This document shows, one piece after another, positions 1 to 64,000 of a DNA stretch of 64,000 bases. Position 1 is the first letter of the stretch. Each line of letters starts with the position of its first letter. Source of the stretch: Fistulifera solaris (Eukaryota). The notes below the pieces were generated by a model that saw only the letters and a list, made by a program, of their open reading frames with translations, was not told the origin of the DNA and made no database searches. The stretch is taken from positions 558,001 to 622,000 of the forward strand of contig AP026138.1 in NCBI GenBank assembly GCA_030295235.1. Direction: 5' to 3'. The translations under genes were made by a program, and so were the position numbers.

Positions 1-1
1 T

Positions 2-2336
2 CGTCAACAACGTCGTCGAGCTCAGTTTGAATCGCGTTCAACATCGTCGTCGACTTCATCGCGTCTGAACGAAGTAGTCTCTCATGATATCACCGAGCCA
101 GTCGCGAATTTGACCCGCTATGCCAACCGTCGACAACGTGAAATGTTGCACGTACAAACGAGCGAACCAAGGACAGCAGTATCCTCCATGTCAGGTTCAG
201 ACTCTTCTCCCATTTGTAAGGAAATAGTAATATCTTCGCGGAATAAGCCACCAGCTTTGCAGAGTCTGGCCAGTTCTCCGACTGAAAGGGTGTCGCACTC
301 GCAAACGACCGCTTGGGACAAATTAATGAAGAGGAGAATGAAGATGAGAGTCTTGTTGAGCAGAGCGATCCAATGGAGTATCAAGAGATTCATGAAGTAA
401 CACGGAAACAACAAAAAGGGCCCAAAAGGAAAAACAAAGAGCCGCTTTCCCAACCACCGAATGAAACATACCCATCGACGAGACGAGGGGCGGCTTACGA
501 TAAATATCGGACTCTCAACAAGGAGACTCTTCTTCGTCCTTGGAGACAGAAAAAGAATAACCAACGCGATAATAGAAATGGCGGACAAGACGATGACATT
601 GAGCCGGTGTCGCACATACAAAAGGACCATCACCAGAATACCAATTACGGACTACCCTTGGTTCAAATGGTGTCATCTGATGACGTATCCAATCCGCTTC
701 CAGAAGAAACCCATGATCCGTCTCGTTCTTTGTCTCCAATTTATGACAAAGCACGAATTTCAGAGCAGTATATAGTTCCACCCGACAGTTCCAAAGAGCT
801 CGACCAAAACGCAAATCTTGATAGTGGTCCGCTGTCTCCTGGTGAAAAGGTCTATCGCCAACACGAAAACACAACAGAGAGCGGACTAGGGGCACATTGG
901 AGTTTATTCAGCATGGGAAAACGAAAATCGGAACCTTCGTTGGTGAATTATGAAGAAGAACTGGATCAATCGAAGGATGGGAGTCCGATCGGGTCAAAGG
1001 ATCAACGGTTGACTTCTCCAACATCACAGGCGAGACAAGAGTCCTCATCACCGTCCATCATCAAGAGGAACTCGCCAGAGCCGACCATGATGAATGAGAC
1101 TGCTCCACGACACAGTCTTTCTCCAAGTCAAAGCCCTGTAAGAAAAGATGCATCACCGTGGCAATCAGCTATACATGAGAGGGTATCAGCACCGATGCAA
1201 ACTCTGTTATGTGGAACAGGCTCGCTACCAATTTCTTCAGCGAATCAACTAGTAGTTTCACCCCGACAAACAATGGCATACCAGCTGCCGAGACAAGCTG
1301 CTGTAAGCAACAACTATTCCGAACCAGGGAGACAACTCAATGATCCACCCGATGCAAAGGTTTACGACCATGTGCTGCCTTCGACACAGTATGACCCGCC
1401 ACCCACTTCCATCAAAGGAGCAACCAAACGTTGCCGAACGCCAACCTGCTGCGCGCTGCCATGGCAACGTCCGAACAATGTGCTATAACCATATATCCTT
1501 CTACTGGTACGTATCATGACGCCATTGTTTTGAAAACATACAATGAAGAGAAGAAAGAAGAGGAATCGACTCTTGCGTTTCGATCCAAGGGTGAAAGGAG
1601 GGTTCGATTGGAGCAAGTGGAAACCAAAACAGTGCAGGATCCGTATGGTGACTATGGTGTGTACACGGGGCTACTTCTGAAAGGTCTGCCTTATGGACAA
1701 GGTACGATGGCGTACGCCGATGGACGTACCTATGTAGGTGAATGGAAGAGTGGTCGATGGCACGGCCAGGGGAAAACCACATTTAGTAACGGTGACGTTT
1801 ATATTGGCCAATACTATATGGATAAACGACACGGTTTTGGTCGTTATGAGTGGGTCGACGGTCGCATTTATGACGGTGAATTTAGAAATGATCAAAGGGA
1901 AGGAAAAGGAACATATAGTTTTCCAGATTCGTCGGTGTATTCCGGAGATTTCCACAAGGGATTGCGACATGGACAAGGGTGTTACAAATTTGCGGACTCG
2001 TCAATGTACAACGGAGGCTTCAAGAACGGCAAATACGACGGTGTCGGGGAATGTATCTGGGCCGATGGGCGATGCTATCGTGGGGAATGGAAGGACGGTT
2101 GGGCTCACGGGTACGGCGTAGAAATGCGAGCCGATGGGACCATTCGTCATGACGGTGAATGGAAGCGTGATAAACCCGTCAAAAGGAACAAGGATGATGC
2201 GAGACGAAGCAACAGCCGAGGCAGACAACACAGTGATAGTCTTCAAAAGATCAACTCGGAAGTCGACCGGTATACCGTTGTTTATGTCAAAGAACAAGTG
2301 TCGCTTCAGAGTAGTACGACGGATAGTGAGCCTTAA
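2..2336 (+). CDS. MORN-repeat protein with long disordered N-terminus (5'-partial; two apparent frameshifts)
   Basis: Frame 2 is open from base 2 to 400. It joins ORF 313..1488 near 315-325 and ORF 1431..2336 near 1412-1420, each time at a short A run. The C-terminal part has about 7 MORN repeats (YxGEWKSGRWHGQG, YDGEFRNDQREGKG). Confidence 0.8.
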
Positions 2337-2491
2337 ACGTCTGTTCTGGAAAGGTGCCAAGATAATTGTTGTATACAGTATTGTTATTCAAAATGGCTAA
2401 TATTTAGTTCGCTTTTGTCCTAATCTGCGAGAGAATAGATCATTGCCGTCATTCGCAAATATAATCACATGCTAATCCTTAACTTTCCTAC

Positions 2492-3669
2492 ACAGCTTTT
2501 GTGTACTTTCCAGATTATCTGGAAACAGCGATCCCTAAATACAGAAATTCTGTTTGAATGTTCCAGAAATTCTGGACCGGGTGTTTTCTTCTCACCGATG
2601 TTCTGTGCTGGTTCCAGAAAATCTATAAACGGTGTAATGGATCGTACGAGATTGGATAATACTGTATTACTTCAAAAATGAGACGGTGGTTTCGACAAAC
2701 AGCTTTTGTGTGATTTCCAGATTATCTGGAAACATCGAACCCGTCATACAGAAATTCTGTTTGAATGGTCCAGAAACTCTGGACCAGGAAAGGACGTTAA
2801 AATTCTGCCTCTCAGTACAAATTTCTACGTAGCGCCTACGGCGAGGCAGAATTTTAACGTCGTTTCCGTCATTTCTTCTCGCAGAGGTTCTGTGCTGGTT
2901 CCAGAAAATCTTTAAACGGTAGTGGATCGTACGAGATTGGATAATACTGTATTACTTCAAAAAAATGAGACGGTTTCGACAAACAGCTTTTGTGTGATTT
3001 CCAAATTATCTGGAAACAGCGATCGCGTCATACAGAAATTCTGTTTGAATGGTCCAGACATTCTGGACCAGGTGTTATCTTTTCACAGAGGTTCTGTGCT
3101 AGTTCCAGAAATTTTATATACGGTGTAATAGATCATATCAAATTGGATAATACTGTATGTCTACGAAAAATGAGACGGTGGTTTCGACAAATAGCTTTTG
3201 TCTGATTTCCAGATTATCTGGAAACAGCGATCCCGTCATACAGAAATTCTGTTTTAATGGTCCAGAAAGTCTGGACCGGGTGATTGCGTCTCGCAGAGGT
3301 TCTGTGCTGGTTCCAGAAAATCTATACACGGTGTAATGGATCCTACCGGATTGAATTATGCTGTTTTACGTCAAAAAAATGAGACGGTGGTTTCGACAAA
3401 TAGCTTTTGTCTGATTTCCAGATTATCTGGAAACAGCGATCCCGTCATACAGAAATTCTGTTTTAATGGTCCAGAAATTCTGGACTGGGTGTTTTCTTCT
3501 CGCAGAGGTTCTTTGCTGGTTCCAGATATTCTATACACGGTGTCATGGATCACACCAGGTTGGGGTTGCTGTATTGCTTCGAAAAATGAGACGGTGGTTT
3601 CGTCAAACAGCTTGTGTGTGAATTCCAGATTATCTGGAAAAATAGCAATCCCATCATACAGAAATTCTG
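2492..3669. repeat. Tandem array of about 208-bp palindrome-rich monomers (about 5.3 copies)
   Basis: The CAGATTATCTGG anchor recurs at 2511, 2718, 3002 (variant CAAATTATCTGG), 3210, 3419 and 3626. Each monomer holds TTTCCAGATTATCTGGAAA, ACAGAAATTCTGT and GGTCCAGAAATTCTGGACC palindromes. Confidence 0.95.
2787..2867. mobile_element. 81-bp miniature inverted-repeat (MITE-like/foldback) insertion in array monomer 2
   Basis: Arms GGAAAGGACGTTAAAATTCTGCCTC (2787-2811) and GAGGCAGAATTTTAACGTCGTTTCC (2843-2867) are 24/25 complementary. The segment is absent from the other monomers. No clear target-site duplication. Confidence 0.55.
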
Positions 3670-4196
3670 CTTGATAGAGCAATCGGACTCACGACTCACG
3701 ACGGCATTTCAGTCAAGAATCATGGTTTGCCGAGGAGACCAATTCTAATGTACTTGTACCTTGTACCAGTACTGTACCTGACACAGGACCACTGTTCGCT
3801 CTGTGCACTTTTTAAGAAGCAAATCTGGTTTTTGTTCAAAAGGCTTCAGCAGCATTTGCAATGTGTGTATCGTTTTGTGATGTCGAAAACACTGACAATT
3901 CTTTCCGTCTCCCTTAGTCCCTTTACTGTAGGCTTTACGTGTAGAATACTTTTTATTCCGACTGCAATGCAGTCAAGAGTCAGTCGTCACCAGCGCCGCG
4001 CACCTAAAATTCGGCACCGGCGACATGTATTGCATTGTAAAGAGGACCAGTTCATGCTTGTTTCAGCGACATATATCGTCATCGTTTACTTTTAAAGAAG
4101 CAACAAGAAAGGTAGCGCGCGCATCGCGGGACGCATCCATTGTTTGTTGGGAAAAAGAATGCCCAGAGAGCATCCGAAGGAATCATCAAAATCATC

Positions 4197-6455
4197 ATGT
4201 CGATCGAAAAGGATGACACCGTTCCAACGCGACACGTCGATGGCGAAACAATCTCCGATGCGAGTGGAAGAATGGGAGTGTATACCGGAAATATTGCGAT
4301 CTGCGAAAATGGGAAAGAACTTCCTCACGGTGTCGGTGGATTCATGCTCTATCATGCTCCGCCGCCGTCGTTGCCGCCGCCGCCTCCTCCGGGGACCGTA
4401 TCAACAACAACGCCTGTTACGAAGCCAAGCCCTACTCCACCTGCCATTACAGTTCTCAAATACGAAGGAGAATGGTGGCAAGGTTACTGGCATGGCAAGG
4501 GAAAGTACAGTTTATCGAGTGGCGACGAATACGAGGGTGCCGTTTGTTTTTCGAAAAATCACGGCAAAGGAACATTGCAATACGCCGATGGACGTCACTA
4601 TACAGGTCAGTGGAACCACAATCTACGAGAAGGGATAGGGACTTTCACATGGCCGGGAGGATCGTATTATGAAGGGGAGTTTGTACACAATCTTCGACAC
4701 GGTCAAGGACACTTCGTCGATCCGAAACGGGCGGTCGAGTATACCGGAAGCTGGGAGCGCGGGGTGTATCAAGGCGAAGGAATTTATCAATGGACGGATG
4801 TCAAAGGACAAGTTCATTGTTACACGGGAACATTCATGCAAGGGAAACCCCACGGGAATGGTAAAGAAGTGAATCAAACTACGGGAGATACGCGTCACGA
4901 TGGATTATGGCGGAATGGAGAACCGGTCATGGAATTGAGCGATCTTGTTTCGTCCGAAACTTTGCTTTCGTCGCGTGTCGCGGCGTCTGCCAAATCGCGG
5001 AAAGAAAAAAGTCATACGACTGTCGTTCAGGATCATATTTATTTTGATCAAGAAGGCAGACAAATTGTGTATCGGGGCTTGTGGAACTCGGAGAAAGAGT
5101 TTCCGGACGGAAATGGGACAGCCGAATGCCTCAAAGGGTCCGACAAGGGTCTCACCGAAGAATGGAAATCGTACGAGGGTTGCTTTATCGACGGAATATT
5201 TCATGATCACGGAAGGCTTCATTTAGCATCGGGGGATATGTACGAAGGGGACTTCGATCAAGGACTCCGCCATGGGAAAGGCTTGTATAAATGGAAAGAT
5301 GGTAGGCAATATACCGGTGAATTTGTAAAGGGTTCTCGACACGGGATAGGGTGTATGGCTTATCCAGATGGCAGCTTGTACGAAGGATCATTCGAACATG
5401 GACAGCGTCAAGGCTATGGCAAGTTTATGTTTGGTTCCGGTGGCGCCATGTACGAGGGTGAATGGAAAGATGGCAAATACAATGGCACTGGAATACTGGT
5501 ACATCAGGATGGGGCTACGTATTCGGGAGATTTCGTGGATGGCCAGTCTCATGGTCAGGGCAAAGAAGTCAGCTCCGAAGGTGTCGTCACTTACGAAGGT
5601 ACATGGATTCACGGAAAACCCGAAAACTCCACTGTTTCGGATCTTCCGGACCAAGAGTCAGAACAAGAGGCGACGAGAGACGTAGCGAATAGCGACTTTG
5701 ATACCGCTGGAGTCGAAGCACGTACAGATTCTGAAGCGGAAAATGCTGGTGAGTCGCCTTTGGCTAACAATGAAGAGGACGATGATCACGAAGCTGTTGT
5801 AGACGAACCAATTCTTGATGCTCAAGGAAATCCAGGAAACTATACTGGTCTTGTATCGAAACGCACGCGTCGCCCCAACGGTGTTGGTAGACTTGTGTAT
5901 GGAGATGGCAAACGGATTCATGAGGGCTTCTGGAAGGACGGCCGCAAGGAAGGTCATGGAAGATGCATATTCTTTCCACATCGAGACTTTCATGAAGGGA
6001 ATTATCAAGATAATCTTCGTAGCGGTAAAGGCATTTATAAATGGAGCGACGGCAGGTGTTTTGAGGGTAATTATGTGAAAGACTTGAGAGACGGCTACGG
6101 TGTCTTCACTTACCCCAGCGGAGAGAAGTATGAAGGAAATTTCTGTGAAGGCCGTCGATCTGGCTACGGACGATTCACGTTTGACAAGGGTAGGAGTGTA
6201 TACGAAGGTGAATGGAGTGATGGGAAGTATCATGGGTACGGGTCTTTGCGCTGGGGACAAGGCTATCACTACGAAGGTGAATTCGTCGACGGAAGGTTTC
6301 ATGGGCATGGTAAGAAATCCGACCCCCAAGGCAACGTGATTCTCGAGGGCGAGTGGGTTGCTGGAAAATATCTTGACTTCGAAAACAAAGAAGACGATAA
6401 ATTGTCGGAGCAGTTTGATACAATGATTGTCACTGAAGGCGAGGAGGCTTACTGA
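4197..6455 (+). CDS. MORN-repeat protein with three MORN blocks
   Basis: Uninterrupted ORF, first ATG at 4197 (MSIEKDD). About 20 or more YxGxW/FxxGxxHGxG repeats in three blocks separated by linkers, with a poly-Pro insert in block 1. Confidence 0.92.
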   Translation: MSIEKDDTVPTRHVDGETISDASGRMGVYTGNIAICENGKELPHGVGGFMLYHAPPPSLPPPPPPGTVSTTTPVTKPSPTPPAITVLKYEGEWWQGYWHGKGKYSLSSGDEYEGAVCFSKNHGKGTLQYADGRHYTGQWNHNLREGIGTFTWPGGSYYEGEFVHNLRHGQGHFVDPKRAVEYTGSWERGVYQGEGIYQWTDVKGQVHCYTGTFMQGKPHGNGKEVNQTTGDTRHDGLWRNGEPVMELSDLVSSETLLSSRVAASAKSRKEKSHTTVVQDHIYFDQEGRQIVYRGLWNSEKEFPDGNGTAECLKGSDKGLTEEWKSYEGCFIDGIFHDHGRLHLASGDMYEGDFDQGLRHGKGLYKWKDGRQYTGEFVKGSRHGIGCMAYPDGSLYEGSFEHGQRQGYGKFMFGSGGAMYEGEWKDGKYNGTGILVHQDGATYSGDFVDGQSHGQGKEVSSEGVVTYEGTWIHGKPENSTVSDLPDQESEQEATRDVANSDFDTAGVEARTDSEAENAGESPLANNEEDDDHEAVVDEPILDAQGNPGNYTGLVSKRTRRPNGVGRLVYGDGKRIHEGFWKDGRKEGHGRCIFFPHRDFHEGNYQDNLRSGKGIYKWSDGRCFEGNYVKDLRDGYGVFTYPSGEKYEGNFCEGRRSGYGRFTFDKGRSVYEGEWSDGKYHGYGSLRWGQGYHYEGEFVDGRFHGHGKKSDPQGNVILEGEWVAGKYLDFENKEDDKLSEQFDTMIVTEGEEAY

Positions 6456-6853
6456 ATCGATCGCCACTTAGGGGCACAAGTTGTATCTGGAACTTGAAAA
6501 CCGAAGTCGGATTCGACCCACAAAACTTTCTTTTTTTCAAGCGACGACAATGCAGCTGTGTGTATCTGTAACTGTAATGGATGACATGGAAACTGCAATC
6601 CTATAGGCGTTCCGGGTTAGGAGCCTTGCTACGCTAATATTAACAACAGAGGATGTTTATCTAGGATAAAGAGCGTCGCTTTTAAGACAGCTAGTCAAGG
6701 CTGAGGACATAAGATGACGAAGTGACTTTACTGGTTCGCAGATTCTGACTTCGTATCCGCAATAAAATTGACGTGAATGTTGTTTCCTTCATCACGAAGT
6801 CAGCTAGCTGGAGCTGAAGTGGGGCGCTCGCCTAATGAAGATGTATCTCCAGG

Positions 6854-9028
6854 CTACTCAACAAGGTGCCCGTTCTCCCACACACCGTGTTTTTTCTTGC
6901 CATCAGCAGTAACTTCCATTCCAAGCCCATGTGCCACAGAATTTTTGAATTCGCCCGTATACTTTGATCCAGAAGCAGAGACGAGTTCACCATTGCCATC
7001 ATACCGCCCTTCCTTCCATTCGCCTTCATAGTAACCTCCATCAAACTTGTAACGACCAAATCCTTCGAACATGCCATCACAAAATTCTCCTTCGTATACG
7101 TTGCCGTTGTGAAAGGCAAATTTTCCCTGGCCGTGACGCTTGTCCTCGCGGAACATTCCGGTGTATACATCCCCATTGTCCCATTTATAAACTCCTTTAC
7201 CATGTCTAGCGTCAAATACAAACTCTCCTTCGTAAGTGTCGCCATTGGGATTCAGTAGCTTCCCCTTGCCATTCCATTGCCCATTGATCCAATCACCCGA
7301 GTAAAGTCGGCCACTGTCGTAGTTCATTTTACCAGTACCGTGTGGAAGACCTTCTGACACAAGGAAAGTTCCAGTGTAACGTCCCGAATCACCGTATTTA
7401 TCTCTAGATTGCACATTCGACACTGAAAAGAGAAACTTTTCCGTTGGCAATCCAGCTTCTTCGGCGGCTTTCTTCGCTGCGCGGGCTTCCGCCATCACAC
7501 TATCATCAAAGAAGCAGTTGTACAAGAGCGGTTCCGCCGAGTCGTCATCATTCTGTGCTGTACCTGCCGGGCTGGGCAAATCCAACAAGTTCGGCGGAGC
7601 AATGGATGCAATTCGAGCGAATGGCTTAGGCTCTTGTGATGAAGCTGAGTCGAGTCCCATGGGAGGAGGAGGAAGAATACTAGCTTTTCTGTCTTGCGTG
7701 ATTGGATCGGGAGACTGAGCATCAGCCCCTCGACTGAGTGGAAGAGCATTCAGAGACGATGTCAACATGCCAAGTGGCATTTCACCACTATCCCCAACGT
7801 CGCTACTATCGACCGTGATCTTGTCTTTCTTCTTTCCTTTGCGAATCGGCGGCGGACCCGTCATAATGGGGAAATCTGTCGGATCCGCTGAGTGTTGTCG
7901 AACCAGTACGCCACGCACGGGTACCTGTAAAGCGCTTTTCTCAGCCACTCCAATCTTGAGCTTGTTTCGTTCTGTTGCATGATGGGGCTTTGGAGGCTCT
8001 TTCGGAATATCCAACAAGCCACCTCGGAAAGAGGCGAATAATTTCGACGGATCGTTGGCCAAATTGACATCAGCATCGTTCATGTACGTGGAGCCGGTTG
8101 GCGTTTGCGCCTCCGAACGACTGGCCGGAGAAAAATCAGGAACGCCTTCTTCGAAACTACGGGACCTACCCAATGAGGCCCGGTTCGGAACACTAACTCC
8201 TGCCCGAGCGCGACTGGCTCTTTGAAAGAATTTCATTTGACCCTGGAGGCGCGGATCTTCCTGTGGAGAAGGCGAATTGCTCCGGCTTCGGGGTGGAAAG
8301 GGCGATGTGATCGATTTATCTGGACTACCCCTTCGATTTTGCTGATCTATCTCTACACGATTTGGTGAAGTCATGGAAGTAGATGACCGTGCATCAGTAT
8401 CATCGTCTGTTTCAGCGTCCTGTTGCAATTGTGCTTCGTACTCCGCTTCCGCCTCCAGTTCGAGTTGTTTTTGGGTTGCCATAGTTTTGATCAACTTCAA
8501 GTCTTGTTGAATGGTCCGACGCAAGGCGCGGATGGTTTGATTTTGCTCAATAACGGTAGTTTCAGAGTCCGCCAGTCGTTGTTCCAACTTGGAGATCTGC
8601 ATCTTCAAACTCAAGACCTCCTTCTCCTTCGTACGCAACATCCAGTTCTGGACCTGTGACAAACGCTTCAGCGTAGAAGCCAAGTTATCTGTTTGCTGAA
8701 AGATAAGATGTGGAGCCAAGGACTCGACAGAAGCTTCGGATGATTCCGCCGCCTGGGGGGGATCGCCTTCGCACTCGGCCATGACATTCTTCGACGAAGT
8801 ATTCGTTTGCAACTGCTTCACAACTGCAGCAAATGACATTCTTTGTTGAATGCCGACCGCCTTTTCCTCTGCCGTGCACATGTTGCAAGAGAGGATGGCA
8901 TTGTTATCTTGCACCAAGATAGGGCAGCTCGGATGTCGCAAACATGTGCCCTTCTCACTGATGCCGAGTGCTTCTTGCCAAACGATCTTTTCGTCATTCT
9001 TCTCTCCTTTCTCTTGCTTTTCGGTCAT
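6854..9028 (-). CDS. MORN-repeat protein with N-terminal Cys/His motif and coiled coil
   Basis: 724-aa ORF: CLRHPSC...CNMC motif, coiled-coil segment (LSLKMQISKLEQRLADSE), disordered middle, C-terminal MORN repeats. Confidence 0.9.
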   Translation of the reverse strand: MTEKQEKGEKNDEKIVWQEALGISEKGTCLRHPSCPILVQDNNAILSCNMCTAEEKAVGIQQRMSFAAVVKQLQTNTSSKNVMAECEGDPPQAAESSEASVESLAPHLIFQQTDNLASTLKRLSQVQNWMLRTKEKEVLSLKMQISKLEQRLADSETTVIEQNQTIRALRRTIQQDLKLIKTMATQKQLELEAEAEYEAQLQQDAETDDDTDARSSTSMTSPNRVEIDQQNRRGSPDKSITSPFPPRSRSNSPSPQEDPRLQGQMKFFQRASRARAGVSVPNRASLGRSRSFEEGVPDFSPASRSEAQTPTGSTYMNDADVNLANDPSKLFASFRGGLLDIPKEPPKPHHATERNKLKIGVAEKSALQVPVRGVLVRQHSADPTDFPIMTGPPPIRKGKKKDKITVDSSDVGDSGEMPLGMLTSSLNALPLSRGADAQSPDPITQDRKASILPPPPMGLDSASSQEPKPFARIASIAPPNLLDLPSPAGTAQNDDDSAEPLLYNCFFDDSVMAEARAAKKAAEEAGLPTEKFLFSVSNVQSRDKYGDSGRYTGTFLVSEGLPHGTGKMNYDSGRLYSGDWINGQWNGKGKLLNPNGDTYEGEFVFDARHGKGVYKWDNGDVYTGMFREDKRHGQGKFAFHNGNVYEGEFCDGMFEGFGRYKFDGGYYEGEWKEGRYDGNGELVSASGSKYTGEFKNSVAHGLGMEVTADGKKKHGVWENGHLVE

Positions 9029-9850
9029 CTTCAGCTGAATTTAGAAGCACTGTAGTTCCAATTTTAGTAATGAAAGGAAGTCTTGATGTTGAAAGGATGT
9101 TAGTTGTTGTTATTTGTGACCTGCCTCTTGGTTTGTTGCAAAAGTTGATCGGGGTCTTCGCGGTCTTTTTCGCAAATGCCAGTTGCGGTGAGCGGCAAAG
9201 CGTGACTGGCACTCACAATAACGAATGACGATGCGACTGCTTCAATTTCCGACTCAATAGAATTCAGTCCCGGAACTCATAGCCATCAATTTTAATAAAT
9301 GAATTGCGTAGCCATGCAAGAAGCTAAACAATTACTTGATTCAAAGTTGTTGCATCAAAACCACTTGTGTCACTTTTTAATTGCCAATTGTGGACCGGTC
9401 AGTCCAGACTAGTATTGTTCAAAATCATCAAAGACTAATATTCAAAACAATCCCGGGAATGATCGGTGATGCTAAATGTAGATGATTTTTTGTGAATAGA
9501 CCATAGAAAGATGCTCGCTTTTCTGTAGGGAAAGATGCAGACAGATGTTCGAATGACAATTGATCAACAAACGTGAGGCGTTGTCAGAAAACAAATAATG
9601 AGAAGTGACATGCGGAAAGAGAGAGGCCAAGAATAAATAATTATTACGGAGTATAGCCTAAGGTGTTGTCGATACCTTCTTACTGTACGGAGTATCATTT
9701 ACAGCAATGGACTTTCTTTTTTCCATTACGCATCCCGCATCCCGCATCACACATCCTTCTTATTATTTGATTAAGCAAGAAGTTGTAAATGTTAGATGCA
9801 ATCGCAAGGCAACAATTTTATGGCCGTGTATAGAATTTGAATTTTGGGTT

Positions 9851-9987
9851 GATGGATGATGGATGATGGATGATGGATGATGAATGATGAATGATGATTG
9901 ATGATTGATGATTGATGATGGTTGATGTTTCGTGTTTCGTGTTTCGTATTTCGTTGGTTCGTTGGTTCGTTGGTTCGTTGGTTCGTT
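9851..9987. repeat. Compound microsatellite (GATGGAT/GATGAAT/GATGATT, then TTTCGTG, then TTCGTTGG)
   Basis: Directly visible successive 7- and 8-mer runs. Confidence 0.95.
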
Positions 9988-10718
9988 TTGGGTGCTCTAC
10001 ACTTTCATAGTCCTAACTTTAGAAATGTGTTTCGATTACGAAGCCCAATAAAAGATGATAATGCTAGAGACCTACGACATACGTACGACTGATAATAACG
10101 GACAGCCGTAGAAAAGTCCCAGGCAATACGGGATTCCGGTCATTGTGCGCCTATTACTGAAAATCTATACGACCGGTATACCTGAAGTAAGATAGAATAA
10201 GTAGTAAATAACGGAGGTTCGGGCTTGGACCTTTTTCGCTCTTCCCCTTTTCAGCGTTCAGCTTTCTGCGTAGAGCGCAGTACACGAGCTACGTGCCAAC
10301 TGCAACCGTGCAACCGCCGTTTGATTTCTGTCAATAAACTGATGCCAAAAGCCGAAGGCCTCGATCATCGCCCATTTCACTATTTAAGTCATACAAAATT
10401 GAATCGTTCCGATTACTTAAGGAATTGTGAGTATTAGGCCGAGCGTTCTTCGCAGATTACCTGGTAGCCGTGAAATCGGACACCTCACACGGGAAAATTT
10501 ACGTGCGCCGTGCGCCGCAGTGCTACATTTGAGCGTGGACATCGTGTCCAAACGCATCTTCGCTGGTGCGGTCGACCTCGCAACGTTCGCTGCATTACAA
10601 TACCTTGTAATTCCTTATTCAAGCGTTTGTGCCTACGCCACACAAAGCTTTGAGCAATTATAGTTTGCATAGAGTTTCTTTGTAATTTGCAAAGAGCTTA
10701 GAAGGATTGAGATCTATC

Positions 10719-11705
10719 ATGGAGCACTCAACAATGAATAGCAATCCTACGAACGGCAAAGATTCGGGCAAGGCTGTGAAGCAACGCAAAGAGAAGAAGC
10801 CCGTTGCGACCCCGAAACAGCGCAAGCCGACCAAGAATGAAAAGCCCGCTCGTCCCCTGAGCGCCTACAACGTCTTCTTCAAAGAGGAACGTGTCAAATG
10901 GCTGGCGGAAGCCCCTGACAACACGCAGAACAAATTCACACAACTGGGTTACGAGATGGGTCAGCGATGGAAGAAACTCAGCGCTGCTGAAAAGCTCAAG
11001 TACGAGAAGATTGCTAAGGAAGATGTGAAGCGCTATCAGAAGGAGATGGAGCAGTATGAACAAAAGGCATCGCCGAAAAAAGCCAAGGTAGCAAAAACGA
11101 AAAGTCCCCAAAAATCACCGAAAGAAACAAAGAAAGAAGTTGAGAAAACTCCAGTAGCTACAACTCCGTCTTCTGCCGATGCGGCTCGTCGAGTCGTGAA
11201 TGCTCCCTCTCCGGCGACACGGGACCCACAAGAGCTCATGCTACAGCAACTGCTGGCGAGTCAACAAGGCGCTCCTTTAGGGCCACAACAACCACAGATT
11301 CCCCTCCAGTTGAATGAACGCGAAGCCATTTTGCGACTACTTCAACTCCAAGAACTAGCCAGTCGGTCACAGTTGTCGCAACTTATGCCAAGCAATCCAC
11401 TTGTGGGTTATCCGCCCAACCAGTATTTGGGCGCCTTGTCGGGAGGAGGCGCCATGCTCCCTGGTTTGGAACAACAACTACTGATTCAGCGATTGCGAGA
11501 TCAAGAACTTCGAAGTCAAATAGCTTCACTGGAACGCGGGCTGACGGCGCAGCCCTTTCCACCCTTGTCGAATTTGGACCTATTGGCGCTGCAAGCCTCG
11601 TCGCAGCCTCAACCGCCATCGCTTTCCGACTCGGAGTTACTGGCGAACATGTCGGTACGAGAAAAATTACAACTATTGATGCAGCTAAATCAGCAAGGAT
11701 ATTGA
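10719..11705 (+). CDS. HMG-box transcription factor with Q/L-rich C-terminus
   Basis: KPARPLSAYNVFFKEER...MGQRWKKLSAAEKLKYEKIAKEDVKRYQKEMEQY is a canonical HMG box. First ATG at 10719. Confidence 0.93.
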   Translation: MEHSTMNSNPTNGKDSGKAVKQRKEKKPVATPKQRKPTKNEKPARPLSAYNVFFKEERVKWLAEAPDNTQNKFTQLGYEMGQRWKKLSAAEKLKYEKIAKEDVKRYQKEMEQYEQKASPKKAKVAKTKSPQKSPKETKKEVEKTPVATTPSSADAARRVVNAPSPATRDPQELMLQQLLASQQGAPLGPQQPQIPLQLNEREAILRLLQLQELASRSQLSQLMPSNPLVGYPPNQYLGALSGGGAMLPGLEQQLLIQRLRDQELRSQIASLERGLTAQPFPPLSNLDLLALQASSQPQPPSLSDSELLANMSVREKLQLLMQLNQQGY

Positions 11706-11994
11706 AGAGGTGACAGAAAGGACGACGAAGAATCGAATAAATGCGTGTTGTAAAAAAGTTAATTACTGGAATAGTGTCTTATACAAGAAGAGAGGATGCA
11801 TAAACATGTGTTGAAGCGTCGGTAGGTGAGCGGCCGCCAACGAAAGAATACCTTTGTAGAGAAGTATACCCGAGTACCTAAGACACATTGTAAACTCTAG
11901 CGTGACTTAGATATGATGTTTTTGCATGAAATGAAAAATAATAGGTCCGCACTGGATGATGCGTCGAGAAATGATGGTAACGAAAGAGCACGTC

Positions 11995-12332
11995 ACACAG
12001 AATTTCCGTGTATTTCAACGACAAGTCCAACAGATTTTCTGTGGGTTCAACGATGTAGCACACACAGCTTCCGTGTGCTTCAACCATACCAGGTACCTAC
12101 CGGTACTTATAAGGACCTGGTAGGTCCACAGACCACAGAGTTTCTCTGAACTCATCAAAGACGCAACCACAAAATTTCCGTATAACTCAACAAAATAAAT
12201 TTACAGATTTTCTGTGGACGCAATGTTACAATGCTCACAAATTTCCGTACTTGTCAAAATACGTGCACAGATTTTCTAGGAACTTGAGGCATATAATACA
12301 TGGTGGTACCTGGTAGACAGAGTTTCCGTGTG
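11995..12332. repeat. Degenerate ~34-bp minisatellite with quasi-palindromic ACAGA-N3-TC(T/C)GT core
   Basis: Core at 11997, 12030, 12064, 12135, 12169, 12203, 12237, 12267 and 12317. Confidence 0.75.
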
Positions 12333-12485
12333 TCTCACAGAAATACATGCCGAAAAGGAAGAATGAAGGTGAAGAAGCAGGCCACCACAAGAAAGTAGAC
12401 TAGAGTAAAATCGTAATCGATCATTAAACTTCAAATCGCGTTACCGGAGTAAACATTAAGGCCCTTTTTATTCACAGACGGAATC

Positions 12486-13379
12486 ATGTTCAAAAGAGAG
12501 CGAATAAGCGATCGAATATACGGCGTCGAAACGACGAGGAGGAGGAACAACTGGAGAGTGCACACACCTCGGATAGCAACCACGACGACTCCTCGACAAA
12601 TCACTTGTCACAAATTCAACAAAAGAAAAAACGACGAATGATTCTGGAATCATTGCAATATCGGAAAGGTGTCAATGCTGCAAAATTACTACAACAACAA
12701 ATCAATCCCGTCGAACAACTTGGTGATTATCTTACCGTAACCGCCGATGACCCACGAGAAGGAGTTTTAGAACAAAAACATCGCCAAGCCATGGAAGCGT
12801 ATATTGCCGAGAATTTAGGATCCGCGACTACTACGCAACACGACAAGGAGACGAAGGTTGTACACAATGCGACAGAACAGTTGTACGCGGAATTATCGGA
12901 AGCCGCCATGCGGTTGGCGGGCCGATCCAGCGTCGATGATGTGGGAGGAACGATGGCGGGCACGAGTCTCGCCGAAGTCGTGCTACCGGTAGAAGAACGC
13001 ATGGCGGCACTGGAAGAGACCGCGCGTGCGACGAAAGTGAAGGATGGTCGGACGAATCTTCCTGCTGCGTCCAAAGCGAGCATCAATTCAGCAGTACCCA
13101 ATCGATTCGCGGCGCCGGCTCGGCCCAAAGTTCTTTATGACGCTACAACGACTGCACTGGAGCAAGAAGCAGGTTTTATGGATGAGACTGGTACTACATC
13201 TACGAGTGATGATGCCCCCGACAACGATCGAGTCGGATTTCACGCATTTCGACGACAACAAAACGGGGAAATACGTGCTTTAAACAATTCCCATGAAAGG
13301 GGGAGGCCATCGTGCTACAGACGATCGAGCATTCAAGAACTTTGTCACCAAACAGCGTGAACGAAGACAAAATCGATGA
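12486..13379 (+). CDS. C9orf78/Tls1-like splicing-associated protein (two apparent frameshifts)
   Basis: ATG at 12486 joins ORF 12605 if one A is added at about 12492 (MFKKRANKRSNIRRR). Internal SLAEVVLPVEERMAALEET. A shift at the G run near 13300 gives the C-terminus HRATDDRAFKNFV*, matching the family ATDD..F motif. Confidence 0.75.
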
Positions 13380-13423
13380 TAAAGTCTATGGGAGCCATTA
13401 GTTACGAGCTTGCGTGTATTCAT

Positions 13424-14158
13424 CTAGTTCACGTCGGTAGTCAAAAGTTCGTACAGCATAGAGGGCTTGGCTGGTTCGAGTCGAACAGATGGTGACCTTG
13501 CCCATTTATTGTTTGAAATGAGATATCGCTGAATACGACTCGCCATGCGAGAGGCAGCATTCGGTTTCCCCGTCGTCCACCGTTGGTTCAAAACTTCCTG
13601 GAGCTCCAAAACGGAATCAATCGCCTTTTCGCCCCTCTTCTTTTGCACTTCATCGTTTAATAACCACAATGAGAAAGGGATCGTCCAGTACAAAGTTACA
13701 TGTTGCAGTGAAGAGGACAATTGCACATGAACGATATCCACTGGTTCACCCTGAACACTCCATTCTCCGACCGTCTTTTGACTCATCGCACAATTCATTT
13801 CCAAGCACTGCAACGCCGCAGCGCGTACGTGATACAATGTGTATTGATATTTCGGAGAAAGTTGGCGCTCGTCATGTTTGCCGGAACTTATTTCATCCAA
13901 TTCGACGCGAAAGGATTGCTTTGACTGAGAGGATGCTTGAATGATTTCCACACTTTCTTGTAAGAGAGGCAAGCCTTCCCGTAAGACGGACGCAAAGACG
14001 GGATTGCGATGTCGTGGTGCCGCCATTGCATCGTAATGTTCGTCATTATTCCGAGGAGAGGAAGAACAGTAACGGCGAGGCTGGTGAAGAATTCGCCTCC
14101 GTGAAGATGTCAGACATAATTTCAAGCGCGGTATGGGATTTGCCTGCAGCATTTGCAT
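13424..14158 (-). CDS. Putative mitochondrial ribosome-binding factor A (RbfA)-like protein
   Basis: Arg/Ser-rich presequence. VDIVHVQLSSSLQHVTLYW and SPSVRL resemble RbfA strands, but the similarity is weak. Confidence 0.5.
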   Translation of the reverse strand: MQMLQANPIPRLKLCLTSSRRRILHQPRRYCSSSPRNNDEHYDAMAAPRHRNPVFASVLREGLPLLQESVEIIQASSQSKQSFRVELDEISSGKHDERQLSPKYQYTLYHVRAAALQCLEMNCAMSQKTVGEWSVQGEPVDIVHVQLSSSLQHVTLYWTIPFSLWLLNDEVQKKRGEKAIDSVLELQEVLNQRWTTGKPNAASRMASRIQRYLISNNKWARSPSVRLEPAKPSMLYELLTTDVN

Positions 14159-14863
14159 GCAGGCTTCAATGAGGATTCCTGTCTATTATCTACTAGACTA
14201 CTTAATGTTGAGAAAAGAGTGTTTCCACTGGAAGATGTTTGTGCTCGTTTTGATATCCATTCCGTTTTTTTTTTTCGTTTATTACCAGGTACTCGAGTAT
14301 TTTATGCGGCGGTGATTTTTCGTGACTAAATGCAGTCGTGCATACAACGGACAACACTTTGGGGTTATAGTAACTTTTAGGTCATCCAGTTTGAATGATT
14401 TTCACGTCGATCCTGCATCTCCACTTTCCCTAAACGCTCTGCTTGATTGCTCAAGCTCATTTAGATATCGGCAAAAGTAATTTACTAACGAAAAAGTGGA
14501 TGGCAAGAGAAAATTAGTGAAGGAAACGATGTTCGTGACATGGATTTAGCCACTAAAGTCCATAGCACTTTTAAACGCACGATCCTCCCCCTCTCCGCCC
14601 CGACTTTCGACATTACTGTTAGGTATAAAGCTTCTGCTGGTTCATTACGCAGTTTAACATCTAATGACACAAACTAGATACGAAATCCTACTCAGGCTCT
14701 CCCTCTATCCGCGTTCGCTTTCGCTAGCAATATTCGTTACTTACGTTGTCTTCTCCCATGCATGATCGCAACAGTGCCTCAACAAAAGTGTGAATGAGCA
14801 AGAAAATCGCTTTATTGACTCAGTCCTGTTATCGTTAGTTTATTAAACTTGTTAGTCGATCGC

Positions 14864-15667
14864 TTAGTTTGTGCCTGCCCCTTCTGCCGCTTTGATTTGA
14901 CCCCGGGTAAAACTGACATAAGCCGTCCAGAAGAAGGAAACAATGTGGCGAAATGGCATACGAATATGAACAGGAAGAATAAACTGGACACAGTCACTGG
15001 GTCCCCATAATTGTATCATGGCGGTGAGGTCCTCCTGCGCGCAAGTCACGGTGTCAGTCGAGAGCACACAATAATCGACTATCGTCGGAATGCCCACACG
15101 TACCTTCATATTCTTGGAGTATTTAGTAATTCCATCATGAGCCCAGTCGACAGGATTCCAACTTGATCCACCTACAAATTCCTTGACCATGTAATACGTG
15201 GGAAAGTACATCATGGGCAAATGCACAATGACGTCGAACAAGACCATCTTGGCGGCATCGAGCATGCCGGCCGGGTACTTGAATTTATCGATCAGCGACA
15301 TCTTTGCAAACTTGTCCATCGTAGGAAACCACCGGCGGTATTGGGTCACCATGAGCCAATATTGGAAGCCGCCCAGATACACGAAACCAAAGACCACGAA
15401 AATTCCATTGCGACGCCAGTCCACTTCGGAAAGTTGTTTGCCTTCGGCGACTGTTTGCACTACCAAGTCCGCAGCGGAAGTCTTGACGGTAGCAACAATC
15501 AATTGAAACGCGAAGGGGTGTTCTTTGGTGAACGATGCAAATCTACCGGGTGCCTTGGTGTCTTTCGCGGCATTGACGCCGGTTTTGCTATTCTTAGCAG
15601 CTTGCGAAAAGGCTCGACTTCTGGCAGTTACTGGAGCTGATCCTAATGTACGATAAAAGCAAATCAT
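14864..15667 (-). CDS. Mpv17/PMP22 family membrane protein
   Basis: KTSAADLVVQ...VDWRRN...FG and WGPSDCVQFILPVHIRMPF..VSFFWTAYVS motifs. In-frame GT-AG intron at 15035-15103. Start is uncertain (MICFYRT). Confidence 0.88.
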   Translation of the reverse strand: MICFYRTLGSAPVTARSRAFSQAAKNSKTGVNAAKDTKAPGRFASFTKEHPFAFQLIVATVKTSAADLVVQTVAEGKQLSEVDWRRNGIFVVFGFVYLGGFQYWLMVTQYRRWFPTMDKFAKMSLIDKFKYPAGMLDAAKMVLFDVIVHLPMMYFPTYYMVKEFVGGSSWNPVDWAHDGITKYSKNMKVRVGIPTIVDYCVLSTDTVTCAQEDLTAMIQLWGPSDCVQFILPVHIRMPFRHIVSFFWTAYVSFTRGQIKAAEGAGTN

Positions 15668-15813
15668 GGTGATGCAAGTGGCAAGTATTGATTTCAATTG
15701 CATCCTCAAGAGACTCTATAGGCATGAAACGGCAAACTGTTTTCGTTCTATCGATAAGCAAACAAGCAAACGAATGCGTGATGTTTTCAAAAATGTTGGC
15801 TGATTCACTATAA

Positions 15814-15900
15814 GCCAACGTGTATCAACGAGTACCGTGTCGACGTCAGCATCATTGCCAACGTGTATCAACGAGTACCGTGTCGACGTCAGCATCATTG
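15814..15900. repeat. Perfect 43-bp tandem duplication
   Basis: GCCAACGTGTATCAACGAGTACCGTGTCGACGTCAGCATCATT x2 at 15814 and 15857. Confidence 0.95.
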
Positions 15901-16208
15901 GAAGTACGTCATCAGTGTCTCATTCACGACGTTTCGTGACTTCTAGCATTCTTACACAGTCTTTCATCGTAATCCTTAGTCCATAGTCTAGAGGTCTAGG
16001 TCTAGAGACTAGTTTTTTTTCTTGCATACCTGGGTAATAAGTCATTGTTTGAGTACCATGATCGTATTATTCCTAATTGAATGCAGACTATATATTCTCA
16101 CAGGCATCCCTCATTGGTCTCCGATCATCCTCACTCCATTGGTCTCCGATCATCCTAACTCACCAGATTTCAATTATCCTTTTCAAATCGATTTACGAGT
16201 CCTCTAAA

Positions 16209-17369
16209 CTACAGGTAAGCAATGGCTCCATTGAAACGAAAGTCGATAATTTTCCAGTTGAGAGCCATTTCCTCTTCGTCGTACTCTCTCTGAAAGGCCA
16301 CGACATAGGAATTAGCTCGAATATCGTCCTCTGATCCCTCAACGACTTCTCCACTCTCTTTTTGCGTACACAGTTGATTTGCTGACACATGAAATGAAGA
16401 ATAATGATAGGTGAACCTTTATTCACTACATCCGGCTGCAAACAAGAAAGAGGTGTCATGGTAAGAGAGCCGTTGCATCACGCCAGCTACACATCAAACG
16501 TAATAAATGATTTACCTCAACTGCCAAAATCTCCGAGTTCATAATCGCCAAAACGTGTGTATCGATTTGTACACCTTCTTGTTCACGCGCCTTCATCTCC
16601 GCAGCCAATCGTTTGAACACTCCTTCGCCCAACCACGGCTTCAGTTGATTGATTTTGCCTTCCAAAAACCATGACATGATCTGGGGAAGCGTGTGCTCCA
16701 CGACGTCTTCTCTCCAATCGTCCAGAGTAAATTCTGGATCTAACTTTCGCAGCTCCGCCACCGCGATGGATTCGGGGGTTTCGGCCGTCACGGTTTCGTA
16801 GACGGACGATACGCGATAGACCCACGGATTTTGACTCGTTTCCCAAGCTTCTTGCGCATCTTCTCGCAAGTGATCCACCTTTTTCTTTATTTTCTTGGCT
16901 CCCGACTTTTCATAAAAATCTTCGGTCCGTGTCAAAATGTCTTGAATGACGGGTGCTTGCGCCAGTCGCTTCTGCATCCGTTCCCAGGCGGTCAAATGTT
17001 CCGATTCATCAATCACCATGATTTCTACCGGCCCATTGTAGGGCTCATCACCACCCGGCGTCTCGTGTGGGTGAATGAGTTTTTATTGATGGATTTCCGT
17101 TCGCCCGATGCTAACAGTTCCTGCCATGTTTTGCCAACTTCGTCTGAAAACACAGCCCATTTCTCCGCGAGGGTTCTCATGATATCATTATTATTGCTTG
17201 TTGATTTTTCTTCATCATCCTTTCCTTCCTTTTTGAGACGATTGACTGTATCTCTCAGTGAGTCGCCTTTTGTTTCATTGGAGGCAAACGATCGGGCGAC
17301 AAAGAGCTGCTTCGTTCGCGGACGAATGAGCTGTGCGGACGCTCGACGTAGTAATGCGGATCGCAACAT
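16209..17369 (-). CDS. TIM44: Mitochondrial import inner membrane translocase subunit Tim44
   Basis: Mitochondrial presequence MLRSALLRRASA; WETSQNP, ELRKLDPEF, FMCQQINCVRKK.GEVVEGSEDDI. Intron at 16436-16515. Apparent frameshifts near 17080 and 16360. Confidence 0.9.
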
Positions 17370-17963
17370 AGCCAATATCTAATACTTGCGATGATAAAGT
17401 TCGTTTTGTGATCTATCGATGGATAATAATGACGAGAAGGAAGATTTGACGTCGCGAAAGCGAAGGAAGTGCGGGTTGTTGCTTGTGAATGAAAATGCTT
17501 TTGCTTTTTCTTTATTTTCTCCCACCAAAAAAGTCAACGATCCCCGTTTCTCGTTTGCGACCGGATGACGGACGACCCTTCAGGACTCATCAGTCGAGTC
17601 ATGAGTAAACAACAGAACATAAGGAAAAGCAAAGTAGCCTACTTAATATTCTATAGTCAAATATCTAGTATCTTCTTTCGTGTTGTCTTATTCGTCCCAT
17701 TTCCGACGTGGAACGATGAACGAAGAAAGGGAACGTCACAACTTCAACGGTCCGTTTCTTGTTTTCTGTTTCGCCACTCGAAAAAGGTCATCGTCATGGT
17801 CGCGTGCAGAATTTGATGGATGGCGATGGCAGTTGGTGTTCTTCGCGAGCTTTTTTTCTATTCAAGTCACTGTGAGGAGATAGACCCTTTACTCGCTCCT
17901 TCTGTCCCCCTTCCTCATTCATAAACAAAAGGCTTTCATAAAAGAGTCACACGTCTACCAAAC

Positions 17964-19043
17964 ATGAAAGGTTCATCGTGTGCATTCTTTGTTTCGACGC
18001 TTTGCTGCGTGAACGTCATTCATGCTTGGCTGGGTTCGACGATGAAGCAGAAGCCGTTCTCTACTTTCCCATCAGTTTCTCGTCCTTCAGTAACAAGGAA
18101 ATTGTTCATGGACATTGAACAAGATTCAGTAGCAAAATCATTTCGCATCGAAATTCCAGGTATCGCGTCGGCACTGTCGATTCCTCGACACATCCAGCAT
18201 TCTGAAATCGATCAAGCTATCGCAGCCAACGGAATGCCTTGGCAGTCATCGATTGATCCGCACTATCGTAGTTTAGCAGACGATTCCAATAAACCCTTTT
18301 ATCTGCCATTTTGGGAATGGCAAATGGATTACATGAAAAAACATTTAACCAATCTCCAAGTCCTGCCGGTCGAGAGCAAGCAAGGTCAGGATTTGTCCTA
18401 TCGAACCAATGGCAAGGTTCGATTGCATACATTTCAATGCTCTTCGGACGAATACAAATGCATCCGCATGACGGTCATGGATGGCGGTGCACGGACGCAA
18501 GTCTTTACTTCGCTCTGGTATCCCCAACCGCACTTCCATCTACCCGTTTTGGGGATCGACTTGCTCCAATTCGGACAATCCAAACATCTCTGTATCGTCG
18601 ACTTTCAACCGATTCACGAAAATTCATCACAAGACCAGCCATTTGAGCACTTGCTACAACCCATTCGTGACCAATACCCTTCTTTGCACGGAAAAATGAC
18701 CCGACGGTTCTACGACGAAGATGCCTTCTTTTCCAAGCAGATGCTGTTGGGGAGAAGCGACCGCGCCGGCGCCAACGATCTGGTCTACAAAAATTTGTTT
18801 CCGGCGTACCAGGCGTATGTCAACACACATGTTCAAATGGTACAATCCGCGACGCCCCGCCCATCGACCGTGGCCGACGTATTGCAACGACATGCGGCCT
18901 ACGATAACTACTCGGCCGCTCGCGATCCGGCGCATGCCATGCTGGCGGCGACCTTTGGAAACGACTTTGCGGATGACTACGTTTACGATATCCTGTTTCC
19001 GCTGGCGGATAGAGGCGTCAGTGGTACACTGGAGTCCTGTTGA
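17964..19043 (+). CDS. pebA: Ferredoxin-dependent bilin reductase, PebA lineage (divergent copy), plastid-targeted
   Basis: IRMTVMDGGARTQVFTSLWYP..LPVLGIDLL..VDFQP, FYDEDAFFSK and YDNYSAARDPA are PebA-type motifs. Signal peptide ends VIHA-W. Confidence 0.88.
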   Translation: MKGSSCAFFVSTLCCVNVIHAWLGSTMKQKPFSTFPSVSRPSVTRKLFMDIEQDSVAKSFRIEIPGIASALSIPRHIQHSEIDQAIAANGMPWQSSIDPHYRSLADDSNKPFYLPFWEWQMDYMKKHLTNLQVLPVESKQGQDLSYRTNGKVRLHTFQCSSDEYKCIRMTVMDGGARTQVFTSLWYPQPHFHLPVLGIDLLQFGQSKHLCIVDFQPIHENSSQDQPFEHLLQPIRDQYPSLHGKMTRRFYDEDAFFSKQMLLGRSDRAGANDLVYKNLFPAYQAYVNTHVQMVQSATPRPSTVADVLQRHAAYDNYSAARDPAHAMLAATFGNDFADDYVYDILFPLADRGVSGTLESC

Positions 19044-19288
19044 GGACTTTCAAAGATTGTATAGATAATAAATAATATAGAAACGATTGTATTTATGAAT
19101 AATAAGGTGATGCCTGATACTCACAAACGGATGTGCTCCCTTTCCTTTAGATATATGAAGTACATGAAAGACTATCAAACAAGGAAGTATTCAGTAAAGT
19201 AGTTGTTATTATCATTGTTTATAGATTATGTAAGGGAAAATTGTTTGCAAAATAAGGATAGTGTACAAAGAACGAGCAACTGTGTGGC

Positions 19289-20392
19289 TCATGGTCGCGC
19301 GGCGCCCACCGGTTCCTTGACTCCTATCGAAGTTTGTGTTCGTTGCGGAAGGCTGGATCGAGTCGTCGTTGGTCGCTCACTCATACTGAACAAGAAATCA
19401 TGGACAAAATCCATGGCCCATTCTGCCCCAAACATGGCCGTAAACAAACCAGTGGCTGGATCGCGTTCCGCCGAATACGTATCGTACGCTTTTTGTCGCT
19501 TCAATACCATGTCGAGGTCCGCCTCGACTGGATCCACTTCGCGGATCAAATCCAAGTGTGTCTGGACGTAGGATTGGAATGCCGGAAACAGTTCGTTCGA
19601 GATGATGCTTTCGTCTTCGAACCGCGAAAACAACATTTGTTGCGAAAAGAATTGTGTTTCATCGTAAAACTTGGAAGACATGCGTCCCTTGAGGTTCTCG
19701 TATTGCTCCTTAATGGGTTGGAGTCGGTGTTCAAAGGTGGTCGCGTGATCTTCCTCGTTTTCGTGCAAGGGCTGAAAGTCCACAATCGCCAAATACTTCT
19801 TACGATTAAAGGCCAACAAGTCAATGCCCAATACAGGAAGATTGTACTTCGGGTCCGGGTAAAAGACAGCGTTGTAGACTTGTGTGTTCTCACCCGCATC
19901 GTAATAAGTCATTCGAATCTTGCGATATTCCGAGGACGAGGCACAGAGGCTGACAATTCTGGCTTTCTTTTGGATGTTCTCATTGTACGAAAAGTCGGTT
20001 TTACCGTTCGTGCACGGCATGACTCGTAAGTTGGTCAAATTCTCTTTCATAAACGACATGTGCCATTCCCAAAACGGCATGTAGAGCAGATCTTCTTCCT
20101 CCGGGTATTTGGGATCAATGGAAGATTTCCATGGCATGCCTTGCGCGGCCTCGGCATGAGAGATGCTGATGCTCGGAGGATAACTATCATGAAGCAATTG
20201 ATCGAGATTGTATCTAGCTTTTGCATCAATAAAATCCTTTTCTGTATCCATGCGCATGATTTCGGTAGAGGAAACAAATGTTGGCGATGCCGCCGGTTGG
20301 CCGAGGAACGCACTTTTTCGCGAAAACGAACCAACGTACGCCTCCGTCACGATAACATTAGCGGTCACAAATAGTATTTGACAGGTGTTCAT
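19289..20392 (-). CDS. pebA: 15,16-dihydrobiliverdin:ferredoxin oxidoreductase (PebA)-like, plastid-targeted
   Basis: RKIRMTYYDAGENTQVYNAVFYP..LPVLGIDLL..VDFQPL, FYDETQFFS and YDTYSAERDPATGLF..FGAEWA.DFVHDFLF. Probable ATG at 20392 gives a signal peptide ending VTEA-Y. Confidence 0.92.
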   Translation of the reverse strand: MNTCQILFVTANVIVTEAYVGSFSRKSAFLGQPAASPTFVSSTEIMRMDTEKDFIDAKARYNLDQLLHDSYPPSISISHAEAAQGMPWKSSIDPKYPEEEDLLYMPFWEWHMSFMKENLTNLRVMPCTNGKTDFSYNENIQKKARIVSLCASSSEYRKIRMTYYDAGENTQVYNAVFYPDPKYNLPVLGIDLLAFNRKKYLAIVDFQPLHENEEDHATTFEHRLQPIKEQYENLKGRMSSKFYDETQFFSQQMLFSRFEDESIISNELFPAFQSYVQTHLDLIREVDPVEADLDMVLKRQKAYDTYSAERDPATGLFTAMFGAEWAMDFVHDFLFSMSERPTTTRSSLPQRTQTSIGVKEPVGAARP

Positions 20393-20697
20393 TGTCCTTT
20401 CGATTGATCTGTTGCTATTTGGATCGATTTGTTCTGTACAAGCTGCCTTTGAAGAGATCGTTAAGACGCTGTTGGGAGGAAGTTGAAGAGATTCGCCCAT
20501 CGGATCGCTGCCGCTGAAGTTGAACCAACGAAGATCGTGAGGTTTGCAGTTCTCCACGCACTTTTCAAAAACAGAAAGTTAGTACTTTCCTTGGTATAGT
20601 GCATTGATGCTATGATGTTTAAAGTAGTCTTGGATTCGGATTGGCGGATCTAGAAAAAATACGTATTTTTTCTAGGGCGGATTGGCGAATTGGGGAC

Positions 20698-21425
20698 GAC
20701 TCATGACTGAGAAACGAAATACAGTCGTGACAAAAGAGTCCCTCCATTATCATTTTGGGTCTATAGTCTATACCTGGTAGTGAATCCGGAGACACTACGT
20801 TTTCGACCATGCTTTCATTGCTCTAAAGCTGCGGAAGGCTTTCACATTGGAATGAGAACAAAATCAGCTCATAAGGCTTGCAAAGCGAATGAAGTTACGT
20901 ATTCCGCAGCAGTTCGAAACGGCAAAAGCATGCTTCGTGACTGAAGCAGTCGTGGCAAAACTGACAACACTTTGGGCTATAGTGAATACGGAAGACAACG
21001 ATCCGCGCGAATTTTTGACATTACAAAACGATACACGCATCAATAATGCTCGTGGAGGCTTTTGCATTGCAACAAAAGCAATCGGAGCTTAATATTTTTG
21101 CAGAGCGAGCGGTCGTTGCGCAGCAATATGATTCGGCAAAAACATGATTCATGACTGAAATGCAGTCGTGGTATCTGTAAATCAACACTTTGGTTCATAG
21201 TAAATACGAATGACAACGATCGGCGTGGTTTTTGGCATTTAATTCGCACATTTCTAATGCTGCTGAAAACTTTTTAAAATTCCATAAAAACAATTGTAAT
21301 TCAGAGTTGTTGTAGAAGGTAGACCCTACGGTGGTTACGTAGCACCTATAGATATTCGGCAAATCGTGATTGAATCGGTAGGCACAGTTACCTGGTACAA
21401 TGCTGCGGAAGGCTTTTTCATTGCC
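20698..21425. repeat. Degenerate ~214-bp tandem repeat, member of a dispersed hairpin-motif family
   Basis: Units at 20934 and 21148 (TTCRTGACTGAA..GCAGTCGTG..CAACACTTTGG..ATAGT..GACAACGATC). GCTGCGGAAGGCTTT occurs at about 20828 and about 21402. Confidence 0.7.
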
Positions 21426-21560
21426 AGCAAGACGGTGGCTAGGTAACACTTGGACTCAGCAAAAAATCATGAGATTGACGATCCGCCCGGTTTGGTGTGA
21501 CGCAGTCTATCTAATTGGCATTTTGAGAAAATGATCAGTTTGCTATGTAATTGAAACATT

Positions 21561-22773
21561 CTAGATTTTGTAAAGAACCTTCCCTTTGCTTTTTCCAGCT
21601 TCTAGGTACAAGTGACCTTCCGCAGCTTGGTCCAACGGGAATGTAGTATCCACAGTGACCTTCAGTTTGCCTTCCGCGAGCCATCCGAAGACTTCACCCG
21701 AACGCCACACCAATTCTTCACGATCTACGGTGTAATCCAGCAACTTCGGACGCGTGACATATGCCGACTTTCCGATCAAACGAAGAACGGGGAAGGCAGG
21801 AACGGCTCCCGATGCGTTCCCGAACGACACAAAGATACCTCGTCGTGCCAAGGAGTCAATGGAAATATCCACTGTAGCTTTTCCAATGCCGTCAATCACG
21901 CACTTGACGCCCTGTCCATTCGTAATTTCCTTTACTTTCGAAACGATATCGACCGATTCGTAATCTTCGTAGGAAGTACCGGCAACTTCGTCCAAGAGAA
22001 TCAATTCGTCGCATCCCAGCGATTCCGCAATATCTTTCTTTCCCTTCGGAGCGGTTCCAATCACTTTGTATCCCAAGATTTTGGCCATTTGAGCCGCCCA
22101 TTGACAAGTACCTCCGGCGACACCGTGGATCAAGCACCATTCACCGGGTTTGATCAAATCCGCGTGCGCCGACGTTGTTAAGTAATGCGCCGTCATTCCC
22201 TGCACGACACACGACGTTGCTACATCCAAGCCAATGGAGTCGGGAACCGGAAGCAGTTTATCGGCCGGTACCGCCGTATACTCGGCGTACGAGCCAAAGA
22301 CACTGTAGGCGACCCGGTCGCCGACTTTGATGCCTTGAGCGGCCGCCTCATCCGAAACCGCCGCCACGGTACCACCACCTTCTTGACCGCCCACAAAGGG
22401 AAGATCACGAGCATAAAGACCTTTGCGGTGGTATGTATCAATAAAGTTGATTCCGGAATACTGGTTTTTCACAATAACTTGCCCCGGCCCCATTTTGGGT
22501 GTGGGAAAGTCCGTCTCGACTTTCAGAGCATGGGCATCACCCGTCTCGCGGACGACAGCCGCCTATTTGATTAAAGTTAAAAATGAGAGGTCCAGAAAGA
22601 GAATGTAAAGAAGGAAGATACGCGTACTACAATAATATCGTCTCTTTCTGGTTTGAAAGTCGATGATAGAATGCATCACGTACCTTCATTGTTGCGGGGA
22701 CGGACGACATGAATCGAAGCTGCACGGTTTTGACGGCAGTCTGACGAGCAGTGGCCTGGAAAGCAACAAACAT
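21561..22773 (-). CDS. NADPH:quinone oxidoreductase (zeta-crystallin/MDR family)
   Basis: GINFIDTYHRKGLY, GQEGGGTV, QGMTAHYL, VSFGNASG, GKSKGKVL. Exon 1 at 22773-22684 encodes a mitochondrial-type presequence. Intron at 22563-22683. Confidence 0.93.
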
Positions 22774-23355
22774 GATCTAATACTTGATTTTGTTAATTAA
22801 AATGTCAAAGGAAAGTCGAATGAACTTTCGGAATGACAGCGATCAACTAAGATCAAACGGCGGCCCACGAGGAGTTTGTTTTGTCATGGTTTGTTTCTCG
22901 AAAGGCGAAATACGTCATCTCTCTCGTCACAATTTGTTAACCCTAACCCTACCGTTCATCAATGCCGTCCATTTTCACTATAGCGCAAATAGAAGACGAC
23001 GTTTTCGACGACTCCAACAATTTCAGTCCCGAATGTCGCCATTGACAACAAAAAAATACTCCGTACTGATCAGCAACAACACAACAAAACAACAAAATGC
23101 ACCATGAAATGTACGAAGGCTTGCTATCGACAATAGACCAGTAATTACACACCCTCGAGCTTTTGCCTAATCTGGAAAGCGGGTAAACTCTACACTGTCA
23201 CAGCATTATCCGCATAACAATTCGTAATCGACACATATTTTGAAAAAGGGCGCAGGAGAAAAAGCCATTCGACCGACAACGATCGTTTTTCATTGCATTC
23301 CTCCCTAAAACTTTGAACTCGCTCTGTCGCCTTGCTCTTCCTATTTTATAAAACG

Positions 23356-23727
23356 ATGGCGTCAACTCTCAAAGAATGGAAAGATAGTAAGTGAAAATGA
23401 GAGGAATCCTGTGTTTTACTCCCTCTCGCACTTGGTCTTACCTTTCTATAAACTTGTTCTGGCATAGAAACGATATGCGTCGTCACTTGCGATGGACGTA
23501 TCATCATTGGAAAACTGATTGGACATGATCAGGTACAAAATCTTATTTTGAATGAAGCACACGAACGGATATATTCGGAAGATACGGACGTGGAGGAAAT
23601 GCCGCTGGGGTTATATTTAGTCCGTGGGGACAATTTGTGTGTCGTTGGAGAGTTTGACGCAACAAAGATGGATGATACGATACGTGTTTCTGAACCCTTG
23701 CCGCATATATACCAGCAGCAGATGTAA
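23356..23727 (+). CDS. LSM8: U6 snRNA-associated Sm-like protein LSm8
   Basis: Not in the ORF track. Splicing intron 23387-23467 gives MASTLKEWKDKTICVVTCDGRIIIGKLIGHDQVQNLILNEAHERIYSEDTDVEEMPLGLYLVRGDNLCVVGEFD. Confidence 0.93.
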
Positions 23728-23858
23728 AATACCAAACGGGGCAGGATAACAAATAGCGAAGTCGAAAAGAGAAAATGAAATTGATGCTAGGTAAATTTTA
23801 ACGCACATGATTCAGATACCATGTGAATATTTTGAAATTCATACAAGTTTGCGCATCA

Positions 23859-24353
23859 TCAGCTTAAAGTAACTTGATCGCGATGTAAAGTAAAATCAAA
23901 CAAAAAAAACACCTTGCCGGAACGGGCAAGGCTTGAAAAAAGGCCATACATATCGGCCACAAACGTCATAAAATAGTTTTTCATGCTGTAACTCTCCGTT
24001 GCATCATGGTTGGAGGAAGGAGATAACAAGGCATCTCGTGCTTCTAGATCTGTTTCTGTCCCACTTCCACCGATCGAGGGTACTCGAAATTCCATGCTAT
24101 CCGAAATGTTCGACCATGCATTCGAAAAGAAGTTGGATCCTGCTTCAGGCGATCCGCCGCCATCTATATAGTTCCCATTTTGCGACACAGGAGTATACTG
24201 AGGCACCTGTATCTGTTGCGGTGTACTCGCAGCAGCAGCAGCCTGCTGTTCTCGATTCCTTTGCGCTTGAATTCGTTCGAGAAGAGATTTTCCGGAGCGG
24301 TGAGAGGACGCGGACGCCGACTCGTCAACAAAAGCAGCTTCTTCCTCGCTCAT
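23859..24353 (-). CDS. Hypothetical protein, possibly tail-anchored
   Basis: 164-aa ATG ORF with coding-like composition. A one-base shift at the T run near 23938 would give the hydrophobic tail LPVPARCFFCLILLYIAIKLL*. Confidence 0.6.
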   Translation of the reverse strand: MSEEEAAFVDESASASSHRSGKSLLERIQAQRNREQQAAAAASTPQQIQVPQYTPVSQNGNYIDGGGSPEAGSNFFSNAWSNISDSMEFRVPSIGGSGTETDLEARDALLSPSSNHDATESYSMKNYFMTFVADMYGLFSSLARSGKVFFLFDFTLHRDQVTLS

Positions 24354-24869
24354 AGTTGATCTTTTTCTTTCTTTTTAATGGTGGTTGCGATGAACTAATA
24401 TGTTCTGTTGCTTATCATTGTCTTGCTTTGCAATAAAGAAAGACGCGTGCACCGTGCGTATTTTTGCACTCGAAAATGAAGTACCGGTACGGCTTGCTAC
24501 GGCATTGCTAATGTAGGTTCTACCTATAGTCCCAGTACCGGCACACAGCTTTGTGAAGGAAAATGTACCGTCCTCTGTCCGATTGCAGCCTTATTACCTC
24601 TGGTATCACCACCATGACGACCAACGGCGCTGCAAGCTCACTGTGTTGTTTTGTGGCTCTATAAAAACTAAATTGGAATCGCTGAGACGGGCCTTACCTT
24701 TGCTTCGTCAACATAACAACTCGCATTTACTGAAATTTATCGGTGAAAGGTAAGGCTGTCCTATCGTCGTTATCGAATCATATTTGTGCCCATCTCGCTG
24801 AATCATCTCAATCCGATTTTTTACGTGACTTCTTATTTTCATTCATATCTGTTTAGTCTTATTTTCAAA

Positions 24870-25123
24870 ATGGGTTTTGATGGTCACGAAGTAGCTTTTG
24901 GAACAACCTTGGTAGGTGCGGTTGCATTGGTTCAAAGGACGCTACCCAAAGGTTGGGCGAGGTCCTTTGTGCACCGACACCCCGTTGCCGCCATGTCTTG
25001 CTTTTGGGCGTTTACTGGAATTGCGCTTCCTTTTTGATGCCACCTATGCGTCGAATGCTGAAATTGCCTACAAATCAATACGATGCGGAGCATCCCAAAG
25101 CTGTTGTCCCTAAATATGTCTAA
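24870..25123 (+). CDS. NDUFA3: Complex I accessory subunit B9/NDUFA3-like (one apparent frameshift)
   Basis: ...FVHRHPVAAMSCFWAFTGIALPF joins MPPMRRMLKLPTNQYDAEHP across the T run at about 25031-25036. It resembles the fungal 9.5-kDa subunit (single TM followed by PPxRR). Probable 5'UTR intron at about 24750-24856. Confidence 0.65.
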
Positions 25124-25219
25124 ACGAATTACATGTCAAGTGCTATGATGGGCTGTATTTCCTCAACGTAGATGAGAGGCGATTATTATAAAAAAATTAA
25201 ACTAAAAAATTAAACTAGT

Positions 25220-25705
25220 CTAACTGCGGAGTGTTACTCTCTCCAAGTATTCAAATATGATTTTCAGTATTGATTCTAGAAAAGGTATCCGAATCAAAAC
25301 TCTGCACCACAAAACGTAGAACACTACAGTCCAAAAGAATGCAACAGAGAGCATCAAAATCCGTTGTTCTCGCTGCTGGGCGCGCTGAAGAGATGTTAGG
25401 GCCGATTTCGCTTTGGATGCGTTCAGCAACTGCTGATCAGTCTTGGACTCTGCTAACAGCTTTCCGTCACTATCAATGGCTCTCCCCACTTTTTCGACGC
25501 GCTCCAACTCATTTTGTAGCAAAGCTTGAGTTCTCCGCAAAGACTCTTGAATCGCTGCTGCCTCGGAAGCAGTTCCGCTTGTATTGAGAGATGACCCCGC
25601 GAAGCGACGCCTTGTGACCGGTTGCTTGTCATCGAAAAGTTCACTTCGGTCTTGTTGAAATGAGGCTGTCATTCTAGGGCGTGAGGTGCTTTTCCGGTTC
25701 GCCAT
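25220..25705 (-). CDS. SEC20: Sec20/BNIP1-like SNARE
   Basis: ESLRRTQALLQNELER coiled coil and C-terminal TM (ILMLSVAFFWTVVFYVLWCR). ATG at 25705. Confidence 0.7.
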   Translation of the reverse strand: MANRKSTSRPRMTASFQQDRSELFDDKQPVTRRRFAGSSLNTSGTASEAAAIQESLRRTQALLQNELERVEKVGRAIDSDGKLLAESKTDQQLLNASKAKSALTSLQRAQQREQRILMLSVAFFWTVVFYVLWCRVLIRIPFLESILKIIFEYLERVTLRS

Positions 25706-26258
25706 TTCCTTTAAATTAGATCGAATAGAACAGGAAACAAAAGGGAGTGTCTTTTGTGCAATATATAATATTCGTCGCTTTGTTATTGTTGTTGACAGTT
25801 GACAATTATAAGAAACACAACGCGAAAATGCTACAAAAAGCAACGCGCATCGCCTTATAGGGTCAAGGATAAAATCAAAAAGTCGTGTTCAGAAACAAGA
25901 AACAAGTCCAAGTTTTGTCAGTAGCAAACTCAGAAACGGTACACAAAGCTACAGAAAACCTTTAGTGTCTTTTCTCCTTATACTTATCAAACCATACTTA
26001 GTTATTCTTATTATAGCAATAGAAAGCAGGAATTCGAGGGCCCATGGCCGAAACAAAACGCCCTTGAGAATGTGACGCACGTAAACCATCAATTTCGCGC
26101 AACGTCACAATCCTCGACAGAGCGCCACTCTTTTATCGAGAAAAGCAGCCGTCAAAATATCGCAAACATTGCAACAACGACGTCGTGACACTTCGTTCAT
26201 TACATCTCATTTCCTGTAAATCCTCTGCTCTAATTGAAAGCATTATCAACCCATTAGA

Positions 26259-27551
26259 ATGAAGTTCTCTGTTGCAGCCGCCTTGTTTGCCCTCGTGCCC
26301 TCTCAGGGTTTCCAGGTTTCGATGTCATCCACTGGATACTTCGATTCTATGAGCCGAGGAGCCAGTAAACCTTCGAACTTTTCTCCTTTCGGGCGCAAAA
26401 TGAGCGACGGAAAGAGTTCCAGTGCATATCTCAATCAAGTGTCCGGAGCGGCACCTTCCTATTCTGCTCCTGCGGCCTCGAGTTACGGTGGTGCCTCTCC
26501 TCCTTCGTACTCAGCTCCTGCTACTTCGGCTTATCAACCAGCCCCTTCTGCTCCTGCACCCGTCTCCTCTTTCAGCGGTGGTTCTGCAAAGCCCGCAAAC
26601 TACAGTCCTTTCGGAAAGAAGATGAGTGACGGAAAGGGATCCAGTGCTTACCTCAATGCTGTCACTGGATCTTCTCCCGCATACTCGGCGGCTCCTGCCA
26701 CTTCGGCTTATCAACCGGCACCTGCTGCTCCTGCACCCGTCTCTTCTTTCAGCGGTGGATCTGCAAAGCCCGCCAACTACAGTCCTTTCGGAAAGAAAAT
26801 GAGCGACGGAAAGGGATCCAGTGCTTACCTCAATGCTGTTGCTGGATCTTCTCCTTCGTACTCTGCTCCGGCCACGTCGGCTTATCAACCGGCACCTGCT
26901 GCTCCTGCACCCGTCTCATCCTTTGGAAGTGGTGCTGCGAAGCCCGCTAGTTATTCTCCTTTTGGGAAGAAGATGGCTGACGGAAAGGGATCTAGTGCTT
27001 ATCTTAACTCTGTGGCTGGATCTTCTCCGTCCTATTCGGCTCCTGCCACTTCGGCTTATCAACCGGCACCTGCTGCCCCTGCACCCGTTTCCTCCTTTGG
27101 TAGTGGCGCTGCAAAGCCCGCCAGCTATTCTCCGTTTGGAAAGAAAATGGCCGACGGAAAGGGATCAAGTGCTTATCTCAATGCTGTCGCTGGCGGAGCT
27201 CCTTCGTACTCGGCTCCTGCCCCAGCGGCCCCTGTCACTCCTAGCTACCAACCTGCCCCGGCTGCCCCCGCTGCAGCATCAACCAGTAGCTATCTAAACA
27301 TGGGAGGAGGTGGAGCCGCCAAGCCAGCCAGCTATTCTCCCTTCGGTCGCAAAATGGGAGCCAGCAAGTCTTCCAGCACTTACCTCGAAAACGTAAGCAA
27401 TGCCGCACCGGTTTCTAGCTCTTACAGCTCCTTCCACAGCACTCTATCCGAGGCTTCGTCGGCGGCACCCAAGCCCCAAGAAAACCGTTTCTTTCTTCAA
27501 GACATTGCCTCACAAGGAACCTACCTTGACGCCACCAAGAGCCGGTGGTAA
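26259..27551 (+). CDS. Plastid-targeted low-complexity protein with six KPxxYSPFGKKM.DGK.SSAYLN repeats
   Basis: Intact 430-aa ORF. Signal peptide MKFSVAAALFALVPSQG-F. Repeats of about 58-75 aa, rich in S/A/P/G. Differences between DNA repeats are largely synonymous. Confidence 0.9.
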   Translation: MKFSVAAALFALVPSQGFQVSMSSTGYFDSMSRGASKPSNFSPFGRKMSDGKSSSAYLNQVSGAAPSYSAPAASSYGGASPPSYSAPATSAYQPAPSAPAPVSSFSGGSAKPANYSPFGKKMSDGKGSSAYLNAVTGSSPAYSAAPATSAYQPAPAAPAPVSSFSGGSAKPANYSPFGKKMSDGKGSSAYLNAVAGSSPSYSAPATSAYQPAPAAPAPVSSFGSGAAKPASYSPFGKKMADGKGSSAYLNSVAGSSPSYSAPATSAYQPAPAAPAPVSSFGSGAAKPASYSPFGKKMADGKGSSAYLNAVAGGAPSYSAPAPAAPVTPSYQPAPAAPAAASTSSYLNMGGGGAAKPASYSPFGRKMGASKSSSTYLENVSNAAPVSSSYSSFHSTLSEASSAAPKPQENRFFLQDIASQGTYLDATKSRW

Positions 27552-27939
27552 GGCGACCAGAGAAAGATCTACATATTGAAACTATGTTACAGTACCGCGA
27601 TATGAAAGGAATAGGCATTGCCGATGGCCCCAAAATAAGATACATTTAATCCGAATCTTTTCTTTTAGGTTCTACGTTAGTTCTCGGACTTGATCCTCTG
27701 GCCTCTCTGATTTACTTCAGGTTCAGGCTGCATCAATTTTCGATATAATTCGTACTGTAAGTTGATCACAGTACAGAGTAGTAGCTTTCGTTACCGGTAA
27801 GACTGTTTTCCGTCTGTCTGTGTCCCGCATTGACCGGCATAGCGTCCAACAAAAAACGTCAAGAAAGCGAGATAGGTTTTTCAAAATTTCCCACCATGAA
27901 TGACATCAAAAGATCTTCTATCCACATCATCCTCTCATC

Positions 27940-30900
27940 ATGAACAAGCGTCGACGACTCTCTCCGCTTGGGGCGTCTGAATTCGCAGCCATCTTGAATG
28001 GAGAAGATCCGGGCGCGATTCATGATGCACTGCGTCGTTTCGTTCAAACGGTTCGTGAAGAACGACGAGCTGCGGTGGGAGATTCGTCCCTCGAAGAAAG
28101 AAAGACCAGTGACTCGTCCACCAGCGAGGATGAAGAAGACAAGCCTTTGCAAAAGAAACAAAAGTTTCGAAAAGAAGACTCGTGGAAAGAGGACACGGCG
28201 AACTATGATGTCCCTTTGTCGGGACTTCGGTGGCGAGAGGAGATACAGGTCAGGTCGTCGCGGGAGAGTGGCCAACCGGTTTATTGAAAGCTTACGTGGA
28301 AAAGAGTCCAAAAGCTATTGAATTCAATCATCTATTGCCTGGCGGACCGATTCATAAAATACTACTGCGCCGGAAACATGGCAGAACTTGGCACAAGATT
28401 CAGAAATTGTATCTGCAGGCAGTCTCGGAGCTCATTACTGTGGCCGTTCCTCTTGAATGCATCAAGAATGATACAATGCCAAGTCGAAATACATCTAATA
28501 AGGACAGCTCGACCCGCCAAATCGTCGAAACGTTGGTGTCTTCTCACTTTTCTGGATGGTGCTTGTTGTTGAAGGAAGAAACTGGAAATGGAAAGGGAAA
28601 GGCGGGTGTCGTCGGTGGCTGTGGGGAACTTGCTCCGTACATTATTCGAATCTTTCATCGGCTGACCCGGATCAGCTCGGAAAATGCTCGCCACATTATG
28701 CGCGATGTAGAGCAGAGCGTTTCGGAACATGCTTTGCGCTTCATTCTGAAGAAGCCGAACAAAGAGGGGGGAAGAGTACGCTGCCAGCTTCCGAGCCGCA
28801 TCCAAAATTGAGCTTCTTGAATGGGTTGGCTGGTTGACGTCAATTCCTGATCATGTTATCCTTTCTCGACTGTGTTCACCCGGTGCTCGTGATCGAAAGA
28901 TATCTCCCGGTCTTCTATACATGTCACTCAAGGAGGGTTTGGCGGATTTCGGACCCGACAGTGTGGCGTCTGCTGTCGAGCTCGTTATTCGAAATCTAAA
29001 AGGCGTATTGATGAGTGAGGATTCTCGTTCTCGGAAGATACTGATAGACGTATTCTCCAGAGATGCGGTGCAAAGTTTGTGCCAAGTTGCAGCTCATGCG
29101 CCTGTACTGTCATCCCAGAATAGCGTCGAACAGGTATTACAGTTCATTGACAAAACCTACAATCAGGTCGAAGCCGTCGGATCAGAAGCCCGTCGGTTAT
29201 TATTTATCTTGATTTGCGACCCTGAGAAGTCCCCTTTGGTTCATAGCCTTCGAAAGAACTTAAAGAGCGCTAAGCGGACACGTCCAGTGATATTACAAAT
29301 CGTTCAGCATTTTCTAAAAGTCGAAAGTGGCGAAATGACAAAGCTCGCACTTCAGACGGTGCGCGTGAATCCTTCGCTTTTTGGACCGCTTCTGCAGAAT
29401 TTCTTGTTCCCCGACATGAAAAGAACGTTTGCCTTTGTAGCGCGGGTTAACTTTGCTGCCAATTTGATCCTTCATGGGCCTTCGATTGAGGAATGTCTGA
29501 AAAGTGATGGCTCTTATAAGCGCATTGTAGACGATGCAACGCTTCTCCATTTGTTCCTTCCGTGCAACATCAAAGATACGATTCTCCGAAAAGCGCTACA
29601 GAGTGGGAACACTCTTATTGTAGCGGAAGTACTGAAGCTGATTGTTTTCATTCTGAAAAGGATATGCTGCTATTCGGCTGCTTTGGAGGATGATGATGAA
29701 AAGGTGACCTTAGAGCCTCAGCGACTTTGGAATTTGTTGAAAGCTTGGATTCCGGAACCCAGTTTACTCGTTTCTATTTTAGTGAAGTATGATGCGTCGC
29801 AGGGACTGGCTTCAATGGCGGTGACTAATCGGGTGTGCCTCGTCCTGAAGTTTCTTCTTGATAATATTCCTGAGGTTTTTTCTGGTGTTACTTTTGACTG
29901 GTCGAAACTCCTTTCAAATGACAGTAGCTTTAGTTCTGCGAGATCGATTGTCCAAGGCGCAATGCTTAAAACTGTTATGCTAATGCTGGAAGCAAATCAG
30001 GTGAGTCGCTAATTCGTATTCTAAGCTTACGAATTGTTCTACTCTGTCCTTATCTTTGTTTCCCGAGTAGCTGCGATTACCCCCGGGAACGGAAGCCAAG
30101 TTCTGCTACGAGCTTTTGCGCATCCTTTTACACACTAAAGTCGTATACGTGTACGATTTAGCGAAGAAGACTATTCTACACTACTTATCTGCTCATTTGG
30201 GAAACCAAGGAGACTCTGAGCATAGATCATTTGTTGCGGATGAAATTTCGTGTTGGATCGACGGCCTTTCTATTGCTACTTTGGGTGATTTTTTCTCTGT
30301 TCTCCAGCAAATCTTACAGCAGCCGTATCACTTCACACTTCAGTTTGCAAAAATTTGGCTAGATTGTGTTGGAGACAAGGCAGTGCCGCGAATGCCTTTT
30401 ACTGCTCTGATGATTCAATCGCTTCGCTTGGTCCATCAAGTGTCCTCCCAGTATACTCTCTTGTACTCGCAAGTTGCGACAAATGCCTTGCTGTTTCATA
30501 ACGACCCTGTCGCACTTGCAACTGTAATAAAGGAAGTATATCACCAGGAACAGTTAGGTGGACAAAGCGTATGCATGGACCGACTAGTTCAGTTAATTGA
30601 CGACTTATTTTTCAGTGGAAGGTCAGGCAAATTTGAGCAGCTCACTGCACTGGGCGAACACTTTGGGTCTTTATTTTCGCCTCATCGACATCCTATTCCT
30701 TGTCTGATCCGAAAAGTTAAGAACCGAGCAAGTCTGTCAATCAGTAATCTTTCATTGAGCTGGGAGGACGTGCTACTGTTGGTTCGCCAATGTTCCAATC
30801 AAATGATGTGGCATGAAACTGATCGAAAGGCACTTTCAAATGGACTGAAAAGTGCTCTTCCAGGTCTATTACTGGTAAATCTCCGTGCTTGATGAGTTCG

Positions 30901-33900
30901 ACATGCCCTAATCACTCATTTTTTCTCACCAACGTTCCATTGCTTAACAGAAATTGCCGTCGGCTTGGAAGCCGTGTACTATAGTTTCAGCTGAGATTGC
31001 TCACCTAAGTCTGATTATGATATCTGGAGTTTCAATAATGGATGCTAGAGGAATTCCAGTCGATGCTGAAGTTACCCGCAGTATTTCAGGGAACATGTTG
31101 ATTTTAGGTCAGGCAAACTTAGAGAATAGCCGAGATCTTTATCATTTCCTGTTCACATGTCCCTGTCTTTCATCGCCTTTGCTCGGTGAATTGCTTTGTC
31201 AACTGATCGACAAGCCGAAAAACGATCCAATCTACAGTGCTTTAACGGCAAACATTCTCGATTTAGTTGCGAAAGGCTCTTTTACGAGTGAAGAAGACTA
31301 CCTTCTTTGCGGTAAAGTATCTGTGATGGTTGTTAAGCTATGGTGTAGATTGGGGAGCGAGCTCGACATACCCGAGCACGAGGCGTTGGTCAAGAGTGCC
31401 GACAATGCAGTAAAACGAATGTTATCGGGGAGCAACTTGGCGGCATCATTTGCATTATGCGAACTGTTAAAACGAAAATCGACAGAGATTGTTGCGGAGT
31501 GTATTGGTGGGGGAGCCATTCATCATCCCGAGCGAATTGAAATTCTCTTGATTTTACTCGATAGAGAGCCGGCATCATTTGCGCCTGCAATAATAGAAGT
31601 TATTCGCTGCCTAAACTGCATACCTTCATCGAAACTCGACGATCTTCTGGTGGCCCTGAAACTGTCTGACTTACATAATGACGACGAAAAGATTTTCTCT
31701 CAAGCTGGCAACATGATGTTTTAAATCGTTTGATGAAGGATATCGCTGATAACCATGAAGTCGACATTGCTTATAATCTTCAACGCTTCGAGAGAATTAT
31801 TGAGAATGTTCGCGATTCTTCGATACTCATCGACGCCCTCTCAATCTTCATAAACAAATCCCGCGTGTTGCCGAAGGAATTCAAGGTCTGTTTCACGAAA
31901 CTTACTGAAGCGACAGAGCGTATATCTATTTCAGTTAAAGGGGAGAGAGCAAGAAAAGTAGCTTCTCTATGTTTACTGCTACTCAGCGAGAAGGTAAACC
32001 AATCAGTAAAAAGCTACTTACGGAGACACGGTACTAACAAGGAAAATATCGAAGCCAAAGCAAAAGACGTGATTGACAGTGCCATCACTCTACTGAATAG
32101 TACAGTCGATTTTGACCTCGACTGTTTGAGAAGCGACGGCACAGAATCAATCACAATTGCGGTCAAAGTATGTCTTCGTGTCGGTTTAGGGCCAGTCAAT
32201 ACGGAAGCTGATGTTTTGAGCTGGCGCTGTCTGAAGCTGGCGCGAAGCTATGTCTCTTCTATCCAGTCAGGTAAATTATGCGGCATGTTCAGTATACCAG
32301 GCGACTTTTCAAGTTTCGTGTTCGAAATGGTTTCCACCCATTCCAATTTTCATAATTTATTGCGCAATGGAACGGGCGATCTTACAACAAGAGAGTTGCT
32401 CGACTTGTTGCTGGAGTGTTTAAAGAATGGCAGGCATCTTACTTTCGATAAGGAAGTGTGGCAAACGTTGCTTTGTACGTTCGGTTGTGGCATGTCTTCG
32501 ACCGATTTGACTTTAAGGAAGATTATCGCGCGGTATGGAGTTTTGGAAAAGAGGTAAGAATGGAAACGAACTTGCATTTTTGTAGTTTATGGTCGTATCT
32601 AACTTGTCACGAGCAGGTCGATACTTCACTAGTCACGATGGACCAATTTACGTGGGGCGTGACTCCTTCGACATCAATGCCGCCATCAGATTTATTTTTG
32701 AATGCTTTGGAGATGTATAGAATCCAGGCTACGTTGTGCAACTTTCCTATTCACGACTCGATCGACCCCTTTTGCGTTGAACTAAGTAAAGATGAAGAGT
32801 TGCAAAGGAACTTCATCAAGGATGAGAGGTATAGTCCTGGGTTTTTGCTCCCCTTGGCGTTAGCCCAGTTAGAACTTTCTATGGACATCGACCACGAAGC
32901 GATATTCGTTAGCACAGGCAATGTTAATTTAGAAGCTGTAGAGCTTGCGCAGCGCTATTGCGAAAGAGGTGTTACAGCGCTGGCTTTTATGGCTTTGGCT
33001 TCAAATTGCAGAAGACTTCGAAACACAGGGCTAGCGATGCTTGGCCTATTGAACTTTTTGGTCGGATCCAAATTAGCTCTTGAATCAAGCACATGGCGGT
33101 CAAGGCCCCAATTGATGATGCTTTTGGATTCCTTTCGTCGGTCCATGGTGATTTTTAGTGAGACCAAGGAAGTGACCGAACAGTGCCCACAACTGCCTGG
33201 TCTGTCTGCTTTATTCTTGGCGAGAGCGTCTTTGGTTTTATCACATCCAGGCGATGAACTCTACGCAAACATCAACAGAGTCTTTCTTCGCATTGAAAAG
33301 GATCATGGGGCCTTCCAAGACCTTTGGAGGTTACCATCTTTTGTCGCATTATTTTGTTCTGCTGCCGACGATCACGAGAAACTACTCGAGGAAAGAATCT
33401 TCGCCCTCCGTCTTGTTAGAGATGGATTTTTGAATGAAATGTGCTACAAACCCCTTCATGCCTGTCACGGTATAGAAATGATTCTGTCGTCATTTGGTAA
33501 TGATCGAATGCGCTCTCCCGACAAACATGATGAGTTTGTAGTGCTAATGGAAGCTTTGGAGAGACTTGTAAGCTTCGGGGGTATAAGGAGCAGTGATCAT
33601 CTTTTCAAGCGCCTGGGTTTACTGTCGTTTTGGCGCTCGTTAATTTTGGCAAGGTCTTTCACCAGGTTTGTCCAAACGTCGAAAGAGCGCGGTGTCTTCT
33701 TGTCGTGTTTTAGAGCATGCCTGAATCATGCATCGTCGGTTCTATCAAAAGACGACTTTTCCCTTGCTACACAGGGACTATGGCCACCCCTTCTTGACTT
33801 TTTTTCTGGAGCTAATAGCCTTTGACAAAAACTACGCTTTTTCGTGCCTTTCGACATTGAGTGCACTTAACGGCGCGTCGTATGATAGGAAGTATTTGGA

Positions 33901-34342
33901 TCCACCCAGCGACAATTTTAACGCAGCCGCCTTTCCGACGGCGACTAAGCTGTTAAGAGTTATGGAGGAACTCAAAGAAAGTTCCTTTGCCAGGATACTC
34001 TGTACCATGCCTTTGTCTAGTACTGATCGCGATGCCGATGAAGATTACGCCGTCATAATCTGCTTGGGTCTTCTTCGTATGGTAGTGCGCAGAGACTTGG
34101 CTCTAGAATGCGCACTACTGCGAATCGAATCTTTGGTACATTATTTTGCTTCTCTCACTTTCGATAGTAACGAAGAGCTGCTCGTATCGCTGTTGAGACT
34201 TCGATCCGACGTTACTTTCGATGAAGAAATGTTAAGCTTATGGCGAAAGTGCGTTTCTATTCTTGTTAGCTCTCGACCAAATGATGTCGATGGGCATTGC
34301 GCCACCGCGTTTCGAAAGTTAACTCTGGGCCTTATTCAGTAA
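27940..34342 (+). CDS. URB1: Nucleolar pre-ribosomal-associated protein 1 (URB1/Npa1), multi-exon, several apparent frameshifts
   Basis: Collinear + strand ORFs with introns at 30001-30070, 30875-30950 and 32554-32616. C-terminal NopRA1-type motifs RYSPGFLLPL, LAFMALAS, ALFLARASLVLSHPGDELY and ERIFALRLVRDG. Confidence 0.8.
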
Positions 34343-34403
34343 TAGTCATGATTTAAGAAGCACTATTCTTACATTCATTGAACCAGAGTCACGTTATCGT
34401 AAC

Positions 34404-37400
34404 TTAAAGCTGAATTGCTCTATTCCGTGCGTAGAAGACGTCTCTTCTACCCTTCTTAGACATTTCCCGTTTCAAATGAGCCTCACCATGCTTTAGCCAT
34501 TGCGCAGGGTCTTCGCCAATCATTTCTATCAAACCGCTCTCTTCGACAATACCAGCTTGCGAGCATATAATCCGTAGCCTTGAAACGGTGGACTCTCGAG
34601 GTGCTGACTGATGGACACGAATGCACTCTTTCAAGAGAAACAGGGCGGAGCCTATATGCCCCCGCTTGGAGACGTATTCGACGAGCGAACCATAAGAAGC
34701 AAGGTCAAGTGACCTTCCACAAAGCTCAATTTTCCCCTTGAATTCCAACGCTCTTGAAAGCCGGTTGTTTTCTAAGAACATCTGTATCATCAAACGGTCG
34801 CTGTATCCATTTGGCTGCAAGGAGTATTCGCTAAATTTTGTGTCGTAGAACGCAATGGCTCTGTCCAAGCTACCTGCCGAAATTTCTAACTCGAGTGCAT
34901 TGTTGAGAATGTGATGGTCCACGATACCTTTTTCAGTAGCTTTTTGCAGCACGAAACGGCTGGTCAATACACCCATGTGTTTCAGCCAAGCACTAGTAAT
35001 ATAATCTGGCATTCTTTCACGAATGAGCGGAACAAGATCCAATATCGACGGATCACCCAACGACGTTTTGAAAACTTTATGAATACGGCGAATTCTTGTC
35101 TCTGCAAAATAAGGCAAGATCTCTTTTAGTAAATCAAGCTCTGGTTCTGATTCATCGACAGCAGAGTCAAACACTTCCAGGCGTAGTTGATTACCGGTAT
35201 CTTCCGTTTGCAAATCAGTACGATCAATAATATTTCGCAGTTTGTGTCGGTCATTTTCCTGATTCGAGTCAATATCAATTTCGTCAGCCAATGGGTAAGA
35301 ATATAAATTCGTCTCAACGACTCTCGACTGCAAAATACGTTGTGAAGAAACGTTCCGTGTCCTGGCAGTAAGTTGTACCGAGTCAACTTCTTCTCCTCCA
35401 TAGAGTCCCCGATTTTCAAACGAACCTTGCTTAAACGAAGCGTCGCCGAAGTTGCCAGCCTTTAGCTGGTTATGAGTTGGACGCGCTTCTTCAAGAGTTG
35501 CCCCGTTATCCTCGGTCTCAAGTACTTCGTTGTTTAGAACTCTGAAGAATTCATGAAGACCTTCATTGGAATCACGAACCTAAGTTTTGTAGGCATAGAA
35601 AAAGTAAAAATTAGATATTGTCCAGAAAACAACCAAACACCGCATACAAATTAAGCAATGCGCTTTGAAAGTTTGCTGTTTCAATATAGCCGGGCGTCGA
35701 TCCAGGAAAGCAACATGAATAGTCGTCATTGACGTGCTTCGTGGTAACGTGCAAATGACCCGGCAATGAATTGTGCAGCTCCGAGGTACAACTTACCTGA
35801 TCAATATCGTCCAACGAGAGGATTCCACACTCGGGTCTTGTCTTTCCAAGCACATCAGGTGTTTTAACCTTTGTCCTAGTTTTCCAACGCATTTCTGTAT
35901 CATCAAAAAACAGCTCTTCTTTTGAAGTCCCTGCGTAATCGTCCGGAGCATCACGCAATTCATCCTTTACCGCTAAGATAACATCATCATACTTCTCGTG
36001 TTTGCTTTTGCTGACCGTCGGTGCCGTCGGTGCAACAGATGCAGTTACACAACGCATCAAATCGGTGTCAAAGTAAAGGTTGCCAGTAGTTTTAACATTT
36101 TTCTCATCGTATTCGAACGTGCCTTGCTCACCTCCCGAAAGTCGCAATAGATCATCGCCGTCTTCCTCACTGCCATACTTGAGCTTCCACACGTCATCAG
36201 GGGTCATTTTCTGGAATTCAGGTCGTAATTTTCCGTCTTTGTCAACGAACATCTTCAGATAAGACTCATCTAACTCATCAAGTGTCGCTGCGCTGTTTTC
36301 ATCTTCCCAAACACCTTTGAATTTTGATCGCTTGCCCAATTTATGTTTTCTGTCGACGTCCGCGTACTCGCCTTCCCAAGTTAAATTGTCAGTAGTTCCT
36401 TCCCCCGGAATTGAATTACTGATATATTGAGGCACACGCCTCGCCGTCAAAAGGCGTAAGGAGTTATCACACAAATACCCCTTGTTTTCTCGGCCTTGCC
36501 ACATCAATCCCATCCCCCTTTTATCTACTGCGAGCGCACACGCATGAAGAATTCCGGATAGTGTTCGTGTGTCATTCCCATACTCGCGCGTCTCAAAGGA
36601 TCGCATTTCGCCCTCGCCCTTAAGCTTTACCAAGGGCATATTCTCTTCATCTGGAAGATCAATAGAGGTATTACTAGACAAAGTTCCAGTTGAACTAAGA
36701 AGTTGTTGTTGTTCTTCAGAAATCAATTGCGGGGACTCATCTCCGCGCAATCTAGCCAGGTGTTCATCTGAGCCGATGGTACGTAATTGATCGAGTCGAC
36801 GGATCTCACTGGCTACATAAATAGCCTTTGCTGTCGCCATATCACCAGCCGATGCGGCGCATAAAATTAGTGCGGCTACGAAACCGTCATCTTGCTCAAC
36901 TTCGGCGTTTTCCGCCATGACAACCAGAGAGCGTGCCATATTTCCGTGATGTTGGGTCAAGAACTCACGACGACGATGTCGTTCGGATGACCCTCGCTCA
37001 AATCGAACAGCAATTGCATGACTCCGGGCAACTGCTCGCAATGCACTGCTGAAACAAAGCGTCGTTGGTTTGACTTCCATTTGTTGCATTTCTTCCAATA
37101 GATTTATAGCTCTCTCGGCATGTCCCCTGGCCGCGCAAACGCGAAGTATCGCACCATACGCCATGACATCCGGATTGATCCCCACGACACGCATCTCTTG
37201 CCACTTGTTCCATGCCATCTCTCCGGCTCTCGCACGAATCGAGTGGGGGATACGCCCATCATTGCAGACTTTGTAACACGCCGATAGCAACGAGGTGAAC
37301 GCCGGAAGCGTCGGCGCAACTCCTCCTACTTCCACCATTTCATCCATGGTGCTAGCACATCCTTCAAAATCCGCCACTTTCGCGTACAAATCCACTAAAA

Positions 37401-38251
37401 TACTCCAGCTGTAAGAAGAAATAGGATGCTTGTTTTCTTTCATCATTTTGAAGATTCGTCGTCCCTCCGCAGGCGTCCGACAGGACGATAACAAAGAAGT
37501 GTACGTATGCTCACCAAAGATAGAAATAGGAACTTGTAGATCTTGTAGAATGTGGCGAAGTGCTTTGACAATACCCACCGGATCACGCCGGGTGCCGCGG
37601 CGATCGCGATACGAGCGGACGACGAGTGATAGATCCTTATCGGAGGGGGAGTTCCGTGGCTTCAATTAACGCGGCTTCTTCTTCACTCATTCCTTCTTTT
37701 AGCTGTTCCATCGTCCTGCGATATCGAGCCATTTGATCGGCCACATGATTGAAATATTTTCGATGCTTATCTCCCAAATAGACGGGTTCCGGCGTCGGTT
37801 GACTCGACAAATCCTTCGTATTCCCCATGAGATCATCCAACAAGGCATCATTGAAGTCATAATCGAGAAGATCTTGATCCGCGTCGTCACCCGATTCAAG
37901 ATAACTTTGTTTCAACGCCTGCGCAAATTCCCTCCGTGGACCAGCCTTACTGCCCGGTGCACTGTGCTTGTCTTGTTTCGCCTGTATTGTTTGAATCTTT
38001 CGATTGTACTTTTTGAGTTGTTTCTTCGATGGCTTCCGCTCCCGATCCGTGTTGCCGTCACGGCGTTTGTAGCGGACTTGCTGCCAGTGCCAGCGATCGA
38101 GAGAAGGATGCAACGTAGGAGCCGCCAGTGACGTGACTTGTCGTCGAGCGCCGCTCGATGAATGCCGTAACAGAATAGGAATACGAGACAACAAGCTTGT
38201 ACTTGACATTGTGCGATATCTTGTTAAACGAGACAACAGTGTTCGTATCAT
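34404..38251 (-). CDS. Pentatricopeptide-repeat (PPR) protein, probably mitochondrial
   Basis: PPR motifs (TYTSLLSSC, PDVMAYGAILRVCAARGHAERAINLLEEMQQMEVKP, SYGSLVEYVSKRG). ORFs 37637-38251, 35611-37665 and 34404-35333 are joined by frameshifts and a probable intron at 35580-35796. Confidence 0.85.
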
Positions 38252-38514
38252 AAAGAAAGGTTGGGTGTGAAAAAAATGTCAGCAGCAACTTTTTCGATCC
38301 GCAAAATTTTTCATGGATGAGATCGGATCCCTTGGTCTGTATGCCAACCGTACTAGGGACTAAATAGATTCAGTCATGGCAAAGGTGAGATACACTTTGT
38401 AAGTATAGTACATTTCAAAACGCATTCATTTCAAAAAGCAAAAAAAAGCATGCCGTAATCATCGAAGATGCATTCGCAATTCGCAATACTCTTGTTCATA
38501 GAAAAGAAACAAAA

Positions 38515-39147
38515 ATGAATCTTGCGGAAGAACCTGCTGTTGCCGACGATATGCAAGGCGTAATACCGGATACCGCGGTAGTAACGAGCGGAGAAACATC
38601 GGACGAAGGCATTTCCGACACGGAGCAACCAATGCAAGAAGAGGATGGCAACCACAGCGACGACGAGGAGCCCCATTTTCCCGAAACGGACGACTTGTAC
38701 GACGAAAATGCGGATGACGAAGATGAAGCGTACGTGTACTCTCATCTCCGATCCGGAGTGGAAGAAAGTGTTCGCATACAGCAATCCACGCAAATACAAG
38801 AGTTAAAAGTTCTGAAACCACGCAACTCGGATGCCATCTTGTCATGTCCTTGCTGTTTTCTCATTGTGTGCATGGATTGTCAAAGACATGAGCGTTACCC
38901 GAATCAATTCCGAGCCATGTTTGTGATGAATATTGCCGTCAAATGGGATCATCGTCTCGTGTACGATGAGCGACAGAATATGCTGATTGAATACAATGCT
39001 CCGGAGAATACTGCGACGCAGAAAACTTCAAACGAAAACGAAGAAATCTATTATACCGTCTGTTGCGCTAATTGCACAACGACAGTCGCGGCTTTGGATA
39101 TGGAGGACGAAGTGTATCATTTTTATGGATGCCTGTCTACGTCCTAA
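38515..39147 (+). CDS. EAPP: E2F-associated phosphoprotein
   Basis: LYDENADDEDEAYV; SDAILSCPCCFLIVCMDCQRHERYPNQFRAMFVMN; VCCANCTTTVAALDMEDEVYHF. Confidence 0.92.
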   Translation: MNLAEEPAVADDMQGVIPDTAVVTSGETSDEGISDTEQPMQEEDGNHSDDEEPHFPETDDLYDENADDEDEAYVYSHLRSGVEESVRIQQSTQIQELKVLKPRNSDAILSCPCCFLIVCMDCQRHERYPNQFRAMFVMNIAVKWDHRLVYDERQNMLIEYNAPENTATQKTSNENEEIYYTVCCANCTTTVAALDMEDEVYHFYGCLSTS

Positions 39148-39239
39148 CGCTCTCTTTTTCTCCATATTCATTCCGTAGTATTTGTATTTTTAAGACGCCA
39201 TTTGAAAAACGTGTATAGAAAATAACAATCAAATCTATT

Positions 39240-39905
39240 TTACTGGGAAATCTTACTCAAGAGGGACCCAATGGTGGAGAAGCTGACTCCTTCTTGATAC
39301 ACCTTTTCTCGTTTCGTGTTATCAGCCGATGCCGCAAATACCACACTATCTGCGCTGGCACTTTGCACCACAGGAGATTGCAACGCTGTAATATCCGCTG
39401 CCGCAATTCCTCGCAAGGCTTTGGAAACCACCGACGTTGGTGCTTCCTTGTAAGTCAAAGCCAAAACTTGCAGAATGGAAGCCTGCAAACGCGCCACGGA
39501 GCGTTTGGCGACGCCCGCCACAACAGGATCCGCCGATGATTCGAGAGCTTCGTAATTCTTCCAAAATTCCGCAAACTGACACGCACTCAAATGGGTCAGA
39601 CACGTTTGAATGGAGGCGCACACATCCTTGGACAAGATGGGTTGCGGAATCATGTACGATAAGGCCAAGTTATCGGTACTCGGGTACTCGAGCATCGCCA
39701 ACAAGTAGGCGTGCACAGTCAAGTCTTCTTTGGAGTGTTCGGGGAATAACTGATAAAGTTTCACCAATGTTCGGACGGCATCAAACATGTACGGGGCTTC
39801 TCCGGCCGTTTGCGCGGCGAGATATTCTTCCAAAGGTTGCACCATGCTAGCGCTGTAGCTCTGTGAACTCAGTAGAGTACGAATATCGTTTTCGGAAGGA
39901 GCCAT
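39240..39905 (-). CDS. EIF3K: Eukaryotic translation initiation factor 3 subunit K
   Basis: ATG at 39905; LEEYLAAQ..YMFDAVRTLVKLYQLFP, LSACQFAEFW, ILQVLALTY. Confidence 0.88.
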   Translation of the reverse strand: MAPSENDIRTLLSSQSYSASMVQPLEEYLAAQTAGEAPYMFDAVRTLVKLYQLFPEHSKEDLTVHAYLLAMLEYPSTDNLALSYMIPQPILSKDVCASIQTCLTHLSACQFAEFWKNYEALESSADPVVAGVAKRSVARLQASILQVLALTYKEAPTSVVSKALRGIAAADITALQSPVVQSASADSVVFAASADNTKREKVYQEGVSFSTIGSLLSKISQ

Positions 39906-40028
39906 TGTGTTGTGTAGATAGATGAAGTAAGACAAAACGCAAGCTCGGGGAGAGCGATGGCTCACAAATAATATCTCATGGTCGAGATGAGCCGAGGCCA
40001 AGGGTCGAGGCGATTTTCGCGTGCCCGT

Positions 40029-41789
40029 CCTCGAAAAAAAAAATTGCTCCGCACTCGTATCACGGACAGACGATGCTTTAGTTTGACTACGTAAACATAA
40101 TCCAATCCCTCGTCCGCGCTTTTTAACGGCGTGATGATGATCCGTGCGGAAGACGGTCTCTCTTTGGCAACTAACGCTTTCACCTTCCGTGCAAATCGAC
40201 TGCAATACGTCAAGCGCATGAAAAAATGCAACACATCGAAGGTCTACGTAGTTTTCACGTAGCTCTCGTAGGGAAATTTATCGACAGAGGGGGCACCCGG
40301 ATATTGCTAAATTTCGATCACATCATCTTTCGCGTCATTTGGACACCGGCGTCAACAACGTTTTGCCCAACAACGCTTATGCGAGCCATCAAACAATAAT
40401 CGACGTTGATCTGACATTGAAACATGAAACAGTAAAAAGATACAACGCTTCCAAAGTCTACGATTATTTTACGTAGCCGCCGTAGGAAATTTATCGCTGT
40501 AGGTGTACCCGGATATTGAGTTCTTCGCCATCATCCATTCATTGGTTCTACAGAACACAGATGACAACGTTTCCATGCCCACCGTATTTGCTTCATATCA
40601 AGAAGCAACAAACGCCTTCGATTTGGAAACAGAACACTGGTAAAACGAATGATGCAACACATCGAAGGTCTACGTAGCTTTCACGTAGCTCTCGTAGGGA
40701 AATTTATCGACAGAGGGGAGACCCGGATTTTTCCTAATTTCGATCACACCATTATTCGCGTCTTTTGGACAACAATGTCAGCCGTACTTTGCCCAACATC
40801 GCTTATGACACCCATGAAACAATAATCGGAAGTGATTTGATAGTGAAACATAGAAAGGTACAAAGATACAACGCTTCCAGTGTCTACGCGAATTTTACGT
40901 AGCCGCCGTAGGAAATTTATCTTTGTAGGGGTACCCGGATACTGTGATTTTCGCCATCATCCAATTCTTGGATCTACAATGCACAAATGACAACGTTTCC
41001 ATGCCCACCGTATTTGCTTCATATCAAGAAGCAACAAACGCCTTCGATTTGGAAACAGAACAATGGTAAAACGAATGATGCAACACATCGAAGGTCTACG
41101 TAGCTTTCACGTAGCTCTCGTAGGGAAATTTATCGACAGAGGGGAGACCCGGATTTTTCCTAATTTCGATCACACCATTATTCGCGTCTTTTGGACAACA
41201 ATGTCAGCCGTACTTTGCCCAACATCGCTTATGACACCCATGAAACAATAATCGGAAGTGATTTGATAGTGAAACATAGAAAGGTACAAAGATACAACGC
41301 TTCCAGTGTCTACGCGAATTTTACGTAGCCGCCGTAGGAAATTTATCTTTGTAGGGGTACCCGGATACTGTGATTTTCGCCATCATCCAATTCTTGGATC
41401 TACAATGCACAAATGTCAACGTTTTTTTTGTCCACCGTATTCGCTTCGTATCAGGGAGCAATAATCGGCTTCGATTTAAAAACAAAACGTTGACGGAACG
41501 AATGACGCAACGCTTCGAATGTCTACGTAGTTTTCACGTAGCTCTCGTAGGGAAATTTATCGACAGAGGGGGCACCCGGATTTTTCCTAATTTCGATCAC
41601 ATCATCTTTCGCGTCATTTGGACACCGGCGTCAACAACTTTTTGCCCAACAACGCTTATGCGAGCCATCAAACAATAATCGACGTTGATTTGACATTGAA
41701 ACATGAAACAGTAAAAAGATACAACGCTTCCTCGAAAAACTGCTCCGCACTCGTATCACGGCCAGACGATGCTTTACTTTGACGTACGT
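40029..41789. repeat. Higher-order tandem array (426-bp A+B dimers of ~213-bp monomers) bracketed by ~60-bp direct repeats
   Basis: A anchors at 40241, 40667, 41093 and 41520; B anchors at 40456, 40882 and 41308. CCTCGAAAAA..TGCTCCGCACTCGTATCACGG.CAGACGATGCTTTA occurs at 40029 and 41730. Confidence 0.95.
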
Positions 41790-42184
41790 CGGACTGACAC
41801 GCGCGGAAGTTCGTGACGTAATCAAATTCCAATCCGCGCGATGGAGGGAAAAGCACGGAATCTTGCCACTTTCGTGTCATCAGTGCGCGTTCGCGCCATC
41901 TCCCCCTTGATGATGATGCGATCGAATTTCAACCTCCCTCCTACGAAGCATTTCTCAAAATAGAAAGGAAAAGAAATAGCAGGGGAGAGCACTCTAGAGG
42001 GCTTTTGCAAGTCGTTATTGGAGTCTTTGATTGACAAGAATAGCTCGAAGGTCGCGCGAGTTCGCGAATTGTTTTCGAATTTACACTACATCCGTCGGAA
42101 TACTTTGATATTTGTGATTGTTTCAACGAATCGTGCGTTTCACAAACGAAATGATAGTGTAGTAGCTTTTGGACAAGTAAGGAA

Positions 42185-44840
42185 ATGAGAAATATAGATG
42201 CCGAAATGAGTAATACTGCTTATCGAACAGGAGCGCCCCGGAAGCGATGTCATCCTTGGAAGCGTTCTCTATGGGGAATGATGCTCGTAATGGCTTCAAC
42301 TGATGGGTTCTTACATAGACTCAAGTTACGGAGAAAAGTACAAAATAATGGAAACATACACGAGAGATCTCTTTTGCCTTTGACAGAGAATAATCGTCGA
42401 TTGACGAGAGGACAAAATAGTCGAGACGAAACTTTACCGAATTCATCGCAACAATCATTTCTCAATGTCACGACACTGGTCCTCAGAAGCGAAGAGGAAG
42501 AATGCAATCAAAATAGAGATAGTTCGAGGTACGAGTTACATGCTAACGATATCTCAGCTGAAAGGAGAAAGAAACACAACAATTCTTACACACAACAACC
42601 GAACGGAGATGTAGAAGAAACAATATACCCATCCAGAGCTGACGACACAGTTCAAACGCAACATGCAGAAACGAATGCAGAGATTCAACTTTACGATGCG
42701 CCTTCAAATCAGGGACGATCCGAATCATCCATAGCACGGGATATGTGGAAAAGTCGCAATGCGAAAACAGCGGAAGAAGGCATACGGAACGAAAAGACAA
42801 GCCAACTCTCATCAGTTCTGGCTAAAGCCGAAGACAATTTGAATGGTCCTGGACGGGAATATGCTGCTCGCACGATCACGGGTCTCATCAATGCCCTGGC
42901 GGAAGAAGTCACGGACCTGAAAGTGGAAGTCAAGACACAGCCAGATTCTCCTTTTGGAGAAAGCAGATCGATGCCATCAAGATTGATTTTTCCCGTCTAG
43001 CTTTCAAGCCGCTAAAACTGGGAGGCTCTGTTGGAACAGCAGATCCTGCTCAAGGCGCTGCGTCCAATCCACTCAGCGTCAACTCATCGGATTTGTTTAT
43101 GGATCTGGCTTGTATCGATGAAGTGTTCGATCAGATTGACGCCGATAAAAGTGGTGCGTTGGATAGCGACGAGATTGCTCAGGCATTGAACCTAGCTACC
43201 TTGGTCTCGGCAGTTGATCAGGTGAAACATGAGGATGTAATCAAGAACTTGGCTTCTGACTTGGTAAAGCTGTATGACTTCAACGGAGACGGAGTTGTGG
43301 ACCGGTATGAATATCGCAGTCTGGTCGAAGATATGGCAGCCCTTCGAAAGTCACGCGAAAGCACGACGGAGGAGGATACTATAACACAGTCACAAATAAA
43401 GGAAGGACTGATAGCGACAGTAAAGCGAATCACTGGCGATCTCATTGGCAGACTGGTGTGGAGGTTAGGCATAGTGGGCAAGAAAGACGCCCCAATAGAC
43501 AAAGATAACATCATGTTGAAAGAAACTGTTCGGAATACGGAAAACGCCACAGACACACTGACCGAACTTCATTGCGACGTTACGAGACACTCCCTCAATG
43601 ATCATGAAGCAATGCCGATGAGAGAGAACGGCTATCCATTAGGGGAAAAAGTAGTCAACTTGACGGATTCTCCGGATCTAGAAAAGATCGCCCAAGGCGT
43701 AGGATCAATCACTTTATCAGATCTTAAGCTTGATCTTCGAAGGCTTTTCTTCGGCGCGATTCCGTTGCTAAAACGCATCACACCGGGCGGCCCACTAGTA
43801 CTCGAACCCTTTACCGTGACTATTGATGGCTCGTTTAGCAGAGAAGACATCATGGACTCGTTTCTACTCGATGCAGGATTACGGAGACTGGTTGCAATGG
43901 CATTGAGGCGGCGTGTTGGATCTTTACGGGATTTTTTTAGAAGGCGCGCTTTTTCATGGCCGGTCTTGGAAGTTGAATAGCGAATCTGGTCCCTCGGTGA
44001 ACGTACCGAAGCTTACTATTGTAGAGTTCGACAGCGAAAATCGTCTTATCATTACCGGTCGGGCAAGAGTTCAGTCGAACAAGGATGCTCCTGTGATTGA
44101 AAATGCGTTCAAGGTTCGAACGAAAATCGGTACAAGGAAAGGTGGAAAAGTAATCCGATTGGTTGAGCCAGAACTAGCTCTGGTACTTGAATGCCCCAAA
44201 GCTTTCGAAGAAAAGTGAGTTTTTGAATGGACTTGCTGTTCTTGTCGGGTCTTTCTAACCATTCGCGTTTAGTCTGTCAAAACTATGCAGCGCTCTCGAT
44301 CTTCCACAGCCGCCGCGCCCAAAACCAATTTATTCCTTCTTTCCTATTTATTCGCCTTTCAAAGTCGACGATAACGACGGCTTTGACTTGGGCGAAGATA
44401 ACAGCATCAACTCAATTTACATTCAAGACGGGGCTTTGCATTTCCAACTGAGCGCCGTGTTGCGTCCCGGTCGGTTCCTGGGTAGTCACTACATTGCTTT
44501 TACTGTACCTATCCGCACATTCATTGTAACTTTGGACAGAGTCCGCGAAGGCATGAGAGCAGCACGCCAAGCAAAGAATGCAGCGAAGGACGGAAAGGCC
44601 GCCAAACGCGACAAGGTCCGGACCAAGATTGAACAAGCCATTGACGCCGAACTGAGCCGGACGAGTGATCGCAACACTACGAAACGTGGTCAGCCACCCA
44701 AAAGCTTTTTCAGTCGTTTCGTTGACGGCTACTTACAGGCAGAACGAGATTTTTCCGACAAGGCTCGTTTGACTCAAGCCATTGGTGACTTTTTTCGGAC
44801 GTCAGGGTACCGCGTCTCGAAAATCGAGGTTGGCAAGTGA
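42185..44840 (+). CDS. EF-hand pair protein of unknown function (apparent frameshifts, one intron)
   Basis: EF-hand loops DADKSGALDSDE and DFNGDGVVDRYE. Collinear ORFs are joined near 42950 and 43935, with an intron at 44215-44272. Confidence 0.75.
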
Positions 44841-44942
44841 CAACTCTGAAGAAAACAAAAACGAGACAAAGACCAACTAGCATTTAAAATAAAAGAATTC
44901 CTAGAAGTTTACACGGCTCTTGTACAATGCTATTTACTATCA

Positions 44943-45472
44943 TCATCTTTTGACTGCTGCCAGTTTGTCCATTTTGTCTACTAATGAATCCACCGCCTGA
45001 GTAAAGAGATCCGATCGGATGGGCATTTCCAATTCATAAAATGGATCCTTCAATACACATTCAGCGTACAACAAGTAAATTTCCTTCAATACAATATCCA
45101 TATCCGGAGTCCCGGGAGTCGCCGTAATGACAAATTTGATTCCTGTTCGCGTTTGTAAGCACTTCAGAACCATCCCAGCCGTGACGATTTCTTCAATACC
45201 ATCATCTGCACCATCTGAAAAGAGTTCTAAAAGGTGAGTAATGCAACAATTCAAAAGACAAAAGTCACTGAATATGTCGTAAGCTTACAGGCGTTCTTGT
45301 TGTTCGGAAGCTTGATGGGTGAGGCTTCTGCCGCAATCGCATGCAGGGAATGAAAGGTCGAGCCAATGCGAAGCCATTCATTCGTTCCGATCGTCGGCGC
45401 TTGGCTGCTCAGCGGACGATGATGAATCAAGCCACCCGATTTGTTTACTATGAAGAGATTCAATATTACCAT
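44943..45472 (-). CDS. TRAPPC4: TRAPP complex subunit 4 (Trs23/synbindin)
   Basis: LFIVNKSGGLI, NEWLRIGSTFHSLHAI, CLQTRTGIKF, YAECVLKDPFYELEMPIRSDLF. Intron at 45215-45288. Confidence 0.93.
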
Positions 45473-45923
45473 GTTATTAGAGGCGGTAATTGTATCCAAG
45501 TATTGAAGGGCTCCGCAGACGCTGCAAATAAAAACGCGGCCATGGTGGCGACGATGAGGACGCGATGAGGGTTGGGGCTACTTTGGTCTTGAGTCGTGAG
45601 AAGTCGTGACTGCAACTCGCGACTTACACTCTACAGTAAAGATGACATTTACTACTCCAGTATAACTTAATGTGTTGTCTTGTCCTTTAAATACTAATCA
45701 CATGATGTGTTGCGATTAATGGAAATTGAAGTTTGACTTCATAGTGATAGAGTATTTATTGGCTTGAGCAGGAACAACAAAAAGCAAGGCAAAAGATATT
45801 CATCCGAGCTAAGAAACTCCAACAAAGTATTCAAGAGATTGGCAACCTTCTTTTCATAACACTCTTATTCATCAATCCCTTTACTGACAAGCGTCAAGGC
45901 ACAGTAGAACAAGCGACAACACC

Positions 45924-46765
45924 ATGGGAGGTCCCTTCAAGTTGTAAGAAGCCGTTTCCGAGTTTTCGTTTGAATTCATGTTCTTTGCGAAACCTCTCAT
46001 CGTCGTGGCCCTTCGTTTTCACGAAAACAGTAATATCTGCACCTACGGTCCTCTTCATATCCTAACAGTTCTTTCGTCGATAGCGGCGACGGCGCTCACC
46101 TATTATGCTACGTTTGATTGTCACTTTTTGGAGACGACCACTCCCCTGGAAGCCTTTGCCAACCTGGATGCCGAATTCGGCTTTCGACGCGGCGTGGGCG
46201 TGTGGACATTGGAAGTGGATGGAAAATGCCAGGGTTGGTCTTCGGACGAAGAACTGGATATACCGACGGTTGTGGCTCGCGTTTTCACCATGGTGGTGTG
46301 CATATTTTCTCTAATGCTACTCATCATGTTGATGGTCCCTTGTTGTTCCATGGTCGGTGGAACGGCGTACATGCAAAAGCTGGGACAGTTTTTATTGATC
46401 ATGGGTGTCTTGTATCCGCTTTCCTTTGTACGTATTGTCGTGATGAACGTTGTTGCGCGCCCAGTTCGACGATCCGTTGTTCTTACCAATGGTCTTTTAG
46501 ACGATCCTCAAAGCAGATATTTGCACAGGTGTATCCGTATGTAAACTTGACTATACGGGCTACGTGAGTCTCGGTGCCTCAGCCACATGGGTACTTGCTT
46601 CCTGTTTGGCTTTTTTTAGTTCGGGCGAAGCCTGTCGAGAGAAAATCAGGAAGACGAAAGCTACGCAATCCGCCGCTTCCCACAGTGGAAGGAAGCCTAC
46701 AGGGTACCACTGACGAAAGAACAAAATTTCATGAACAAGAGGAAAATAGAGCAACCGACCCATGA
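45924..46765 (+). CDS. Four-TM (claudin-like topology) membrane protein
   Basis: ATG at 45924; introns at about 45944-46030 and 46428-46500. Four hydrophobic segments, GVGVW..C loop, CTGVSVCKLDYTGY loop. The 3' end is uncertain because of a T run at about 46612. Confidence 0.7.
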
Positions 46766-46994
46766 AAATATTACCCCACCTGCCAAACAACAGCAAGAAA
46801 ATTTTGACAATAAAGTTCTTGTCCCTTTGCAATGGTAATAATTGAATCGATCAAATGCTCGGAAAGTTTTCACGATTGTAACAGCCTAGATCTGGGATGT
46901 TTTGAATTTGTATTTAAAGTTAATTCTGGTAGGTCAGCTCCTGATGTTGTTCGACAACTGACCAATACGTCTTTGGTAATACAGAGTAACCATT

Positions 46995-47426
46995 TTATTC
47001 GTCTTCCTCTTCTTCCTCCTCTTCTTCTTCCTCATCGTCATCTTCACTCGTCTTTAACGACTTTTTTCGAAAACGTATCCCAGTTTCCACTGCGAGCATC
47101 CACTTCGGCAGGCGTAGGGTGGTGAACATGCGGCTCGAACGGATCATGCGCATGTTCCCAGGGATGTCGGAAACCGAGCACGACCGGTAAATCCTGTCGT
47201 GCTCTATGAAAGATCCACAACCAGCAAACAACCGTAAACGCTTCTCCCCATCGGGTGTGTGTTTCGCTCACCGTCATGTAGGCTCTGTAATAACGATGAG
47301 TTGAGACTAAGGCTGCGATGTAACGGCCCTCGCGCAATTCACTTACCCGCCGCCCATAGAGCGCGTTTGTCGAGACACATTTCTCTGAAATCCTTGTCGC
47401 AGACTGTGAGAGACACGTGAAAACAT
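46995..47426 (-). CDS. NDUFB2: Complex I accessory subunit NDUFB2 (AGGG)
   Basis: Splicing intron 47285-47346 gives presequence+MGGGAYMTVSETHTRWGEAFTVVCWLWIFHRARQDLPVVLGFRHPWEH, matching the plant-type W.WI..RA.QD.PVV.G.RHPW motif. The stop is at 47044 as read, or 46995 with one frameshift. Confidence 0.85.
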
Positions 47427-48710
47427 TTTATTAGGCAAAGTAATTGGAAGACAAGTCAATATTTGTTTGGCTTCAATAAGAACGATGTCGTTTTTGCCGT
47501 CGCGGTGCTTTTTGCTGCTGCGTATCTGCGGCAGGCCTCTTTAATCCAGTATCCATTTACTGGATTTACCTTATTTCAGTGGGTTTTGGAAGGTCGAAAC
47601 AGTAAAAATGCGTTAAAATCGGTAAATTACGTAGACCTACGTAGAAAGCCTACAATACCGTAAGCCTCACCTTTTCCTAAGGCTGTTTAGCGACAATTGC
47701 ACAAATAAACCGCTTATTTGAGGCATATAACAAAACCATATTCGTAATTTTGCCTAGAGGATTCAAGGAATCAATAAGTTCAGAAAACGAGTACCAAATG
47801 GTACCTCTTTAGAATTTATGTCATGGAAAATAGATGTGATTAAGATGGGATTTAGTTGCATATTCGTGTCCTTTTCGAGCCCAATTCCATCAAATCAGCG
47901 TTTGACTTTTTTCTATGGTAATGTCACTCATTTTTAGAGCACTAGGAACTTATCCGTCTCTCTGGAACTAGATGACTAGATCATTGAGTTTTGACGAACA
48001 ATTAACAGCATCTCTACATCGCTAAGTGGGTGACTAATTTCCGTAATCATAGCATTCAAATTGAAAGATAGCGATTTTTCGCCTTAATCATTATGACTGA
48101 GGTCTTTTGATTGCTAAAGGCGATTGCCGCGATTGGAGCACTTAGCACTGATATCGTCATAACGACATAAAGATAGTTAGCAAGTTTTTTATTAAAACTG
48201 CAATCGTTAAATGTTATCGTTAAATGTTAGAGATAGTAACGCTTTTAAACGTGAAGAAAGTGCTGAGCACGTTCATCAAGTTGGCTTTGTATCATTAATT
48301 TCGATTGCATCTACATAGCAAGCCTTACGTAGCCAATCAGATTGTTCTACAGTCCCGGTTGAGACCCTCTCAGCCAATCAGAAAACGATACTCGGTCCAC
48401 CTGTTTTGGATCCTTCCACAAGGATAAAACGTACCGTTTTCCCAAAATCCATGAGCTTCTTGTGTAGACGACATATTGTTGTATGCGTTTGTAAGGAAAT
48501 GAAGTGCTTGTGAAGGACGAAACAAATGCCTCCCTTTTGTCGTGGAAAAACAATGAAAACGCGGAGACGGACACCTATTGAAAGCAGGTTCGTCATTTTC
48601 ACCGTTTGTTCCGCCTTGGTTCTTTTTTTGAATCTCCATCACCGCTCTATCCTTCCGGTTCTCTCGATTAATACTAAGAAACTTCTTACCCTTTGTTGTT
48701 CGGTGTTCGG

Positions 48711-49030
48711 TTCATGACTCATGACTGCTGTACAATCCAGTCGTGGCTGGCGTAAATCAACACTCCGTTTCATAGTGGAAATTCAAGGTGTCGATCCTCG
48801 GATTTTCGACGTGAAAATAAAAGAACAACTTAACAAGTAGTTCATAATCATCATTGTCATTACGACTTGATTTAGACCTACCCGTAATTATTATTACATT
48901 CGCAGTTGAATGACAATAGACGGATGCGAGAGACGCAAAACGGAACCCTTTGTTGTCCGGTTCATGACTACTGTACAATCCAGTCTTGGTCGGCGTAAAC
49001 CAACACTCCGTTTGATAGTGAAATTTCAAG
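48711..49030. repeat. Two ~70-bp direct repeats about 243 bp apart (dispersed hairpin-motif family)
   Basis: TCATGACT.CTGTACAATCCAGTC.TGG..GGCGTAAA.CAACACTCCGTTT.ATAGTG.AA.TTCAAG at about 48719 and about 48962. Confidence 0.85.
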
Positions 49031-49113
49031 TATAAATATTACGGAGTAATCTATTTCGGATCTTTCTGCATTCAAACAGAGTAAATCATTGATAGTTAGT
49101 TATCACTCCTACC

Positions 49114-50481
49114 ATGAAAAAGTCAAGAATTCTGTATTTTGCGGCGTCTTTTATGCTCGCAAGGCCGGCCGTCTCATTCGTGCTACCTCGTAATTTGAAT
49201 GCTCCGCGCACGATGCCAACCACTGTGGTTCCGAACTTTTTCCCGAACAGGATAATTGCATCTTCTTCTTCATCGTCTTCTTGCTTGAAACTATCTGTAC
49301 CGAGAACACTTCACTCCGATCCTTTTTATTGCTTATCAGCAATACTGCTACTGAGTACATTTGGTATATCGTTAGAACGACGAACGGTCGTGGGGAAAGC
49401 CCTTTCCGCTCCGTTGGCGACCATGGCTCTTGCTTTGTTCGTAGCAAACGTTGGTATAGTACCCTTTGAAGCTCCCATATATTCCGTCATTAACAAATTC
49501 ATTGTGCCCTTGGCGGTCCCCATGTTGTTGTTTGATTCCGATCTTCGACGTGTCATCCGCGACACGGGATCGTTGTTGGTGGCCTTTGGCGTCGGAGCCG
49601 TGGCGACCGTCGGTGCCACCCTGCTGGCCTTTCCGCTGGTCCCCATGCGTTCATTGGATGACAACAATTGGCGCGTCGCTTGTGCTCTGGCAGCTCGACA
49701 CATTGGTGGAGCCATCAACTTTGTGGCGGTGGCGGAAACGTTGAATATTGCGGGCTCGGTCGTATCGGCGGCCATTGCCGCAGACAATGTCGTGGTTGCC
49801 CTCTACTTTGCCATGTTGTTTGCGCTCGCCAAAGAAACGGCTCCTGTATCTAGTTCAGAGGAAAACATAGTCCAAGTTCAAGGTGACTTTGAATACAGCA
49901 TTACAGACAGTTCCAACAATCTACCTTCGCAAATGGATCTTCCTTCCGTGGCCATGGCTCTTTCCGTATCGGCTTCCCTTGTGACGATCGGTGGCTTGTT
50001 TACGAAACTACTACTTCCCAAAGGCACTTCATCACTCCCATTGACATCCGCATTGACGGTCATTGCTGCTACCATTTTTCCACATTTCTTTGCGCGAATT
50101 CGAACGGCCGGAACGGCTCTGGGGATTGTGTTCATTCAAATGTTCTTTGCCGTATCGGGGGCCGCGGGTTCCATTCGTCTCGTGTTTCAACAGGCGCCAG
50201 CTTTGTTTGCATTCTCCATGGCCCAAGTGGCCGCTCATTTCGGAATCCTCCTCAGTATTGGTCAGGGATTGTTGCGCTTGGACCCCAACGAATTGTACTT
50301 GGCATCGAACGCCAATGTGGGAGGACCTACGACGGCGGCGGCCATGGCGCAAGCCAAGCAATGGAAACGGTTGGTGTTGCCGGCTCTGCTCACGGGGATT
50401 CTGGGGTACGCTATCGCCACCCCCATTGCTCTGACGCTAGGTCCTATTCTCTGTAGATTACCGATCATTGAAAAATTTTAG
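49114..50481 (+). CDS. DUF819 (YjcL-like) multi-pass membrane protein, plastid-targeted
   Basis: PLAVPMLLFDSDLRRV, ARHIGGAINFVAV, ADNVV, LASNANVGGPTTAAAMA. Signal peptide ends PAVS-F. Confidence 0.92.
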   Translation: MKKSRILYFAASFMLARPAVSFVLPRNLNAPRTMPTTVVPNFFPNRIIASSSSSSSCLKLSVPRTLHSDPFYCLSAILLLSTFGISLERRTVVGKALSAPLATMALALFVANVGIVPFEAPIYSVINKFIVPLAVPMLLFDSDLRRVIRDTGSLLVAFGVGAVATVGATLLAFPLVPMRSLDDNNWRVACALAARHIGGAINFVAVAETLNIAGSVVSAAIAADNVVVALYFAMLFALAKETAPVSSSEENIVQVQGDFEYSITDSSNNLPSQMDLPSVAMALSVSASLVTIGGLFTKLLLPKGTSSLPLTSALTVIAATIFPHFFARIRTAGTALGIVFIQMFFAVSGAAGSIRLVFQQAPALFAFSMAQVAAHFGILLSIGQGLLRLDPNELYLASNANVGGPTTAAAMAQAKQWKRLVLPALLTGILGYAIATPIALTLGPILCRLPIIEKF

Positions 50482-50528
50482 ACTTTCAAAGATAATCTTT
50501 GCTATACAAATTACATATTAACATGGAA

Positions 50529-52055
50529 CTAATATTCCGCGGTCTTTTGTGTGGCACGGCGAAACGCTTCAGCACCAAGGAGAGCAACGGCTCGGCGTCG
50601 TGCATACGGCGCACTGGCTTGAAAGATATCGAAATCAGGGTCACCGGAAAGAGCAATGCCTTCCAAAAGCCCGAGCCCTCTGGTGACAAGGGCGAAGAAT
50701 GGAGGGACGCTGAATGGGTATCGAAAGAAAACTTCATTCAATTCATTGGATATTTCTCGTAGCTTCTTCTTTCGTTTTCGTAAATCCGATCCCGATTCCA
50801 TCACACCGACCGTCAAAATCTTGGCCAGCAACGGCTTCAGCTCCGTTGTATCAAAGTCTGGAGGCAGAAAACCCAGTTCTTTAATATCTTCGGACACTAA
50901 AGCATCGAAATCCCGTGTGATTAAATGAGCAATCGTCTTGGTCAACGAGTTCCTGTCACGAAGATCCACTTCCGCACACAAACCGAAATCCAGCAAACAC
51001 AAGGTCCCGTTGGTTGTCACCAGAAGATTTCCTGGATGAGGATCCGAATGAAATGCACCAATGTCGAGTAATTGCGTAAGAAACAGTTCAACACCTACGG
51101 GAATTAACTTATTGATCATTTCTCTCGGACAATCCGCCAACTTGACCCCTTCGATCCATTCGGATGTGATCACTTGTTTCTTGGTCAAGTCGGGATATAC
51201 CCGCGGTACTACGACCGGAACTTGTCGAATGCTCAATTCATGACGAAATCGTATTTGATTGGATGCTTCATTTTCGTAGTCCAGCTCCGAATACGAGCCC
51301 TTGGCGAAGGATTCGTACAATTTGTAATGAAAGGGAGGTTGGTTCGTGAATGTTGCCGTAAAGAAATCGACGATGACGCCGACGCGATGCAGTAACAGCA
51401 AGTCCAAACTGAACGTTCGGCGCACATCGGGTCGTTGTACTTTGATCGCCACCTCCTCGCCATTGGATTTGAGTTTCGCTTTGTAGACTTGCCCCAGACT
51501 CGCCGCCGCCACCAGTTTCATATCATCAAATAGCTCGTCTAAATCAGTTCCCAACTCGTTCCGAATGACTTGTAAAGCAATGTCATCCGGAATGGGCTGC
51601 ACGGCATCACATAACTTTTGCAATTCTTTCAACATCAAGGGTGGAACCAAATCCGGGCGAATCGAAAGTTGTTGACCCGCCTTGACAAATACAGGTCCCA
51701 ATCTCGTCAACGATTCTCGCAAACGACTCGCAAATTGGATTTGTTGCTCTTCCACTTGTTGAGGAAAAAGAACAAATTCCCACACATACCGTCCCATCAG
51801 TGGGCTCAGTTCCGAAAGAACTTGAGCGAACCGCGTCCATGTCGTCCACGGACGGGCCGCCCAGTACGTATTCAAGTGATCCCAGCAGTATTCACGAGGC
51901 AACCACAGTGCCTTGTCGTTGTTGTCGGGATAATGCGCGGCCAACCGTTCGGTACGAGATTCGAAAGCCGCAGCGAATCCTGCAACACTGGCTACGCCGA
52001 GGAAAGACGCCGACACGATCGGTCGCTTTCGAAGAATGCTTCGCACGTAAGTCAT
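50529..52055 (-). CDS. ABC1/UbiB (ADCK) atypical kinase
   Basis: LGPVFVKAGQQLSIRPDL, AASLGQVYKA, VAIKVQRP, ELDYENEA, FHSDPHPGNL, LLDFGL. Confidence 0.95.
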   Translation of the reverse strand: MTYVRSILRKRPIVSASFLGVASVAGFAAAFESRTERLAAHYPDNNDKALWLPREYCWDHLNTYWAARPWTTWTRFAQVLSELSPLMGRYVWEFVLFPQQVEEQQIQFASRLRESLTRLGPVFVKAGQQLSIRPDLVPPLMLKELQKLCDAVQPIPDDIALQVIRNELGTDLDELFDDMKLVAAASLGQVYKAKLKSNGEEVAIKVQRPDVRRTFSLDLLLLHRVGVIVDFFTATFTNQPPFHYKLYESFAKGSYSELDYENEASNQIRFRHELSIRQVPVVVPRVYPDLTKKQVITSEWIEGVKLADCPREMINKLIPVGVELFLTQLLDIGAFHSDPHPGNLLVTTNGTLCLLDFGLCAEVDLRDRNSLTKTIAHLITRDFDALVSEDIKELGFLPPDFDTTELKPLLAKILTVGVMESGSDLRKRKKKLREISNELNEVFFRYPFSVPPFFALVTRGLGLLEGIALSGDPDFDIFQASAPYARRRAVALLGAEAFRRATQKTAEY

Positions 52056-52423
52056 TCTCTGTGAATTCCGAATGAAATATAATAGCCGAACGACAATAGG
52101 TGCATGAATAAGAAATGATAGTGTTCTTTGTTATGCATTCGTTATTTTGTCCATTTTTCTCACAAAAAAGAGTCAGAAAAAAATGCGCACGTGGTCGATT
52201 CAGTGACGGAATAGACGGGACTGAACTACGTAGGGGACCTCTATGGTCTCTTGACTCTATCTTCAATGACCTTATCTTTCTCTCTAGAGTTGAATAATTT
52301 TCTTTTGTTTTTCTATTAATTTTTAGTCTCAAGCAGCCTTTTTAAAATTACATAATACACATTTTATAAATGATTGCGGCGTATGGCAACGCTCAAGGAG
52401 CTAAAAGAGTCCATCGAACGTGA

Positions 52424-53782
52424 CTACGTCTGCATCAGTCGTTTTCGAGCCACGGTCTCGGGAACACTACTGGTCTCGGACAAAAACTCATCCAACTCGT
52501 TCTGCATTTCACCATTGCGTCGTGGTCGTTGGTTCTCGTCGTCATGATAAATACAAGTGTTGAGTCCATTCTTGCTCGTAAAAAGTTCTTCCAAAATAGC
52601 ACCATCGGTTGGGTTGATGACGTGGGCTCGTGTGACACCCCGCTCCAAGGCCCAAGCCGACCATCCGAGATGGAGCAACAGCTCGACGGCCGACGAACTG
52701 AGATTCTGACGTGCATTCTCAAAGCTGGCAAAGCCCGTGTTGAATATCTTGACATGATTGTGTTCGACAAGATCGTTGACGAAACTAAGAGGGACTTCTT
52801 GTAACGGCAAACCATTTTTCTTTTGCAAGAACGACCCTTCGTTGGCCATGTAAACCAGTTTGTGCGCCCCCAAAGAAGCGGCCACGGATGCCGCCAGATG
52901 GTAGCCGTTCACATCCACCAGTTCCCCGTAGGGAGTCGTCCCCACCGTCGTCAACAGCACAATATCATTGTCGTGCATGACTTGCTTGATTCGCTGCTCG
53001 TGCACTTCCGCCGTGTAGCCATTGTATTGAAAGTCCTCATCGTGCACTCTGCCGAATCGTTGCGCCGAGTAAAAGTTACCCGAAACAATGTTTCCTTCAT
53101 TCTGTGAACCATTGTGATGTCGCAAGAAACGATTGAGTTTGCGTTCGACTTCGGTGCGAATGAAACCGGCTTCTTCTTGAAATTGGCGTAGCGTGTTACG
53201 GTCGGTGATGCGCAGCGCGTTGTGACATTCGTGCGCATTCTTCATAAGGTCAAAGTCACAATTGTCGACATTGAACCGACACCCCACCACAATCACCAGC
53301 TTCATTCCCAACAACCAAGAGAGCGCCAGATCCGACAAAATACTATTGATTTCTTTCGAATCCAACAAATCACCGGGCAAGTGTACGACACAAATCTTGC
53401 CGTGATGCGACGCAATGTACGGGGCCGAGCATTCCATCATCGCCGCGACCGGATACGCATTTTCCAATCCATTCAATCGTTGGGCGTTTTTGAATTGCTC
53501 CAACTCGGACGCTTTCTCTTCTTCCAACGCTTGTGTGGAGACAATTTCGACTTGCGAGGGATCGCGCAATGATGCGATCGAGGGTCGTGTGCGGGCACCC
53601 AATTTCGTATCAAAGACGGAAAAATCGACGGATAGTGGTGCGGAGTCATGCGATTCTTGTCGTTCGTCGTCAGATAACTTATAACGCGTCGTCGTCGAAA
53701 TGGAAGTGTATTTCAACGGCACCGAAAAGGATTCCGCCAAATGTATTAAGGCCAGCACGAACAGAGTCAGCCGTAAAATCAT
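52424..53782 (-). CDS. argA: N-acetylglutamate synthase (ArgA)-like protein, amino-acid-kinase domain only, plastid-targeted
   Basis: APYIASHHGKICVVHLPG, LRITD, GNFYSAQRFG..DFQYNG, GVTRAHVINPTDGAILEELFT match the ArgA N-terminal domain. The ORF stops about 40 aa later with no GNAT domain. Signal peptide ends LAES-F. Confidence 0.85.
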   Translation of the reverse strand: MILRLTLFVLALIHLAESFSVPLKYTSISTTTRYKLSDDERQESHDSAPLSVDFSVFDTKLGARTRPSIASLRDPSQVEIVSTQALEEEKASELEQFKNAQRLNGLENAYPVAAMMECSAPYIASHHGKICVVHLPGDLLDSKEINSILSDLALSWLLGMKLVIVVGCRFNVDNCDFDLMKNAHECHNALRITDRNTLRQFQEEAGFIRTEVERKLNRFLRHHNGSQNEGNIVSGNFYSAQRFGRVHDEDFQYNGYTAEVHEQRIKQVMHDNDIVLLTTVGTTPYGELVDVNGYHLAASVAASLGAHKLVYMANEGSFLQKKNGLPLQEVPLSFVNDLVEHNHVKIFNTGFASFENARQNLSSSAVELLLHLGWSAWALERGVTRAHVINPTDGAILEELFTSKNGLNTCIYHDDENQRPRRNGEMQNELDEFLSETSSVPETVARKRLMQT

Positions 53783-54965
53783 CGTCTTGATTCGCTATTA
53801 ATTTGAATTGGATTGTTGTGTAGAAAAGAGTCTTTTCAAATTGCAAATGAAATCGTTAGGATCCTGTTCTTGTGAAATGGCTGGATGCCAACCGAAATAA
53901 AAAAAAGTCTGGCAGCTCGCGAGAGGTTCGCCGACACACGTTCGAAAGTGCAGGTGTGGCTCTTTCGACGCTTTTTTTCGAAACGGTCTCCTTTCGAAGG
54001 ACGGAGACTCCGATCGAAATTGAGACAACGGGACTCAAGATGACTCTAGGCTAAAACGTAGTCGTACAGTTTACGACTACTACAAGGTAACGCCAAGATC
54101 GCGGATCGCTCACCGTCATCAGGACCGTTACGTTCGCGTGGCGCGAATGACCCCAAAGGGGATAGTCCAAAGTAGGCTACGACATGGCACAGGTACGACG
54201 GTTTGCCTTATCCGAAGCGCATCGCTGCGACATGAAAGATCTTCCGCGACGGAATGCGCATCAATTCTCGAAGAAAACCGAGTCAAACAAACGAAAACGA
54301 CGATGGTGAATAAAACCCTCCATCCGACCATTGTTTGGCAAAGATAACAAATAGACTCACAACTCATCACTCCAGGGACCTGCGCTAGAACTAATTGAAA
54401 CAAATGACATCCCCCGCCTACAAAGTACTGCAAGCACGCGCCTTGCAGTGTTCGTTCTCATCCGTCTTTCATCTCAAACGCACGGGGATGAATCCCCAAC
54501 AAGCTGCGTTTCTCGAAAGGGTCTTTTTGGGTGCCGTAGGGGGGCCACTGTTGGTTCTGGGATTCTCTGGATTGTAGCCATCAATAATGGTTCACAAAGC
54601 GACAAGTGAACGAGCGTTTTGACCAAGTTTGACCTTTTCTGCTCATTCGAACTGGTCTGATTCAATCTCAAAAGTTAGAGGCAACATCGCAACAGAGATC
54701 TCATATGCTTTTTCATTTTACATGCTAGCTTGATGAGATAAAGATAGTCATGAACGCGCAAAGATTGTGCTCGGAAGCTGAAGGGTTTCATTTTATAGCG
54801 GTGATACCGAAAAAACCTGTTTGACAATCGATGCACATAGGCTGAAAGCATTATAGTCATGTTATTCAACTAAAGTATGCGTATTCTATACTCTATAAAA
54901 GAAATCGTGGTACTGGACTCTGGACTCCAGCAAAGATACGCGTGGTGAGTTGCAAGAGCCAGTCG

Positions 54966-56167
54966 TTAGGCAATGAGACTCGTTTGCAACAACCGCCTAG
55001 GAGTTCCGACCAACGATAATAGATAAGTTTTGACTTTTCCAATCGATTGACTACTCATGGCTTCCCATACTTGAGCCGGCGTCCAATCCGGATGAGCTTG
55101 CAAATACATGGCCGCAGCGCCGGCCACATGAGGGCAGGCCATACTCGTACCCGTTTTCCTGTCTACCGCGTCATCACGGGTGTGTCCCGCCGATAAGATC
55201 CGCGCACCCGGTGCGAAAATATCGACGCACTTTCCGTAATTCGAAAACAAACCCATCATGTCGTATCGGGCCGTTGCGCCGACACTAATGACACTTTTGG
55301 CCGCGGCGGGCGAATACCGACACGCATTGCGGAAAAAGTTACCGGCGGCGACCACGACCACGATACCATCCGCGACGGTCGCTTCCAGTGCCTCATTGAA
55401 TGCTTCACTGTATTCTCCGGCTAACGACATGTTGATTACCATCGGCGTGGATGGATTGGCCAGCTTTTGGTCTCTGACATATTCGAGTCCCTGTAACGCA
55501 TTCGCTAACGATCCTTCGCCTTTCGAAGACAAGACTTTCACAGCAATCAGCTCCACATCCTTGGCCACACCGAACGAACTCCCTCCCACTGTCCCGGCCA
55601 CATGGGTACCGTGACCAAACCGCTAATGACATTCAAGCCACACGAGGCGCGTCCGCCAAAGTCCTGGTGCGTCGTGCGAATCCCCGTATCAAATATGTAG
55701 ACCTGGACACCCGCGCCGGTTTGTGTGTAAGAATACTGATTGTCCAAGAAAGGACGCTCCTGATCAATGCGGTCGAGTCCCCAAGAAGGCGGATTCGACT
55801 GTGCCATATTCGCAACCCTCAGTTTAATATTCTGTTCAAATATTTTAGGTGAAATGAATGAGTGAGTAAACGCTCGTATATATAAGGAAACACTTACGGG
55901 CACAACTTTGGCTACTGCCGAATCATTCTCCCACTCTTTGGCTACATCTTCTGTGACACCATCTACGGCTATGCCTTGACGTAGCTCCGTCAAAATTTGT
56001 GGTGATTGTGATTCTTGCTGTTGTTCTGCTCTGGCAAATAACCGTTGTTGAGTGGCCATTTTGTCAGAGTCTTCTGTGAAAAAGACAATGTACTGGCCGG
56101 GAATTTGACTTTCGCCAGTGCAAAAGCTTGTGGTAGTGGCAAGAAGAATAAAAACAAAGAGAATCAT
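54966..56167 (-). CDS. Secreted subtilisin (S8, proteinase K-like) with I9 propeptide; frame broken before the catalytic His
   Basis: IPGQYIVFF, WGLDRIDQ, FDTGI, GHGTHVAG, AAGN, GTSMACPHVAG. Intron at 55832-55897. Frame break at about 55615-55622. Confidence 0.9.
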
Positions 56168-56723
56168 AGTTGAAGCCTTGTCCTCTTGGCTAACAAAACA
56201 TGACGTGTCTATCGTACTCGGTATCCTCGACTAATGAATCAAATTGCGGCGCACACGAAGAAATCAAAAGAGAATGAGAAAACAGCAAAGTTTTCGCAGC
56301 CAGCTCTGTGAAATGTTTTGGTTCAACGTTCAACGCTTTTTTTCCTTTTGGCCGGATTTTTTTGGGTGTTGTTCACGTTTCATGGAATTAGATATTAGTA
56401 CCACGCGGTACCCGTAATTGTATCCATAAAACTAAAAAGCTATATTTTCTCCTTGCTAAAAAGTAGTTCGCGCCATCCCGCATCTCCTGGAAGACATCCG
56501 AACTTGCGAACGCAAGCGAATGGAGTTCTATCCAGCTAATCCAGTTAACATAAACTAATGGTAGTAGGGAAGTTGAATTAGGCTTTGAAGTCTAATACAC
56601 CGCATCTCATTTAGTTCGACTCCTGCCTCTCTGTGTCAATCTTTGCAGTTACAGAACACGATAAAATAAACTCCGTTTTCTTTTGTTGTCATTTTTGTTA
56701 GATTACATCCTTTGTACAATAGA

Positions 56724-57104
56724 TTAAAATTCAGGGAAGATCAGCTTTTCCGGTAGAGGTCCAAAAGACGAAGATCGAAGGTCGATCAGCTCGATGTGCC
56801 TGTCAATGAGGGGAGCCCGAGGACACACCGGTTTCGCAATTTCGCGTCCATCCTTTTTTGGCGTCTTGGCGAAGGTAAACGTTTCAGAGTGCTGCTGAGA
56901 TCTAGCAATAAACTCTTGTTCTCTCTCATTGTCAACATCACTCTTGATGTCTAGCATCGCTAGATTTGGTTGGAGAAGGCTCCTTACAGGGTTCTCATTG
57001 CGCGTCCTACGGAAAGAAAGGCGGAACGGGCTGGTGTCGGATTTTTGGAAGCGGTCCGCTGAGGCAGGAAGACTTTTCGATGAGGGTTTGGCAGTTCGGC
57101 ACAT
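56724..57104 (-). CDS. Small hypothetical protein
   Basis: ATG ORF of 126 aa (MCRTAKPSSK...PEKLIFPEF) in an otherwise empty region. No family recognised. Confidence 0.5.
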   Translation of the reverse strand: MCRTAKPSSKSLPASADRFQKSDTSPFRLSFRRTRNENPVRSLLQPNLAMLDIKSDVDNEREQEFIARSQQHSETFTFAKTPKKDGREIAKPVCPRAPLIDRHIELIDLRSSSFGPLPEKLIFPEF

Positions 57105-58377
57105 CGTATCAAGTAAAAAGTCGCTCTTTAATTTAAAGGATAACACACCAAAGATCGTCTTTGGTAGCGAAGTTTGCAAAAAGAATGAGACGCTTTGTTG
57201 ATTTCGAAATGGTTCTCTTCCGGCAAAATAGCGGAGAAATGGAAAAATGAGAACCTCTGGACAGCAGGGAATGCCACTTTTCCCTTCCGATTTCCGCACG
57301 AAAACAGCTGATACCACAACATTTTACTTGATAGACAAGTCCGTTTCTAAGTCAGGAACGGGGCGTTAACGAGTAACTGTGAGTAGAAATGTACGACAAA
57401 TGACTTTGACGCTTTGACGTTATTATACCTAAACTGGTCATTGTTTGTTAGTGACTACCTCCTCTATGACTTCGTAGTTTATCTATGACTATTTACCTAC
57501 AACCTACGCCAGTGCTCATTGTTTGGCGTCATTGAGTCTGGTCCATAAAGTAGGTAATTCCTTCTCTAAGCAGTATCATGACCATAATCCAATGACAATG
57601 ACCCTTTTGGAGTCCAACGTCCAATCTTTAGCCGCTAACCCTACTGAATCAATAACCTGTTCACGGATGATTTTGTTACGAGTCACGAGTCGTCATAGCA
57701 AGTCAAAATGGGTTCTTGAGGTTCTGGACTGACTAGCAATGTTAAGCACCGGTGATTTCGTATTATGATTGTAGTTTTCAAGTGAGCAGTGGTATAAATT
57801 ATTAAACAAGACCACTCACCAAGCCACATCATCGAAGTTTGGGCACCAACGTAAAGCGTGGTACAAGGATTGATATTTGCGCTATCTTCGTTGATAACAT
57901 CCTAAAAAGAAAACGAATTCCCTTGAAGTGACATGTGACATAGGTCTTAATTCTGCAAGGTAGCGAGGCAATCTAAAGGCAACTAAACTCTTTGCGTGCC
58001 GAGTGCCAAAACTCCAATCTACAGTCGACCCTAACCCGAACCTTTTTCATAGCATGGAAGGCAGGTATTTAGACGTTAAACTGCTAATATGGTTCTAAGT
58101 GATACGATTTGAATTTATCAAACGACTACAGTAAAAGAGAGTGTAGCTATAATTCTGTACTCGAATTTATGTGAAACTTCAAAAGTCGTTGACGCGCAAG
58201 TCGGAGCAGATCATCACCATGATGATGATTTTCTATTGTTTGCTCCTTGCTCGCACATCTTTCTCCCCTCATTATTGTCATTTGTAATACTCCGGAGTAC
58301 TTTTTTATTGTAGGCAAAACAAAGAAACTAAGAATTTGTTTGCACGTTCAATTACCTGATTGAGGATTTCTTTCGAC

Positions 58378-61300
58378 ATGGTTACGCAAAATCAACGACG
58401 ACAAAGAGCTGTCGTCTCCTTGTTGGTGATGATGTGCACATCGGTTGTGTCACAAAATGTCGAGTGCCGACTAAAGCCAGATGAGTCCGGAGCGCTCAAG
58501 TACGTTTGTGAAGTCGATCAACCACTCCCGATGGTAAATGTCATTACAAACAACTCGTCCGAAGCGCCGACGGCAGCACCCACCGTAACAATGCGAACGA
58601 TCGTTCCTCAATTGCAGTATCTCGGTGAACCCGTCAATATTCAAACTCCCTTAGAAAACTGTCAAGGCGACTGCGACACTGACTGGGACTGCGGATACGG
58701 TCTTAATTGTTTCCATCGCCGCGCCAAAGAGCCCGTGCCGGGATGCGGAAGAGATGGAATTCGAGCCGTGGATTACTGCTATATTCCTCGGCCGGGCGAG
58801 CTTGTTGTGGTTGGATCAAACTCGACTTCCAACATTTTTTATCCGTTTGGGCAATGTGAAGGTCATTGTGAGAGCGACGCGGATTGTATCTCGGGGTTGC
58901 AGTGTTTTGTTCGTGATGATTTCGAAGCAGTACCTGGTTGTACAGGGGTCGGTGCTCAAGGAACAAACTACTGCTACCTCGCCCCTCCGAGCGATCAACC
59001 TTCTTCCGTACCATCCGATCAGCCTTCCGACGTACCATCGCTAACTCCTTCCGTAGAATTATCTGCAGTACCGTTCTCTGCAATGTCCGTCACACCGAGC
59101 ACAGAGGTCTTTGTTGAGACAGAAGGTACACGCTTCCGTTTTGCCGGCTTCCCTCCTCATAATCCTCTACTGGGTATGTGTGAAGGTCACTGTGCTTCCG
59201 ATGCGGATTGCGAACTCGGATTGGTTTGTGAGCGACGCGTTGAATTTGATAAAATGTCAAGTTGCTCGGGAGTAGGAATGATTGGTGTAAATTACTGTGT
59301 GGAGCCTCAGGATGGTCAGTTGAGATTGATCGGAAACGAGAAAGACGCGTTGCATTTTCCCTACGGAATGTGTGAAGGTCATTGTACATGTAGCCTGGAT
59401 TGTCGTGCCGGCTTGCAATGTTTCCGCCGCGATGATGTTGAAAGTGTTCCGGGATGCAGTGGTAGTGGTGCTTCTGGAAGAAATTACTGCTACGATCCCG
59501 ACGATTCTGACTTTGATGGATCTGAAGTGAAGACAGCATCGCCTTCCGTGATGGAATCCTCAGCGATAGTCAGCGATTATCCCAGTGATTCGCCCAGCGA
59601 TCTTCCCAGCGAAATGCCCAGCGATCTACCAAGTGATTCGCCGAGTACAGTAACCTCCGACTACCCTTCTTCCGAGCCAAGTCAAAGTCCAGTGTTGTTT
59701 CGGCCCACAGAAGGAAATTCGTATCGCCCGAGCTTGACCCCATCCCTTCGTCCCTCGATTCATCCATCGGCTTCGCCATCGTCAGTGCCAAGTATCCATC
59801 AATCAGGGGCTCCATCTCAACAGAAAACCATGACCCCTACGAGCTTTAGAGGAAATGATCTGGAAGAGTCAAGTGTCCCTACTTTTGAGCCCTCGACTGT
59901 AGCATTGTCGGATCCTCCGTCGATTGTCCATACTAACGAACAATCGTCTATTCCGACTTCCACACAAGATTCAAGGGTACCATCTGCATCTCCCAGTGTC
60001 TTTATTGGTTCTATCGCACCGTCAAGTACTCCTTCGGTGGCTCCAGCTGAAACTGAAAGCTCAAAACCTTCAACAGTCACGTCCGGTACGCCTTCAATAG
60101 CACCGACAGTGCAACAATCTTCTGAGCCCTCTGCAGAACCTTTATCAATGTCGCCGTCGAAAATTTCCAGTACCGTGCCATCAAATGTCGCCTCTTCGAG
60201 CGTCCCCTCAGCTCCACCCTTCGTTCAGCAATCGTCGGAGCCGTCTGTTAAAGCCACTTCTTTGTCACCATCCGCGGTGCCATCGGTCGCAGCCACTTCG
60301 AATGTACCGTCACTTTTACCTTCCGTCCTGCAATCGTCAGAGCCCTCTCGAACTACCTCTTCGGCACCTTCTGGCTCACCCTCCACCGCGGCCACTACGA
60401 ATGCACCGTTAGTAATACCTTCCGTTCGGGAATCATCCGATCCCACTGTGCAAGCAGCCCCATCCGATGTTCCAAGTGCCGCGCCATCAAATAATCGGTC
60501 CATTCAAGTGTCACCTGAACCCTCAGTGCCCTCAGTGAAGACCAGTTCCTTGGTCCCGTCTGATACTCCCAGTGCCGCTCCATCAATCAGAAGGTCTGTC
60601 CAAGAATCAGCTGAACCCTCAGTGAAAACCACTTCATTGGCGCCGTCCGACAGGCCAAGCACGACGCCATCATCTTCGCCCTCTGTTCGGGAATCGATCG
60701 AACCTTCAGTGAAGACTCCTTCAGTTGTCCCTTCTGATATTCCGAGTGCCGAGCCATCAGATGTACGATCCATTCAACCTTCAGCTGAACCTTCAGAGAA
60801 AGGTACTTCAATCGCTTCGTCCGACAGTCCCAGCACTTTGCCATCGATTACGGTCGCTTCGAATACACCAACATCTCTGCCTTCTGTTCGAGAATCATTC
60901 GAGCCCTCAGTGGACAAAACACCATTAGCTCCTTCTGATATTCCGAGTGCGGCGCCATCAAATGTACGGTCAATCGGAGTGTCAGACGAGCCCTCAGTGA
61001 CATCCATTTCGATGGCTCCGTCCGACAACCCAAGCGCTTTGCCATCAATTGCTGCTACTTCGGATGCTCCATCGTTTTCACCTTCCATTCAGGAATCGTT
61101 CAACCCCTCAGTAAAGATTACTTCATCAGCTCCTTCTGATATTCCGAGTGCCGCGCCGTCGAATGTACGATCCATCGAAGTGTCAGACGAGCCCTCAGTG
61201 TCATCCATTTCGATGGCTCCGTCCGACAACCCAAGCACTTTGCCATCGATTGCTGCTACTTCGGATACTCCCTCGCTGTTACCTTCTGTAACTACATCCG

Positions 61301-64000
61301 ATGTACCAAGTGCTGCGCCGTCAATTGAAGCCGATTCGGATGTCCCCTCGCCAACGCCGTCGTACAAATACTCTGACTCTCCAAGTGATGTGCCTTCAGT
61401 TGCAGGTTCTTCGGATTTACCATCACTATCGCCGTCTGTCAATCACTCTTTTGAACCCTCAATCGGAGCAAAATCGTCGGCGCCATCAATGCTCGGTAAC
61501 AATCAAGTTGGAGATAACTCTGATGCGCCTAGTTCTGTCCCTACACCCGTGGCTGCAGGGTCAAAGGAGCTTGAATACTTAGGATTGCCTCCCTATGTTG
61601 ACGCCCGTCTTTCCGAGTGCCAGGGTGACTGTGACAGCGACCTCGATTGTGACTTTGGGCTGAACTGTTTTAGGCGAATTGCATTTGAGCCTGTTCCAAA
61701 TTGTCTAGGAACCGGTATCAGAGCGATAGATTATTGCTACGTCCCACCTTCCGGTCATTTGGTTGTGACTGACATTGGGGCTAATATATCTTTGAATAAA
61801 TGCGAAGGGCATTGTAGGACCGATTCGGATTGTGTTGGCGCGCTGAAATGCTTCCAGCGGCAATATCTACAGGAAGTTCCCGGATGCTATGGGCTCGGTG
61901 CTGTTGGTACCGACTACTGTTACGATCCCAACGACGAGGTCCCATCCAATCCAAACTTGCTACGTTCGCAGTTTCCTTCAGATGCTCCATCGCAACTGCC
62001 TTCTGATGAACCATCCTCTGTACCTTCAACAATACCGACAACAGCCTCGCCATCTACATTCCGAGACAACCAAATTGGAGACAGGTCCGACGCGCCAAGT
62101 GACCTCCCCTCGCCCGCAGTCGAAGGGTCGAAAGAACTCGAACTTATCGGTAGACCTCCCTTCGGTGACGATCGCTTAGACGAGTGCCAGGGAGACTGTG
62201 ACAGCGACCTTGATTGTGGCTTTGGGTTGAACTGCTTCCGGCGATTGTCTGCTGAGCCTGTGCCAGGATGCACAGGGAGTGGTATGGAAGGCGCCAACTA
62301 TTGCTACGTACCACCTCCAGGTCGCTTGGTTGTAACAGGTACGGGGCCCGATCTTTCGCTGGAAAAGTGCGAGGGTCACTGCGAGGACGATTCGGATTGT
62401 ACTGGTAAACTGAAATGCTTCAAGCGCCTGTATCTTCAAGAAGTTCCTGGATGTGATGGTCTTGGTGCCGTTGGTATGAACTATTGTTATGATCCGGAAC
62501 ACGTCAATGAGGTCGAACCGCCATCGCTTAGTCCAGCAGCTTCGCTCTCGTATTTTCCAAGTGATGTTCCAACGAGTGTGATTGCCTCAGATATCCCCTC
62601 TAGAGCCACGGAGTCTGATATCCCCTCGAGCTTGTTTACTTCCGATCTTCAATCGCGCGTTCCCTCCGATGTTCCTTCCACCATAACCACTTCCGATGTT
62701 CCATCACAACTGCCTTCTGATGAACCATCCTCCGTACCTTCAACAATACCGACAACAGCCTCGCCATCTACATTCCGAGACAACCAATTTGAAGACAGGT
62801 CCGACGCGCCAAGTGACCTCCCCCTCGCCCGCAGTCGAAGGGTCGAAAGAACTCGAGCTTATCGGTAGACCTCCCTTCGGTGACGATCGCTTAGACGAGT
62901 GCCAGGGAGACTGTGACAGCGACCTTGATTGTGGCTTTGGGTTGAACTGCTTCCGGCGATTGTCTGCTGAGCCTGTGCCAGGATGCACAGGGAGTGGTAT
63001 GGAAGGCGCCAACTATTGCTACGTACCACCTCCAGGTCGCTTGGTTGTGACAGGTACGGGGCCCGATCTTTCGCTGGAAAAGTGCGAGGGTCACTGCGAG
63101 GCCGATTCGGATTGTGCAGGTGAATTGAAATGCTTCAAGCGACTTTATCTTCAAGAAGTTCCAGGATGTGACGGTCTTGGTGCCGTTGGTATGAACTATT
63201 GTTATGATCCGGAACACGTCAATGAAGTCGAACCGCCATCGCTTAGTCCAGCAGCTTCGCTCTCGTATTTTCCAAGTGATGTTCCCACGAGTGTAATTGT
63301 CTCAGATGATCCTTCCACCGCATTGGCTTCTGATGATCCATCATCCGTACCTTCAGGGTTTCCCTCTGCTTTTGGCAATCAGAACGAAGACAAGTCTGAC
63401 GCGCCTAGTGACTTCCCCCCTCACGCGAGGTCGAAGGGTCGAAAGAACTCGAGTTTATCGGTAGACCTCCCTTCGGCGATGACCGCTTAGACGAGTGCCA
63501 GGGAGACTGTGACAGCGACCTTGATTGTGGCTTTGGGTTGAACTGCTTCCGGCGATTGTCTGCTGAGCCTGTGCCAGGATGCACCGGGAGTGGAATGGAA
63601 GGCGTCAACTATTGCTACGTTCCACCTCCAGGTCGCTTGGTTGTAACAGGTACGGGGCCCGATCTTTCGCTGGAAAAGTGCGAAGGACACTGCGAGGCCG
63701 ATTCGGATTGTGCTGGTAAACTGAAATGCTTCAAACGCCTGTATCTTCAAGAAGTTCCCGGATGTGATGGTCTAGGTGCCATCGGCATCAACTATTGCTA
63801 CGATGCAATTGAAGCAACTGACAGTGATATGCCTTTTGCATTCCCCTCATCCGCCCCATCTTTGGTTGGAGTAGTGTCTATGAATCCAGTTACAAGTGGA
63901 ACTGTTCACCCGACAGGACTTTCATTGGCTTGTAATATGGACATCAATCAACGAAGAGTCGGAATCACACAAGTGATTCAAACGGTGTCCTCTGCGGAAA
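58378..64000 (+). CDS. Very large frustulin-like cell-wall protein: 12 acidic cysteine-rich (ACR) domains and S/P/T-rich spacers (3'-partial; two apparent frameshifts)
   Basis: Hydrophobic N-terminus; repeated C(Q/E)G(D/H)C..D.DC..GL.CF...VPGC.G.G....YCY domains; PSxxPS spacers. Frame shifts at C runs near 62820 and 63417. The last frame is open to the window end. Confidence 0.92.

Follow-up and report, generated by a model that had tools for sequence, protein, structure and literature searches.

A predicted plastid-targeted, disordered six-module protein of a diatom family grading into DPC2 is a candidate pyrenoid scaffold or Rubisco linker

Diatom pyrenoids fix about one fifth of global CO2, and PYCO1 is, to our knowledge, the only proven diatom linker. 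The available part of the pyrenoid study on Thalassiosira pseudonana leaves the packing of Rubisco unexplained (10.1101/2023.10.26.564148). An open reading frame (ORF) within the 64-kb stretch of DNA analysed here (the window) raises the question whether its repetitive product might act as such a scaffold or linker.

The ORF is intact, as the first-pass annotation had read it, and encodes 430 aa followed by a stop in a single exon and in the standard code, its first in-frame ATG being located 8 codons past a stop (Table 1). The mature product of approximately 413 aa has a mass of 40.6 kDa and a pI of 9.7. It is dominated by Ser (21.6%), Ala (19.8%), Pro (11.9%), Gly (9.3%), Tyr (6.3%) and Lys (5.8%), and the basic charge with almost no acidic content noticed before is reflected in 11 Asp/Glu and 30 Lys/Arg among the 430 residues. 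The DNA repeats had been described as differing mostly at synonymous sites, suggesting selection on the protein motif. This holds for the internal units 2-5, in which 78 synonymous and 35 non-synonymous differences between codons were counted over all six pairs, 39 codons being compared each time (units 4 versus 5: 17 versus 3), but not for pairs with unit 1 or 6, in which both types of differences are about equal. Of the 22 variant sites listed within the CDS for a second haplotype, 17 fall on the third base of a codon. Since most changes among the internal units and between the haplotypes are synonymous, selection acts on the protein, in agreement with the earlier suggestion, and the ORF is a real gene under purifying selection. 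It is best explained as a nuclear gene of a diatom-type alga.

Table 1. Features of the ORF and its product (positions in the window)
Feature	Position	Strand	Basis or remark
CDS of 430 aa + stop, single exon	26259..27551	+	ORF translation, third-position bias of variants
Signal peptide MKFSVAAALFALVPSQG, hydrophobic core, small residues at -3 and -1	26259..26309	+	script and reading by eye
Phe at +1, then short S/T-rich transit-peptide-like stretch FQVSMSSTGYFDSMSRGAS	26310..26366	+	script, reading of sequence
N-terminal copy of YL-type motif, TGYFDSM, inside the FQVSMSSTGYFDSMSRGAS stretch	26331..26351	+	reading of sequence
Module 1 KPSNFSPFGRKMSDGKSSSAYLNQV	26367..26441	+	reading of sequence
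DNA tandem array, 174-nt (58-aa) period, 4.2 copies, 84% matches	26496..27221	+	Tandem Repeats Finder
Module 2 KPANYSPFGKKMSDGKGSSAYLNAV	26589..26663	+	reading of sequence
Module 3 KPANYSPFGKKMSDGKGSSAYLNAV	26766..26840	+	reading of sequence
Module 4 KPASYSPFGKKMADGKGSSAYLNSV	26940..27014	+	reading of sequence
Module 5 KPASYSPFGKKMADGKGSSAYLNAV	27114..27188	+	reading of sequence
Extra YL-type motif SSYLNM(GGGG)	27285..27302	+	'xYLxxMGGG' kind, as in relatives P0028, P0002
Module 6 KPASYSPFGRKMGASKSSSTYLENV	27321..27395	+	reading of sequence
Non-repeat C-terminal region: SSSYSSFHSTL, then RFFLQDIASQGTYLDATKSRW	27414..27548	+	reading of sequence

The N-terminus suggests where the product would go. 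Plastid-imported diatom proteins carry a bipartite (ASAFAP-type) presequence, i.e. a signal peptide followed by F, W, Y or L at +1 and a transit peptide that is rich in Ser and Thr and has few acidic residues, the aromatic residue or Leu at +1 being the mark of diatom plastid import. All of these are present in the ORF: the signal peptide MKFSVAAALFALVPSQG (best 9-residue Kyte-Doolittle mean 2.89) is directly followed by FQVS with cleavage between Gly and Phe, a site placed by a crude script plus reading by eye, and the first acidic residue after cleavage is at +12 of the S/T-rich stretch. We predict the presequence to be of the plastid type, in line with the signal peptide and Phe at SQG-F recognised in the first-pass annotation. 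The start F-x-[VLI]-[ST]-M-S-S-..-Y-L-[DE] is found again in many relatives. Among 37 hydrophobic N-termini of family, DPC2 or PYCO1 sequences, 35 show F (28), L (6) or Y (1) at +1 after a small residue, as placed by a script that favours small residues followed by F, L or Y and that set three of the six L sites within the hydrophobic core; by eye, these three are cleaved between Ala and Leu (P0028, P0056) and between Gly and Phe (P0049).

The mature part is built of six 25-aa two-part modules, KPxx[YF]SPFG[KR]KM followed after 4-6 residues by S[AT]YL[NE]xV, at aa 37-61, 111-135, 170-194, 228-252, 286-310 and 355-379, resulting in spacings of 74, 59, 58, 58 and 69 aa, i.e. mostly 58-59 aa within a range of 58-74 aa. 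In the six frames of the window the first half occurs six times, always inside the ORF, and the second half seven times, six of these inside the ORF. The spacers are rich in Ser, Ala and Pro and contain one Tyr per approximately 8-16 residues (example PSYSAPATSAYQPAPAAPAPVSSF). The protein ends in RFFLQDIASQGTYLDATKSRW (aa 410-430), which has a final YL-type motif and terminates in basic residues and Trp, and basic-then-Trp ends are also present in the relatives P0041 (GKKW), P0048 (GRKW), P0027 and P0028. The six copies of the motif, the sticker-and-spacer layout and the distinct C-terminal tail had all been proposed from reading the sequence and stand.

The protein is predicted to be wholly disordered, as had been expected: in the AlphaFold2 model, based on an alignment of four sequences, the mean pLDDT is 39.8 with 411 of the 430 residues below 50, and the ESM Atlas model has a pLDDT of 0.38. 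No secondary structure, including helices at the stickers, is seen in this four-sequence AlphaFold2 model; the stickers may fold upon binding. ESM Atlas returned no feature matches and only structure matches with TM <= 0.26 on either measure, and no PDB sequence matched the family profile, the ORF or P0033 at E<=10. The only Pfam matches of the ORF, DUF5871 and MBD, are both below cut-off, located on the repeat, and were rejected.

The search for relatives proposed in the first-pass annotation retrieved 31 proteins related to the ORF at E<=1e-3 among 1.84 billion (1.84e9) representatives, all of them environmental or transcriptome sequences except for one Seminavis robusta protein, P0027, and annotated merely as 'hypothetical' or 'expressed unknown protein'. 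Common to the family (members numbered P00xx) are the module, its spacing and the small residue followed by F, L or Y after the signal peptide. The 33 members with at least three stickers provide 168 intervals, of which 67% measure 50-79 aa, with a median spacing of 59 aa; the second half of the motif follows the first at 15-19 residues in 138 of the 157 cases that make up the 12 most frequent distance classes. Members are 83-1251 aa long with 1-18 modules per protein, and P0010, P0013 and P0031 have additional non-repeat C-terminal regions. A pI of at least 9 is found in 28 of 34 members, five of 34 being acidic. Literature searches using motif strings, DPC2, diatom linkers and Rubisco-binding motifs yielded no description of this family. 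The ORF is a member of this small, unnamed family of diatom proteins, which merges gradually into the DPC2 family. The idea of a YSPF sticker private to a lone new protein has to be given up, the two-part motif being family-wide.

Diatom pyrenoid component 2 (DPC2; Pfam PF25195) is named after a pyrenoid-matrix protein of T. pseudonana, which the available part of that study presents as abundant, as confined to the pyrenoid when tagged with GFP, as an interactor of Rubisco in APMS and as a hub rather than a linker (10.1101/2023.10.26.564148). This Pfam family is matched by the ORF relatives P0028 (E 7.2e-7), P0027 (2.9e-5) and P0056 (7.5e-6) and by the DPC2-type proteins P0057 (1.4e-11) and P0058 (2.8e-67), with P0058 alone passing the gathering cut-off of 70 bits at 224 bits and the others being sub-threshold at 24.8-45.2 bits. 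The ORF itself has no DPC2 match, neither as a whole nor as eight fragments. By BLASTP it is related to P0028 with E 6e-9 and 37% identity over 211 aa, the repeats being in register, and to P0058, a true DPC2-family protein, with E 6e-4 and 27.3 bits (shuffle maxima 25.0 and 22.3); P0028 and P0058 match each other with E 5e-13. For each of P0028, P0058 and P0027 none of 300 global and none of 300 windowed shuffles of the ORF reached the real score, and for P0057 it was reached by 12 of 300 global and 8 of 300 windowed shuffles. The common element is short, [SG]xYL[DN]x[VL] with Gly/Ala/Ser context in low-complexity proteins, and we judge the similarity of ORF and DPC2 as significant but weak and motif-centred. 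Like the ORF, the DPC2-type proteins P0057 and P0058 have a plastid-type presequence (cleavage between Ala and Phe in both), and DPC2-type proteins are of low complexity, rich in Ala, Ser, Gly and Pro, with repeated [SG]xYL[DN]x[VLM][AG]G motifs. In contrast to the ORF with its strict period of approximately 58 aa and its two-part module, P0057 and P0058 are without the YSPFG half-motif, and their YL motifs follow one another at visibly shorter and irregular intervals, as judged by eye. For DPC4_N (PF25197) a single non-significant match was obtained (P0021, E 2.2). The grading of the family into Pfam DPC2 lends indirect support, at the level of sequence, to a role in the pyrenoid.

Comparison with known linkers from other lineages points in the same direction for the architecture. 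FLIPPer-type linkers, as far as described in the source part available, have at least three repeats spaced by 20-120 residues, are largely disordered with a pI above 8 and contain repeating structured elements. The ORF product has the number and spacing of repeats, the predicted disorder and the basic pI; a structured (helical) sticker is missing in the four-sequence AlphaFold2 model. EPYC1, CsLinker and SUPA1 resemble it, according to the accessible descriptions, in having 5-6 stickers, disordered spacers of approximately 40-60 residues, a basic pI and a plastid location, predicted for the ORF. They differ in having no sequence relation and in their stickers being α-helical, as predicted or on binding, with none predicted for the ORF, and they bind form IB Rubisco. 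Linker-like screens, in the part of the report available, returned 13 proteins for Chlorella and 8 for Ulva; in either case a single linker was confirmed, and several of the proteins per genome are non-linkers. For a diatom linker Nam et al. expected a period of approximately 60 aa and, in the part available, found none in T. pseudonana (10.1101/2023.10.26.564148).

The known diatom linker PYCO1 raises the possibility, to which we assign a very small probability, that the ORF is a divergent PYCO1 orthologue with NYSPFGKKM as counterpart of KNYSMVKWSPR. Both proteins are disordered and plastid-imported (by ASAFind with 'high confidence' for PYCO1, Dataset S1, PMC10288592; predicted for the ORF), and share a presequence cleaved between Gly and Phe, a pI of approximately 10, six tandem repeats with aromatic stickers and Tyr-rich low-complexity spacers. 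Locally, the pattern K-N-Y-S-x-V-..-K-W-x-P of PYCO1 recurs in one subfamily of ORF relatives: the peptide KNYSMVKWSPR (Dataset S1, PMC10288592) aligns to KNYSGVSSKWAP of P0036 with a score of 35, reached by 7 of 1000 shuffles. The PYCO1 peptide GAPSYSSMPGQAYAGSGPR best matches APSYSAPAASSYGGASP of the ORF with a score reached by 7 of 500 shuffles against the ORF alone, but by 78 of 500 against the whole family. The remaining comparisons speak against orthology. Pfam PF24428 (PYCO1_repeat), which detects our PYCO1 control (taken from a metagenome contig, L003:1434-3209) with E 2.2e-115 in six stretches, matches none of 53 sequences (the ORF and 52 family proteins; the E limit was 0.01 for ten of them and 10 for all others, including the ORF). 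BLASTP of the ORF against PYCO1 gives E 2, equalled by 154 of 200 shuffles, hhalign aligns the signal peptide alone, PYCO1 scores below shuffles with the family sticker HMM, and with a PYCO1-repeat HMM the ORF scores -9.6 and the best family member 7.4 at a shuffle maximum of 7.1. A k-mer excess over shuffles is mostly gone against reversed PYCO1. PYCO1 has repeats of approximately 80 aa with KWSPRGGS stickers, whose KWSPR/Q part addresses the small subunit, homotypic GTGYNP stickers and C-terminal EWxSMN motifs, all missing in the ORF: KWSP does not occur in the six frames of the window, GYNP is absent from the ORF and no counterpart of the C-terminal RbcL-binding motifs was found. A likeness by eye of family C-termini (SSSYNSMQNSF) to EWGSMNQ of PYCO1 was rejected, 439 of 500 and 155 of 500 shuffles being as good. 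The comparison with PYCO1 suggested in the first-pass annotation, run by BLASTP, hhalign, HMMs and shuffles, gives no support for relatedness: PYCO1 is not detectably homologous to the ORF, and the resemblance is that of an 11-residue sticker to one subfamily. PYCO1 requires the small subunit of diatom Rubisco. Its authors report no homologues outside Phaeodactylum (PMC10288592), and the available part of a later study has it as not widely conserved and missing from centric diatoms (10.1101/2023.10.26.564148).

The plastid-type presequence, the disorder, the six spaced motifs and the distant kinship to DPC2 together make the protein a credible candidate for a glue packing Rubisco. A multivalent scaffold of the pyrenoid matrix or a Rubisco linker is our preferred reading, to which we give a little less than an even chance. 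Action in the pyrenoid other than by cross-linking Rubisco, i.e. matrix targeting, tethering to the PyShell or a pyrenoid-penetrating thylakoid, or client recruitment, is unlikely in our judgement: the proteins carrying the module differ widely in length and valency, some having extra non-repeat C-terminal regions, the module resembles a targeting motif common to many pyrenoid proteins of Chlamydomonas, and DPC2 is called a hub, as far as the available part of the source goes (10.1101/2023.10.26.564148); six evenly spaced modules with a conserved period of approximately 59 aa nonetheless suggest that repeated sites are bridged, which goes beyond mere targeting, and neither a membrane segment nor a folded adaptor domain was found in the ORF by the Pfam scan or in the AlphaFold2 model. 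The basic, disordered, Ser/Pro/Lys-containing product would also suit a stromal scaffold unrelated to the pyrenoid, e.g. at the nucleoid, the thylakoid surface or another condensate, given that the link to DPC2 depends on a short motif and the family members carry uninformative names. We regard this as decidedly unlikely, since the sole characterised relative by profile, DPC2, is pyrenoid-specific in the source part available, and the acidic members carry the same motif, so that charge-driven nucleic-acid binding cannot be a conserved property. The signal peptide, the repeats, the composition rich in Ser, Pro, Gly, Ala, Tyr and Lys and near-identical DNA in a wetland metagenome run would fit a secretory product, i.e. 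a protein of a benthic diatom that is associated with the frustule, forms silica or serves adhesion, a reading that we find improbable. The F, L or Y right after the signal peptide in the 35 of 37 N-termini, although placed by a biased script and by eye, is a signature of plastid import that secreted proteins would not be expected to show, the N-terminal pattern is shared by PYCO1 and by P0057 and P0058 of the DPC2 family, and silaffin-type proteins conserve composition but not a fixed 25-residue module.

According to the preferred reading of a pyrenoid scaffold or linker, the product would enter the secondary plastid via its signal peptide and then its Phe-initiated transit peptide, stay unfolded and reside in the pyrenoid matrix, where it would serve as a multivalent scaffold. 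Its modules would each attach to a site that recurs within the matrix, form ID Rubisco being the prime candidate, and we propose that one chain could thereby bridge several holoenzymes. Weak self-association, known from other Rubisco linkers, may be contributed by the Tyr-rich spacers, and the Ser-Pro within each module might act as a phospho-switch. We infer the pyrenoid location, Rubisco as partner, cross-linking or phase separation, and regulation from this combination of features. A broader version, which we consider rather unlikely, would make the two-part module (YSPFG-basic plus S-x-Y-L-D/N-x-V) a diatom-wide pyrenoid- or Rubisco-binding motif common to DPC2 and the ORF family, a red-lineage counterpart of the Rubisco-binding motif of Chlamydomonas, with the periodic six-module proteins as linkers of diatoms lacking PYCO1.

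The ORF and its family supply the expected architecture with a period of approximately 60 aa, a predicted plastid presequence and a sequence bridge to the abundant matrix protein DPC2, and they offer short conserved motifs as candidate binders of form ID Rubisco. Through this family the question of Rubisco packing in diatoms is now open to direct experiments.

Some observations concern the surrounding DNA. Rfam and tRNA scans of the 64-kb window gave no matches. Near-identical DNA is carried by a wetland metagenome run, and one sequencing run, guessed to be RNA, shows even coverage of intergenic DNA. The ORF is neighboured by an ABC1 kinase gene.

The repeat-protein ORF, annotated in a first pass as an intact 430-aa frame with six copies of a two-part motif, is indeed uninterrupted, starting at the first ATG after an in-frame stop eight codons upstream and encoding six modules KPxx[YF]SPFG[KR]KM-(4-6 residues)-S[AT]YL[NE]xV. 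These are spaced, aromatic to aromatic, by 74, 59, 58, 58 and 69 residues and correspond to a DNA array with a period of 174 nt (4.2 copies, 84% matches). In six frames of the 64 kb, all six occurrences of the first motif half and six of seven of the second fall within this ORF. Additional YL-type motifs are TGYFDSM near the N-terminus, SSYLNMGGGG ahead of module 6 and GTYLDAT in the tail; the protein ends with KSRW. The signal peptide followed by Phe (MKFSVAAALFALVPSQG, then FQVS) and the scant acidic content (11 D+E vs 30 K+R; pI 9.7) were likewise correctly recognised, with Ser (21.6%), Ala (19.8%), Pro (11.9%), Gly (9.3%) and Tyr (6.3%) as prominent residues. No ORF of at least 80 aa lies on the opposite strand of this stretch, and the sole overlapping ORF is a by-product of the repeat.

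Coordinates of the features (window positions unless a locus is named)
Feature	Position	Strand	Description
Repeat-protein ORF	26259-27551	+	intact, 430 codons
Overlapping ORF	26833-27297	+	other frame, Leu/Arg/Pro-rich
Bilin reductase gene	17964-19043	+	Pfam Fe_bilin_red, E 4e-43
Bilin reductase gene	19289-20500	-	Pfam Fe_bilin_red, E 8e-55
MORN-repeat protein	4197-6455	+	752 aa
MORN-repeat protein	6854-9028	-	724 aa
Long ORF	58378-62868	+	1496 aa, no Pfam match at E<=1e-5
PYCO1 gene	L003:1434-3212	+	complete, six PF24428 repeats; Ga0163101_100141, 17.7-kb environmental contig

The protein is predicted to be disordered. The AlphaFold2 model, built on a 4-sequence alignment, contains no secondary structure (mean pLDDT 39.8, pTM 0.14, 411 of 430 residues below 50), an ESM Atlas entry identical letter for letter has a model pLDDT of 0.38, and PDB sequence searches gave no match.

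The ORF is a real gene under selection. The claim that the DNA repeats differ mostly at synonymous sites holds for the internal units 2-5, with 78 synonymous vs 35 non-synonymous codon differences (six pairs, 39-codon windows; 17 vs 3 for units 4 and 5), but not for pairs including the outer units 1 or 6, in which both counts are about equal. Of the words sampled from the locus and its flanks, 84% occur in two public runs (X1 and X2), one from a wetland metagenome and the other labelled organism A. The contigs of each show two locus versions, one identical to the window and the other, seen at 26184-26657 and elsewhere within 25000-28600, ~9% different (37 letters in a 406-nt contig), mostly at third codon positions; this second version could represent a second allele, another strain or a closely related species. 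Among the variant sites listed, which leave out 244 more, 22 fall within the CDS and 17 of these are third codon positions, with some mappings within the repeat possibly mixing copies. Contig ends leaving the window inside the repeat (26947-27373) continue as related but different coding sequence, e.g. SSAYLDNMKA, suggesting that these samples also contain paralogues or related species that carry the module.

A word-indexed search revealed three relatives sharing the repeat design, a HMMER profile of which, run exhaustively, retrieved only 31 proteins at E<=1e-3 from 1.84 billion representatives; two further profile searches, each scoring the best 8000 candidates by shared words, brought the total to 58 proteins. 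All are environmental or run-derived (JGI, ENA, Logan) save two: P0058 is an MMETSP transcript, and P0027, from a raphid pennate diatom, is named 'expressed unknown protein [Seminavis robusta]' by NCBI. Literature searches yielded no description of the family or its motifs. The first half of the family module is [KR]-x-x-[NS]-Y-[SA]-P-[F]-G-x-K-[PMWF]; the second, [SG]-x-Y-L-[DN]-x-[VLM], comes 15-19 residues further on. Despite non-conserved spacer sequences the spacing is kept (median 59 aa; 67% of 168 intervals within 50-79, in 33 proteins with at least three stickers), and the pI is at least 9 in 28 of 34 proteins, five being acidic. The N-termini show a hydrophobic core, a small residue and then F/L/Y. 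In diatoms, plastid import is marked by an aromatic residue or Leu at +1. A script favouring such sites was applied to 37 sequences, PYCO1 among them, whose N-terminus is hydrophobic; it assigned F to 28, L to six and Y to one, three misplaced sites being re-read by eye. PYCO1 itself is listed as 'ASAFind=Plastid, high confidence' (Dataset S1, PMC10288592). Many relatives begin their mature part with F-S-[VI]-T-M-S-S-(x)-Y-L-D-N-L, and many end exactly with G-[SG]-Y-L-x-x-L (e.g. P0002, P0004, P0014, P0015, P0020-22; also P0026, P0029, P0030 and P0032), the motif that also opens their mature chain; a smaller set ends, as the ORF does, with basic residues and Trp (GKKW, GRKW, SRW). Such terminal motif placement hints at docking. 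A further close relative, P0019, has 163 aa (CYSPFAKIMADGKGRSAYYLNAMTG). BNR_assoc_N matches above the Pfam cut-off in P0024 (E 2.9e-11) and P0035 (E 5e-16) lie on low-complexity repeats and are probably spurious.

The ORF matched neither PF25195 (Diatom pyrenoid component 2, DPC2) nor PF24428 (PYCO1 Rubisco-binding repeat), whole or as fragments. Among its relatives, PF25195 matched P0058 (E 2.8e-67; 224 bits, cut-off 70), P0057 (E 1.4e-11; 45.2 bits), P0028 (E 7.2e-7; 30 bits), P0056 (E 7.5e-6; 26.7 bits) and P0027 (E 2.9e-5; 24.8 bits). In composition-adjusted BLASTP, the ORF aligns with P0028 at E 6e-9 (37% identity over 211 aa, three repeats in register) and with the true DPC2 member P0058 at E 6e-4, and P0028 aligns with P0058 at E 5e-13. 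The mature ORF was shuffled 300 times globally and 300 times in 10-aa windows; no shuffle attained the real scores against P0028 (42.7 bits, with 25.4 as the shuffle maximum), P0058 (27.3 bits; maxima 25.0 and 22.3) or P0027 (29.3 bits); that against P0057 was attained by 12 global and eight windowed shuffles. The ORF and the DPC2 series have G-x-G-x-x-[SA]-Y-L-[DN]-x-V-[AG]-G in common. According to the preprint by Nam et al. (10.1101/2023.10.26.564148), DPC2 of Thalassiosira pseudonana is abundant, has the pyrenoid as its sole location, interacts with Rubisco in affinity-purification mass spectrometry and is a strong candidate for matrix assembly; its authors emphasise that none of the T. 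pseudonana pyrenoid proteins showed the expected ~60-aa repeat.

Judged from sequence, the best single explanation, to which we give slightly less than an even chance, is that the protein acts as a multivalent scaffold of the pyrenoid matrix, most simply as a Rubisco cross-linker, because predicted plastid import, disorder, basic charge, six conserved modules ~59 residues apart, a period kept across the family, and a pyrenoid-matrix relative come together. These features match the sticker-and-spacer layout of known Rubisco linkers: EPYC1 has five stickers and CsLinker and SUPA1 have six each, compared to six modules here, and PYCO1 has six repeats of ~80 aa. The ORF shows the quoted FLIPPer features of Rubisco linkers save predicted helical stickers. 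Tyr-rich spacers may provide homotypic contacts, and the Ser-Pro in each module could allow phospho-control. Another pyrenoid role, e.g. in targeting or as adaptor or tether, we consider rather unlikely with six regularly spaced modules in the ORF. Somewhat less probable is a stromal scaffold outside the pyrenoid, given the pyrenoid location of DPC2. A secreted wall or adhesive protein, which would likewise carry a signal peptide, is improbable with Phe at +1.

Least probable is a PYCO1 orthologue, the six-repeat layout notwithstanding. As reference we used a metagenome contig retrieved with a degenerate DNA pattern from the peptide KNYSMVKWSPR (Dataset S1, PMC10288592), whose 592-aa ORF contains all published PYCO1 peptides and motifs (PF24428 E 2.2e-115); four other loci (L001, L002, L004, L005) have one match each to the pattern. 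The comparison with PYCO1 proposed in the first-pass annotation speaks against kinship, which none of these tests supported: BLASTP gave E 2, with 154 of 200 shuffles scoring as well; hhalign aligned the signal peptide alone; PYCO1 scored below its shuffles with a 170-unit family sticker HMM, and the family not above shuffles with a PYCO1-repeat HMM (ORF -9.6); the C-terminal RbcL-binding motifs have no counterpart; and shared 5-mers (99 forward vs 69 reversed; informative ones 16 vs 16) are mostly compositional. KNYSMV--KWSP resembles KNYSGVSSKWAP in one subfamily (P0036, P0034 and P0002) (7 of 1000 shuffles as good), and for a PYCO1 spacer peptide 7 of 500 shuffles were as good against the ORF alone and 78 of 500 against the family; we regard these local resemblances as a lead, not as membership. 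The PYCO1 authors report no homologues outside Phaeodactylum (PMC10288592).

The window as a whole belongs to the nuclear genome of a photosynthetic eukaryote; its ORFs are long and for the most part uninterrupted, and its genes include PPR, HMG-box, MORN, Sec20 and ABC1 genes; tRNA and Rfam scans of the 64 kb gave no match. The two ferredoxin-dependent bilin reductase genes are adjacent and convergent, and look like two paralogues within a genome of diatom type. The MORN-repeat proteins are large and neighbouring. G+C peaks at 0.516-0.522 over 60001-64000, the region of the 1496-aa ORF.
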